Assembly (NCBI RefSeq): GCF_964355755.1
Contig: NC_092679.1
Location: 21,869,432 to 21,933,431 of the forward strand
Origin: Antedon mediterranea
Lineage: Eukaryota > Animalia > Echinodermata
DNA: 64,000 bases
Direction of reading: 5' to 3'
Notes under the pieces: generated by a model
What the model was told of the DNA's origin: nothing
Seen by the model: the letters and a program-made list of their open reading frames with translations, nothing else
Database searches by the model: none
Position numbers and translations under genes: made by a program
Part shown: one piece after another, positions 1 through 64,000 of the stretch
Position numbering within the stretch: the stretch's first letter is position 1
Layout: each line of letters begins with the position of its first letter

Positions 1-785
1 AAATTACTATTGCACTGTCTCCACCTTTTAATGCATAGTTCCCTGTCGACCTACAGTATCCATCAGTGGCATAAAGGCTTTGAGCACAGCTCACTTACTA
101 AACCTAAGACCCCCAGGCTTACTAGGGCCTCTGAGCTGGGCCCAGAAGAAAAAACAGGGACATTAAACTATGTTGAAAAGGGCGAACAAGGACATAGGCC
201 TCAAGCGTTGGAAGGGCACCTACAAGGGCACCTAGGGTCCATAAACCAGTGGCCCAGACCTCTGTGTTAAGGCACTGCTATCCATCTTATCTTCTGACAG
301 ATGTCATTGATGGAAATCTATTCCTTCCAAATCTGCATGTCTGTAATTCCTTAGAGTCTGCATCCTTTTCCAGCAGATCAACATGTCATAGCTGATCTTA
401 TAATTGATATTCTGCCATGGGTTGGTCTCCAGCTCAGACTCTGCCCTTCCATCGCACCTTTTGCAATATTCAGTCAAATTTACTGTTACATATCGTTGCC
501 CCTTGGTGACTTCAATTCAACAAAAACATTAGGTAATTGATTCTGAACACTTATGACACCAATTATAATATGACCTTGCCTTATGATACGAAACCATAAC
601 TCCATAGGTCTGAACAGGCCCTAAGTTATTTATATCAATTACCTATTTAAGTTACATCAAGTATAAGTAGGTAGGGTTATCTAAATTGTTTCTAAGATCA
701 GATCAATATCATAAATGTAAGTGTCTGTCATTGTTTATGATAGATGATTTCAGTATGTTGGAATCAAGAGTAATGGAATTTGTTA

Positions 786-990
786 AACCTCTGTCTACAC
801 TATCAAACTGTGCCCAAACATTGTAGTGATATGCCCAAATATGGTAGTGATATGACATCATCATGTCTATTATAGGCACATCACATTTTTTGTCAGATAA
901 ACTTTGATAGTGTACACAGAGCTTAAGCACTACCTTATTTGGGCACATCACATTTTATGGCACATAGAGTTTGATAGTGTAGACAGAGCT
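786..990. mobile_element. MITE family A (one copy 786-923 plus partial copy ending 990)
   Basis: TIR (AG)CTCTGTCTACACTATCAAACT / AGTTTGATAGTGTAGACAGAGCT. Confidence 0.8.
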
Positions 991-998
991 TTAGTTAA

Positions 999-1320
999 AG
1001 ATGTATTGTCCCCCTGAAAAAATAATTCTTAAAAATCTTTTTGTTGAATATTCCATTTTAATGTAACATAATAGTTATTCACTTTGACCAAAAATTGGAT
1101 TTACCTGAAAAAATGTAATTCAAAGCAAAAAATGGTCAAATTGGCTGCCAGCCAATGGATTTTTGGTTGAATTTAACCATTTATTTTGTCATTTTACAAG
1201 TGAAAACATTATTATTTTTTTCTATGGAACTGATTAATTTCATCAAAACTACAAAATAACATATTCAAAGTCTGATTTAATTAATCTTCATTTTTCATGT
1301 TTTTGGGGGACAATACATCT
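999..1320. mobile_element. TTAA-flanked non-autonomous DNA transposon (Kolobok-like MITE)
   Basis: ttaa|agatgtattgtcccc ... ggggacaatacatct|ttaa; related end fragments near 2212 and 45515. Confidence 0.8.
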
Positions 1321-2545
1321 TTAACTTTTATTAATCATTTTAACCAATGTACCAAAACATAAGAATGTTTGTTTAATATCGCCATTTTGTCAAAATATTT
1401 ATTTTTATAACAAAAAAGGTACATTTAAAAAAATTAAATATTGCTAATTAATGTCATTCTACAAGTAAAGCCTTCTTCTTTCAAAATATGACACATAAAT
1501 ATTTTTCATGCTACATTCTTATGCATTATCCATCTCAAATTGAAATTGTCCGCATAAAATATGCTGTCAAATAAATTGAATGACATCAGCTGTTAAGGTT
1601 TACCATGTTCCACCGAAAACTCTCTACTGTATATAAAAAATATTTATTTATGTAAAGCATAATTCTGACATTGTTATTTATTTCTGGAAAAAAAATTATG
1701 AGAGATCGTAACGTGTAAAGGAAGGCGTCAATGCTAGTTTTCATTTACAGCTTGAATGATTTTTCTTTTTTCTCACCTGCTATAACCTTAGGCGTACACT
1801 TAGAAAACTGTCAACAATTTCTATGATGACATTTTAGTAAATAAGCTTGCCGATTAGTGATAATAATCTGGCAGCTTTATTCTTAAATGTCAGTCTTGTT
1901 ATTTATGCCACCTTTGAAGTGAAGGCTCAAGTGTTTGTTATGATATGTTAGTTGATTAGGTTTCGTCCACAAGATCAATTTAAGTAAAATCAACAACGAT
2001 GCGGTTATCTGATTAAATAAAGATCGGATATGTCTTTGTGTAATTATGTTTAATGTTGATGATTAAATAATTCTATCATAGGTTTTGGACATTTTATTTG
2101 GTCATGTGGCTGGGACTTTTTTGTACAAATCAAATTGCCTGGGGAGGTTGAGTGGTGGAGATTTTTTTTTTCTAATGCCAAATAGTTTGCCCACCAGTGT
2201 CTGACCAAGAGGTTAAAGATGTATTATCCCCTAAAAACATGAAAAATGAATAGAAGATTAATAAAAAAAAAATAGAATAATTTTGACACGATCCCTTATG
2301 TACATATGTCAAATTGTCAATATTGTCAGCAAAAAAACATGGTAATATAACCGATACAAATTGAAATATATAATGCAAGATATAAAAATATATTTTATTC
2401 ATCATTATTTAATATGAACTATAATTTAATATTTTGATGTGAAATCTGTTTATTGATAATAATAATAATTTCATATTGTGAATATTGAAATAATAAATTA
2501 TTTGATGATTATACTAAAAAAAATATTTTTCTTGCCTTTTTACAG

Positions 2546-2587
2546 TCTCTGGAAAGCACACGACGTATGCTCACACTTGTGGAAGAG
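2546..2587 (+). CDS. SNAP25: SNAP-25 exon (vertebrate exon 3 equivalent) [14 protein letters not shown]
   Basis: ttttacag| 42 nt |gtatgt. Confidence 0.95.
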
Positions 2588-5500
2588 GTATGTTCTATCT
2601 GTCCTTTGATATTAGTTCTTGTCTTTTAGTCTTAACATTTTTTTTTAGTGCAGATTTACAGTAAAATCTCTATTATAAGATCACCACTGGTACTATATAT
2701 TCACATACCTGTATGGCATTTTATGCCCAGTATCATCGGCAAGTTCTATAATACAGTATCACATGTGTGTCACATTAATGCCTTTATTATGTTAAGCTTA
2801 TGATCTATGATACAGGCTTTACAAGTATAAGTAATATGTGACACTGTATCATAGAATTTGCTTTGATACTGTATAATATAGATACAGTACCGGGAATCTG
2901 CTAGAAGTTTTGCATCCCAAACAAATTCTACTATTTCTTTGTATTTTTGTTTATGATGTTTTTCAATGCAAATTAAATTAAAGATTCTTTTGTGGCTCTT
3001 TAAAAGAGTTTTTACTGTAAGCTATAAATAGATTTAGAAATAAAATGTTTGTGCTATAGATAAATCAATGGTTAATGTTTCATGTAGTCTTGTTAATGCC
3101 AATTGTTATTACAACATTAATTTCATTTTACTATTATACACTATAATTTATTATTATTAATAATAATTGGAACATTTCATTTTTTTTTATTTCATGATTA
3201 TTTACAACAAAAAAACTATTAAATATTATTATTTCACTGTAAAAATTTTTGATTTTTTTTTATATTTTTAAAAAATATATGGATAACTATCTTTTTTACT
3301 TCAAATGTTTTGAATTAACTACCTGACCTAAAACCAAGGTAAGATAGTGTGAAAGATACGAGAAATTGATTAAAACACTTTTTAAAATCTAGAGAGAAAA
3401 ATAAATAAATTATAAATGATATTAAAATTAACATAATAATAGTATTATTGTTCGATGTTTTATTAGTATAAATAACTTTGCAATAAACAAAAAGGTTCCA
3501 ATTAATAAAAAAAATTAATTAGAAATTTAATCAAAATAATTCAAAATGTTGAAGCATGGATTAAGAATATCATAAAACCAACAGAAAAAAAAAAGGTAAA
3601 TTGCTAATTTTGTTATTCCAATAAAATTGTTGCTCCTTTAAACTATCGGATGTAAAATTGTCTGTCGTGATTTAAGTCTTTCGTCACAGCATTTATGCAC
3701 GCTGAAAAATCTTAATTCCTTCCTAACAAGATGTATCCAGTACATATCAAACCTCCAATAATTTATCATATTTAAACACATGAGCACTTTATGTAAAGAT
3801 ACAAAGTTTGTGCAATTTTTTAAAATGTATTTATAACATCTAAGCATACCCAAAGTTTGTATGTTACATTCTAGTTTGAGCCTAGCTTACCCGGATAAAC
3901 CAACATACAGTAAGCCTATTATTCTCTAATGTTAAATTTAAAGAAAACAATCCTATTAATATTAATGGTTCAATCCACAAAATTCCAAAATTCTTGAATT
4001 TTAGATAATTACCCGGATAAACCAACATTTGCCTATTTTACTCTCTATATATATAAAGTTTAAATCCTTTAACAAACCCATCACAGTTATTGGTTCAATC
4101 TACAGAAATCCACAGAGGGAGAGCATCTCGTAAAATGAACATTCTTAAATTTTAACTCATTGAAAAAATAAACACTGTAATTTGCAGTCTGCAATTCAAA
4201 ACGAAATGCTCGACAGACCACCACATTAACTTTGGGAGTTCGCACACTTTGTTGTTGTATGCCTGGTTGAACTTCATTCCAAGGTGTCAAGAAAGATTTA
4301 CGTTAATTTTCACAAAGTCAAAATAGAATGAACGTATCGAAATTATGAATTTATAATGTCCACTTGTAATCAAAAACATTTGTGTCTTCGGTTTAAATAA
4401 TGTTAGTTATAAAATGGAAGTATATATTTCAACATTAAAATAAAATTTGAAATAAAACTGTGCTCTTTGATGCGTGAAGAAAACATTTGACGATTGTGAC
4501 TGACAGAAACTTATAAACTTATAATAAAATAAAATTCTAATATGGTCTATATTAAATATTTATTAATACAATAATTTATAACTATAATATTATTACAATT
4601 TTATTTCTAAATATATTTTATTAATTCATATTTAATGGACTGCAAAAAAGGATGTCTTAACTTAATGACATAATTAAGTATTAAAAATAAAATGCTAAAT
4701 TTTCGCTTAAAAATATTTAATTTAAATGATTTTTATATTTTATATGTTTGTTTTTATAAAATGTTATTATATAATGCTGTGTGGCTATACAATGTTATAA
4801 TGATGTGTGATGTTGTACAATGCTTAGAGCCAAGATGTTGGTATCAAGACACTTGTTATGCTGGATGAACAGGGAGGTAAGAAAGGGAGTCAGCTCAATA
4901 AATGAAAGCTGCCAATTGTCAATCAATGACTAAATCACTGCTTTGCCAACACTCATTGGTTGAAAGTTTTATCATGTGTACATCCACCCTCTGGTATGAA
5001 AATTGTACTGTCCATCTTTTGTGCACAGCATTTTAATACTGTATTCAGATGGAAACCGTCGTTTCTTGTGAATGAATATGTAATATATTCATATTTTTGC
5101 CTATTAACTTTTCTTCATTTTCATGTTACTGTCTTCTCTGTGTTTGTGTATATTTTATACGGACTGTTTATGTTGTTTTGTAAATGTTTTTTTTTATATC
5201 TTTTACTACTATCTATCATCCAACCTCATTCCTCTATTTTCTTACTCAAAAAACACATTTTTTACACATTTTCATCATACACTATTTTATTTTCTATTAA
5301 AAATCTAATCTTTTTTCCATTTCTAATGATCAATAAATTTTGTTTTTTTAATAATAAAATTCCAAGATTTTTTTCCTTGCTTTAAAAAATATACACCAAA
5401 CCAGTGTTTTCCATACCATACAGGTTCATTCATATTCATTAAAAGAAGGACTTTCACAGTCCTGTTTTTATTTAATTCATTTAGGATGATAAAGAAAAAG

Positions 5501-8500
5501 TATGTATATTTTTTAATAATATCCAATGGGGATTGGTCGATGGGAATGCTTCTTTACGAGCATGAAAACTGAAACGCAAACGAAAACGCATTTTTTAGCA
5601 TGATGCATTGTCTTGCATTCCCTCGCAAACCTTGACCTCTGACCTCCCATTCTGTCCATCCAACAGTATGTGCTTAATTAGATTGAGCAGAGTGAGGGTG
5701 GGGGAGTGGAGAAGGGTATCTGGATAGGAGGAAAAATTGTAACATATCTCTTATATTTTTGTTAAGAAAAGTTGTGGGTTTATGAATGTAATTTATTTAG
5801 TAGCCTCATTGGCTCTGTATTTAGTTTAGGAGTACAACATTGTCAGTGAGTTAAGAAATAGATAACAATGACATTGTGACACAGACACAGACACAGTATA
5901 TATACCCACAAATGTATTAAGACTATATAACCCTCTATGTTGAGGAATCAATTGATGTAGACACACCCATCCCTTCCTTTGTGGTAGATCAAATCCGACT
6001 AGTGAACAGTGTTCCTGGCAGCCCTCTCAAAAAATAAGCCAGTGCTTACAAATTGTCTCTAATTTCAACTATGACCCTTTGGGTAGTGCTTGGAGTGCGC
6101 GCTCCCACTTTTAAGACAGCAAACATTTAATTATGAACTAATTTTGGTATATATTTTAAATGTAGGAATATTATTTAATACTGTAATATGTTACAGTCCT
6201 GCAGTGCTTAGTGATCTATGTTGGGATCTACACTTACCTATTGTTCTGAAATTAAAAAGTCTAAATTAAAACCGCTTTACACTATACACATTATGATATA
6301 CCACAATCTTAATATTCCATGCCCAATTTAGCAAAATGCTTGAATGCTTGCATTTCTAGTGTAGTATTTTTGCATACCAAACAATCAATAAATTTTATTG
6401 GCTTGGTGTCAAGCAATTTCCTATAGCAATCTACCGAAGCATTATGGTTTTACAAGATGTGAAATCATTGTCAAAATTAACAATATTTCATTTCTTTTGT
6501 TAATTTTTAAGTTATTATAAAAATAGTATGAATTTTAATTGTTGTTTTATTTATAATATTTTATTAGGGATGTTGTTTATACAATAAACAATAAAAATTG
6601 ACTGTTTGAATTTTAATTATTAAATATTTTATTTATATATTTATTTTATTGAGAAAGTTATTGATTGTATTTTACTTAAGGTATAATTTAGCAAGAATAT
6701 AGTTAAGCACTGTAATGTATTTAACTGATAATATTTTATATAAATTATTATTATGTTTTGTAGAATGTGTTGTATTTGTTGATGTAGTCAGTTTTGAGTG
6801 GCATGTGCGTTTTATTCACAAGATTGTCAATAATATGTGATGTTTTTAAATTTACATATTTTAATATAAAATATTAATATTCGCTAGAATATCAATTATA
6901 ATAGTTTAAAATAATAAAATAAGAATAAAAATTACCATACTTTAATAATCAATGTTTGTCATTTTTCCGATGATAGACTTGAAATTGTAATCTTTTTTTA
7001 ATATTAAAAATTGTTCTATTTTTAAATTGATAGTGTTTAGTACTATTTTAACAATAATATGTTTTGTAAACAAGCCTAAAATATATTATTTGTACTCCTT
7101 TTTTACAAATATAATAATAATAATAACTACGGTATATATAATTTTTTTTTATAAATCCATCAATTTATTATGATTAATTTTGTATTACCATAAACAAAAC
7201 TCTTCCATATCGCTTGTGACATAACAACAAAAAATATAATCCTTTTCTAAGATACACTGTTAATAACATCTATCGCGCTATTTGTCGATATGCCACTATA
7301 CATTTACGGTTGAGTGAACAAGGAGTTCACATTTACATTGTACTGTAATCCATTTCAGTACATAATTATTCATATATGATTAAATTATATATGCATACCT
7401 AAAATTACATTTTTTTTATTTGGGTATCAATCCTGATATATAAATTAGAAGAAAAAAATAACTGCTGCTGTTTGAGTTGACCTTATTACAAACAAACACA
7501 AAACAACATATGCAAAAGATAAATTCAAAGGAAACTAATCAATTCCATATTCTGCTTTTTTTTTATTTTCTCGTATTATTTAAATAATTAATATGAATGG
7601 AATTATTATTAATTTATTTATACAGTACTTCCCTCCATACATGAGCATTATATTATATTTATATTAGGAAAACCTATTAAGAAATTTGTATCATATTACA
7701 AAAAGACCCACTATCAAATAGCTAAATTAATTAATAGTGTAAAAATAGTTTTTAGACATCACGATTGTTATTTGTTTTACGTGTTTTGTACAATTAGTTT
7801 TGTGTTTGATGTTTTTTTTTCGGCTATCAGTTTAAAATTAAATACGTCTTATTTTTAAGTAAATTTAGAAAATACATTATTTGGTTGTTTTAACACTTTG
7901 GATAAAAATTTTAATATGACAAAGAGAAAATAAAATATTAAAGTTTCATTATTAATATAATATTACCATTAACTTGAATTAGTATGTTTATAACGCTCGT
8001 TTTCTGGTTGTGTGCTTCAGAGAAAAATAATAGAGTTTATACTTAATTATACAAATGTTATTATTATTAAGGTATAACCACATATTTTGAAGTGAAAAAT
8101 GAAGAAGCTAGGCTGAAATGTGTGTGTAGAGAGAGATAGAGAGTATAGTTGCTAAAATACAGTACCCTTTTAAATTCTTCATTGTGTTAGGAAGGGGAAC
8201 TCACTCACCTCCTAACCCTTATTATTAGTACCATTAATTTGATTAAAGGCTAGATAAGATTTGTAATTAAGACTAAATACTAGGATTATTAAGGATTTAT
8301 TATTGGATTAAAATGCGATTTGCATAAAACTTACACCTGTGTTGATGTATGCAGATTTTCTTCCCTTTCATAATTATGCATTTTTTCATCTTCATTCCCG
8401 AAAATTAATTTTATTCATCCACGCATTTCCTTCATGTATTATAAGCATATCCTAGTTTCATTTGATTGTTTATTCTTCGTTTTATCCTTGCATGTATTAT

Positions 8501-11500
8501 TTCATGTTTTTGTTTAAAATCACTCCTTTGAAATGTTGGTTTTCAGTTTAAAATTATTAAAACATTTATGAATTACAATCCCCTTTGTTTGCTTATAAAA
8601 AACGTTGTTAATAGTCTGAATTAGACATTTTCTACTATGGGGGTGTGATTACGTTTGTTCTTTCAACCAATGAGTGTTTTATTTGCCATTATGAATGCAT
8701 GTTCATTACCACGTTTGACATTTTCTTTTCTCTTCGTTTCGTTTCACTTTTCATTGCATTTCATAGGCGAAGGATTCGGGTCTGAACACCCTTGTAATGT
8801 TGGATGAACAAGGAGGTGGTGAACCTATACAACCCTTTTATCAATGTCTTGGGGTCGTTCAGAATCATCAATGTTTTTAAAGACTGCAAAGGCTCTCTTT
8901 GCATCCCTATCTTAATGAAAAAAAGAAGAATATTATCCAGTGTTTTTATCAAACGAACAACTTATTTCCTTTGAATTCTTTGAAAATATTGATAATTTTT
9001 GGCGACGCCTTTTATAACAAACTAATTTACTGTAGTTCGTATTAAGTAGATAGTTTGTGCACCTTTTATTGAATTTGATGGAAATGTTGTTTAAAAAACC
9101 AACAACAAATAAAATATTGATTTGTGAATTTAAATAAAAAATTAAATGATGCTTGAGATTATAATAATTATCCAAAATTAATTTTCAAAACTTTAAGGGA
9201 CCATTTCAAAATGATTCTACTGCAGTTACTGCAGTAGCTACATTTTCAATATGGTATAACCTTTTTATGCAATTAATTAGCAATTACTTGTTGGGTTGTC
9301 ATATAATGACTGATACTGATTATAACCAGCTATAAATTCATATATGATATTGCGGTAAAAAATGTAGTTACTACTGCAGTAGAATGGCTTTGACGTGATC
9401 TCTAACCACATTTCCATGAAATAAATGACAACGCTAATTTGACGGTTCGTTACCGTGTGAACGTACAGTAACCAGCAATATTTATTCGTTATTTTTTCAT
9501 TAGATACTTTCAGATAATTTATCGCTGTATCTCTTCATTTTTTTTTTTCAATATCATGTGTCCTATAAATTAAAAAAAAAATGCTTTTATGTTTCTTTAT
9601 TCTTTTTGCAGTAAAATCCTTTTTGAAAAAATTCTACTTTAGCTTTGTAAAAACAATTTTTTTTAAACTCTTAGATGTATTACAGGCTTTGAATGTCATA
9701 CTATTGAAAATAAGCTAACTATTCATAACGCAAAAAAAGACATGTTTTCAATTAAAGCAAGTGATTTACTAAAATTGAGATTTTGAACTTTTTTTTATTC
9801 AATTTTCTTATAACAGATCTTCAAATATTTTTTGTATCATCCATTTAGTTTGCACAAAATCTTTAAATCGATGAGGCTTGTTCGTTGACATTTATCATTT
9901 TTTTTAAATTACTTCTGAATTATACAAAACTATAATTCCATGTGAACACTGAATGTGAAACCAGTCTGAACATCAAAACTTGGCAGAAATTTAAATGCTA
10001 ATTTGGAAAAAAAGTAGCTGGCTAACAGCAGTATAGGCAAACAGACATAGGATTATTGAATCACCTCGTTTTAAAGGATTCTTTTTGAATCATCCATTCT
10101 TTGAAAAATGAAATTAGTTTTTATGATCATATTAGGAACTTGAGTTTACCTCATTATCAAGAGGATACGCTTGATTGACTCTGAATTCAAAGAGAATCGC
10201 ACGAATCGAAGGCAATCATTTGGAGACTGGTTTTAACGCAAAATTGATTTTCAATCAAAAGGTTCATTAAAATGAAATTACATGCGTGCAAGCTGATAGC
10301 ATATGTACTAGTGTTATGGTTGTAACTTAGATAGTGTTATGATATGGTGTAGGGTTTACTCAAAATATTAGGATTATTGATGCAGGATGGGCAGAGTATA
10401 GTAGTGAAGCTTCTAGTATGTGAATTAGGATTGGGGTGGGGCACTGACCATTAAAGTGTAGTGTGAAGTATCAGAGAGTGGGAGTGAATTATCCGGTGTA
10501 GGAGTGAAATATCCGTCAGTGGGAGTGAAGTATCTATTAATGGTAGTGAACTATCTGAGAGTGAAGTATCTGAGTGTGGGAGTGAAAGTATCCATGAGTG
10601 GGAGTGAAAGTATCTGTGAGTGGGAGTGAAGTATCCGTGAGTGGGAGTGAAGTATCCATGAGTGGGAGTGAAGTATCCATGAGTGGGAGTGAAGTATCCA
10701 TGAGTGGGAGTGAAGTATACGTGAGTGGGAGAGTGAAGTATCCGTGAGTGGGAGTGAATTATCCATTAGTTGGAGTGAAATATTTGTGAGTAGGAGTGGA
10801 GTATCCATGAGTGGGAGTGGAGTATCCGTGAGTGGGAGTGAAGTATCCGTGAGTGGGAGTGAAGTATCTGTGAGTGGGAGTGAAGTATCCGTGAGTAGGA
10901 GTAAAGTATCCATAAGTGGGAGTGAAGTATATGAGACTGGGAGTGAATTATCTGGGAGTTGGAGTTAAGTATCCAAGAGTGGGAGGGATTTATCGGAGTA
11001 GGAGTGAAGGGTTTTGGAAGTGAGTGATTTATTGTGGAGTAGGAGTGAATTATCTGAGAGTGTGAGTGAAGTATCTGAGTGGGAGTGAAATATCTGTGAG
11101 TGGGAATAAATTATCTGTGAGTGGGAATAAAGTATCTGTGAGTGGGAGTGAATTATCTGAGAGTGCGAGTGATTTAATGGGAGGAGTGGGAGTAAATTAT
11201 ATGGATGTAAAGTACCCAGAAGTTAGAGTAATTTATTTCGGAGTTAATTATTCATGGTGGGGGTGAGTTATCAGTCAGTGGGAGTGAGTTATCAGTCAGT
11301 GGAGTAAAGTATCTGTTAGTGTTAAAATATCCAAGAGTGAGGACCAGAAAGAGTAGGGAGAATGAAGTATCCAGGAGTGTGGCATTGACCAGCAAATAGT
11401 GGTAGGAGAAGGATGAGGGAGTGCAAAGTTGACTAAAAAAAAAGTAGTGGGAGTAAAGAATCTAGGGGTGGAAAGTGAAGTGTTTAGGAGTGGAGAGTGA

Positions 11501-24600: not shown

Positions 24601-27371
24601 ATTCTAATTCATCACTACATATGAAACGTAAATCTTAGGGCTAAGATAAGTTTTTTGTATTTTTAGAACATTTTATCCAAATAAGGGATGATTTATTGTA
24701 GGATTATAGCATTAAGTGTGTTTAAAGTGCACAATTTATTCAGTACTTTTTCAATAAGATTATTTTTTGTCTTTGTTTAAAAAAAAGTGTTTTTATTTAA
24801 ATTTGTGCAATATCGTTTAAATGTTCATAAATTACTTTAGATTCTTTGTCATATAGAATAGTATTGTATCGTATTTTTCTGTTGAAATCACCTTTGAATC
24901 AATTTATTTAGTGTAATAGATCAAAACAAAATTAGTTGACTTACTACATAGTTTGTTATTGCTAGGCCTAATCATGAATGATAATATGTAGCTGTTTGTT
25001 TTTTTTATTCTAGCTATACTCAGTAAAAATGTCAATTAAGTTCAACCACCTCTAATGATAGAGCAGGGAGCTGTTATTAGCCCGGATAGAGTTAGCAGTC
25101 AGCTTTCCCAATTAATGCTCTGCCTACACTATCCAACTTTATGTGACAACAAAATGTGATGTGCCCATATATGGACATGATGACATCATATCGCTACCAT
25201 ATTTGAGCACACACTGGTTTGATAGTGTAGACAAAGGTTAAGACGAATGTTTGAATTTCCATTTTGTATTGGGAGAGTTGACTAAATATTATAATAAAGT
25301 TTAGTTAGATAAGGTTTAGATTACTGTCTTATTAAACACATTAGCATAGACATCCATAGTACTATTCCATCCCATGTTTATCATTCCTTGTTCATCATAT
25401 TGTCACCGCAGGATTTTCATTAAGGCACTAAACCATATTCTAGTCAGTATCTAATAGAGAGAGCTTTTGAATCGATTTTCATTCACCTAGTAGCTGTAGT
25501 ACCTAAGCCTCGATCAGAGACATCACATATACTATATTATCACAGCAGTTGTCCTACACTTAGCCCTATACTTCCCTACCTATTTTCTCAGTCCGTAGAT
25601 CACCATTTCCTCCCCCTACCATCACCATACTAGATACCTAATCCTTCCAGTTTTTTCCCCCCAGTAGGTCGAAATGCCTAAAGAACAAGTTGTAGCCTAT
25701 TCATAATTTGTCGTGTTGAGATCCATTTTAGATGTATATAGATTAAATATGTACAGTACACATTAAGTTGAATTTCAGTATTCAGTATCCAAATAGTTCT
25801 ACTTAAATTGATTTATTGTATTATAATTAAGGTACAATTTTGTTTCCATTTATTTTATGTTGATATATATAAATTTCTTATGCATTACATTTTTTTGTAA
25901 TGTCCAATTAGGTAATTTTTTTTCATATACGTCCGTGTGTGCAATAGATTGTACAAAATAATAACACCTGTATTTGTAATAGAGAAATGGCACCACCAAT
26001 AATGTTCAAATCAATTTTAATCCTATTAATTATTTATTTTTAATATAATAAATGTTTCAGCTTACTTACAATATTTCATGTATTTATATTCAACTAGTAT
26101 ATATATCACAAATTTTACTTTTTTTTTTTTTCATGCTTTTTCCTACACATATGATTTCAATATTTTTCAAGCACATACAAATGTTAATGTTTCTTAATTC
26201 CATATACTAACATTCAGCCAGTTTTAAAAAAATTAGGCACAATTTGGATGCCAAATTGGCAGCCATCAAGCCTCCAGGAAAATGTTTGTTTTGGTATTCA
26301 GGAAAGTAAAAAATCTCTCACATCTCCCGACAATCACCGTCAGTTGTTTTATGATATTTCAAGTGATATCCCGTCTCCTGCTAAAGGTGGAATTTCTCCC
26401 GATTGATGGTATTGGATATACAGTACCTTGTATACTACAATGGTATATAGGGATAAATAAAATTGATAGCAAGGGTGGAAGAAAAGGTGGGATGGAGTGC
26501 GATGTGTAGGATGTTGGAGAAGGGAGAGAGAAGAGACTTATTTACTACACTACACCTGAATACCATAAACAGTCATTTTCATGCATGCCATCCTGTTGCT
26601 TTATTTTCCTTTTATTTGCTTGAATATCTGTGCACGTACTGAACAGTATAAACTTTTTTGTTTTCATATTTTGTGAATATTAACATTTTTCTTATACAAT
26701 TTTATTTTCAGCTTTTTAAACAACTTTATTTGACATTTATCAATTTTTCACAATAGCATACAAAAAAAACTCTTTACTTAACAACAAAGATGAGAAAATG
26801 CACTAAAAATGTATACATTTTGTTTATAAAGTAGAACCTCTATTAAGGGGACACCTTCTTCAAACAAATTTCCTAATATGGCTGTACCATGAATAGGTGT
26901 TGGTCATAATGCTAAAACATATATGTCCCCTTGTTTGTTTTATGAGAAAGTGGCCCTTTAATAAGATGTCTCCTTAATAGGATGTCCAATTAATAGGGTG
27001 TCCCCTTAATAGGGGGTGTCCCATTAATAGGGTGTCCCATGAATAGGGGTTTCCCCTTAAATATGGGTTTCCCATAAATAGGCTGTCACTTTAATAGGGC
27101 GTCTCCTGAACCCTAATATGGGGCCCCATTATTAATAGGATGTCCCCTTAATAGGATGTCCCCTTAATAGGGTGTCCCCTTAATAGGGGTTTCTCTTAAT
27201 AGTGGTGTCCCCAGAGGAGAGTTCTACTAATCTATACTTTTGTACAATGTTAATAGGTATTTCTTTCAATATCTATCTAATTTCAATGTCTCCTATTCAC
27301 AGGCCGAGTCCAATAATGAACGTATACAAGTAGCAGACAAAAGGGCCAAGGATATATTAAGAAAACAGTAA
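2546..27371 (+). CDS. SNAP25: Synaptosomal-associated protein 25 (Qbc-SNARE), multi-exon, 5'-partial; alternative exons 4a/4b and 8a/8b
   Basis: GT-AG exons 2546-2587, 4828-4876 (or 8767-8815), 19603-19720, 20547-20681, 21430-21574, 23733-23795 (or 27303-27371) join in frame: [78 protein letters not shown]. Exon sizes 42/49/118/145 match vertebrate SNAP25 as recalled. Confidence 0.97.
4828..4876 (+). CDS. SNAP25: SNAP-25 alternative exon 4a [16 protein letters not shown](E)
   Basis: cttag| 49 nt |gtaaga; contains the zero-layer Gln of SNARE motif 1. Confidence 0.93.
4948..5006 (+). promoter_or_regulatory. 5' arm of predicted long-range intronic RNA duplex (pairs with 8625-8678)
   Basis: 4948-4966 aacactcattggttgaaag is the exact reverse complement of 8660-8678; 4976-5006 pairs with 8625-8654 using G-U pairs and bulges. 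Confidence 0.8.
8625..8678 (+). promoter_or_regulatory. 3' arm of predicted long-range intronic RNA duplex (pairs with 4948-5006)
   Basis: ctttcaaccaatgagtgtt at 8660-8678, ending 88 nt before exon 4b. Confidence 0.8.
8767..8815 (+). CDS. SNAP25: SNAP-25 alternative exon 4b [16 protein letters not shown](E)
   Basis: Polypyrimidine tract + tcatag| 49 nt |gtggtg; same length and phase as 4a, synonymous divergence with protein conservation. Confidence 0.88.
9196..9403. mobile_element. Degenerate MITE
   Basis: Imperfect inverted ends attctactgcag..ctacattt / aaatgtag..ctgcagtagaat; related fragment near 44055-44100. Confidence 0.55.
10475..11340. repeat. 21-bp minisatellite GAGTGGGAGTGAAGTATCCRT, degenerate edges
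   Basis: Tandem units visible; explains the 7-aa periodic ORFs 10551-10913 and 10744-10968. Confidence 0.9.
11465..13775. repeat. 22-bp minisatellite GAGTGGAGAGTGAAGTATCTAG, about 105 units
   Basis: Homogeneous purine-rich tandem array in the SNAP-25 intron. Confidence 0.97.
14985..15692. repeat. (ATC)n trinucleotide microsatellite
   Basis: About 700 bp of catcatcat with cac/caa/tat variants. Confidence 0.97.
17736..17880 (+). mobile_element. tRNA-derived SINE (degenerate)
   Basis: A-box-like gtagtggagctggtgg and B-box ggttcaatcc; homologous to the minus-strand element at 56040-56568. Confidence 0.6.
19603..19720 (+). CDS. SNAP25: SNAP-25 exon 5 with palmitoylation Cys cluster CCGICTCPW
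   Basis: tttcag| 118 nt |gtaata; [38 protein letters not shown]. Confidence 0.95.
20547..20681 (+). CDS. SNAP25: SNAP-25 exon 6 (linker, QPMRV motif)
   Basis: ttttag| 135 nt |gtatct; [45 protein letters not shown]. Confidence 0.93.
20961..21030 (+). mobile_element. tRNA-like SINE head remnant
   Basis: ggcacaatagcttagcggtt ... ggttcaaatcc ... tgcca: A/B boxes but no convincing anticodon arm. Confidence 0.5.
21187..21342. mobile_element. MITE family A
   Basis: agctctgtctaca ... gtgtagacagagct. Confidence 0.8.
21430..21574 (+). CDS. SNAP25: SNAP-25 exon 7 (SNARE motif 2)
   Basis: ttttag| 145 nt |gtgagg; [48 protein letters not shown]. Confidence 0.96.
21808..21971. mobile_element. MITE family A (further partial copy 22376-22464)
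   Basis: agctctatctacac ... tgtagacagagat. Confidence 0.8.
23217..23339. mobile_element. MITE family A, one end truncated
   Basis: Internal family sequence and right TIR gtgtagacagagct. Confidence 0.75.
23733..23795 (+). CDS. SNAP25: SNAP-25 alternative terminal exon 8a [20 protein letters not shown]
   Basis: TACTAAC at 23665-23671, pyrimidine tract, caacag acceptor, phase 0; aligns to vertebrate ADSNKTRIDEANQRATKML. Confidence 0.9.
   Translation, partial: AQSNVGRISVANERAAKLLK
25116..25239. mobile_element. MITE family A
   Basis: gctctgcctacactatcc ... tttgatagtgtagaca. Confidence 0.7.
26829..27228. mobile_element. Tc1/mariner-like MITE family C with internal ~17-bp tandem expansion
   Basis: agtagaacctct ... 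gagttctact ends; internal aatagggtgtcccctt repeats; relatives at 13846-13929, 41495-41940, 49903-50043. Confidence 0.65.
27303..27371 (+). CDS. SNAP25: SNAP-25 alternative terminal exon 8b [22 protein letters not shown]
   Basis: ttcacag acceptor, phase 0; same heptad layer residues as 8a. Confidence 0.92.
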   Translation, partial: AESNNERIQVADKRAKDILRKQ

Positions 27372-30300
27372 CATATGAAGATGATCTTATAATGTGTTTG
27401 TGCTAAATTTTCTACTTCAAGTGACAACCAATTTTTAATATGAAATAAAGATACTCAAAATAGAAGTTATGATTAATAGAATAAATTACAATGACTGAAT
27501 TAATGTTTTACAAGTTATGAAAATGAATTTGTAAAAAAATCCCAGAAAGTTTTTGTGTAAAACAAAGAGTTAACAAAAAAAAAATGTATTGTTAATTTGG
27601 CCCATAAATTATATAATCACTTTGTCCCATAAATTAAACTAAATATGTAATAATTTTTATTCTCATAGATTACTTTAAATATGATATTTCAAACAAACTT
27701 AACTAAAATCTCTTTTTATAACAAATTTTTCGCTTAAACAACAATTGACATACATTTATACAGTACCAAAAGATCTACTGAATTTCAAGTAAAACAAGGA
27801 TTTTTGACTGTTAAATTGAAAACAAGTTTATAGACTTCAAAAAAATTATTAATAATAATAAAAGTTTAATAAAATATTTTAACCATATGATTTGTTTTCG
27901 TCATATGGTTGCATATGTTTATTTTTAATAACAATTCTTTGTATAAAAAAAAATGTTGTTATGCGGCATAGAATTTATGGATAAGGTATGTATGTTTGTA
28001 GCTGTCGTAATAAGCTAAATTTATTGTATTCCCTGTTTTCCAGGCATGTATCTCAGTGAAAATGTTTGTAGTATTTGTGATTTTTGTAGCATCGATTATA
28101 GTGTTATTTTTGTAGCACTTGAGCATGTTGATATATAGATTATATATGAATTTTTCTTTTTTTGTTACACAAACTATATTATATTAAGTATTGTTTAACC
28201 TTTTTTATGCTATATGATTTTTATAGGAATATTTCTTTGTATTAGTAAGCCAAAGTTCTTGATTTTAATTTCTATTGTTAATATTTTCCTAGATTTATGT
28301 TACTTAAAATAAACATTGTACTAAATCATATGTGACGTGTGTATTTCCACTCATTAAAATCTCCCCTTCCCAACTATAAGCCAATATAACTCAGCAATGC
28401 ACTGTACAAATAAAGAGTTACATCAGATAAGAGTAATTAAGGTGTATTCTAAAATAAATTAAGCTTAAAGAGAGGATGGAGAAGACAGAAATATTCACAA
28501 TAATACTGTATTGTTAAAAAATAAGTAGATATAATATATGTGTACCAGTGATATGTGAACATAGTAAAAGTATTGTACATAAAGTATAACAATTATTATA
28601 AATGTATTCTTATTTTCTTTAATTTTAAGTACTATATAATTAATTATAGGATGATAATAACTTAAAATGTAATAGATGTCTTTAAATTTAAGTTCTAAAA
28701 ATGATCTTCTAAATTGTTGTATACCAATGCAAAATTATCCATTCCATGGAGCAACCGTAATATTTTTAGTGTGAAATAACAAAAAAATGTCGTGCTTTGG
28801 GTATCCATATTGCACACAACTTATCAGATGTATGAGGAATGTTAGCTGATCAAGCCCATAGCCAGGGAGGTTCCCTTTGTTTCTGTGGGTTTCCCTTTTT
28901 CAAACTAGAGGCACAACTAGCCCAACTATCCCAGCTAATGATAAGGCTTTCCGCTTTGTAGAAAAAAAGCGACCCTCTTCGTCCAGGCTGTGGGCTTGTT
29001 TTAAACAAATGAATATTGACGTATTGAACAAAATGGCTGTAAAATTTTTAATCCATCAAATAACTCATTTAAGAGCTAATATAATGGAAAACGAATTTAC
29101 AGATATAACTAGTTCCTAGGTTGTCGTAAATCAAAAGCTCCATAATATCATAAAACCGAAATGCTCTTATATAACTGATTATATTCGTTGCTAAGTAACA
29201 GACAATGATTAGCATTAGAAAAACATAAATTTAGTCTTTCAAAATTTTGCTTGTGATGTAAAAAATAAATCAAAACAAATTACAATTGCGTTTCTTTTAA
29301 ATGTTTCCATTCAATAACTATAGGTGTATATTTTCATTTTAGATAAAATTTGATGGCCGTATTGATTCTGAAAAAAATGACGAAAAAATTGTTAAATCAA
29401 TTTTAGTTTTACTCTAATTGCCAATGGTGATATTTCTATATATTTTTTTATTATGATATAACAATCTGAATTGTTAAATTTCAAAATTTTAATAAGTAAA
29501 AATTATTTTTTTTTGTATTCCAATATTTTATCTGCTACTTTCTTCATGGTTTTGTATCATTTTTCATCTGATAATTTTTGGAAAATTGATTTTTCAATTT
29601 TTTGAGTCGTTTTCAATGCAGTCAATACATTTATCACTTTTTAGTATGTGAGTGTTAATAAATCAGAAAAAAAACTAACAGTATTTTGATCAATTCATTA
29701 ATTATCCAACCAAGCGGAAGTATGGCTTGGTTGTTGATTACCATTGGCTGATTATGAAGACGTCGTTTGAATTGCACGTTGGAGAGAACTTTGAACTGAG
29801 CCAAACAAATTCTAAAATTGGAAATATCAAAAGGCAATAAAGTCAAGTCAAAGTTCATAGTTTAAATTGCTGATAGAGGGCAGTATTCACTCCGATCAAG
29901 ATACTGTAAAATAATTGCTTATGCTAAAATGTATATTTTTTATGCTGAAGTCGTCCTTTTTTTACACCTAGGCACAAAATAATCAAAAGTATATGAACCA
30001 TTGCAGTTGTCTATGCTGTAAATTTCATTTTTCACCTCATGAAATTATTCGTACCATTGCACTCGTAAACAGTCATTATTTGTTACTTATCAAATAAGTA
30101 TAGAACTAGCAAGCACATTGAAAGCCATAAATTTTTAAAAGATTTCATGTTTAAGAATTTGTGTATCCGCCATACCACAGTACCTTTTTTCCAGTGTGAA
30201 TTATTAAATTAATAGCACCACTGCTGTAGGCCTACAAAATGTAAACTACTTTTCTTATTTTAAATGTAAAACAATCGTTTTAAAACAGATATTGATGTAC

Positions 30301-31028
30301 ATTTAGCTTTTTTCAGTGTCATTTGTACATACATAGAAATATCTGGGATTAAGGATGCCAGCGTAAGGACCGTAAACATACAAAGCTTCTTTTTTTTTTT
30401 GAGTCAAGTTTGACCTTTAACCTAGCGGTCAAACTTGTCAAGTTGTTCAGTCTTATAAATCCAGTGCTTATTCTGAATATTATCAGTGTTAATAAAGATT
30501 CAAATATAAAACAAAACTATGCGTAATTATAATAATATGTGTTTTTGTTGTTTATTATACAGTATTATTATTGCTTTAGAAAAAAAATTCTACAGATATT
30601 ATAGAAATATTAAATAAATAATTGTTTGTCCTGTAGGCCAGATTATTCCATTCATGTTCAACTTGAATATATAATTATATATATATATCCAATCTGCAGA
30701 CCGTACTGTTTCCATCTATATTATAGATATGGTATCTCGGATCAATGCTGTCATATTCGGCCGTAGAGGGGAATTCCCCTAGTCAACGTTGAGAGAGCTA
30801 TTTACCGACGTTAAACGATGCGTGACCGTTTTGTTGACACGTGACCAGTGACACCATCAGCTGATGTCTAGTTTTGACCAATCAGTAGCAACCAGTCGCA
30901 TCGCATGTGTACGTGTGTGAAAAATCCGAGGAAATCGGAATAAAATCGCAAACCGGTATCGTATCTCAAAAAAGACAGGTCTATTTTTACTAGCTAGTAG
31001 GGTAGGTCAGACAACTATCTGATAAGAA

Positions 31029-34000
31029 ATGGGAGGTACTGTATCTAGAGATGATTTTGAGTGGGTTTATACAGAAGAACCACATGTTTCAAGACGCAAA
31101 GCAATACTTAGTGAGTACTTACTGTAGAGTGTAAGCCTAGGCCTAGCCTATTTATATTATAATCATCAGGGTGATGGAAAATTCTGAGTGAGCTGTTCAC
31201 ACGTAGAGTCTATAGGCTAGGCCTAGTAGTAGTAGGGCGGCCGGCTATTAGGCTAGATCATGGAAACGAAATAGAGGATAGTTAGGCCTAGGCTATATAC
31301 AGCCTACGTACTAAGGCCTAGGCTAGCCTATATATAGGCCTAGTAGGATGATGGTTTTTGATTTACTTTTAATTTATAATATTTAAATGAAGGAAAGGGG
31401 AGAGGGGCTATTCTATTGTTAGGGCCTAGGCTACATACAGTATCTAACCATCATAATAAAGGTAAGTTTATGTACGAATATATGGGCCTATTCAATTTTG
31501 TTTTATGTTAAAATTATGTTGGGTATTAATAGGCCTAGAGGCCTATAATTATGACAATTCAAATAAATAATAAAGCAATGGAATAGGCCTATCTATAGAA
31601 ATAGGCCTAGTTAGTAGAGGCTTTTAGGTAAACCTAGGCCTATCCTTCAAAATTACAATTAAAATTTATTTATAGATTCCACTAAATTCAGAATTTCCAA
31701 GGTAGGCCTAGATCCTTCAACAAGAAGACTGTTTTTGTTAACTTTCTTAGTATTACTTGTTTGTACAGACAGATAATAAGACTAACTACCTTGTTGACAG
31801 CAATGCAAACAATACAAAAGCCTGTTCATATTTGCTTTGCTTTGTTGATTGTTTTTTTATAATCTTGTGCTGATATTATTGTCTAGATAACTAAATAAGG
31901 AAACATGCTACTGTCATTTTATTGATAGCATGATTACATAGGTAAATAACGTCCAAATTTGTTCCTAAAATAAGACAATGAAATGAAAACTAAATATTTA
32001 CAAGCAAATGCATTAAATTAGAAACCATCTTTAGAATTAGAAAAATCTTAATTTAATTCCAATGGGGTCCTTTAAAAACAGCATTGACAATCGCAACAAA
32101 CGGTATACTAACATATCAAACACGCATGACAATAAAATATGGCAGAGAAGATATACAATTTTAAAATATGAGACAAACAAAATTGGATGACCTACACTAA
32201 TTGCAAAAATAGGAGAGCTATGTCTACACTCTCAAACTATTTTGAAAAAAAAAGTGTTGTGCCCAAATATGATAGTGATATGACATCATGTCCATATATG
32301 GGCACATCACACTTTTTGTCACATAGAGTTTGATAGTGTAAACAAGGCTGAAGACTAGAGTAAGACTTCTTTTGTGTTCTGAAAACCCTTTGTCTAATTT
32401 CTCTCTAAAAAACATAGATGTATGCTACACATACAAATTTGTTTAGTCAATAATAACACCTGCAAAGTCTGAACTATAATCTTGAAAATGTCTATGATTA
32501 TTATTTGCCAATAAAATGTCCCATAAAAGCTTTGCTAGCGGAAGTTATATTGGCTATGCTTTGTATATGTCCATCTAAAGTTCAATTGTTTAGTTTTTAA
32601 TCACAAATGAAGTGAACTGAATGACTTTTAGGGTGACCTTCAATCTACAAATAGGTATTATCAAAACCGATTTGATTTAGGTAATTGTAAATCATGCACC
32701 ATCTTCTACAAAAGGTTTGATTTAATAGAAAGATTAACATTGGTCTGAATGTATGCCTGGCTGGGAAGATTAAATGAAGGATTAAGCTTATAAATGTGTA
32801 CAGTATCAGTACCACTCTCTCTGATTGGATTGGTCCTTAATCATCCAAATACTATGGTTCTTGTTAAAAATTATTATTTTTGTTAAAATAGGAAATGTTT
32901 AAATTGACTAATCAGGGCTCGAAATTAACTCTTTTTTTTTCTCTGCGCATATTGTCAACTCTCCCAATACCAGATACCTTTGGGCTGGCCTAATATGTCT
33001 GGTTTTCTATAAAGTCTGGTATTTAATTCCTTAAAAATTGAATTTACAGTCTTTTTTACAAGTACTGTACAATCAAAAGCATAAACTAGAAGTGTGACAT
33101 TTTTGCTTGCTTTTGAAAATTTGGAAACAAAAATGAGTAGTTTGTTATAGTAAATTTTGTGCCCAGATAAATATAATCTGATAATACTGACTAAATATTT
33201 AATTGATACTATTCAATTTTACATTTAAATTTTTTCAGAAAAATATCCGGAAGTTAAGAAGTTGATGGGTCATGATGACAACACAGCTTCTACCATGGTT
33301 GTTATGGTATTGACCCAGGTCTTGACCAGTTACCTACTCCAAGACCAGTCATGGTTGACCATACTAATAGTAGCATACTGCTTCGGAGGCGTAGTCAATC
33401 ACTCTATGACACTTGCCATTCACGAAACCGGACATAACCTGACGTATGGCCACGGTCATCCGATGCGGAATCGTCTGATAGGTTTCATCGGTAACACCAT
33501 ACTCGGTGTACCAATGTCGGTTTCGTTTCGGCGCTACCATCATGACCACCATCGTTATCAAGGGCAGGAACATATGGATCCGGATATACCAACTCATGCA
33601 GAGGGCGTACTATTTCATAATAGAATCACGAAAATGATATGGATGTTTTTCCAACCGTTGTTTTACACTCTACGTCCATTTTTTTTACGACCAAAAGTTC
33701 CCGGACGTTTAGAATATTATAATCTCACGGTACAGTTAATATTCAATGTATGCCTTGTGTATTTCACAAGTTATAAATCGTTGGCATATTTATTGCTTTG
33801 TACTTTTATAAGTTTAGGACTTCACCCGATGGCGGGACACTTTATTTCAGAACATTACGTAGCTGTTGGAGATTATGAGACGTATTCGTATGAAGGGGCG
33901 TACAATTACCTAGCTTTCAATGTTGGATATCACGTTGAGCATCACGATTTCCCAAATATACCGGGCAAGAATCTACCACTGGTAAGTCTTATTTCATGCT

Positions 34001-34522
34001 AGAGTATGCTTATAGCAAACTTTCCTTTATGGAGGGTAAACAATTTAACATTGAGCCGAAACAAAAGGAACATGTATTCTGTCTAATAGTAAACTTAGTA
34101 TAATTTAATAACTATAAAATAAAACAAATAATATTTTATTTGTCATTGAATTAGTGACACATTTTAAGGTATGCTTAAGTCAACAGATAACAAGAACGCT
34201 CGTGTCAACTGAAAAGTATGAGGGCGCTTCTGTCACCATGAAACTGATTGCTAAAACTACTTTAGATTGGGCTGATGTCATAACCCAGTTGAGTTCATGT
34301 CGGCCTTACAGTAACGTCCCTTAAAATCCTATGTTATATTTATAACTTCATATTTTTCAGGTTCGTAAAATCGCACCAGAATTCTACGAAGACCAGAAGT
34401 GTCATGAATCGTTCACGGCTGTTGTTTGGGACTTCATTATGAACCCTGAAAATGGACCATTCAACCGTATCAGACGACCCGACGCGCGCGACCCAAGTCT
34501 ACCTGATCCTTGGATACGTTGA
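31029..34522 (+). CDS. DEGS1: Sphingolipid delta(4)-desaturase DES1-like, copy 1 (328 aa)
   Basis: Exons 31029-31110, 33239-33981, 34361-34522. [20 protein letters not shown]-terminus; His boxes HETGH, HHDHH, HVEHH; three-exon DEGS structure. Confidence 0.96.
32216..32349. mobile_element. MITE family A
   Basis: agctatgtctacac ... gtttgatagtgtaaacaaggct. Confidence 0.7.
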
Positions 34523-34628
34523 GCAATAATTGGGTAACATCACAATGTTTACTATTTGTTTATGAACACATATGCATTTAATATGGAATGTGGAGAACTA
34601 GGTGGTAGTTTAACTAAGGCAAGGCTAA

Positions 34629-34956
34629 AGCTACTTTCACATTGCACCAGGATTCAGTCCCGCGCCCTGAGAAAAATATTGTGAGCGTTGCGCACGCGTG
34701 CTTTCACACCGAGAATGAATTTGGTTGTCAAGTGATGTCATTCATGCTCAATGCTGATTGGATGAAAGAAATAAATCGTACAATTTCAGAAACAAATGGC
34801 TACTTGATCCATTGCTACTAATTCAGAGCTTGAATAACGTACGGATTTATATTGTACGAATTTGGTGTGAACAATGCTATGCTTTGCCACTGAACCCATT
34901 TTCCACAATATTTTTCTCAGCACCGGACCGAATCCGGGTGTGATGTGAAAGCAGCT
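34629..34956. mobile_element. PIF/Harbinger-like MITE downstream of the DEGS copy 1 stop
   Basis: About 55-bp imperfect TIRs agctactttcaca..gagaaaaatattgtg / cacaatatttttctc..tgtgaaagcagct; TWA flanks. Confidence 0.75.
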
Positions 34957-36441
34957 TTAAACAAGGCTGATTTGATATCACATATAACACAACAATTACT
35001 AGTATTTATTAGTCCGATCTGACTGTATTCTGTTGTCTATACAAATAGATCAATCCATGATGAACCACTGCCTTGTTGACAAAGTATTCTCTCTGCTACT
35101 AGTTTCAATCCCTTGTGAATGCATACTAGTCTTGTTTACACTCCAGTATTAGTTTGTTTAGCCTCAGTAGATGACTCGAAGAGTCGCTGATGAGCCACAA
35201 AAACAAAAAATGCATTGTAGGCCAATCACAACGTTTCTTTGAGAATTTTAGTGATGTAAATGTAATAATTAAATTCTAGGATTCAAAGTACAGTATATAA
35301 ACTTTAATCCTAGGCCTACCATTATTTGCTTATTATATTGAGCTCATATTTAAAAAAATGATCTATAAATATTAAAAAGGTCTACATTTTTATTTTACTA
35401 CTTAGAGATGATTTTGTATTTTTACTCTGAACAAAAAATGTATATACTGCCCTCTGTAGTTACCATGTGGCATGATGTTTATAAGTAGACTCTAGGTGGT
35501 GCTGTTGCTTTTTTCTTGATTTTGCAAGTTCTTCCTGTACTACCTTAATGTTATGCTGCAGACACACAACATTTACTTTTAATATAATTTAGCTTAAATA
35601 CAGTTATTTATAGTATTAAGGCAATATTAGTTTAGAATATGACATTTGGAGGCTTAAAGTATTGGTGTTCAATGAAAAATGAAGGAATAGTAGAACGATT
35701 TTGCAATATTTACTTAACCAATCAACTACATAACTGCTATATTTGGCTAAAGTAAATTTGTTTAGTCTGTTTACTTTAGCCATACTAATTCATTCACTAT
35801 TGTACTTAACTGGGAAGTTTGTTGAAATACCAGTTGAAATGAACTGATATGAGCTTGTACAGTATTACCAAGTACCACATGACTAATAATACCATCCTCC
35901 CTCATATTATTTTTATGGACGGTGGGTTACTGTGTTCACCACTATACCCTAGAAACACACAAGCATGGGTACAACTCTCCCAAATTCTTGATGACTTCAA
36001 ACTAATATCCCAAATTCTTATGTAAAATCTGAAAACCGAATATTTCCCGAAAACAGGTCACTCTAGTCTGAACAACCATGTCATCATAGTCAAATTATTT
36101 AGCTGGTTAGGTTAAGTACATTTAGGAAGGTAATCTCTTCTTTTTCTGTTTAGGCAAATGTGACCGAGGAAGAAGAGATTACAAACATTTTATGGTTTAT
36201 TAATTCCATTAGAATACCATTACAATACTAGAGACTTATTTCTTGCTTTTTGTTGGTTATACAATGCCACTATATTTAGTTTTTATCAGATAGAATATAA
36301 ACCAATGACATCAGAGGCATGCTAGATTCTAAACAATAAATTTGTAAGTACACAGTATATACCAGGCTCCTGTTAGCTGCTATACTGTAACAAATAAATG
36401 TATTTATACAGTACTATGTGTTCATATCAGCTATTTTCTAA

Positions 36442-36597
36442 AGCGTGGTTCCCACTAGCGACGCAACACAAGGACGCAACGCAAGTGAATTGACCAATCA
36501 CAAGCGATGGCTTATTCGCTTGTGATTGCTATCTGTCTATAACTTCGCTTGTCATTGGTTAAAACGCTTGCGTTTACGTTCTAGTGGGAACCAAGCT
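36442..36597. mobile_element. PIF/Harbinger-like MITE family B
   Basis: taa|agcgtggttcccactag ... ctagtgggaaccaagct|taa. Confidence 0.85.
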
Positions 36598-36616
36598 TAA
36601 GCTTACGTTGCGCTTA

Positions 36617-36782
36617 AGCGTGGTTCCCACTAGCGACGTAATGCAACGCAAGTGAATTGACCAATCACTAGCGATGGCTTATTTTCTTGTGATTGCTAAC
36701 TGTCTATAACTTTGCTTGTCATTGGTTAAAACGCTTGCGTTGCATTTACGTTCTTGCGTTACGTTGTAGTGGGAACCAAGCT
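36617..36782. mobile_element. MITE family B, second adjacent copy
   Basis: Same TIRs and internal CCAAT-containing palindrome. Confidence 0.85.
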
Positions 36783-36784
36783 AA

Positions 36785-37158
36785 AGCCTATTTTCCACTA
36801 GGCGAATTTGTTCGCGCGAATCAAACGTTTCGAAGAGAAAAAAATCGCCTACTCTCTTTCCACTACATGAGCGAATAGCTGCAACGTTCATGTTCCTCGC
36901 GTGGTTGCTGAGCATTTCGATTCGCATGACTGCACATGAAAGCGTCATAACTCATTTCCTGAGCTCTGATTGGTTGCGCAATATTTCGCTTCGCAAAAAG
37001 TAGAAACAATTCGAACTAGTAAATTTCGCTGCAGCGAAAAATCAAGGAACTAGAATTCGTCGCAGAAGGGAGTATGACAGACAGAAACTCGAATACGCAT
37101 GCGCAGAGCATGACGTTTTCGATTCGCGCGAACAAATTCGCCTAGTGGAAAATCAGCT
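36785..37158. mobile_element. Harbinger-like MITE with ~38-bp TIRs
   Basis: agcctattttccactaggcgaatttgttcgcgcgaatc / gattcgcgcgaacaaattcgcctagtggaaaatcagct. Confidence 0.85.
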
Positions 37159-37957
37159 TTAATCGTCTTCTTTTATGCATAACTGCATACTTTATAGGCC
37201 TTGTACTCATTTTAAGCTGGTCACAAAAATATGTTATATTTTCAATTTATCACTAGTCCTACAATTTGTTTGCATTTCCTGATGTATATTTATCCCAAAA
37301 AAATTGTTACAATGTTCAGAAATGATATCAATTGAAAGAATTGTTTATTCAAGTGTTCTAAGGTGTGTAATATTGACTGGACTTTAGACTATTATCGTCA
37401 TGGCAATACATGAACAATTTAGCTAATTATTATCATAATAGATAATAGTATTAACAGTCCTGGCTTGGTCTAAACAATTTTTATTTGGCCTTAATATTAA
37501 AATATACAAATATTCTCCGAATTTGATTTTAGGATTATTACAGTATATATTACAGTATTACTATTCTTAAGTTGTTTTTTTTTTTGTGAATTTATGTAAA
37601 ATTTATTTCTATGCATTATTTATTCTATTACAAAGATGTGTAAAAAGTAAGGTACTTATATCCTTGTTTTATTATATAGTAACATTTTTCTACAGTATTG
37701 TAATTGTATTATTCAATAATTAGAAACAAAAATGATATTACCCATGATATGATATAGGTATTTACTTATTACTTTCACAATATTCCTATACCTTCATGGA
37801 AGCGTTTGTCTGTGATGGCCCATTCGATATCTATTGTAAAAATCAGTTGTATATTTAATTGGAGCCTGATGATGAATTATTGGAATAAGAGTTTTGTTTT
37901 ATGGTTGTTAAAATATATTGATTGATCAATTAATGTTTTCAGTGTTTTTCATTAAGT

Positions 37958-38827
37958 GTGCCTGTTCTCAGAGTGTATTGGGAATATTGTAGGCCTACTC
38001 CTGTACTCTTTGCTGATGATCTTCTCATTTATAGACCCATTCATTCAGATACCGACTCTACAATTCTTCAATCTGATCTTCATTCCATTCACCAGTGGGC
38101 ATCTGCAAATTCTATGTCATTTAACCCAAAGAAGACAAAAGTGATGCAAGTTACTCGGAAGAAAATATATATGTCTCACACTTACTTCTATAATGGTCAA
38201 CCTCTTCTCACTGTCTCCTCACACAAATATCTTGGTCTTACTCTCGACAACAAATTATCCTGGAATGAACATATAAATAATGTTGTTTCTAAGGCAAACA
38301 GAATGTCGGGGCTTATTTTTAGTGTTGCTAATAATGCTTCAAAACCTGCTTTACTGTCTCTTTTTAAATCTTTAATTTTACCAATTCTTGACTATGGACT
38401 TCCTGCTTGGTTGCCTCAAACCAAGTCCCAGTCAATCCGCATAGAGCGCATCCAACAAAATTTTACAAGAAGAGTTCTAAAATGTAAAAGAGGAGAGATA
38501 CCATACCTTACCAGGTTAAATTCTTTTAACCTCATGTCTCTTGAAAACCGTCGCAACAAAATCCTTTTTCACTTTATTTTTAAATGTCTTTATGGCTTTA
38601 CTGACTGCTCTTCTGTCATCCAGAATCTCACTATCAATCCTAGACATACTGAAGACCTCACTTTTAATCATCTCTTTTCTCGAACACTGGCCCTTCGTAA
38701 TTCTATAAACCGCTTCCCTAAACTTTGGTCTCGGTTACCTTCCTCATTACGCCAATTACCTGTTACTGAATCTTTTCCTCATCTTTTATCATCTATTGAC
38801 TCTTTCCTTCTTGATAATTATCTTTAA
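37958..38827 (+). pseudogene. Reverse transcriptase fragment of LINE ORF2
   Basis: LFADD motif, W..N.M.FNP.KTKVM, KYLG..LD.KLSW..HI, FKSLILPILDYG, IERIQQNFTR; no real start codon. Confidence 0.9.
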
Positions 38828-39060
38828 TTATTTTTTATTCAAATTTTTTTGTATATCATATCTGTTTTGTTTTTTCTGTATACTCACAGCTTTATACTTT
38901 ATTTGTTTATAAAATTATATAATTATTTTAGTTAAGATCATGGGACTGCTGACTCTTGTAGTTACAGTAATCGTATTACTTTAGCAGTCCCTGACCAATT
39001 CATCTTTGTACATTGTATATTATGTTTTGTTGGTCAAATAAATAAATGAAATGAAATGAA
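38005..39060 (+). mobile_element. 5'-truncated non-LTR retrotransposon (CR1/L2/Jockey group) with 3' UTR and (ATGAA)n tail
   Basis: RT C-terminal ORF, 3' UTR hairpin gggactgct..agcagtccc (38942-38991), aataaatgaaatgaaatgaa tail, imperfect TSD. Confidence 0.9.
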
Positions 39061-39454
39061 CTCCACTGTACTCCTATGTTGACCAGTGATTAATTATTTT
39101 GTATATAATATTTATCACTGATGATAACGAAGAATAAAATGGTTCAACACATTTCAGAAAAAAACATTAATATTTTTTTAAAGTTTGTAAATTTACAATG
39201 GGAACGTACGTCCACACAGTACACGTGGTTATAAAAAAAACAATAAGAAACCACCAATCAAGTTACGTCTTGATCGATAAACCACGCCCACTTTACTTTG
39301 AGTGGAGTGCGCGTATCCAGATAGCAACCAACCATGAGCAGACGACCTTTGGACTGGTGGTAAGTAAGTAAACCACGCGCGTTCTGAACCGAAGTGAAGA
39401 CCCAAAGACATCATGGTGAATAGTTTATTTACGCCTTGGAAAATAAAAAGTATA

Positions 39455-42230
39455 ATGGGAGGGGTTGTTGGTACGGTTTCAAGAGATTCATTCGAATGGA
39501 CTTACACCGAAGAACCGCATTTTTCACGCCGAAAAGAAATGCTGAGTAAGTTGTCCTAGATTGTTGTTTACTTATTAATATTACTAGGCCGTTATGAATG
39601 GAGCGGGATCTCTGGATTTGGTAACCTGATACGAATCCACTGAGGTACAATCAATTAACTATTTAGGAGGAATGTTGTAGGCCTAGCCTTTTAAATAAAG
39701 AAAAACAAGACAACTTCGCGCTTTATTGTTGCATTTTAAAGATTTAGAAATTTAGTTTAGAGATTTAGTACAAGAAAATCCATATGGCATTGCATTCATG
39801 CTTTCTTTCACCATTGAAAAGATCGATATTTACTATCTTACCACACTCTATTGATAACGCAAGCAAACATGCGGTGGTGACGAACGTGGATTTTGTGTTT
39901 GTTTTTGCATTGCAAGATTAGAAATACGGAGTACGTGACGTCGGACTTGTCATACATTTTAAACCGGTCGATGATATAATTTTCTTTTCATCACAGTTTA
40001 GTCTTATTAATAATTAACTGTTAATACAAATTTTAAAATCAACTTCCCCCTACCCATACATACATTCCATAGAAAAGAGCTAGCCTGTATTTGCTCCTAC
40101 TAATAACTAGGCCTACATAGTTTATCATGAAATTAAACCAGGCATGTTATTTCCCTTTTTATGCTTGATGATGGCCAGCACCACATATCCATCTTGCATT
40201 GTGATTGGTCAATAGTTTTAACATGTGGTTTTCGATACCATTGGCAATATGATGCCTAACTTAACAGCGATTTGGAAAAGAACTTTTTTATTACAAGTTG
40301 TTAGAACTCTTAAAATAACATTTTTAATATAATTTACATATTGACCAATTTCTTATCTGACCCCCTGTATTATGAAATATCTATAATTAGTCTTATCATA
40401 ATCTCATCAATCAAACCCAAACTTGTCTTGTGAAAGTCATAAAATCAAATTTAGGTCAAAGTATAGAGATCATTAGCCACTGTAGCTTTATATAAGTTCC
40501 AAATATTCTCACCGCATATCATCGTGTGTATATAAAGTACAATTAATAAAGGTTTTGGTTTTAATACTATATATGTGGTATGTCATTTTATTTTTTAAAA
40601 TTTTGTCCAATGAGTTTCCACAGAACATATTAAATATCCAATTTTATTTACTTTTTCTTCAGAAAAATATCCTGAAATTAAAAAATTAATGGGCCATGAC
40701 AACAACATGGCAATGATTATGGTTGCTATGGTGATAACCCAGGTAATAACGTGTTACCTAATACAGGATGAATCTTGGTTGACGGTTTTGATTGTCGGTT
40801 ACTGCTTCGGCGGCGTTGTCAACCATTCAATGACTCTTGCACTCCACGAAACGGGGCATAACCTACCGTTTGGGCACAGCAGACCATTGCGGAATCGATT
40901 GATTGGTTTCCTAGGCAACTGCGTCATTGGTGTCCCCATCTCTATATCATTCCGTCGTTATCATCACGATCATCACCGTTACCAGGGTGAGGATAAACTT
41001 GATCCAGATATACCATCAGATTTGGAAGGCGTACTTTTTCGTAATCGCTTCACAAAAATGATATGGATGATTCTGCAACCAGGATTTTATGCAATTCGAC
41101 CGTTTTTAAAGCGTCCGAAAGTGCCTTGTAAAATGGAGTTTTATAATTTATTGGTGCAGCTTATATTTGATATTGCAATAATTTATTTTATGAACTGGAA
41201 AGCATTGGCTTATCTGTTTTTCGGAACTGTACTCTGTATGGGGATACACCCATTGGCTGGTCATTTTATTTCTGAACACTATTTATATGCTGGTAATGAT
41301 GAAGAAACATATTCTTATTATGGTCCCTACAACTACATTGCATTCAATGTAGGCTACCACATGGAACACCATGATTTTCCCAACATACCAGGACCGAAAT
41401 TACCTCTGGTAAGACATTTTCTTTTTTTTGTATATCGAGTCTGGATATATAAATTTTTTTATAAATTTTAAACGAATGACATAATAGTGTACTACAGTAA
41501 AACCCTGCTTTGGGACAACTCTAATAATGGGACACCTCTATTAATGGGACACCTCTATTAATGGGACATCTCTATTAATGAGACACTATTAATAGGACAT
41601 CTCTATTAATGGGACACACCTATTAATATTACATCTCAATGGGACACACCTACTACAGTATTAATGGGACATACCTATTAATGGGACACACCTATTAATG
41701 GGACATACCTATTAATGGGACATACCTATTAATAGGACATCTCTATAATTGGAACACACGTATTAATGAGACACACCTATTAATGGAACATACCTATTAA
41801 TAGGACATCTCTATTAATAGGACATCTCTATTAATGGGACACCTCTTTTAATGGAACACCTATTAATGGGACATCTTTATTAATGGGACACACCTATTAA
41901 TAGGACATATCTATTAATGGGACACTCCTATTCATGAACACTTATGTGTGAAACAAACAAGGAGAATATGTTTAAACATTACATACCCTTCCCTCTATTC
42001 ACTCCTATAAAAGACGCATCGGAAATAAAATATATTATAGGCCATAAAATCAATGTTCTTTCTTTCAGATTAGAAAAATTGCACCTGAATATTATGATGA
42101 CTTACCGTCACATGACTCGTTTGCAGCTGTGGTTTGGGATTTTATAATGAATCCACAAAGTGGACCATTCAATCGTATCAAACGGCCAGCGTCCAAGGAT
42201 CCTACAACACCTGATCCATGGGTTATGTAA
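39455..42230 (+). CDS. DEGS1: Sphingolipid delta(4)-desaturase DES1-like, copy 2 (332 aa)
   Basis: Exons 39455-39545, 40663-41408, 42069-42230. MGGVVGTVSRDSFEWTYTEEPH; His boxes HETGH, HHDHH, HMEHH. Confidence 0.96.
41495..41940. repeat. 17-bp tandem array GGGACACCTCTATTAAT derived from MITE family C
   Basis: Starts cagtaaaaccc; reverse-complement relative of 26950-27200. Confidence 0.85.
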
Positions 42231-42314
42231 GCATCCAAGGATCCTACAACACCTGATCCATGGGTTATGTAAGCATCCAAGGATCCTACAACACCTGATC
42301 CATGGGTTATGTAA
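42189..42314 (+). repeat. 42-bp triplication spanning the DEGS copy 2 stop codon
   Basis: gcRtccaaggatcctacaacacctgatccatgggttatgtaa x3. Confidence 0.95.
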
Positions 42315-42872
42315 AGACTACTGTACGGGGCACGATTAAAACAATGACATTTTTGTTGCTTAATTTTCAATTAATGGTATATTGTCCTCCAATTGTGGCC
42401 CACAATTATATTTAGGATACACTTTTTGATTTAAAGTGGGATTTCTATACCATAATAATACTACTATACTGTATATTATGACCGAGCAGTAATAGTTCCA
42501 TGCTCGAGTATATCCAACCCCTATTTAGGCTAAATTTGGACATAAGACTTTGTAAATTCCATTCTTAAGGCAATCCGAGTATAATCCCATTTTTGTAAAA
42601 TGTCATACCCGGGCCTACTTGGACTACACTCAGGCATATATGGTGTATATTTCGCACTAAATTATTCAATTTTGTTATATTTTATGTACAAATTTAAAAT
42701 TTAGGTTTTAATAGAAAAATAAATTACATAACTTTATTTACCCATGGTTAAGTACAGTATTTAATTAATTAGCAAGCCAAAATGATATAAACAGTTAGTT
42801 TAAGTTTTTTACCCTTATTTAAGCATGGTCTATCTTATTTCTTCAGCACCTTGATGCCTTTCTCCAAATTTA

Positions 42873-43029
42873 AGCTCTGTCTACACTATCAAACTAGTTT
42901 GACAACAAAATTGTGATGTGCCCAAATATAGTATTGATATACCTAAATATGGTATTGATATGACGTCATCATGTCCATAATATGGGCACAATTTGTTGTC
43001 ACATAAAGTTTGGTAGTATAGACAGAGCT
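42873..43029. mobile_element. MITE family A, complete, TTA target duplication (PIF/Harbinger-Tourist type)
   Basis: tta|agctctgtctacac ... gtatagacagagct|tta. Confidence 0.85.
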
Positions 43030-44695
43030 TTACAACATGCCTACTGTGTGTATACAAAACAACAAAGAATATTGATCATGCTATATGGTACTTCACACTT
43101 GTTTTGGTGGTATTCAAGTTGTAATCACACTTCAGTAATGGTAACTGAATAAGTTATTGTTGATGATGACCATTTGTTGAGGCATTACGCTTAGGAAGTA
43201 AATGGTTTGAAATGTTTTTAAAAGTATTCAGTTTAAATAATACTCTGTTATATACTCATATTGAGGTGTTATTTTTATGGAAAAATATTTTTACTGGTTA
43301 TAATAAAATCTGCCAAATTGTTCAGGAAGTATATAATCTCTATGTTTTAAGAATATATAATACAATTTTTAAAGGATGAATAGAATATTTGAATGACAAA
43401 CTCTTAGAGAACGAATAGAATCCAGGCCTTTGAAAGAAGTTATAAGCTAGGCTTTAAAGCATTAAGTATGGTATGCCTGCTCATGTACGTTGGTTTATTT
43501 ATACTTCCAGTTTGTTGCATATTGTTTTCTCATATTCACATCATTTATTTATGATTTAATTCAAATTCAAATTAGCTTAAGTATCCGTATCCGTCTTTTT
43601 ATGTTAATTGTGTTCAATATGGATGCACCACTTCTTGTGTGTGCCACCGATGTAAAGGTGCAATTTCCAAATAAATTGATTGATTGATTGAGATCTAATA
43701 CTTTATGCTCAAATGGCTTTCTATGAATATTATATATTATTTATATTATGAGTATTTTATAGAATAGTACTTTATTGTTAGGATATAATAATGTTATTAT
43801 AATAAAGGTATTATCTATAATCTCTACACCAGGATGTGTATGGCAACCGAATAATGGTTGACCATCTTTTTTACAAGTTTATGTTATGAAAAAATATACA
43901 TAAAACAGTGGTTGTACCTTTGATGTTTTTACCTGTGCATACTGTTATTCACTCATAAGCCAGAATTGGCTGATCTTGTGTTAATCAATTCTGATAATTA
44001 AATGAATAAAATCAAATAAAATAAATTATAATTGTATGTTATTGCAGTAATCAAATGTAGTTACTGCAGTAACTGACAGTAGAATCATTTTGACAAGATT
44101 CATATTGTTCAGCTACAATATAATGCTGTTTCAGGTGTTGGGTGCATGTTGTAATCTAATTGTCTGTATATAAATTACAAATATTAACTTTTATAGAGAT
44201 TTTTATAGATTAATTTGGTGACTATATATCGACTATATCGAATGTAATTGTTATAAATTATTAATTAATTTTGATAAATAAATTATATGTGTATTTTGGT
44301 GACTTTAATCAGATTATTCATTTTTATAAATTAAAGAACTGGTTTGACAAATGAAGTAGCTTCAGTTTTCACTTAAGCACACTTAACTATCTTGACTTAA
44401 GCAAAAAGATAGATTACACCAGCTTTGGTTTTCAGTACTAGGCACTGGATTAAATTCTACCTTTAGAGCGTAGTAGAACCACTAAATACATCATAGCCAG
44501 GATCGACAGCTATGAACGCTCGCTGGCTAAAACCAGGGCCCAGAGTATGAGCAGTCTAATGTTGGAGGGCCTCTTAGGAGTGCTAAGCCTGGGTCCTTTG
44601 CTTCCTGCGTTCACCACTGACTATGTAGTGGAACCATAGCCAGTAGCGACAGATGTGATTGCTCACTGGCTAAACCCAGGGGCCCCAGATCTTAA

Positions 44696-44875
44696 AGCGT
44701 GGTTCCCACTAGCGACGCAACACAAGGACGTAACGAAACGCAAGTGAATTGACCAATCACAAGCGATGGCTTATTCGCTTGTGATTGCTAACTGTCTACA
44801 ACTTCGCTTGTCATTTGGTTAAAATGCTTGCGTTGCGTTTACGTCCTTGCGTTACGTTCTAGTGGGAACCAAGCT
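44696..44875. mobile_element. MITE family B, TAA target duplication, inside a degenerate GC-rich repeat (about 44490-45030)
   Basis: taa|agcgtggttcccactag ... ctagtgggaaccaagct|taa. Confidence 0.85.
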
Positions 44876-45536
44876 TAAGGGGTCCCGGAGTATGAGCAGT
44901 CCAATGCAACTACAGTGTTGGAGGCCTCCAAGGAGTGCTAAACCAGGGGCACCAGAGCTTGAGCAATCCAATGCAAATACCCAGCATTGGAGTGCTAAGC
45001 CAGGGGCCTTTGCTTCCAGCATTACGCCACTCACCATACCTAAGTATGGCTTATTTTCCAATAGGCATTTGTGTGTTGGATCATTTCTGATCCAGCCCTG
45101 AAATGCTTCTCAACTTGAATCAACACTAATAAATGCTGGTATGTATTATGAAATATTGAATATTGAAATAATCTGAAAATACAGCAACAAGCCATACAAT
45201 TTAATTTGAATAAAGAGTTGTGTACATGTACCAAGGCAGTAAGATTGCATGTACTAAAAAATGCTGGTACTACTGGATAATGCATATGAATAATATATAC
45301 AGTATTGGAATATTATGAAAATAAAGCAAGTCAACTACAATACTATAACTATAATTATGTAATGTAGTACAGGCCTACCAAAAGATATGTCCCTTTTCTG
45401 TCCTTTTAAGTCAAATAATGATTTTTTTTTTGTTTTTTTTTATGGAAGGGAATAACTTTATTAAAACTGAAATGGTCTATTCAACAAATTTTATTATTCT
45501 TTATTTTTTATGTGTTTAGGGAACAATACATCTGTA

Positions 45537-45687
45537 AATCTCTGTCTACACTACCAAACTAGTTTTACAAAAAAAAAGTGTGGCCAAATATGGTAGTGAT
45601 ATGGCCATATATGGTAGTGATATTACATCATGTCCATGGGCACATCACATTTTTATGTCACAAATAATTGATAGTGTAGACAGAGCT
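45537..45687. mobile_element. MITE family A
   Basis: ctctgtctacac ... gtgtagacagagct. Confidence 0.8.
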
Positions 45688-46646
45688 TAATAAAAAGATA
45701 CAATTAATCACACATTTGTATACACAATATATTATTGAATGCAAATGCTCTTATTGAGATCAGTGCGATTGTGCAATACTGTAACCTTAATATTAGATAT
45801 GCAATTTATTCTGCATTAAATTATGTATTCAGAATTTAAAATATTATTTGATATATGCAATCATATTAATAAGCTGCATTTCATACAGCTTATTTCTTAA
45901 TCAGACTAATTGTTTAGGTATCCAAGCAACCAAACAAAATCTTTTTCAACTCTTTTCCTACACAACCAGGTGCATCAATAGGAAAGAATCAATCAATAGC
46001 CAGGAATAATCAGTCACGGTTGAATAGACACAAGGAGATTACTTTATAACTGTAAGGTAAATTGTCAACATTTTTTCAATCAATAATAAGAGCTGATAAA
46101 GAATAAGCAGTGTTCTCTCAATATAGTCTGGCAAATTAAGTGGAATACCGAATTATTGATACTACTGTATTATTTATATACTACAAGATATCAGTAATCC
46201 ACTAAATACAAAGATGTCAAATCATATTGTACTTCGTCTCTCCAAAAATATAGCCTTTGATTTCTCTTTGTCTATGTTTATAATGGCTAAGCCTAACCTA
46301 CCACTACTAGAAAAGTGTTTATTTTATGCATAATTTTCTTACGCCAGTTTTAATACCAGTTGGAGTAAATTTAAACCGGCAAATCTGGCTGGCAAAACCT
46401 GCTTCGCGAGAAGAAGAAACCTTGGGTTAGGTTGGTTTCATTATAGTCTAAGCGCTAGATGGAAATTGGGCTTAATAATAATTATAAACATTTTGGCACA
46501 TATGGTGTGTCATACACTTTAGCTGGAATGGCATGTACACATTAAATACGCCAACTGGTGTTGCTTGTAAAGGAATACCAACAAAAAAGACAACAGCTTG
46601 CATACAGTTTAAATGTGGCGTTAACTAGAGCATATAGATAGTATCA

Positions 46647-46777
46647 AGCTATGTCTACACAATCAAACTAGTTTGACAAAAAAAAGTGTGAAGTTCCCAA
46701 ATATGGTAGTGATATGACATCATCATGTCCATATTATGGGCATATCATATACAGTTTTTAAGAGTGTAGACAGAGCT
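46647..46777. mobile_element. MITE family A
   Basis: agctatgtctacac ... gtgtagacagagct. Confidence 0.8.
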
Positions 46778-47076
46778 TAAGATTTGAGTTCCGCACTAAA
46801 TCAGTTACGTAGGTTTTGATGTCGATTAGGCTAAATTTGTTGAAAAGAACATTCTGCCACACACATAGCATGGCATAACTGTAATGCTTGAGCTTGAATA
46901 AATTCCTGTTGGCAGCACTACTAGATAAAACAATTCAAGTCTGTAAAATAATATTGTAATTCTAATTGCAGATGTTGGGAATGTGACTTTGGATTTCCAC
47001 ATTAACAACATACAACCAGCATTGGCAGCACTGGAGCAAAAGTTTAGGGCAACCTCTTTCAATGCGACAGGTATTA

Positions 47077-47228
47077 AGCTGTATCTACAATATCAAACTT
47101 TGTGACAAAAAAAATGTAATGTGCCCATATATGGACATGATGTTGTCATATTACTACCATATTTGGCCATACTGTATCACTACCATATTGGGCACTTATT
47201 TGTCTATTTTGAAAGTGTAGACAGAGCT
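47077..47228. mobile_element. MITE family A (opposite internal orientation to the 46647 copy)
   Basis: agctgtatctaca ... gtgtagacagagct. Confidence 0.8.
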
Positions 47229-48751
47229 TAACTCTTATTTATAAGTACAGCACATACAACAAAATTAAGTTCACATCCATGGTCTTTTAATTAAAAAAAA
47301 AAGCTCTACATAGCCAACAATACAAATAAAACAAAAAGATCATTCTGAGAAATATGACTAACCCATCAATGGTTCCGATTATAGTGTGCATTTACATTGA
47401 TTAATGCTAATATTGTATTGAACCATATAATTACCCTTTCACACAGAGATGACACACTGGACTAAGTCATGTTTACACTCGACAATTCTGAGTTACTAAA
47501 CAACCACAAAGCAACAAATCACATGTATGCATACTAACTGTAATTAATTATCAAACAAACCCCACTTAAGTTGCATTCGCACTAAGAATAAATGCAAAAT
47601 GATCAGTTTTTCTAATTTAAAACAAAGCAATATAAAGGGATAGTACAGTAACATGATCAATTAATATATACAATGTACTCCTTCATCCAAAATACTTTTA
47701 CGATACAAAATGGTTTAAAATTTACAAATTGTCTAAGAACGGTTGCCGATAATCTTCATAACATTATCTTGTCAAATAAAAAACAGTTTTTTAATTGGGA
47801 TAATATACATTTATTGGTAGTTTATACAATTTCTATAACCCGGAGTATTTCATTATCTAGAACATGCATATTTGTTCTATTGAAGAATCAACTATTATAT
47901 AACAGTAGATAAATTTATGAAACCTTTATAAAGGCGTATTGTAAACAACCATCCAACGGGTATTAAGTATAGTTGCAACTACAAAGAAACTAGGCGTTGA
48001 ATTGGTTCCAATAAAGAGAGATTCCAAAAAGATTTGTCTAGGATAGTTAATGGGTACAGTAAGCGTAAGGCCTGAATATATACATTATAGTGGCTGGAAG
48101 TCAAGTAATGACGGGAGACTAAACTTCAGTATTTTGCCTTGTTTAATTATACTTAAGACCAAATAATTAATTTTTGATTGGTTTAATTAACATAATTATG
48201 ATATTTAGATATCCACTTTTTTTTTAAACATGAAATGTGCAAAAAACAAACAAAATACTATCTCTTTTTGAGACAGTGTGTTTTTTTTTATTATGTAGGC
48301 CTATATTTGTTACATATCTGAGTATTAATAATTATAACCAAGTTTGAAAAATGTACACTTAAAATTAATAAACAATTGTTTTCAGTATGTCCCTACAATA
48401 CAGCTAAAAACGTGACAAGCATTGATTTGACAAATCTTTTTCATCGGTTGCTCATTTATCATTTCAGATTACTACTTTGAAATGAGTTTCTCGCACGATC
48501 TACAAAACAAAAAAGCAAGATTTACGTCAATGTAAAATCAGGTACAGAATCTGTTTTTCAGTTTTAAAAATCTGTTCTTAACTTGCATTACAAATCACAA
48601 TGTGAAACGGTCTTGACGAGATTGTGAAACACAATGTGAAATGGTCTCAACTTGTATTGTGAAACACAATGTGAAAATAGTCTTAGCAAGATTGTGAATC
48701 ACAGTGTGAAACAAGATTATACATTTACATTACATTACATTTACTTACATT

Positions 48752-51700
48752 TTAGAAGTTCACATCTTCTGTAAAGTTAATGCCAGGTACATTAGAAGTT
48801 TGCTGATGCATGTAATGACCATTCTCTGGCATTCGTTCTGCTTCTTCGAACTTTCTAGGCATCGGTCGCTTCCCTTCACCCATGCGCCTGTAGTACTCCA
48901 AGTCTCGCGGCAACGGCTGACGCTCACGGAATTCTTCTGGAGGTGGACGGCGATATTCTTCAGGTGCTCGTCTGTATTCTTCCTGCGGCGCTCTTCGGTA
49001 GCCCGCACCCGATGGGGAAAGCCTGTTGTAGAAGCAAATCAAGAATTCTGGGAATGGTGGGAATGGTTGTACTTCCATTCCTAGAAAAAAATGGTTAATT
49101 TCTGTTAACTGAAAATCAAAACAGTAGTGTTAACGCGTAAGGTGCGACTCTGGTGTCAAGTACACAGCGATGAGGCCAACATTTTAAAGTTTATTTTAAG
49201 TCCCCAACTTCAAAAATTCTGCTCGGCAGAACACAAATCGCTGTTCATTTATATCGATCTTTAACCACAATGCATAATTCGAGCAACAATATTGAAAATT
49301 ACGATAAGCTGTCGATTTTTTTCGTCAGTTAAAAACGATAAATCTGCGAGATACAGTAGTTTTACCGATAGCAAATACATAATCCGTTGCAACATATTTT
49401 TAAAGCTGAATTCTGTTTTTATACATTACCGTACCGGGCCGCAGTACATTTAAATACCGAAGGCACCCGTGTCGAACTTGATTTCTTGCTTGACCTGTCC
49501 AAAGTTCTCGATAACTTTTAAACACAATATTGTACAACTCATCGTCATAGTCCAATTGATCCACGAGGATTCTTTTCATCTTGACATGCCCATGTCAATC
49601 ATACTTTGTGAATGTTCATTGTTCTTCGATGTTATCCATTGTACTGCGATACGTGATGTTGAGTTGCGGTGTTTTCCGATCCATGAACCACGATGTATCA
49701 TCCTGCGATTATTTCCATCGTTTTTTCTCGCATCAGTTTAAACAAATTTACTTACTATAACATTTTTATTACTAATCTGGAAAAGTTCATCTTCGGAAAA
49801 GAAGAATTTTAAATGATCTACGCAACGACATAAACACATTTCTATGTTAATGTTCGAAAGCTTAGTGACTTTAATCTTTGATGATAATGCTAATGTAATA
49901 GACAGTAGAACTCCTTTGGGACACCCCTTTTCAAGAGACAAACGAAAAGATGCCTGAACGCTTCGGCCAGCCCACATTCAGAGAACACGTTTTTTAAACG
50001 GCCCTTTGGTCGTGAAGGTGTCCACTTAATAGGGGTCCTACTGTATTTGAAATGTATTTGTGAGAGCTTATGGTGAGATAAAAGATTATTCGAAATTTTA
50101 TAGGAAATGTTTCTGTACACATTTGCATATTTAACAATAGACACACAAACTGGGATATTATTTAATGCACACAAAACCATCTTCTGTTTAAAAGCGCGAG
50201 GGCACGGCCTACTTGAAGTTGACGTCTTGACGCACAACACGACTCGTGACATACGCGTTCATAAAATGAAGATAATATTGGATTAAAAAAACAGTTTCAA
50301 CGAAAACAAACTTCATTAATAAAATATCAAATTGTGAAAACATTTTCTAAATGCACGAGTGATTATTAACTATGATTTTACTATTTATAATTCTTCACAA
50401 ATAATGACTGTACGAATATGGAATAATAGAACATTTTATCGAATGGAAAAGAAACCCTGGAGGAAATCTTACCTTACGACACCAAAAATAAATGGAAGAT
50501 TTAGTCTTCGAAGACTTTACCCATACCCCACCATTACTAAGTGCCAATTGACGAGGAAATAAATTCCATTATGTGGAATTAAAACTTAATGGCAGGTTTT
50601 TTATCAATTAAGGTCCCAACCCTTTCCCAATACGGGAACCACCTAAAAATGAACCCGTTGCCTACCTTCTAGAATAATCGTAATACGGATCCCTCGCCGG
50701 CACTCTTTCATAGTAACGATCATAGTATTCTCTATGATTGAAAAACAAAAGGTTTTTGGATTTAATTGTAAAGAAAAACAATACGCATGAAGACACTAAT
50801 ATCCCTATCGTGTCAGTTAATGACCATATTAGGAATATTCATGGAGTTTAAAATATGAAGAAACTAAGTTTATACCTTGTTGGAGAAAATCGTCGTCTGT
50901 AACCAGGAGGGGTAACAGGTCGTCTCATGGGTGGACTACGGCTTCGATCTCTGTAACCATAGCCTGGCGGAGGCATGGGGCGCCTGTAGTAGTCGTCATA
51001 ATAGTCATAACCATAACCTTCTCTCATTGGAGGTTGAAAGAAATCGCCATTTGAGAAACCGCCACGTCCACCACCTCTTCCCCCTCCTCCTCTCCCACGA
51101 CCACGCCCTCTACCCCTTCCTCTTGGTCCACTACTGCAATAAATACAAAATGTTTACATGTAAAGAATTGGTAAGCCAGTTAAGGATTTAGCAATAACTA
51201 TTGTGCTGGGATATACAGTACTACATTAAAAATGATATGCCAGCTTTGGCTCACTTAGCATACCAATAACCGCAGATAAAGGACTGTGCCTTATATGTGC
51301 AAAAATAATTTTAACCGTCGAATAAAATAAATAAACAAATTACCCATCTTTATTTGTTGGGCATTCACGTGAAAAATGGCCAGTTTCTCCACACCTAAAA
51401 CACTCGCCCTTTGACCCTATGCCAGGATTTTTATGTACTTCAGTAGTGGAATACTGAACATTAACTTGGCAGTCTCCCATCATTGAATGATGTAGGGCCA
51501 TTACTGCTCGTTCAGCCTCGTCTTCATTTTCCATATGCTATTATTAAATAAAAAAATTGCAATTGTTGTAAAATATCAAGTTAATTATAGGAGATTTTCT
51601 GATCAGTGTATAAAAGTGCATGAATGTATGAGAAAATTGTTATTGAAGGATTTTGGATCACATGATATTCAATTAAATATTCTGTTGAACTATTAATTAT

Positions 51701-52078
51701 GTCATCGAGAATGCAATGTACGAGTAATTATTTATTACATTTTTTTTGCATTATCTACTTTGCATCTAAAGTAAAATTGGGGCAATGCTTTTTCGAATGG
51801 TTAAAAGTGAATGACGAAAATCTGTTCATTCATCATTATTTGTACCAACCACTGCAGTTGCGATTAATAATTCAATTAGTAATTACTGAAAAGCATACAT
51901 CTGAAATTGAGAATAGCCTATATATTAAATTAATTATTAAATCATGACGTACAACAAAACCATAATTTCTTAAGACATCGCACTCAGCAACTATACCATA
52001 CTGCTCAAAGCTTTGTCGCAACTTTTGACTCGAATAGCCATTTGGTAAATTTCCAACGAACAACTTCTTCTTTACCAT
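48752..52078 (-). CDS. RBM4: RNA-binding protein 4 / lark-like (RRM + CCHC zinc knuckle + RGG + R/Y/P-rich tail, about 304 aa)
   Basis: Exons (minus) 52078-51953, 51537-51344, 51133-50876, 50731-50666, 49022-48752 join in frame. MVKKKLFVGNLP..FEQYG.V.ECDVLRNYGFVHME..VQYST..PGIG..CFRCGETGHFSRECP is lark/RBM4-typical. Confidence 0.88.
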
Positions 52079-52529
52079 TCTGAAAATTTGAACAAAAATA
52101 ATTATTAAATTCAATTCTGACAAAAATTTAACAAAGCAGCCTATGCCTCTTACATGGGCGACGATTATATAGGTTAAACTTAGCTTGGATTTGACGTTCA
52201 CGTAATCAAATAGATCATATAGGCTAGCCTAGCTAGGCTACTCTGTATTTTCTCTTTACCACGCACCTGCCCCACCGACCACGCGGTGAGATTACCATGC
52301 GGCGTAGCGGTGGACCCAAACCAAGCAACAGAACTTTTGGTTTTAATTTATAAAAACCTTCATATTTATTTAATTTCTTAAAAATTAACACCAAATCAAA
52401 CACTAAATACTCAGTATATTTCAAAGTATTACATTATCCTTATCTAAACAACTTACGTGACTATCTTACGTTGAAATAGAAAGAAATTAAGATGTAAACC
52501 ACGCTTCCAACACCTCTCACGAAAAAAGC

Positions 52530-52943
52530 GCACACAAAGATTGGATATAGATCCGTTCGCGTCTGTCGGGCAAATAGCAAATTAGTGTTGCATTGTGGGA
52601 CGGTTTAAAGTCACATGCTGGATGATGAAACATTATAATTTTAATTAATTTGTCATTCATTTATTTTGTAAAAATTAAAGCAGTAATAATTAGATCAATC
52701 TAAATAATAATATTAAAATATATGTTGTAGTAAATAAATCAATTAATTGATTCTACGAATAATTTTGATAAACAAAAATTTTGTATGGAAACAAGGGTCA
52801 CCTCACTGATACCTGGGTCACACGTTGTAAACATGAAAATAAAAAACGTGTGTGTGTGGACGATGATCGTCGAGGATAGCCTAGCCTTAGGATCGAGAGC
52901 AAGAACTCTTTTAAATAGGGCCTAGAATATAATAGAATAAATA
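52530..52943. promoter_or_regulatory. Probable bidirectional promoter between RBM4-like and UTP25
   Basis: Divergent start codons 866 bp apart; likely non-coding RBM4 first exon with minus-strand gtaag donors near 52456 and 52469; CpG-richer flanks. Confidence 0.55.
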
Positions 52944-55900
52944 ATGAGAGGGAAGGGAAAACGACAGAGAAATAAAGGAGGAATGCGTGGTCGTGGCAGA
53001 GGTAGAGGTTCGAAAAAACGACGTGTTGACATCGGTCAACAGCAACGACCAGAAAACCACAACTTCACGGCTGGGAGTGCACTCCAGGCGACGAATTCAC
53101 ACGGGGCAACTCGGTAAGTCGTGGTGGTCAGTTCGACCCAAATGTAAATAATGACATGTATTGACGGATGCTAGTCAAGTCGCCCCATACAAAGTCGCCC
53201 CTTACACAGTCGCCCCAAAACAAAGTCGCCCCATCGCAAAGTCGCCCCATCGCAAAGTCGCCCCATCGCAAAGTCGCCCCAACGCAAAGTCGCCCCATCA
53301 CAAAGTCGCCCTATCGCAAAGTCGCCCTATCGCAAAGTCGACCTAAAACGTTAAAAAATAGTTTACAAGTGCGTAAAATGTTGCAATGATAGTCTCAGGT
53401 CACACGATCGGCACGCACCCCCATCAGAGAGGAAGCCCCCGACTAATCACTCTGCGGTCGCACTCTAACGTGCTAGCTTACAAGAGGGAAACCCCCGTAA
53501 TTACTCCGCCGTTACAACGCACCATCTGAAGATGCGGAAACCCCGCCGGAGTTTTACGATGATATCAGTCGCGTTCGAAATCGGTTGCGTTTAATTTTGG
53601 TCGCGATAAAATGATGTTATACGATCTAGATTATTTTTACTTTTGGTTGATGAATATTTATTATTATTATTAAGCCTATATTAATAATTTGTAAACATAG
53701 TTTAAGATTATAGTATTATCCAGCATAATGTCATTTAACAATACATAATTATTTAAATGTGAAATATTTTATAGGAAACGTAGGCTACGTCTGTGTCTTT
53801 TATTTTATATGCAACAAATTACGTAAAACAATTTATTTATAAACATTCAGTTTACTATTATATACATAACAATGAACATTGATTGGAAAGGCAATGAACA
53901 TTGATTGGAAAGGCAATCCCATCATTATATCCATTATAAAATTGCATCATATCACCACTATATGTCGTAAATGATGACGTGCGTGTGTGTATTCGTCGTA
54001 CGTCCGTCGTGTACGTATTATTCCGTGCCTCTTCACTGTCTTGTTTAATTTAAAATTAAATAAACACCCGATATTTATTAGGCATGATAATTAGAATGTT
54101 CTATAACCAAAAGGGTTGAAAAGAATTTCTTCAGTAAAATTATCATTGTGCTGTTGAATAAAAGGCGACTCGCCATCTGAAACATTCTCTGAAACCAATC
54201 GGAGCTGCGCCTTCGGGTATCTGTTTCCTCACAGCTGCTACGTCTTTCTGCTGACCGTCGGGGATTTCCCTTTTTAAAAAACACGCACACGATACTGTAC
54301 GATGGTTTTTCCATGGTCAAAATGTAGCGTTTTAATTTTACTAAAATACCTGCATGTAAAACAATCATATCGGCGATGAAATCCTTTTTTTTTTTTATTT
54401 CTTCATTTTGAAAAGTCATTATAAAATTAAGACACATAACTTGTCAATAAATGCAAAATGATCAATAAGTAGCCTATAACACTCATTGTCTCACAACACT
54501 GTTATTTTTTTAACTACTGTAAATCTATACGAAGGCCTACTACACATTTATACATTTATTATATTATCCTAAAAAATTAGCTGGTATCCACGCGTAGGTT
54601 GAAGAAAGATTCGTAATTTTGGCTCTGGTAACTAATTTTAAAATCATATTAAATTAACATTTTCGAAACTATAAATCAGGGATAATCTTTTTAGGGACTA
54701 TTTTTTTAATGATTTTTAAAAAGCACATCACTCCATTAAAACCTGTAAAATAAAAATTAAAACACAAATTATGTATACAATAGGATAAACATTATAATGT
54801 ATACGACATTTAGCGCGACCAAAGTAACAACGCAATCGATATCAAACGCACCCAAAACTCATCTCTTCAGAGAAGCATAATCGCACGCTACTACTTGCAC
54901 AGATCTTGGAAAACACAGCGCTTTGAAACCTTTGTCTCTTGCGCTTTATAAATGTTATTTATTATTATTATTATTAAAACCGTGGGCGACTTTGCAATGG
55001 GGCGACTTTGCGTTGGGGCGACTTTGCGATGGGGCGACTTTGCGATGGGGCGACTTTGTAATGGGGCGACTTTGCGATGGGGCGACTGTGCCGGGGCGAC
55101 TTTGTTTTGGGGCGACTTGGTATGGGGCGACTTTGCGATGGGGCGACTTGACTGAATCCCGTATTGACATGATAATCTTTGGGTTTTATGATATAAAGTG
55201 TTATCAAGTACATGCTAACATAATATTAAATGTTATTGTGATATTTGATAAATTTAATTGTACGTTTTATACATTTTTTAATATAAAAAATAAAAAACTG
55301 TTCAACTACTGACTGATTCTGTTTTTCCTGAAACTCCTGAAGACCCTCCTCTGTGATACTGATAAGTGATGTTGTTGTTGTTGACACGTTGTGATGAATG
55401 ACAGGGAAAAAATATATAAAAGTTAAATTTAAACTAAAGAAAGCATCTTACCTTAACATACTTGACTGTCAAGTTGACATCATTTCAAAACCCTCCCAGG
55501 CGATACTGGTATTATTTGTAATTTACCAAAAAATGATTAATTCATTTTATTGTTTACAGCAATTTGAAGAGCAGAAAAGTTCCACCTTCATTGCTACAGC
55601 AAACAGAAGTAAGAATAATGACATTTATAAATTGTAATAATATAATAATCAAAGTTACAAATTACAAATATATTTTTTAATTTATTTATGTTTGTCATGT
55701 TTTAGTTTGGTTGTGATAAATCAATTAGACAACCTAATTTTTTCTTAGCTAACTTTTAATGTTATGTATTAAAATAATTGTTTTGTATACAATTTTCATT
55801 TTTATCATTCATACTGTATGGATATTAATTTTGGATATAACTCATTTTACCTTTTCTAGGAAAATTGGAGTTCAGAAAGTGAGGATGAAAATCCACTTTA

Positions 55901-58900
55901 TCAACTTCTTTCATCATTTGGTGACAGAAAATTGACAAATAGTAGGTTTAAAAAATGAAAATAGAATTTTGTTTTCATATGCATCCAACAGAGAGTAACT
56001 TGCCAATTACAGGATGGATACTATTTTATAATTTTTCTCATTAGTCTTATTGTTTGAGCATTGGGAGTGGAGTTGTGAGTTTCAACCCTGGGACCAAGTC
56101 AGGATTGAACCCTGGGAATAAGTCAGTATTGAACCCTGGGACCAAGTCAGGATTGAACCCTGGGACCAAGTCAGGATTGAACCCTGGGACCAAGTCAGGA
56201 TTGAACCCTGGGAATAAGTCAGTATTGAACCTTGGCATTGGGTCAGGATTGAACCCTGGAACCAAGTCAGGATTGAACCCTGGGACCAAGTCAGTATTGA
56301 ACCTTGGCATTGGGTCAGGATTGAACCCTGGGACCAAGTCAGGATTGAACCCTGGGACCAAGTCAGGATTGAACCCTGGGAATAAGTCAGTATTGAACCT
56401 TGGCATTGGGTCAGGATTGAACCCTGGGACCAAGTCAGGATTGAACCCTGGGACCAAGTCAGGATTGAACCCTGGGAATAAGTCAGTATTGAACTCTGGC
56501 ATTGAGTCAGGATTGAACCTTGCAATTCAAAGGCAAACATGTTACCACCAAGCTACAGCTCCACTACTAGTTTACAATACCAATTAGATATTTTCTTATT
56601 TTCCTACTTCTACTACTCAGCTGGCCAGTATGAAGATGTAGATGAGGAAAAGGAAGAAGAAGATTCAAGTATTTATAGTGAAAATGGTAAATGTTTTAAA
56701 TACTGTAAGGCCATGAGCAGGCAACACAAATTCAGTTGAATACATTCTAATAATTATCCATCTGTCTGGTAAAAAAACTCTAACTTTGTTCGAACAACGC
56801 TTTTGTTTATAAAACAGTGCATTCAAACATATACAATACAGTACAGTTACAAAAATAAATTGCATCAAAGCCAAACATATATAAACTGTAAGAACAGCAG
56901 CAAATACATTTAAATATATAAAAATAGAATTACAGCCAATATTTAAAGCCCCCTTCCCTACGTTTTTTAGATCTAATTTAAGATCACAAACTATATTTAA
57001 TGTAAAAATAATACTATATGGTCCTATTGCGATAACTTTTTTCATCTTTAAACGGTTAAAAATACGGCTATAAATCCCAAAATGCATTGCGCGCGGATTG
57101 ATATTTTTGTTTTTCACCTGTAATTCGCCCACTTTTCGATCGATCGTGAGGCCAAAACAAATGGAAGACTCCTAACTTTTCAGCGAAAATACCGGGTTTT
57201 GCCCAATTTGTATCAACGGAGTCTGGAAAAAATAGAAAGACAATTAATGCAGCAACTATACAACGTCAGGCTAGGTATATAGCTAGCGTACGATGTTCGT
57301 ACGTTACCGATGTTTACCAGCTAGGCCTACAAAACTAAGCCTAGCTAGGCTAGGCCTAAGACCGTCCACGAGAGGTCGATCGCCGCGAGCTACTTAGGTA
57401 GTGCATTGTTTCTCACTTTTTATCATAATTTACCATAAAACGTACATTTAAGACAAGGAATGACATGGTTTAATGTTTTTAAAGTGATATATATGTATTA
57501 TTTTCCAAAAAACGTCCAAAATTGCAGGGAAGGGGTCTTTAACTCAAAGTGGAGATTTTTTCAAGCCTATTAGTATTAGTTAACTATTTGAAAAAGATTA
57601 TTTTTTATAGCAAGTTTTTTTCTTCAAATATTTGTTGCAGATGTAGATAGTATTGAGAACATAGATTTGGAAGGTAAGGAAAATATAATTGCAGATGATG
57701 AAGAGATTAATGATTTAGAAGATGATAGTGATGAGGAAGATGAAGACATCGAAGATGAGGATGCAAAAATTAATGAAGCATTTTCAACTGAGGAATTAAC
57801 AGCAGATGACTACAAGGGTAATTTTCATCTGAATTTTTCCAACCCAACCGTTATATGATCCTGTTACAAATTCATTTTCAACTTATGGTATTTGTTGCCA
57901 GTTATGAATTCAGCAACTACCTACCTATTTAACCAAGATCATTAAGAGTGTGTTTTAGGTTTTGAACTTCTGATCATGGGATCAGGATTTCAAATCAAAC
58001 GTCAATCATTTCGTTTTCATGTGGCTATACTCACATATCGATTGGCATTTGATTTTCCTGGAGCAGAACCGTGCCGGAACAGGTGTGAAAACCCCTTTAT
58101 GCTTGCTTGTAATTTGAAGCAAGAAACTTTACTTATGTTTGTCGCTCTTCACACAGGTTTAAGCACAATTGTGCTGATAACTAGCTGCATAGAGCTACAT
58201 TCACACTAGTTTCATTTCACAGAATGGAAGACCGCACTGAAAATAGGCAATCATATACAGAATTAAGCGTCATCCATTCCGATGGAACAAATCTAAATGC
58301 AGCTTTTTTATGTGTGCTGTCCATACAGATTTGATCCAATGACGCACAGTAATAGTGTGCAGCTTTGAATAACAAGTGCTATATAAGACATGACATGATT
58401 ATTAATAATAACTTAGAATTACAATTATATAATATTATTTTATAGACCCCTTTTTCAAAAGAGTTAATCACACCATGACCCAAGAGGATGTAGAAAAGCT
58501 AAAGAAAAAGGCAAATGCTACTGAAATGAAGGTAAACAACAAGAACTGTAGTGTGGCTAGCCAATTTATAACAGTTCTAGACATTGATTAAAAATGCAAG
58601 CGACAGACTGATTAAATATAAGTTTACTTTACTGTGTCATAAAACGAATAATAAATGTTTTGTATTTGTTGAATTGGGAAATTTTCATCAGCGAGAGAGC
58701 CACTAAGTGCTCAGTCATTTGACATAAACATGCATTTCCCAAAAAAAGCAGTTTAGTATAGAGCTTCACAAAACACACACTTTATCTTAAAGACATATTA
58801 TGTTTTTTACATGCCTATAAAGCTAGTTAATTCAGCTATTAAAAGGTGTAATTTTATTGTAATCTTGTTAATGAACTAGTATGTTAAGGCTAACATTAGT

Positions 58901-60650
58901 GTCACTTTGTGAAAACACGCAATCTATTTAATGCGTGTAGTGTCTATAGCCGCATTAGTGTCACTTTGCGGCGGCGCCTACGATATTGCCGCCTTGTTCA
59001 ATAGTAAATAAAATCTTTTAAATAAATCTTTTAACTCATGAAAATAGTATTCCCTGTCGTTTCATTATTTGTATACAGCGTGTATTTTGTAAAAAAAATA
59101 AATTGTGTTCTTTGTTTATTTCAGTGGCCACAGCTGGGTAAATTGAAATTCTACACACATGAAGAAAATGATTCACATCCAAGAATATATAAAGAAAAAT
59201 CACTAGCCAAGCTTTATGTAAGTTAGTAAAGATTGAGAAATCTCTGAAATTTATCCTCAAAACTGAAATTGTCTGTGAATATGGAATCTCTGAAATTTGT
59301 CCTTAAAACTGAACTTGTCTGTAAACACGAAATCTCTGAAATTTGTCATGCTCAAAACTGTACTGTCTAAAAAGATGCCCAAACGTGGCCAAAAGTTCAA
59401 ATGAGTTTGTGTGCCTAAAACAGTCTTGTTTTCCTTACCCAGGTCCGCAAGAAGGTATCGGTGCGATGGTCTGAACTCAATCAGAAGCAGCTTGAATCTG
59501 ATACACCTGAAGAGATGTTTTGTCCCTTGCAAAGAGAGGTCTTCTCTATCATGAACAACTACAATGCAAGTATATCTATTTTGAATTTCACCCTTTTTCG
59601 CACCTGCAAAATGTAACTTGTAACCAGGTTTGCATCGTGTGAAGACAATTTTGTGGAAAATCTCTCAAGATTTCACAAGGGACCTCTCTGAAATTTCGAC
59701 AAGAAAAACACAGATGAAAGGTATATTCTTGTTTAAGATGTTCCGAGTTCTTACTGCACGCGCATGTATTGCAATGGTATTAAACTGACCAATCATAGCA
59801 CTCAAAAAGCGAGTAACTATGTTTCTACCAAGATTTCTCGCAGTATATAAACCTGTAATAAATTGGGAGATCAAACCTGGTTACACAAGTTGTAACAATT
59901 TATTCAGATGTGAAATGTTAATAGTCTCAAAAACTTGCTTAAACTTTCTCGTTTTGTTTAAATGATGATGTATTACTGGTAATCCATAAGAAGCAACAGT
60001 TAAATCAATTCTAATAATATAATTTGTATATAATTTATTTATAGCGATAAATTAATTGATCATTTATTCTTATGAATTCTTAACAAATATAACCATTTAA
60101 ACAATGGTTTTGCATTCCATGTGCTCTTGTTTTACATTTCACATAAATTACGCTTTTCAGAAATTATGAACAGTCTATATGAAATCTCTTAATTGTTGAC
60201 TTTTTTTTTTTTCAATTCAACAGGATATTTTATTTTGCAATAGGACACATGTAAATGCCGAAGAACTCCGCAATGCATACTGTCTACACGTTCTCAATCA
60301 TATGATTAAGTGAGTTTTACTATGTTTTTTATCTGTGTAATATAGAAAAACAAATTGAATGGAGATATTATTTAACTGATTTTCTACTAATAATTATATA
60401 GCCTTGCTAACAGAAAAGTATGAATAAAAAATGCATGCAATTTCTACAAACATGTAATTCTCAATTACAAAAATTAAAGCCAATCTTATATTTCGTCAAA
60501 GTTTTGACATGTCAGGCTTAGGCGACATTTTTTAAAGATACATTAACTATTCTTTGTAATGATGATTTTTGTTTTTTGACTTCATAGATCCAGACAAGTT
60601 GTACTAAAACACAACACTATGTTGTCTCAGGATCCAAATCTTGATGCAGA
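52944..60650 (+). CDS. UTP25: U3 snoRNA-associated protein 25 (DIEXF/Def) homolog, 3'-partial
   Basis: Exons 52944-53113, 55560-55608, 55860-55941, 56621-56686, 57641-57817, 58446-58531, 59125-59217, 59443-59565, 60224-60309, 60588-60650 join in frame: basic N-terminus, acidic tract, DPF, WPQLG, PLQREVFSIMNNYNDILF, EELRNAYCLHVLNHMIK. Confidence 0.9.
53166..55160. mobile_element. Foldback/MULE-like non-autonomous DNA transposon with long modular TIRs
   Basis: Inverted arrays of 16-bp CAAAGTCGCCCCATCG at 53174-53343 and 54981-55153; GTATTGAC duplicated at 53158-53165 and 55161-55168. Confidence 0.88.
56040..56568 (-). mobile_element. tRNA-derived SINE containing a 24-bp minisatellite (about 56083-56520)
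   Basis: Both flanks of the (TTGAACCCTGGGACCAAGTCAGGA)n array match the SINE at 17736-17880. Confidence 0.7.
56947..57538. mobile_element. TTAA-flanked Kolobok-like non-autonomous transposon
   Basis: ttaa|agcccccttccct ... agggaaggggtct|ttaa. Confidence 0.8.
59619..59885. mobile_element. Small MITE
   Basis: 14-bp inverted ends tgtaaccaggtttg / caaacctggttaca. Confidence 0.55.
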
Positions 60651-60660
60651 GTAAGTAAAA

Positions 60661-63600
60661 TGTGAACCAGTTTGGTTATTGTGAACCAGCTTGGTTATTG
60701 TGAACCAACTTGGTTATTGTAAACCAGCTTGGTTATTGTGAACCAGCTTGGTTATTGTGAACCAGCTTGGTTATTGTGAACCAGCTTGGTTATTGTAAAC
60801 CAGCTTGGTTATTGTGAACCAGCTTGTTTATTGTGAACCAGCTTGGATATTGTGAACCAGCTTGGTTATTGTGAACCAGCTTGGTTATTGTGAACCAGCT
60901 TGGTTATTGTGAACCAGCTTGGTTATTGTGAACCAGCTTGGTTGTTGTGAACCAGCTTGGTTGTTGTGAACCAGCTTGGTTGTTGTGAACCATCTTGGTT
61001 ATTGTGAACCAGCTTGGTTATTGTGAACCAGCTTGGTTATTGTGAACCAGCTTGGTTATTGTGAACCAGCTTGGTTATTGTGAACCAGCTTGGTTATTGT
61101 GAACCAGCTTGGTTATTGTGAACCAGCTTGGTTATTGTGAACCAGCTTGGTTATTGTGAACCAGCTTGGTTATTGTGAACCAGCTTGGTTGTGGTGAACC
61201 AGCTTGGTTGTGGTGAACCAGCTTGGTTGTGGTGAACCAGCTTGGTTGTTGTGAACGAGCTTGGTTATTGTGAACCAGCTTGGTTATTGTGAACCAGCTT
61301 GGTTATTGTGAACCAGCTTGGTTATTGTGAACCAGCTTGGTTATTGTGAAATAGCTTGGTTATTGTGAACCAGCTTGGTTATTGTGAACCAGCTTGGTTA
61401 TTGTGAACCAGCTTGGTTATTGTGAACCAGCTTGGTTATTGTGAACCAGCTTGGTTATTGTTAACCAGCTTGGTTATTGTTAACCAGCTTGGTTATTGTT
61501 AACCAGCTTGGTTGTTGTGAACCAGCTTGGTTATTGTGAACCATCTTGGTTATTGTGAACCATCTTGGTTATTGTGAACCATCTTGGTTATTGTGAACCA
61601 GCTTGGTTATTGTGAACCAGCTTGGTTATTGTGAACCAGCTTGGTTATTGTGAACCAGCTTGGTTATTGTGAACCAGCTTGGTTATTGTGAACCAGCTTG
61701 GTTATTGTGAACCAGCTTGGTTATTGTGAACCAGCTTGGTTATTGTGAACCAGCTTGGTTGTGGTGAACCAGCTTGGTTGTGGTGAACCAGCTTGGTTGT
61801 TGTGAACGAGCTTGGTTATTGTGAACGAGCTTGGTTATTGTGAACCAGCTTGGTTATTGTGAACCAGCTTGGTTATTGTGAACCAGCTTGGTTATTGTGA
61901 ACCAGCTTGGTTATTGTGAACCAGCTTGGTTATTGTGAACCAGCTTGGTTGTTGTGAACCAGCTTGGTTGTTGTGAACCAGCTTGGTTGTTGTGAACCAT
62001 CTTGGTTGTTGTGAACCATCTTGGTTATTGTGAACCATCTTGGTTATTGTGAACCAGCTTGGTTATTGTGAACCAGCTTGGTTATTGTGAACCAGCTTGG
62101 TTATTGTGAACCAGCTTGGTTATTGTGAACCAACTTGGTTATTGTGAACCAACTTGGTTATTGTGAACCAACTTGGTTGTTGTGAACCAGCTTGGTTGTT
62201 GTGAACCAGCTTGGTTGTTGTGAACCAGCTTGGTTGTTGTGAACGAGCTTGGTTGTTGTGAACCAGCTTGGTTGTTGTGAACCAGCTTGGTTGTTGTGAA
62301 CCAGCTTGGTTATTGTGAACCAGCTTGGTTATTGTGAACCAGCTTGGTTATTGTGAACCAGCTTGGTTATTGTGAACCAGCTTGGTTATTGTGAACCAGC
62401 TTGGTTATTGTGAACCAGCTTGGTTATTGTGAACCAGCTTGGTTATTGTGAACCAGCTTGGTTATTGTGAACCAGCTTGGTTATTGTGAACCAGCTTGGT
62501 TATTGTGAACCAGCTTGGTTATTGTGAACCAGCTTGGTTATTGTGAACCAGCTTGGTTATTGTGAAATAGCTTGGTTATTGTGAAATAGCTTGGTTATTG
62601 TGAACCAGCTTGGTTGTTGTGAACCAGCTTGGTTGTTGTGAACCATCTTGGTTGTTGTGAACCATCTTGGTTGTTGTGAACCATCTTGGTTATTGTGAAC
62701 CATCTTGGTTATTGTGAACCATCTTGGTTATTGTGAACCATCTTGGTTATTGTGAACCAGCTTGGTTATTGTGAACCAGCTTGGTTATTGTGAACCAGCT
62801 TGGTTATTGTGAACCAGCTTGGTTATTGTGAACCAGCTTGGTTATTGTGAACCAGCTTGGTTATTGTGAACCAGCTTGGTTATTGTGAACCAGCTTGGTT
62901 GTGGTGAACGAGCTTGGTTGTGGTGAACGAGCTTGGTTGTGGTGAACCAGCTTGGTTGTTGTGAACCAGCTTGGTTATTGTGAACCAGCTTGGTTATTGT
63001 GAACCAGCTTGGTTATTGTGAACCAGCTTGGTTATTGTGAAATAGCTTGGTTATTGTGAACCAGCTTGGTTATTGTGAACCAGCTTGGTTATTGTGAACC
63101 AGCTTGGTTATTGTGAACCAGCTTGGTTGTTGTGAACCAGCTTGGTTGTTGTGAACCAGCTTGGTTGTTGTGAACCAGCTTGGTTGTTGTGAACCAGCTT
63201 GGTTGTTGTGAACCAGCTTGGTTGTTGTGAACCATCTTGGTTATTGTGAACCATCTTGGTTATTGTGAACCAGCTTGGTTATTGTGAACCAGCTTGGTTA
63301 TTGTGAACCAGCTTGGTTATTGTGAACCAGCTTGGTTATTGTGAACCAGCTTGGTTATTGTGAACCAGCTTGGTTATTGTGAACCAGCTTGGTTATTGTG
63401 AACCAGCTTGGTTGTTGTGAACCAGCTTGGTTGTTGTGAACCAGCTTGGTTGTGGTGAACCAGCTTGGTTGTGGTGAACCAGCTTGGTTGTGGTGAACCA
63501 GCTTGGTTGTTGTGAACGAGCTTGGTTATTGTGAACGAGCTTGGTTATTGTGAACGAGCTTGGTTATTGTGAACGAGCTTGGTTATTGTGAACCAGCTTG

Positions 63601-64000
63601 GTTATTGTGAACCAGCTTGGTTATTGTGAAATAGCTTGGTTATTGTGAAATAGCTTGGTTATTGTGAACCAGCTTGGTTGTTGTGAACCAGCTTGGTTGT
63701 TGTGAACCAGCTTGGTTGTTGTGAACCAGCTTGGTTGTTGTGAACCAGCTTGGTTGTTGTGAACCAGCTTGGTTGTTGTGAACCAGCTTGGTTGTTGTGA
63801 ACCATCTTGGTTATTGTGAACCAGCTTGGTTATTGTGAACCAGCTTGGTTATTGTGAACCAGCTTGGTTATTGTGAACCAGCTTGGTTATTGTGAACCAG
63901 CTTGGTTATTGTGAACCAGCTTGGTTATTGTGAACCAGCTTGGTTATTGTGAACCAGCTTGGTTATTGTGAACCAGCTTGGTTATTGTGAACCAGCTTGG
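60661..64000. repeat. 19-bp satellite TGTGAACCAGCTTGGTTAT, about 175 units, continues past the window end
   Basis: Highly homogeneous tandem array inside a UTP25 intron. Confidence 0.98.

What the first reader, a model, noticed from the sequence alone, without database searches (positions are those of the whole stretch)
2546..27371. One SNAP-25 gene with two duplicated-exon switches and acceptor-masking RNA duplexes: a candidate SNAP-25-like / SNAP-23-like isoform generator
Seen: two 49-nt versions of exon 4 (SNARE motif 1) and two versions of the last exon (end of SNARE motif 2), allowing up to four proteins. Seen: the acceptors of 4b and 8a each have a distant complementary intronic partner. 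Established: vertebrates diversify this SNARE by gene duplication (SNAP-23/SNAP-25) and by duplicating exon 5 (25a/25b), and flies by SNAP-24/25. Inference: 4b (K40) + 8a (AN.RA.K.L) are the neuronal-SNAP-25-like pair and are repressed by structure by default. 4a (SQD.GIKT, like SNAP-23) + 8b would be the ubiquitous or egg form, and they match the sea-urchin protein I recall. I do not know of this arrangement being described.
Basis: partly seen in the sequence, partly recalled or inferred. Interest (0 to 1): 0.9.

Follow-up and report, generated by a model that had tools for sequence, protein, structure and literature searches.

The report
Ancient two-switch SNAP-25 splicing gene
A feather star's gene for the vesicle-fusion protein SNAP-25 carries two interchangeable versions of one small exon and two alternative last exons, an arrangement shared across many invertebrates that likely lets one gene make both a calcium-sensor-tuned form and a general-purpose form, while the RNA pairings proposed to control the choice remain untested.

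Summary
The exon anatomy is confirmed. The gene matches Antedon mediterranea SNAP-25. It has two 49-nt exon-4 copies (Q40 and K40 types) and two last exons; all four combinations are in frame. One RNA contig joins exon 3 to 4a. RefSeq models already contain all four exons.

The exon-4 pair occurs in 16 of 16 echinoderm and hemichordate species retrieved, and in brachiopod, mollusc and arthropod entries. It swaps residue 40 of the synaptotagmin interface, one of three interface residues separating SNAP-25 from SNAP-23 (PMC8967716). Vertebrate SNAP-25 keeps the K type and amphioxus the Q type, so the chordate ancestor likely had both.

8b resembles cnidarian ends, not SNAP-23. The sea-urchin entry named 'ovarian' carries the K exon. 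The 8a-acceptor duplex beats most controls; the 4b duplex passes only one of two scoring schemes. Neither could be tested for conservation, and I have no tissue data.

This scan found the exon-4 pair twice before (arthropod, sea urchin). The last-exon switch and the 8a duplex are the additions. Verdict: new variant of a known kind; interest 0.5.

The parts
2546..2587 (+). constitutive exon 3 (SNARE motif 1, residues 25-38 in vertebrate numbering); earlier exons lie upstream of the window
   Evidence: numbering from the PDB alignment; tblastn of the two annotated N-termini finds nothing in the window
4828..4876 (+). exon 4a, 49 nt, Q40 type; pyrimidine-poor acceptor
   Evidence: spliced contig exon 3 to 4a in run X1; 3 of 5 RefSeq isoforms
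5528..5639 (+). local hairpin holding the candidate partner (5559-5585) of the 4b acceptor
   Evidence: (z -2.5)
8732..8758 (+). pyrimidine tract of the 4b acceptor, predicted to pair with 5559-5585 (weak support)
8767..8815 (+). exon 4b, 49 nt, K40 type
   Evidence: 2 of 5 RefSeq isoforms; identical peptide in Anneissia
19603..19720 (+). exon 5, single copy, with the cysteine cluster
20547..20681 (+). exon 6, linker (Pfam PF00835)
21430..21574 (+). exon 7, SNARE motif 2
23687..23737 (+). 8a acceptor region, predicted to pair with 26486-26537
23733..23795 (+). proximal last exon 8a (20 residues and stop); AATAAA at 23809
   Evidence: 1 of 5 RefSeq isoforms; identical peptide in Anneissia
26486..26537 (+). 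purine-rich single-copy element, candidate mask of the 8a acceptor; AATAAA at 26456 just upstream
   Evidence: (blastn finds no other copy in the window)
27303..27371 (+). distal last exon 8b (22 residues and stop)
   Evidence: 4 of 5 RefSeq isoforms

Best explanation
This is a crinoid SNAP-25 gene with two interchangeable copies of exon 4 and two alternative last exons, inherited from an old bilaterian arrangement, which likely lets one gene make a K40 form tuned for synaptotagmin-triggered release and a Q40 general-purpose form. SHOWN: the anatomy; the frame constraint; splicing of 4a; annotation of all four exons; conservation of the K/non-K exon pair across phyla. INFERRED: (a) only one exon 4 survives in stable mRNA, because both or neither give an early stop, and the 3.9-kb spacing rules out steric exclusion; (b) 4a+8b, the cnidarian-like pair, is the default form; (c) 4b is switched on in cells that do fast calcium-triggered secretion, namely neurons and probably eggs; (d) the two switches are biased rather than locked; (e) the strong proximal 8a acceptor must be repressed for 8b to be reached, and the duplex with 26486-26537 would do this by masking the acceptor and looping out 8a with its poly(A) signals (odds about 0.45; about 0.3 for the 4b duplex).
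For: Frame logic. Spliced 4a contig. RefSeq isoforms X1-X5. Both exon-4 types in 16 of 16 named echinoderm and hemichordate species retrieved, and in 10 protostome groups. Among the 26 groups chosen for having both, 57 of 57 exon variants are closest to the same type in another phylum, and 56 of 57 without residue 40. 4b and 8a peptides are identical in Anneissia. K40, D51 and E52 of the synaptotagmin primary interface lie in exon 4, and SNAP-25A and SNAP-23 differ there only at K40Q, L47I and V48T (PMC8967716 passages; numbering). Sea-urchin cortical granule release uses synaptotagmin-1 and SNAP-25 (PMC8446563 passage), which fits a K-type entry named 'ovarian'. Weak hint of bias: of 31 unnamed assembly-derived invertebrate proteins sorted by eye, 25 were Q+8b-like, 4 K+8a-like, and 1 each mixed (16 of 47 rows set aside; 9 rows are one cluster; the query was Q+8b). 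The 8a duplex beats most controls.
Against: No tissue data. No spliced read for 4b, 8a or 8b was seen here. RefSeq models are predictions and do not phase distant exons. K40 versus Q40 has no functional test in an invertebrate, and SNAP-23 (Q40) also supports calcium-triggered fusion with synaptotagmin-2. Dreissena and tunicate entries carry hybrid exons. Five mollusc groups showed one exon-4 type only in the entries retrieved. Each duplex passes only one of two scoring schemes. The 8a partner is promiscuous: -40.0 with 24552-24614, and it is also the top gene-wide partner of the 4b tract. Dispersed inverted repeats in the same introns pair far more strongly, at -137 to -148.
Confidence: 0.68

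Rival explanations
1. The exons are real, but the choice is made by RNA-binding proteins alone, and both duplexes are chance pairings of a pyrimidine tract with a purine-rich stretch.
For: 4b and 8a have the long CU-rich tracts (80% and 73% pyrimidine). TGCATG lies at 8489 and 8696 upstream of 4b, and at 22228 and 26582 (its reading as an Rbfox motif is recalled). Each duplex fails one scoring scheme. The 4b duplex has no net gain over random windows.
Against: Dinucleotide shuffles keep composition, yet the 8a score was reached by 0 of 300 and 1 of 150. It scores 51 against at most 39 for 13 decoy acceptors. Only two of seven acceptors stand out, and both are alternative.
Confidence: 0.5
2. 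One reading: 4b+8a is the neuronal form, 4a+8b the ubiquitous or egg form, with both neuronal exons masked by default.
For: 4b and 8a are the derived, vertebrate-SNAP-25-like exons. They are the two acceptors with candidate partners. The weak pairing bias points the same way.
Against: The sea-urchin 'ovarian' entry is K+8b. 4b+8a is not among 5 Antedon models, while 4b+8b and 4a+8a are. 8b is not SNAP-23-like. Many echinoderms have a third last exon.
Confidence: 0.15
3. Vertebrates inherited only the K exon, and Q40 or R40 in SNAP-23 arose again by substitution, so 4a and SNAP-23 are alike by convergence or shared ancestral state, not by descent of the exon.
For: Tunicate entries have Q40 on an otherwise K-type exon (log-odds +3.6 and +2.6 without residue 40). 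An unnamed vertebrate-like protein (P0117) falls outside the SNAP-25 clade yet has the K exon. The ray SNAP-23-like exon is intermediate (-3.4).
Against: Coelacanth SNAP-23 and a hagfish entry score as Q type even without residue 40 (-7.3 and -7.8). Amphioxus keeps an exon identical to 4a. The place of P0117 is unresolved (AU p 0.135 and 0.197).
Confidence: 0.45
4. 4b or 8a is a decaying spare exon in this species.
For: 4b is the most divergent K-type exon (leave-one-out log-odds 1.4). No 4b joint was seen in the one run that showed a splice joint.
Against: Both peptides are identical in Anneissia, splice sites are intact, and both appear in RefSeq models.
Confidence: 0.05

Closest known systems
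RefSeq isoform sets of invertebrate SNAP-25 (Antedon XP_071961764-768; Anneissia XP_033110576-579; Ptychodera, Lingula, Haliotis, Limulus, Apis) and S. purpuratus AAC35867 / AAC83577
   Same: The same exon-4 pair and alternative last exons.
   Different: They are database entries; my ten searches found no paper describing the system or its regulation. Antedon shows two last exons where many echinoderms and hemichordates show three or four.
Vertebrate SNAP-25a/25b (duplicated exon 5; PMC2581893, passages read)
   Same: Tandem duplicated, mutually exclusive exon in SNARE motif 1 of the same gene.
   Different: A different exon: Antedon has one exon 5 and duplicates exon 4 and the last exon.
Vertebrate SNAP-25 / SNAP-23 paralogs (PMC8967716, passages read)
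   Same: K40 versus Q40 at the synaptotagmin primary interface.
   Different: Achieved by gene duplication. L47I and V48T are not mirrored in Antedon 4a. SNAP-23 ends resemble 8a, not 8b.
RNA-structure control of duplicated exons (Dscam/srp docking-selector, PMC6071210 abstract; PGRP-LC and pip 3' regions, PMC9013439 passages)
   Same: Long-range pairing proposed to govern the choice of duplicated internal and terminal exons.
   Different: No common docking site was found here: the 4a and 8b acceptors have no partner above chance. The geometry would be single-acceptor masking, and it has no conservation support yet.

Membership tests
SNAP-25 family (Qbc SNARE) | two SNARE motifs homologous to SNAP-25 | tested here: met
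   PDB hits to SNAP-25 chains, E 2e-23 for motif 1 and 3e-17 for motif 2
SNAP-25 family (Qbc SNARE) | SNAP-25 linker domain and cysteine cluster | tested here: met
   PF00835 above its cut-off; cysteines at the end of exon 5
Tandem-duplicated mutually exclusive exons | homologous exons of equal length and phase with canonical splice sites | tested here: met
   49 and 49 nt, 34 of 49 identical, AG/GT
Tandem-duplicated mutually exclusive exons | joint inclusion or joint skipping is unproductive | tested here: met
   both give a frameshift and early stop
Tandem-duplicated mutually exclusive exons | each copy is spliced into RNA | tested here: inconclusive
   4a: one contig. 4b, 8a, 8b: only through annotated isoforms here and in relatives
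Tandem-duplicated mutually exclusive exons | tissue- or stage-regulated choice | not testable with these tools
   no run on record as RNA was listed
Docking-site/selector RNA switch (Dscam type) | one docking element complementary to a selector at each alternative exon | tested here: not met
   4a and 8b acceptors (-45 to -1) have no partner above chance within 4 kb; selectors elsewhere in the introns were not searched
Docking-site/selector RNA switch (Dscam type) | pairing conserved with compensatory changes | not testable with these tools
   no related animal genome is held
Vertebrate SNAP-25a/b event | the duplicated exon is exon 5 | tested here: not met
   single exon 5 (score 101, next best -35)
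SNAP-23-like isoform (4a+8b) | Q at residue 40 | tested here: met
   with PMC8967716; also the cnidarian state
SNAP-23-like isoform (4a+8b) | C-terminus closer to SNAP-23 than the alternative exon is | tested here: not met
   ray and coelacanth SNAP-23 are closer to 8a

The most novel reading that the evidence does not exclude
The neuronal versus general split of SNAP-25 and SNAP-23 began as a splicing switch in the bilaterian ancestor. A derived K40 exon and a derived last exon were added beside the cnidarian-type ones and gated by acceptor-masking RNA duplexes. Vertebrates later froze the two exon-4 alternatives into separate genes, K in SNAP-25 and Q in SNAP-23.
Probability: 0.25. Interest if true: 0.8.

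Novelty: new variant of a known kind. Interest (0 to 1): 0.5.

Why it matters
If the K40 exon is the synaptotagmin-tuned form, then the specialisation of SNAP-25 for fast calcium-triggered release is at least as old as bilaterians and first existed as an exon choice. The usual account places it in a vertebrate gene duplication. This gives a direct test: exon-4 usage should mark fast-secreting cells in echinoderms, molluscs and arthropods, and K40/Q40 swaps should change release kinetics. It also means that invertebrate single-cell studies that count SNAP-25 by gene would miss the distinction. The 8a duplex, if conserved, would add a deuterostome case of structure-gated last-exon choice. Against this, the exons are already in public annotation, this scan has reported the exon-4 pair twice, and the structural part is unproven.

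Tried and rejected
No genome is held for this window, so upstream exons, gene copy number and intron conservation could not be checked. No RNA holder was listed among the 5 runs found; this is no evidence on expression. X1 holds intronic contigs as well as one spliced contig, so it looks mixed; the missing 4b joint is not evidence of absence. No read data were obtained for the 3' half of the gene, so splicing of 8a and 8b and the poly(A) sites stay open. Rfam: 0 matches in 1-32000. A third last exon, third exon 4 or second exon 5 in Antedon: none found. A shared docking site at the acceptors: none. The place of P0117 and the hagfish Q-type entry: unresolved; two trees differ and neither AU test rejects. 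Script errors, discarded or corrected: exon offsets; time-out; log-odds table shifted by one residue; last-exon classifier lumps 8b with the third type (counts read instead); ensemble energies misread (only minimum-energy nets used). Papers not held: Johard 1999 on sequence variability of cockroach SNAP-25 (title seen only in a reference list; it may be an early sighting of these variants), the 2019 SNAP-25 family review, Vilinsky 2002. No supplements were read. No structure or complex prediction was run, since a one-residue surface change would not be resolved. The exon type of Drosophila SNAP-24 was not obtained.
Full report
IDENTITY. Exon 6 of the window matches, at 100% over 44 residues, a RefSeq protein of the feather star Antedon mediterranea named SNAP-25-like isoform X1. 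Pfam PF00835 and PDB SNAP-25 chains confirm the family. No genome is held for the window, and the first coding exons lie upstream of it.

EXON ANATOMY. The coordinates are in 'parts'. Exons 4a and 4b are both 49 nt with AG/GT ends and 34 of 49 bases identical. Exons 8a and 8b both start in phase 0 and end in a stop. All four combinations are in frame. Using both exon-4 copies, or neither, gives an early stop, so only one-of-two products should be stable (inference; nonsense-mediated decay is recalled knowledge). The copies lie 3.9 kb apart, too far for steric exclusion. Profile scans found no further copies. One contig of run X1 joins exon 3 to 4a with GT..AG at depth 46, and the two other runs laid do not show this joint. 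No joint into 4b was listed, and I have no read data for the 3' half. The five Antedon RefSeq models are 4a+8b (two), 4b+8b (two) and 4a+8a (one), with two different N-termini; the crinoid Anneissia has all four combinations, and its 4b and 8a peptides are identical to Antedon's.

CONSERVATION OF EXON 4. I split the retrieved relatives into exon-equivalent parts (47 groups). Both a K-type and a non-K (mostly Q) exon 4 appear in 16 of 16 named echinoderm and hemichordate species, covering all five echinoderm classes. They also appear in Lingula, three Haliotis species, Biomphalaria, Babylonia, Pomacea, Limulus, Apis and Lasioglossum. Five mollusc groups (Mercenaria, Dreissena, Mya, Elysia crispata, Mytilus) showed one type only, and several groups had a single entry; the query was Q-type, so retrieval is biased. 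Among the 26 groups with both types, 57 of 57 variants were closer to the same type in another phylum, and 56 of 57 when residue 40 was ignored. This points to one ancient duplication. Four cnidarian entries have Q40. Amphioxus entries carry an exon identical to 4a. The vertebrate SNAP-25 exon is identical over 17 residues to the K exon of Amphiura, Lingula and Capitella, and 86 of 92 new chordate entries have K40. The chordate ancestor therefore likely had both exons (inference, about 0.85).

WHAT THE SWAP CHANGES. Exon 4 encodes residues 39-54 (numbering). PMC8967716 (12 of 15 passages seen) lists K40, D51, E52, E55, Q56 and D166 as SNAP-25 residues of the synaptotagmin-1 primary interface. 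It states that SNAP-25A and SNAP-23 differ there only at K40Q, L47I and V48T. All three fall in exon 4. Antedon 4a and 4b differ at residue 40 and keep D51 and E52. The same paper shows that SNAP-23 supports calcium-triggered fusion with synaptotagmin-2, so K40 would tune the interface rather than switch it on. Whether SNAP-23's exon descends from the Q exon is open. Coelacanth SNAP-23 and a hagfish entry score as Q type even without residue 40, but the ray exon is intermediate, tunicates have Q40 on a K-type background, and an unnamed vertebrate-like protein outside the SNAP-25 clade has the K exon. Trees do not settle its place.

LAST EXON. Read: an 8b-type end occurs in 15 of the 16 ambulacrarian species, an 8a-type end in 9, and a third type in 9; Antedon lacks the third type up to position 31000. 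Most mollusc and bee groups also show two ends. Over 19 residues, 8b is closest to sea anemones (14) and amphioxus (12). 8a is closer to vertebrate SNAP-25 (11 vs 9) and also to ray and coelacanth SNAP-23 (10 and 11 vs 8 and 9). So 8b is the ancestral-like end, not a SNAP-23-like end. These differences of two to three residues are small.

COUPLING AND TISSUE. The two S. purpuratus entries share an 8b-type end and differ at exon 4; the one named 'ovarian' has the K exon. This goes against '4a = egg form' and against strict coupling, though an ovary library could include nerve. Sea-urchin cortical granule release uses synaptotagmin-1 (PMC8446563, passages), so the K exon may track fast calcium-triggered secretion rather than neurons alone (inference). 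Among 47 unnamed assembly-derived proteins I set aside 16 that look tunicate, cnidarian, vertebrate or paralogous. The other 31, sorted by eye, gave 25 Q+8b-like, 4 K+8a-like, 1 Q+8a-like and 1 K+8b-like. Nine are one cluster and lineages are not independent, so this is only a hint of bias.

DUPLEXES. The 8a pairing is the top partner of that acceptor across the gene, beats composition-keeping shuffles when G-U pairs are allowed, beats 13 decoy acceptors and survives local folding. It fails with Watson-Crick pairs only, and its purine-rich arm pairs almost as well with another pyrimidine tract. The 4b pairing is a clean 23-pair helix without G-U and is unusual under Watson-Crick scoring (1 of 300), a scheme I added after the first test failed. 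It is ordinary in energy, and its partner is folded into a local hairpin. That could be a hairpin-versus-duplex switch or chance. With 14 tests the corrected p-values are roughly 0.05 and 0.09. Dispersed inverted repeats in introns 7 and 8 pair at -137 to -148 kcal/mol, and one pair brackets exon 8a. These look like transposon copies (inference) and are unlikely to be the conserved control of so old a system, but they would compete in this species. The logic of masking is reasonable: 4b and 8a have strong pyrimidine tracts (80% and 73%) while the 4a acceptor is about half pyrimidine (sequence), so something must hold them back. Proteins could do this equally well.

COMPARISON WITH WHAT IS KNOWN. 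Tandem duplicated exons in SNAP-25 are known for vertebrate exon 5 (PMC2581893, passages). RNA pairing that governs duplicated internal and terminal exons is known from flies (PMC6071210, abstract and outline; PMC9013439, passages). Ten searches of the open library listed no paper on an invertebrate SNAP-25 exon-4 pair or alternative last exons. PMC12857021 (passages) reports differential SNAP25 splicing in butterfly brain without naming the exon in what I saw. PMC9741552 (passages) does not contain 'SNAP25' or 'SNAP23' in its main text. PMC8377282 (passages) covers SNAP-24 only as a redundant homolog. Three likely relevant papers were not held, so absence from print is not established. Two earlier notes of this scan report the exon-4 pair in an arthropod and a sea urchin.

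VERDICT. The feature is real and ancient. It is a new variant of a known kind, already present in annotation but apparently little discussed. The evolutionary reading is the valuable part; the RNA-structure mechanism is plausible for 8a, weak for 4b, and untested for both. Interest 0.5.

Noticed in passing
window 31029-41471 (+): Two tandem sphingolipid delta-4 desaturase (DEGS1-like) genes: first exon at 31029-31109 hits Pfam PF08557; similar large exons at 33229-34002 and 40614-41471.
   Followed up: partly
window 37934-38827 (+): 297-residue open frame between the two desaturase copies that looks like a LINE reverse-transcriptase fragment (by eye; not scanned).
   Followed up: no
window 48750-52230 (-): Exon-like frames with an RRM-like start and RG/RS-rich repeats, possibly an RBM4/lark-like gene (by eye; name recalled).
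   Followed up: no
window 10557-13775 and 14985-15691: A 22-nt GA-rich satellite (about 104 copies in its main block) and a (CAT)n run of 237 units inside the intron between 4b and exon 5; the satellite pairs non-specifically with pyrimidine tracts.
   Followed up: partly
window 809-997, 21800-21960, 22370-22464, 23230-23348, 25107-25211: A dispersed repeat of about 130 nt in both orientations; one inverted pair brackets exon 8a and its first poly(A) signals at about -148 kcal/mol.
   Followed up: partly
window 26456: AATAAA lies 30 nt before the 8a partner element, so that element could double as the downstream signal of a long 8a 3' UTR.
   Followed up: no
proteins P0007, P0128-P0139 (Amphiura filiformis): The brittle star models show two versions of exon 5 and three of exon 4, paralleling the vertebrate 5a/5b duplication.
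   Followed up: no
proteins P0040, P0200, P0201 (Apostichopus japonicus): A second sea-cucumber SNAP-25-like gene fixed for a Q-type exon 4 and an 8b-type end; P0030 and P0051 look similar.
   Followed up: no
proteins P0001 vs P0002 and relatives: Two alternative N-termini recur in crinoid, brittle star, starfish, sea cucumber, hemichordate, brachiopod and mollusc models, a third switch upstream of this window.
   Followed up: no
proteins P0117 and P0257: Two vertebrate-type proteins that group together outside the SNAP-25 clade in one tree (89/85), one with the K exon and one (hagfish) with a Q-type exon.
   Followed up: partly

What the first reader, a model, noticed from the sequence alone, without database searches (positions are those of the whole stretch)
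4828..8815. Mutually exclusive duplicated SNAP-25 exon 4 (not the vertebrate exon 5a/5b)
4a [17 protein letters not shown] versus 4b [17 protein letters not shown]. Both are 49 nt in the same phase, so including both or neither shifts the frame. The C-terminal half is identical in protein with synonymous changes (gtt/gta, ctg/ttg, cag/caa), implying purifying selection. Differences fall at layer -4 (S/A) and at residue 40 (Q/K, human numbering); K40 belongs to the synaptotagmin-1 primary interface of neuronal SNAP-25. 4a has a strong donor and a UG-rich, poor acceptor; 4b has a strong pyrimidine tract and a weak donor (gtggtg).
Basis: partly seen in the sequence, partly recalled or inferred. 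Interest (0 to 1): 0.8.

Follow-up and report, generated by a model that had tools for sequence, protein, structure and literature searches.

The report
Ancient swappable exon in SNAP-25
A feather-star gene for the vesicle-fusion protein SNAP-25 holds two alternative copies of one small exon, also found in sea urchins, acorn worms, clams and arthropods, and a long RNA stem predicted to form between the copies likely helps pick one, which would let one gene make both a SNAP-25-like and a SNAP-23-like surface for the calcium sensor.

Summary
Observation confirmed. A crinoid SNAP-25 gene has two 49-nt copies of exon 4 (4828-4876, 8767-8815). Either gives an open frame; both or neither gives an early stop. 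One contig of a probable RNA run joins exon 3 to 4a; spliced 4b was not seen. 4b is not dead: both peptides are unchanged in two crinoid genera, and 15 of 15 named echinoderm and hemichordate species retrieved have both forms, as do a clam, a nemertean and Limulus. The pair is already in public records, and this scan found it before in sea urchin and arthropod DNA.

Two additions. First, a predicted 46-bp stem (19 bp perfect, -53 kcal/mol) pairs 4948-5003 with 8627-8678 and would fold out 3.6 kb between the copies. It is untested, and I could not check its conservation. Second, 4a resembles vertebrate SNAP-23 (Q40) and 4b resembles SNAP-25 (K40), a published difference at the synaptotagmin interface (PMC8967716). 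The two vertebrate genes may each have kept one ancestral exon. An effect on fusion is inferred only.

The parts
2546..2587 (+). SNAP-25 exon 3 (42 nt); exons 1-2 lie upstream of the window
   Evidence: joined to 4a in one X1 contig, GT..AG
4828..4876 (+). exon 4a, Q40 class, residues 39-54; strong donor, pyrimidine-poor UG-rich acceptor
   Evidence: peptide identical in Antedon X1/X3/X4, Anneissia X1/X3, sea stars, Mercenaria and one amphioxus gene
4948..5003 (+). stem arm 1, starting 71 nt after the 4a donor; 4948-4966 is perfectly complementary to 8660-8678
8627..8678 (+). stem arm 2, ending 88 nt before the 4b acceptor
8696..8701 (+). TGCATG, the Rbfox-type motif (motif as given in PMC12772994), 18 nt from the stem base and 65 nt before 4b
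   Evidence: 1 of 2 copies in 2588-19602; binding not tested
8715..8766 (+). likely branch point (adenine near 8718, inferred by eye from the sequence) and long pyrimidine tract of the 4b acceptor
   Evidence: sequence
8767..8815 (+). exon 4b, K40 class, residues 39-54; weak donor
   Evidence: peptide identical in Antedon X2/X5 and Anneissia X2/X4
19603..19720 (+). exon 5 (118 nt), single copy; holds the cysteine cluster
20547..20681 (+). exon 6 (linker)
21430..21574 (+). exon 7 (second SNARE motif)
   Evidence: 100% to Antedon mediterranea, 94% to Anneissia
23733..23795 (+). alternative last exon 8a (coding part)
   Evidence: an X1 contig starts at its acceptor (record 4)
27303..27371 (+). 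alternative last exon 8b (coding part)
   Evidence: an X1 contig starts at its acceptor (record 7)

Best explanation
This crinoid SNAP-25 gene carries two conserved 49-nt copies of exon 4, of which a working mRNA can hold only one, and a 46-bp RNA stem predicted between them likely steers the choice, so that the gene would make a Q40 (SNAP-23-like) or a K40 (SNAP-25-like) version of the helix face that likely meets synaptotagmin. Step 1 (shown): two exons of equal length and phase; both or neither gives an early stop. Step 2 (shown for 4a by one contig; inferred for 4b from conservation and public records, about 0.97): both are used. Step 3 (predicted, about 0.6): arms 4948-5003 and 8627-8678 pair, fold out 3.6 kb, and bring the 4a donor to about 110 unpaired nt from the 4b branch region. 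This would disfavour 4a-to-4b joining and bring the TGCATG site near both exons. The opposed splice-site strengths (4a poor acceptor and strong donor, 4b the reverse) would let splicing factors tip the choice, and nonsense-mediated decay would clear leaks. Step 4 (inferred, about 0.4): exon 4 encodes residues 39-54, and the swap changes K40 and its neighbours while D51/E52/Q53 stay fixed, so the K form would couple better to synaptotagmin for fast calcium-triggered fusion and the Q form would serve slower or general secretion.
For: Exon anatomy and frame. Joint 2587>4828 with GT..AG ends in 1 contig of run X1 (depth 46), absent from X2 and X4. Both peptides are identical across Antedon and Anneissia, although other exons differ between them. 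Both forms occur in 15 of 15 named ambulacrarian species retrieved, and in all 24 hand-picked within-species pairs the 47 flanking residues compared are identical. S. purpuratus has one GenBank protein of each kind, AAC35867 (Q) and AAC83577/NP_999754, named 'ovarian' (K). Stem: the longest perfect inverted repeat in 2588-19602 is this 19-mer (7 G+C), and the next has 16 nt and no G+C; 0 of 300 dinucleotide shuffles of the 4a-4b intron reached 19. The full duplex has 43 Watson-Crick and 3 G-U pairs, -53.3 kcal/mol on the sense strand and -42.1 on the antisense strand. Each arm is the other's best partner among 1637 tiles (z -6.9 and -8.3; runners-up -36.1 and -34.6 kcal/mol). The same search at the ends of the 5 other introns tested gave -12 to -31 kcal/mol. 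The arms have no close copy in the window, and X2 depth over both is at baseline. Interface: K40, D51, E52 and E55 are named as key residues, and SNAP-25A differs from SNAP-23 at the interface by K40Q, L47I and V48T (PMC8967716 passages).
Against: No spliced 4b in this organism: X1 depth over 4b is fully explained by one unspliced contig. Most support for 4b use comes from predicted RefSeq models whose read support I did not see. The stem has no conservation or covariation test. Perfect inverted repeats of 21-33 nt occur in 4 of 16 other tiles of the window, where several are copies of dispersed repeats. With long 134-157-nt windows the pairing did not stand out from the G-rich satellite. About 110 nt exceeds the 50-60-nt steric limit quoted in PMC7969005 and PMC13762713, and the linker folds are not significant (z +0.54 and -1.64). 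No competing partner of docking-site type was found. Residue 40 is not strictly Q versus K: the a-type exon has R in Apostichopus, H, E or A in insects and E in Babylonia, and both Haliotis forms have K. SNAP-23 with Q40 still supports Syt2-triggered fusion in vitro (PMC8967716, PMC9258623 passages), so the effect may be small. By the usual Rbfox position rule (recalled), the TGCATG site would favour 4a in neurons, the reverse of a simple 'K = neuronal' reading.
Confidence: 0.72

Rival explanations
1. The exon pair is real, but exclusivity rests on splice-site asymmetry, RNA-binding proteins and nonsense-mediated decay alone. The inverted repeat is a neutral relic, such as remnants of one old repeat in opposite orientation.
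For: 49 nt is not a multiple of 3, so decay can remove leaks (mechanism listed in PMC6071210). The window has long inverted repeats from mobile DNA. The effective donor-branch distance is above the steric limit. In Drosophila Rdl exon 3 a conserved, predicted pairing element proved dispensable (PMC13762713 passages).
Against: The arms look single-copy, sit within 90 nt of the two facing splice sites of a 3.9-kb intron, and fold better on the transcribed strand. None of the 5 other introns tested has a comparable end-to-end duplex.
Confidence: 0.35
2. The two exons are kept because they tune something other than synaptotagmin: SNARE zippering or partner choice (syntaxin, Munc18, complexin, alpha-SNAP) through residues 39-45.
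For: Five residues differ, at 39, 40, 42, 44 and 45. Residue 39 falls on core layer -4 by heptad counting from Q53 (layer scheme recalled). The charge at 40 is not a strict class marker.
Against: K at 40 is in all 24 b-type exons of the pairs listed, while 39, 44 and 45 vary freely among them. The core layers at 43, 46, 50 and 53 are the same in 4a and 4b.
Confidence: 0.35
3. 4b is a dead or rarely used duplicate in this animal.
For: Weak donor, 4 of 9; no spliced 4b contig in X1.
Against: The 16 residues are unchanged in Anneissia; there are 4 synonymous and 0 replacement changes against 4a in codons 46-54; K-type exons occur in 15 of 15 ambulacrarian species. Contigs drop rare variants.
Confidence: 0.02
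4. Evolutionary rival: exon 4 was duplicated several times independently, and the likeness of 4a to SNAP-23 and of 4b to SNAP-25 is convergence on a few sites, not shared descent.
For: Exon order differs: Q lies upstream of K here, but K lies upstream in the fused insect gene models of Cotesia and Aphis. Insects have three forms; Haliotis has two K forms. Tunicates have one mixed exon (scores -2.5 and +0.7 bits). Typical SNAP-23 scores only +3.6 bits without site 40. Sixteen residues cannot give a resolved tree.
Against: The 4a peptide is letter for letter the same in crinoids, sea stars, a clam and amphioxus. Leave-one-species-out classing was right for 20 of 20 exons across four phyla or more, also without site 40.
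Confidence: 0.4

Closest known systems
Vertebrate SNAP-25 exons 5a/5b (PMC2581893, passages read)
   Same: Same gene; tandem duplicated exon used in a mutually exclusive way; recodes part of the first SNARE helix.
   Different: A different exon (residues 39-54, not 55 onward); exon 5 is single here. The exon 4 pair spans invertebrate bilaterians, and no vertebrate record retrieved had it.
Public records of the same event: Antedon mediterranea XP_071961764.1 (X1, 4a) and XP_071961765.1 (X2, 4b); S. purpuratus AAC35867 and AAC83577
   Same: The same exon pair, with identical crinoid peptides.
   Different: They are listed as numbered isoforms or separate cDNAs. I found no paper that describes them as an exon pair.
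Vertebrate paralogs SNAP-23 and SNAP-25 (PMC8967716, PMC9258623, passages read)
   Same: The K40Q difference at the synaptotagmin primary interface is the 4b/4a difference. Exon 4 of 112 of 116 SNAP-23-search hits has Q40, 4 have H and none has K; the SNAP-25 sequences seen have K.
   Different: Two genes that differ along their whole length, against one gene with one swappable exon. SNAP-23's L47I and V48T are not in crinoid 4a, although I47 is in the hemichordate a-exon.
Structure-guided mutually exclusive splicing: Dscam exon 17 (Yue 2013, title only, seen in reference lists; paper not held), Dscam docking/selector and srp bidirectional pairing (PMC6071210 passages), SCN9A stem plus Rbfox (PMC12772994 abstract, sections 7 and 8)
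   Same: A long-range intronic duplex beside duplicated exons; a TGCATG next to one arm, as in SCN9A.
   Different: Both arms lie in the intron between the two exons, so no exon is looped out. No competing partner was found. The duplex is much stronger (-53 kcal/mol against -17 to -24 in the SCN genes). Nothing here is tested by experiment.

Membership tests
SNAP-25/23 (Qbc SNARE) family | Two SNARE motifs joined by a cysteine-bearing linker; PF00835 | tested here: met
   The window's exons match Antedon P0122/P0124, which hit PF00835 at 61.7 bits, cut-off 25 and rat SNAP-25 at E 2e-73.
Mutually exclusive exons from tandem duplication | Neighbouring homologous exons of equal length and phase with canonical splice sites | tested here: met
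Mutually exclusive exons from tandem duplication | Each exon found alone between the same flanking exons in transcripts | tested here: inconclusive
   4a: one contig. 4b: not seen in this organism; present in relatives' RefSeq models and in sea urchin GenBank proteins.
Mutually exclusive exons from tandem duplication | Both copies under purifying selection | tested here: met
   Peptide identity across crinoid genera and both classes in 15 of 15 ambulacrarian species; no dN/dS, as no orthologous DNA was available.
Vertebrate SNAP-25a/b (exon 5a/5b) | Duplicated 118-nt exon 5 | tested here: not met
   One exon 5 in the window: score 211, next 16.
Docking-site/selector competing RNA structures | One site able to pair with two or more alternative partners | tested here: not met
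   Runners-up for each arm are 17-18 kcal/mol weaker, and arm 1's best ones lie in a satellite.
Steric exclusion (donor to branch point under about 50-60 nt) | Short linear or structure-shortened distance | tested here: inconclusive
   Linear about 3840 nt; about 110 nt with the stem; shorter only if the linkers fold, which is not significant. Branch point not mapped.
Conserved long-range RNA pairing that regulates splicing | Conservation or covariation of the arms and an effect in mutants | not testable with these tools
   No genome is held for the window. The 80 metagenome loci kept were nearly all spliced or intronless; none held two exon 4 copies by motif search.

The most novel reading that the evidence does not exclude
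The last common ancestor of bilaterians had one SNAP-25 gene with a Q/K exon 4 switch at the synaptotagmin interface: the Q form is older (cnidarians, Trichoplax) and the K form was the bilaterian addition for fast triggered release. Later duplications repeatedly gave one exon to each copy: vertebrate SNAP-23 (Q) and SNAP-25 (K), the two neighbouring amphioxus genes, and Q and K cassettes behind shared 5' exons in copepod-like transcripts. In crinoids the switch is run by a single 46-bp stem that folds out the intron between the exons. SNAP-23 versus SNAP-25 would then be a frozen splice choice.
Probability: 0.3. Interest if true: 0.72.

Novelty: new member of a known kind. Interest (0 to 1): 0.5.

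Why it matters
Most invertebrates run neuronal, egg, sperm and general secretion with one SNAP-25 gene, while vertebrates use SNAP-25 and SNAP-23. A conserved exon switch that flips K40, the same residue that separates these two at the synaptotagmin interface, suggests how one gene covers both jobs and how the vertebrate pair may have arisen. It also gives a natural pair of proteins that differ in five residues, for a question that the authors of PMC8967716 say is still to be tested: whether the SNAP-23 substitutions strengthen or weaken synaptotagmin binding. The stem is a sharp, cheap minigene target for how two exons 3.9 kb apart stay exclusive. The exon pair itself is already in databases, which caps the surprise.

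Tried and rejected
No whole genome is held for the window, so exons 1-2 and orthologous introns could not be read. The run search listed no holder on record as RNA; X1 is a guess. Laying exons 3-7 in one piece was not possible because of the satellite, so 4a>5 and 4b>5 joints could not be seen. In one search, repeats crowded out all exon joints and loose ends (459 joints not shown). The lack of a spliced 4b contig in X1 is no evidence of silence, since contigs drop rare variants. No listed difference between runs falls in either exon or either arm, but at this density fewer than one is expected, so this is uninformative. The long AG-free stretch before 4b (90 nt) is not special: the other 7 acceptors have 44-164 nt. 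Local hairpins over the 4a acceptor, after the 4a donor and over the 4b acceptor are not significant (z -1.11, +0.54, -1.64, +0.40). No Rfam match in 2300-10000. The metagenome scan (80 of 380 hits kept) gave no genomic locus with two exon 4 copies; the last column printed is unreliable where a locus had no match and was not used. The tree of exons 3 and 5-7 (41 rows, 148 columns) joins SNAP-23 with SNAP-25 at 94/92, below the tool's star threshold, and separates the two amphioxus genes, but the AU test does not reject their being sisters (p 0.20). The first tree script failed on a pattern. The SNAP-23 search returned only amniotes among named hits, so fish, shark and lamprey SNAP-23 were not seen. 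No structure or complex prediction was run, since a five-residue swap on a helix is below what they resolve. PMC7685093 (passages) and PMC11802352 (passages) added only general background.
Full report
What is there. The window begins inside a SNAP-25 gene on the + strand: exon 3 (2546-2587), two copies of exon 4 (4a 4828-4876, 4b 8767-8815), exon 5 (19603-19720), exon 6 (20547-20681), exon 7 (21430-21574) and two alternative last exons (23733-23795, 27303-27371). Exon numbers follow the vertebrate gene by homology; exons 1-2 are outside the window. Exon 7 is 100% identical in protein to Antedon mediterranea and 94% to Anneissia japonica, so the animal is a feather star close to Antedon.

The observation. 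Both copies are 49 nt with AG/GT ends and share 34 of 49 nt. Either gives an open frame; both or neither gives a stop more than 340 nt before the last junction. A six-frame scan of about 127,900 positions finds no third copy and no second exon 3 or 5. Exon 4 encodes rat residues 39-54. The copies differ at 39 (S/A), 40 (Q/K), 42 (V/S), 44 (I/L) and 45 (K/N); codons 46-54 differ by 4 synonymous changes only. 4a has a strong donor and the poorest acceptor of the gene; 4b has a good pyrimidine tract and the weakest donor.

Is it used? Run X1, probably RNA, has one contig that joins 2587 to 4828 across a GT..AG intron; runs X2 and X4 do not. The only X1 contig over 4b is unspliced, so spliced 4b was not seen; contigs drop rare variants, so this says little. 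Conservation answers the question. Antedon RefSeq isoforms X1, X3 and X4 carry 4a and X2 and X5 carry 4b; Anneissia has the same two peptides unchanged. All 15 named echinoderm and hemichordate species retrieved have both an a form (Q40 in 14, R40 in Apostichopus) and a K40 form. S. purpuratus has one GenBank protein of each kind, the K form named 'ovarian'; that the Q form came from sperm or testis is my recollection, not checked. Most of the other records are predicted models whose read support I did not see.

How old? Q and K forms with identical flanks also occur in Mercenaria, Tubulanus and Limulus. Bees and wasps have K plus H and E forms, and some flies, Drosophila willistoni among them, have K plus an A form. 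Two unnamed JGI proteins are the same in the parts displayed except for a Q or K exon 4. The cnidarian and Trichoplax records retrieved have Q only; octopods, leeches, nematodes and a tardigrade showed K only, which may reflect what was retrieved. A profile trained on 10 species pairs that I chose classed 20 of 20 left-out exons correctly, with or without site 40. Against a single clean origin: Haliotis has two K forms, Babylonia has E and K, and in fused insect gene models K lies upstream, whereas here Q does. This scan noted the pair before in a sea urchin and an arthropod window; those notes agree with what I tested here, but they are not independent evidence.

Link to SNAP-23 and SNAP-25. 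K40, D51, E52 and E55 are key residues of the synaptotagmin-1 primary interface, and SNAP-25A differs from SNAP-23 there by K40Q, L47I and V48T (PMC8967716 passages; also PMC9811660, PMC9258623 and 10.1101/2025.09.30.679486 passages). Of 116 new hits of a SNAP-23 search, all amniote where named, 112 have Q40, 4 have H and none has K. The profile scores bat SNAP-23 at +10.5 bits (a class; +3.6 without site 40), alligator SNAP-23 at +29.4 and SNAP-25 at -16.3 (b class; -9.0 without). Amphioxus has two genes with neighbouring accession numbers on contigs of the same length, one with exactly the crinoid 4a peptide and one K type. Two pairs of copepod-like transcripts share exons up to 3 and then split, at the exon 3/4 junction, into a Q and a K version of the whole rest of the gene. 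A tree of exons 3 and 5-7 places SNAP-23 and SNAP-25 together at 94/92, short of the star threshold, and does not settle the amphioxus pair. This fits repeated sorting of one ancestral exon pair into separate copies, but convergence on a few sites is not excluded, tunicates are ambiguous, and I saw no fish or lamprey SNAP-23.

A candidate splicing mechanism. An inverted-repeat search returned, last in its list of 25 shown (156 found), a perfect 19-nt pair at 4948-4966 and 8660-8678. It is the longest perfect inverted repeat in the 17 kb between exons 3 and 5, and 0 of 300 shuffles of the intervening intron reached its length. It extends inward to 46 pairs, 43 Watson-Crick and 3 G-U, at -53.3 kcal/mol (-42.1 on the opposite strand). 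Each arm is the other's best partner among 1637 tiles, and the ends of 5 other introns give -12 to -31 kcal/mol. The arms have no close copy in the window and lie at baseline depth in X2, so they are not a high-copy repeat. The stem starts 71 nt after the 4a donor and ends 88 nt before the 4b acceptor. It would fold out 3.6 kb without looping out an exon, leaving about 110 nt between the donor and the likely branch point, with a TGCATG 18 nt from its base. I read it as an RNA bridge that disfavours 4a-4b joining and lets nearby factors act on both exons, backed by decay of frameshifted leaks. Against this: 110 nt is above the 50-60-nt steric limit (PMC7969005, PMC13762713 passages); linker folds are not significant; no competing partner exists; 4 of 16 other tiles have longer perfect inverted repeats, several from dispersed repeats; with long windows the signal did not beat the G-rich satellite; and conservation could not be tested. 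The nearest precedents are Dscam exon 17 (title only seen), the models reviewed in PMC6071210 (passages) and the SCN9A stem with Rbfox (PMC12772994 abstract and sections 7-8).

In print? Six searches aimed at this event returned 0, 6, 36 (25 listed), 0, 4 and 4 papers. By title and abstract start, none describes an exon 4 pair; PMC2581893 has no 'exon 4' or 'invertebrate' in its text. The library lacks most subscription papers, including the 1998 sea urchin papers and SNARE-evolution surveys (recalled), and I read no supplements, so prior description is not excluded.

Verdict. A real, functional and ancient pair of mutually exclusive exons, already present in public annotation: a new member of a known kind. 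Its value lies in two leads found here, the stem and the match to the SNAP-23/SNAP-25 split, both untested. Interest 0.5; novel case probability 0.3, interest 0.72 if true.

Noticed in passing
window 23733-23795 and 27303-27371: Two alternative last exons give two C-termini of the second SNARE helix. Both are in Antedon RefSeq isoforms, X1 contigs start at each acceptor, and relatives have up to four such ends (Ptychodera), plus alternative N-termini.
   Followed up: partly
L043/L054 and L047/L070: Copepod-like transcripts share the 5' part through exon 3 and then diverge into Q-type and K-type versions of everything downstream; the Eurytemora model P0187 looks like two such cassettes fused. 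Chimeric assembly is not excluded.
   Followed up: partly
proteins P0221 and P0455 (Carcharodon), P0457 and P0458 (Acipenser): Isoforms of a SNAP-25-like gene differ in exon 5 in a shark, whereas PMC2581893 places the exon 5 duplication in bony fish. These are predicted models.
   Followed up: no
proteins P0467, P0472, P0473, P0463, P0465: Drosophila species and Stomoxys have a second exon 4 form with Ala at 40, so the switch could be tested in flies.
   Followed up: no
window 33229-34002 and 40614-41471: Two tandem sphingolipid delta-4-desaturase-like coding blocks (PF00487, weak PF08557), with a reverse-transcriptase fragment between them at 37934-38827.
   Followed up: partly
window about 48750-52230, - strand: An RRM-containing gene with RG- and RP-rich exons (PF00076); an RBM4/lark-like identity is my guess.
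   Followed up: no
window 10557-13775, 14985-15691, 60661-64000: A 22-nt G-rich satellite and a CAT repeat inside the intron between 4b and exon 5, and a 19-nt satellite at the window end. A short dispersed element recurs many times and is at very high depth in the runs.
   Followed up: no
window 4974-5032 with 4773-4821: The best partner of the UG-rich stretch before 4a overlaps the inner part of stem arm 1 (-32.1 kcal/mol, z -3.5). It could loop out 4a in competition with the long stem, but it is barely better than the runners-up (-31.2, -31.0).
   Followed up: partly

Follow-up and report, generated by a model that had tools for sequence, protein, structure and literature searches.

The 64-kb stretch of DNA that we analyzed (hereafter, the window) contains the SNAP-25 gene of the crinoid Antedon. 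The exons discussed here are located at the following positions of the window:

2546..2587, + strand: SNAP-25 exon 3, 42 nt, constitutive (tblastn with RefSeq isoforms, splice sites, and an RNA contig that joins exon 3 to 4a)
4828..4876, + strand: exon 4a, 49 nt, SQDVG type (tblastn with RefSeq isoforms, splice sites and RNA contig)
8767..8815, + strand: exon 4b, 49 nt, AKDSG type (tblastn, splice sites, RefSeq isoforms X2 and X5)
19603..19720, + strand: SNAP-25 exon 5, 118 nt, cysteine cluster (tblastn with RefSeq isoforms, splice sites)

Exons 4a and 4b are identical at 34 of 49 nt, and the intron that separates them is about 3.9 kb long. A sequencing run from the same sample differs from the window solely by a 1-nt gap at 5035. 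Vertebrate SNAP-25a/b also uses tandem duplicated exclusive exons (5a/5b) in the region of the first SNARE helix, according to the accessible part of PMC2581893, but there exon 5 is doubled, whereas Antedon doubles the 49-nt exon 4 and has a single 118-nt exon 5. The pair that a regulatory structure would affect here belongs to the first SNARE helix of SNAP-25, is common to echinoderms and hemichordates, and is separate from the vertebrate 5a/5b pair.

As originally predicted, 4a and 4b are a mutually exclusive tandem exon pair. Exactly one exon-4 motif is found in each of 69 ambulacrarian (echinoderm and hemichordate) proteins (69/69), and a single RNA contig has exons 3, 4a and 5 joined; exclusivity is thus based on gene models and one RNA contig, and the rate of double inclusion is beyond their reach. 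A metagenome scan returned 18 loci, with one exon-4-like motif in 8 and two motifs in none (0/18), and thus yielded no orthologous intron. Two sequencing runs of a second organism, with small shares, covered neither exon 4a nor the 5' arm described below, a result that carries no weight either way. A transcript with 4a and 4b together meets a stop inside 4b, and one that skips both meets a stop in exon 5; the decay of such transcripts could by itself keep the exons exclusive. Among human exclusive exons, frame-shifting clusters are common (377 clusters, or 60%; PMC5740500). The splice-site strengths of the two exons are opposite: 4a has an acceptor with a poor pyrimidine tract and a good donor (7/9 consensus), and 4b has the best pyrimidine tract in the gene and the weakest donor (4/9). 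None of the RefSeq models uses the alternative donor of 4b that is 3 nt farther downstream. No remnants of a duplication link the 200-nt sequences flanking 4a to those flanking 4b (19/300 and 248/300 controls score equally well), which leaves an origin from duplicated hairpin arms, as described in the available portion of PMC6071210, unsupported.

Two complementary arms are located in the intron between these exons:

4948..4966, + strand: 5' arm, perfect 19-bp core, exact reverse complement of 8660..8678
4973..5010, + strand: 5' arm, inner bulged helix (duplex and fold predictions)
8622..8657, + strand: 3' arm, inner bulged helix (duplex and fold predictions)
8660..8678, + strand: 3' arm, perfect 19-bp core, exact reverse complement of 4948..4966

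The exact 19-bp core, its continuation inward and the spacing of the arms had all been proposed in the original prediction, and all three were confirmed. The cores are separated by a gap of 3693 nt and have no further perfect pair at either side. The 5' arm is 71 nt past the 4a donor and the 3' arm 88 nt ahead of 4b; both are inside the one 4a-4b intron, and the loop holds no exon. Inward, the duplex extends to 5010/8622 with about 50 pairs overall (51 counted from 4948; 48 up to 5006), including 4 G-U pairs. The 31 columns of the inner helix comprise 26 Watson-Crick pairs, 4 G-U pairs and 1 U-U. With its frequent single-base bulges and lack of A-C mismatches, this helix is unlike a simple aged DNA duplicate. 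The two-strand fold gives the helix a predicted pair probability of 0.98, and the minimum-energy fold of 4760-8850 contains both helices up to 4996/8633, with 4998-5010 paired elsewhere.

The comparison with shuffled and real sequence supports a composite helix beyond chance, as had been expected. Perfect inverted repeats of at least 19 bp appeared in 2/1000 dinucleotide shuffles of the intron. The window contains 39 perfect inverted pairs of at least 16 bp whose members are no more than 6 kb apart. One satellite accounts for all but 22, of which 5 occur in just two copies in the window; in a genome this rich in inverted repeats, the 19-mer by itself is not exceptional. The inner 45-nt helix (-27.9 kcal/mol) was reached in 0/1000 shuffles, and the observed value of -62.6 was reached by none of 1500 random real 100-nt pairs located 1-6 kb apart, the best of which gave -50.2. 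The duplex formed by the intron ends (-73.1) is the strongest among 9 intron forms of the SNAP-25 gene, the others ranging from -15.0 to -50.5, while the outer flanks of the arms are ordinary (831/1000 shuffles). Neither arm has a second strong partner within 24 kb, and the next-best partners of the 5' arm in that range fall in a tandem repeat. The G-U pairs had also been taken as a sign of selection at the RNA level; the 4 pairs are real, but among simulated DNA inverted repeats of similar strength that decayed neutrally, 77/616 favor one strand equally, so we rejected them as proof of selection.

The helix could also form without regulating exon choice, as a product of chance or of a neutral local inverted duplication, or as a general aid to intron removal, in which case exclusivity would come from splice-site mismatch, protein factors and decay. 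The stops that follow from using both exons or neither agree with this explanation, as do the prevalence of frame-shifting clusters among human exclusive exons (PMC5740500) and the presence in the 64 kb of four more perfect inverted repeats of at least 17 bp with two copies each. We nevertheless regard it as unlikely, given that it needs a coincidence of a second independent in-register helix (0/1000), a distance of at most 90 nt to both splice sites and an adjacent UGCAUG.

Each arm is abutted by one copy of a short direct repeat:

4939..4947, + strand: left-hand 9-mer of a direct repeat (7/9 match) that resembles a target-site duplication (TSD), abutting the 5' arm
8679..8687, + strand: right-hand 9-mer of this direct repeat, abutting the 3' arm

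The original prediction had named high-copy transposon ends with a TSD as the finding that would speak against it; the 5' arm is not high-copy in the window or in the contigs of the same sample, whereas the 7/9 direct repeat, which had been overlooked, does flank the arms. By chance, such a repeat has a probability of about 0.006 at a length of 9 bp and of about 0.04 when all lengths 4-12 are allowed, and its TSD score is the best among the 22 listed inverted pairs. The two arms may be the terminal repeats, with no splicing role, of an old non-autonomous DNA transposon that occupies the 3.7-kb interval, carries 9-bp target-site duplications (a length that we take to be Mutator-like) and entered an intron of about 150 nt. 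The exact abutment of the repeat on both arms and the abundance of inverted-repeat elements in this genome fit such an element, whose insertion into a short intron would by itself place its termini close to the splice sites; a G-U bias that falls short of significance is compatible with it too. No other contig of the same sample aligned to the 5' arm with an identity of 80% or higher (265 million letters, filtered contigs and hence not proof), and depth there is steady near 18.7; related copies of the 5' arm were likewise absent from 4 runs of contigs, nor are there further copies of the arms within the 64-kb window. Eleven reading frames, picked among the longer ones that run from stop to stop in the intron, matched 0 Pfam families, although a non-autonomous element does not require a transposase, and the 2 Rfam matches on 2400-10400 are both far below gathering scores. 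A 19/19 core that stayed perfect while the TSD decayed and the inner repeat acquired gaps would be a poor fit unless pairing was selected, and the right-hand repeat copy has another possible use in a hairpin at the 4b acceptor. On balance we consider a transposon with no splicing role improbable.

The hairpin and the motifs near it are as follows:

8682..8701, + strand: 5' strand of a hairpin predicted to cover the 4b acceptor (fold predictions)
8696-8701, + strand: UGCAUG, the RBFOX motif, within the 5' strand of the hairpin (motif scan)
8715..8719, + strand: candidate branch point, a predicted yUnAy match that directly precedes the pyrimidine tract (motif scan)
8752..8771, + strand: 4b acceptor, forming the 3' strand of the predicted hairpin (fold predictions)

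The UGCAUG is 17 nt outside the 3' arm, ahead of 4b. Only one acceptor in eight, that of 4b, has a GCAUG within 100 nt upstream, and the chance of a UGCAUG upstream of 4b is about 0.014 (calculated post hoc). The hairpin has a probability of 0.78-0.90 over 8 folding windows and persists with the 3' arm occupied. Its region is overall as stable as its shuffles (z -0.14), and in 24 kb there are two unrelated sites whose pairing with the 4b acceptor is as strong or stronger. The UGCAUG is itself predicted to be paired (unpaired 0.05-0.53), which would hinder RBFOX. Even with the stem closed, the distance from the donor to the predicted branch point is about 110 nt, above the steric limit of 50 nt for that distance (PMC5740500), and steric exclusion was rejected as far as this predicted branch point goes.

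We compared the arrangement with known systems of long-range pairing. Dscam1 and 14-3-3zeta, which the original prediction used as models, share with srp and with SNAP-25 the combination of tandem duplicated exclusive exons and long-range complementarity, described for docking/selector systems in the accessible parts of PMC6071210 and PMC4691838. They proved to be poor models, because their docking site is outside the cluster and competing selectors loop exons out, whereas the SNAP-25 arms share one intron; with no exon in the loop, and with next-best partners in 24 kb weaker by 17 kcal/mol, the docking/selector geometry was rejected. In ATE1, the R2R5 pairing sets the isoform ratio and R1R3/R3R4 hide 3' splice sites (PMC7797038). 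However, R2R5 loops out exon 7b while the SNAP-25 stem loops out none, and in ATE1 each exon is preceded by one of two similar sequences, R1 and R4, whereas the flanks of 4a and 4b contain no such paralogs. A partial counterpart was found at the 4a acceptor:

4822..4841, + strand: 4a acceptor and exon start, pairing partner for the 5' arm (-18.8 kcal/mol, not robust)

The 4a acceptor is a partner for the 5' core (3/500 shuffles) and the 4b acceptor is not (476/500), so the ATE1 pattern of one element alternating between both acceptors does not apply. In a looser, one-sided form, the 5' arm would first hide the 4a acceptor until the 3' arm, transcribed 3.7 kb later, displaces it; 4a would be freed as 4b appears, and elongation speed would decide. 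Besides the ATE1 precedent (PMC7797038) and the energy of the pairing, which is the fourth-best site in 24 kb, this switch can draw on a 4a hairpin that appears in both the minimum-energy and the centroid fold of the local region and is abolished once the 3' arm is offered. We judge it quite unlikely: the 4a-acceptor pairing is one among 24 tests, the hairpin probability is 0.33, 0.09, 0.63, 0.11 and 0.00 in five folding windows, formation of the long helix gives no rise in 4a acceptor accessibility, the 4a-side region has no excess of folding stability over its shuffles (z 0.68) and, unlike R1 and R4, the competitors are not paralogous sequences ahead of each exon.

The matching layout is that of FGFR2 IAS2/ISAR (exons IIIb/IIIc), in which both stem elements are inside the intervening intron, between the exclusive exons, and a GCAUG follows the 3' element. 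The available portion of PMC2471395 describes a stem of two intronic elements with a downstream GCAUG, and repression of the second exon by Fox; that double inclusion shifts the frame is stated in the accessible part of 10.1101/2025.08.16.670673. In SNAP-25, likewise, both arms are in the inter-exon intron and a UGCAUG, counted here as presence of the motif, is between the 3' arm and the second exon. The two differ in that SNAP-25 has a loop of 3.6 kb, a helix of about 50 pairs, a second exon with no GCAUG and a predicted hairpin on the 4b acceptor. The likeness is one of layout, seen in the sequence and in predicted structure, and no sequence homology is claimed. SNAP-25 also resembles the RBFOX RNA bridges of SCN9A and ENAH exon 11a in having a long-range stem with TGCATG right past the 3' arm. 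In SCN9A, a stem of ISRE1/ISRE2 and a TGCATG bridge tune the ratio of the duplicated exons while exclusivity is kept (same accessible part of 10.1101/2025.08.16.670673). As far as that source goes, the stem in SCN genes differs in being downstream of the second exon, in spanning <0.6 kb, and in being conserved across vertebrates and experimentally tested.

We infer a regulatory role for the arms and assign a probability of about 0.45, somewhat below even odds, to their forming an RNA bridge of the FGFR2 type in SNAP-25 pre-mRNA and thereby biasing which exon is used. With the arms paired, the 3.9-kb intron would be reduced to some 160 unpaired nt, which would likely tilt the choice toward 4a. 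In the closed bridge, the UGCAUG would sit about 90 nt downstream of the 4a donor and still just above the 4b branch region. As a general rule, an RBFOX site activates an exon from downstream and represses it from upstream. By this rule one bound protein could promote 4a and hold back 4b, and if the protein were absent the strong 4b acceptor would win. With the donor and branch point about 110 nt apart, the stem would set the 4a/4b ratio and would not forbid double inclusion; transcripts that carry both exons, or neither, would be cleared by nonsense-mediated decay. The bridge is weakened by the expectation that pairing within an intron, taken alone, favors 4a-4b joining, and also by the TSD-like repeat, a strand asymmetry that neutral decay can match, a hairpin region no better than its shuffles and the paired state of the UGCAUG.

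Since the class of mechanism is already known, what is gained is one more case and a possible account of its origin. If real, the bridge would be an unusually strong and testable FGFR2-like one in an echinoderm, would extend structure-guided exclusive splicing, mostly known in insects and vertebrates, to a third animal branch, and would offer a clean case for asking whether stems derive from transposon ends. Literature searches, which were judged by the starts of abstracts and covered few subscription journals, found no invertebrate SNAP-25 exon-4 pair, no RNA structure in SNAP-25 and no transposon ends acting in exclusive splicing. The bridge and the transposon could also be combined: a transposon entered the intron of about 150 nt between ancient twin exons and was then domesticated as RNA, selection keeping its ends paired and so restoring a short intron, while one TSD copy joined the hairpin that gates the 4b acceptor with an RBFOX site. 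This sequence of events seems to us very unlikely. If it were true, the splicing switch of a core synaptic protein would have been made from transposon ends and their scar, in an exon pair that may go back to early bilaterians.

The window contains a crinoid SNAP-25 gene, since exon 7 matches the RefSeq SNAP-25-like isoform X1 (100% in Antedon mediterranea, 94% in Anneissia japonica), exons starting at 2546, 4828, 8767, 19603, 20547 and 21430, with two last exons from 23733 and 27303, agree with the RefSeq isoforms at every base, and Pfam SNAP-25 is present in the full-length protein. The twin exons 4a and 4b are identical at 34 of 49 nucleotides and differ in 5 of 16 residues. Other echinoderms and Ptychodera have three C-terminal SNAP-25 forms; only two alternative last exons, and no third form, were found in the window.

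Features of the SNAP-25 gene, in window positions
4828-4876, exon 4a, 49 nt
4939-4947 and 8679-8687, left and right copies of a 9-bp direct repeat
4948-4966 and 4973-5010, 5' arm, core and inner helix
8622-8657 and 8660-8678, 3' arm, inner helix and core
8682-8701 with 8752-8771, predicted hairpin at the 4b acceptor
8767-8815, exon 4b, 49 nt
23733-23792 and 27303-27368, two alternative last exons (RefSeq isoform mapping)

Exons 4a and 4b are mutually exclusive. Two exon-4 forms, of the QD.GIKT and K[DE].G types, occur in all nine echinoderm and hemichordate groups examined, and each of 69 echinoderm and hemichordate proteins carries exactly one. A contig from a run presumed to be RNA covers 4a and has exon 3 and exon 5 as its loose ends; 4b was therefore skipped in that transcript. 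If both exons are included, translation ends at codon 13 of the shifted 4b frame, and if both are skipped, at codon 17 of exon 5. These stops lie upstream of further junctions, and both transcripts are expected to be targets of decay. A single exon-4 form is seen in 7 amphioxus proteins, and the 3 tunicate proteins are too small a sample for judging. Among 8 further clusters, two from flies (Condylostylus and Culex) also have more than one form; these are of the STEVG and SKEAG types, with a third in Condylostylus. Drosophila Snap25 appears in the supplement of PMC5740500 among genes whose exclusive exons have no orthology to those in human; the row does not name the exon. Judged from exon sequences, the pair could predate Ambulacraria or could have arisen twice, and the duplication may be bilaterian or recurrent. 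In vertebrate SNAP-25 it is exon 5 that is duplicated (PMC2581893), whereas here it is exon 4. In Strongylocentrotus, the SNAP-25 record labelled 'ovarian' has an exon of the 4b type, and the other GenBank record has one of the 4a type, which hints that use may differ between tissues. Inside the loop, 17 nt at 7309-7325 look like the 3' end of exon 4, matching 4b at 88%, and are either a decayed third copy or chance.

The original prediction of an exact 19-bp match between the arms, located 71 nt and 88 nt from the splice sites and continued inward as a helix, was confirmed; the duplex runs to 5010/8622 and comprises 51 pairs. Even with 3 mismatches allowed, the core recurs nowhere else in the window. 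Perfect repeats of at least 19 bp arose in 2 of 1000 shuffles and the strength of the inner helix was matched in none of 1000. The outer flanks are unremarkable (831 of 1000), as is the block next inward (62 of 1000). None of 1500 real-sequence pairs, in a null without satellites, reached -62.6 kcal/mol, and the ends of the 4a-4b intron pair more strongly than those of 8 other intron forms of the gene. Both helices are predicted in a 4.1-kb fold up to 4996/8633, with a predicted core pairing probability of 0.98 in two-strand folds. The pair of complementary arms is real and well placed, and it has a specific known analogue.

The window holds 39 perfect inverted repeats of at least 16 bp within 6 kb, 22 of them outside one satellite, and 5 of these 22 have only two copies. 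The G-U pairs had been taken as a sign of RNA-level selection, a claim that was not sustained: the sense strand has an advantage of 9.4 kcal/mol, and this bias was equalled in 77 of 616 retained neutral-decay simulations. The arms could instead be a neutral transposon relic, which we consider unlikely. The 9-bp direct repeat, with 7 matches, adjoins both arms, and such a repeat was found at random positions in 0.6% of trials (3.8% over TSD lengths 4-12); this TSD-like flank is a credible transposon signature counting against a regulatory role. Removal of the arm-to-arm interval with one 9-mer copy would leave a 150-nt intron, so that an old insertion would account for where both arms sit. Several results speak against a live transposon family. 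Across 4 runs, no second contig matched the 5' arm at 80% or better, although absence cannot be proved from filtered contigs; in the same sample, the depth over this arm equals that of a single contig; and a Pfam search of 11 intron reading frames gave no match. The inner helix alignment needs several gaps, which we infer is more in keeping with an RNA helix that tolerates bulges than with a DNA repeat of recent origin. That the helix is genuine and non-regulatory is likewise improbable.

Our preferred reading, to which we give a probability of roughly 45%, is that the stem acts as an intronic bridge that would set the 4a/4b ratio in favour of 4a, with decay clearing mis-spliced transcripts. 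Steric exclusion was considered and rejected: with the stem closed, about 110 nt would still separate the donor from the predicted branch point, more than the 50-nt limit for steric exclusion given in PMC5740500, and no exon is looped out, so the stem alone cannot forbid double inclusion. The proposed comparison with Dscam1 and 14-3-3zeta also fails, because those systems, like srp, work through docking sites with selectors (PMC6071210; PMC4691838), and here neither arm has a second strong long-range partner within 24 kb. The layout matches that of FGFR2, where the IAS2/ISAR stem activates IIIb and represses IIIc and a GCAUG downstream of ISAR is read by Fox (PMC2471395). It also resembles the SCN9A bridge, described in 10.1101/2025.08.16.670673 as tuning a ratio with exclusivity unbroken; RBFOX bridges are reviewed in PMC7404189. 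The same SCN9A source extends the FGFR stem to sea urchins, but PMC5703972 reports only one homologous exon in the urchin gene, and we place no weight on the claim for urchins. This stem and the echinoderm exon-4 pair were not described in the literature searched; if functional, the stem would be a further case of an already known type of mechanism.

The direction toward 4a is the least certain step and is based on the RBFOX position rule. Among 8 acceptors, that of 4a has the shortest pyrimidine run and that of 4b the highest pyrimidine fraction; the donor of 4a scores 7/9, and the donor of 4b is the weakest among 6. The UGCAUG at 8696 is the sole GCAUG within 100 nt upstream of any of the 8 acceptors, and a further copy lies inside the loop at 8489. 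The segment 8682-8701, which contains this UGCAUG and most of the right 9-mer, is predicted to pair with 8752-8771 over the 4b AG (-16.2 kcal/mol; probability 0.78-0.90 across 8 windows). This hairpin was equalled in 1 of 1000 shuffles with the window chosen post hoc, the total energy of the region is ordinary, and two other sites within 24 kb pair with the 4b acceptor equally well or better. The left 9-mer can also pair with the 4b acceptor (-10.8 kcal/mol including flank), so both direct-repeat copies are complementary to one site. An ATE1-like timing switch (the system is described in PMC7797038) is quite unlikely: the 5' core can pair with the 4a acceptor (3 of 500 shuffles, one of 24 tests), but the predicted probability of this hairpin varies from 0.00 to 0.63 over five windows.

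Several other repeats were observed. A dispersed inverted-repeat family at 789-988, 21184-23314, 25107-25211 and 42870-47231, numbering up to about 20 members across the window, is likely a miniature transposon. At 53176-55119, a GC-rich 16-nt unit forms two arrays in inverted orientation, separated by about 1.7 kb, an arrangement typical of foldback-like elements. Downstream of exon 4b, the intron contains long tandem repeats with strand skew, as well as a trinucleotide-type array (about 10450-15700). Rfam mir-17 matches a local inverted repeat at 9197-9258 weakly (E 0.013; 25.9 bits, where the gathering threshold is 49.5), probably by chance.
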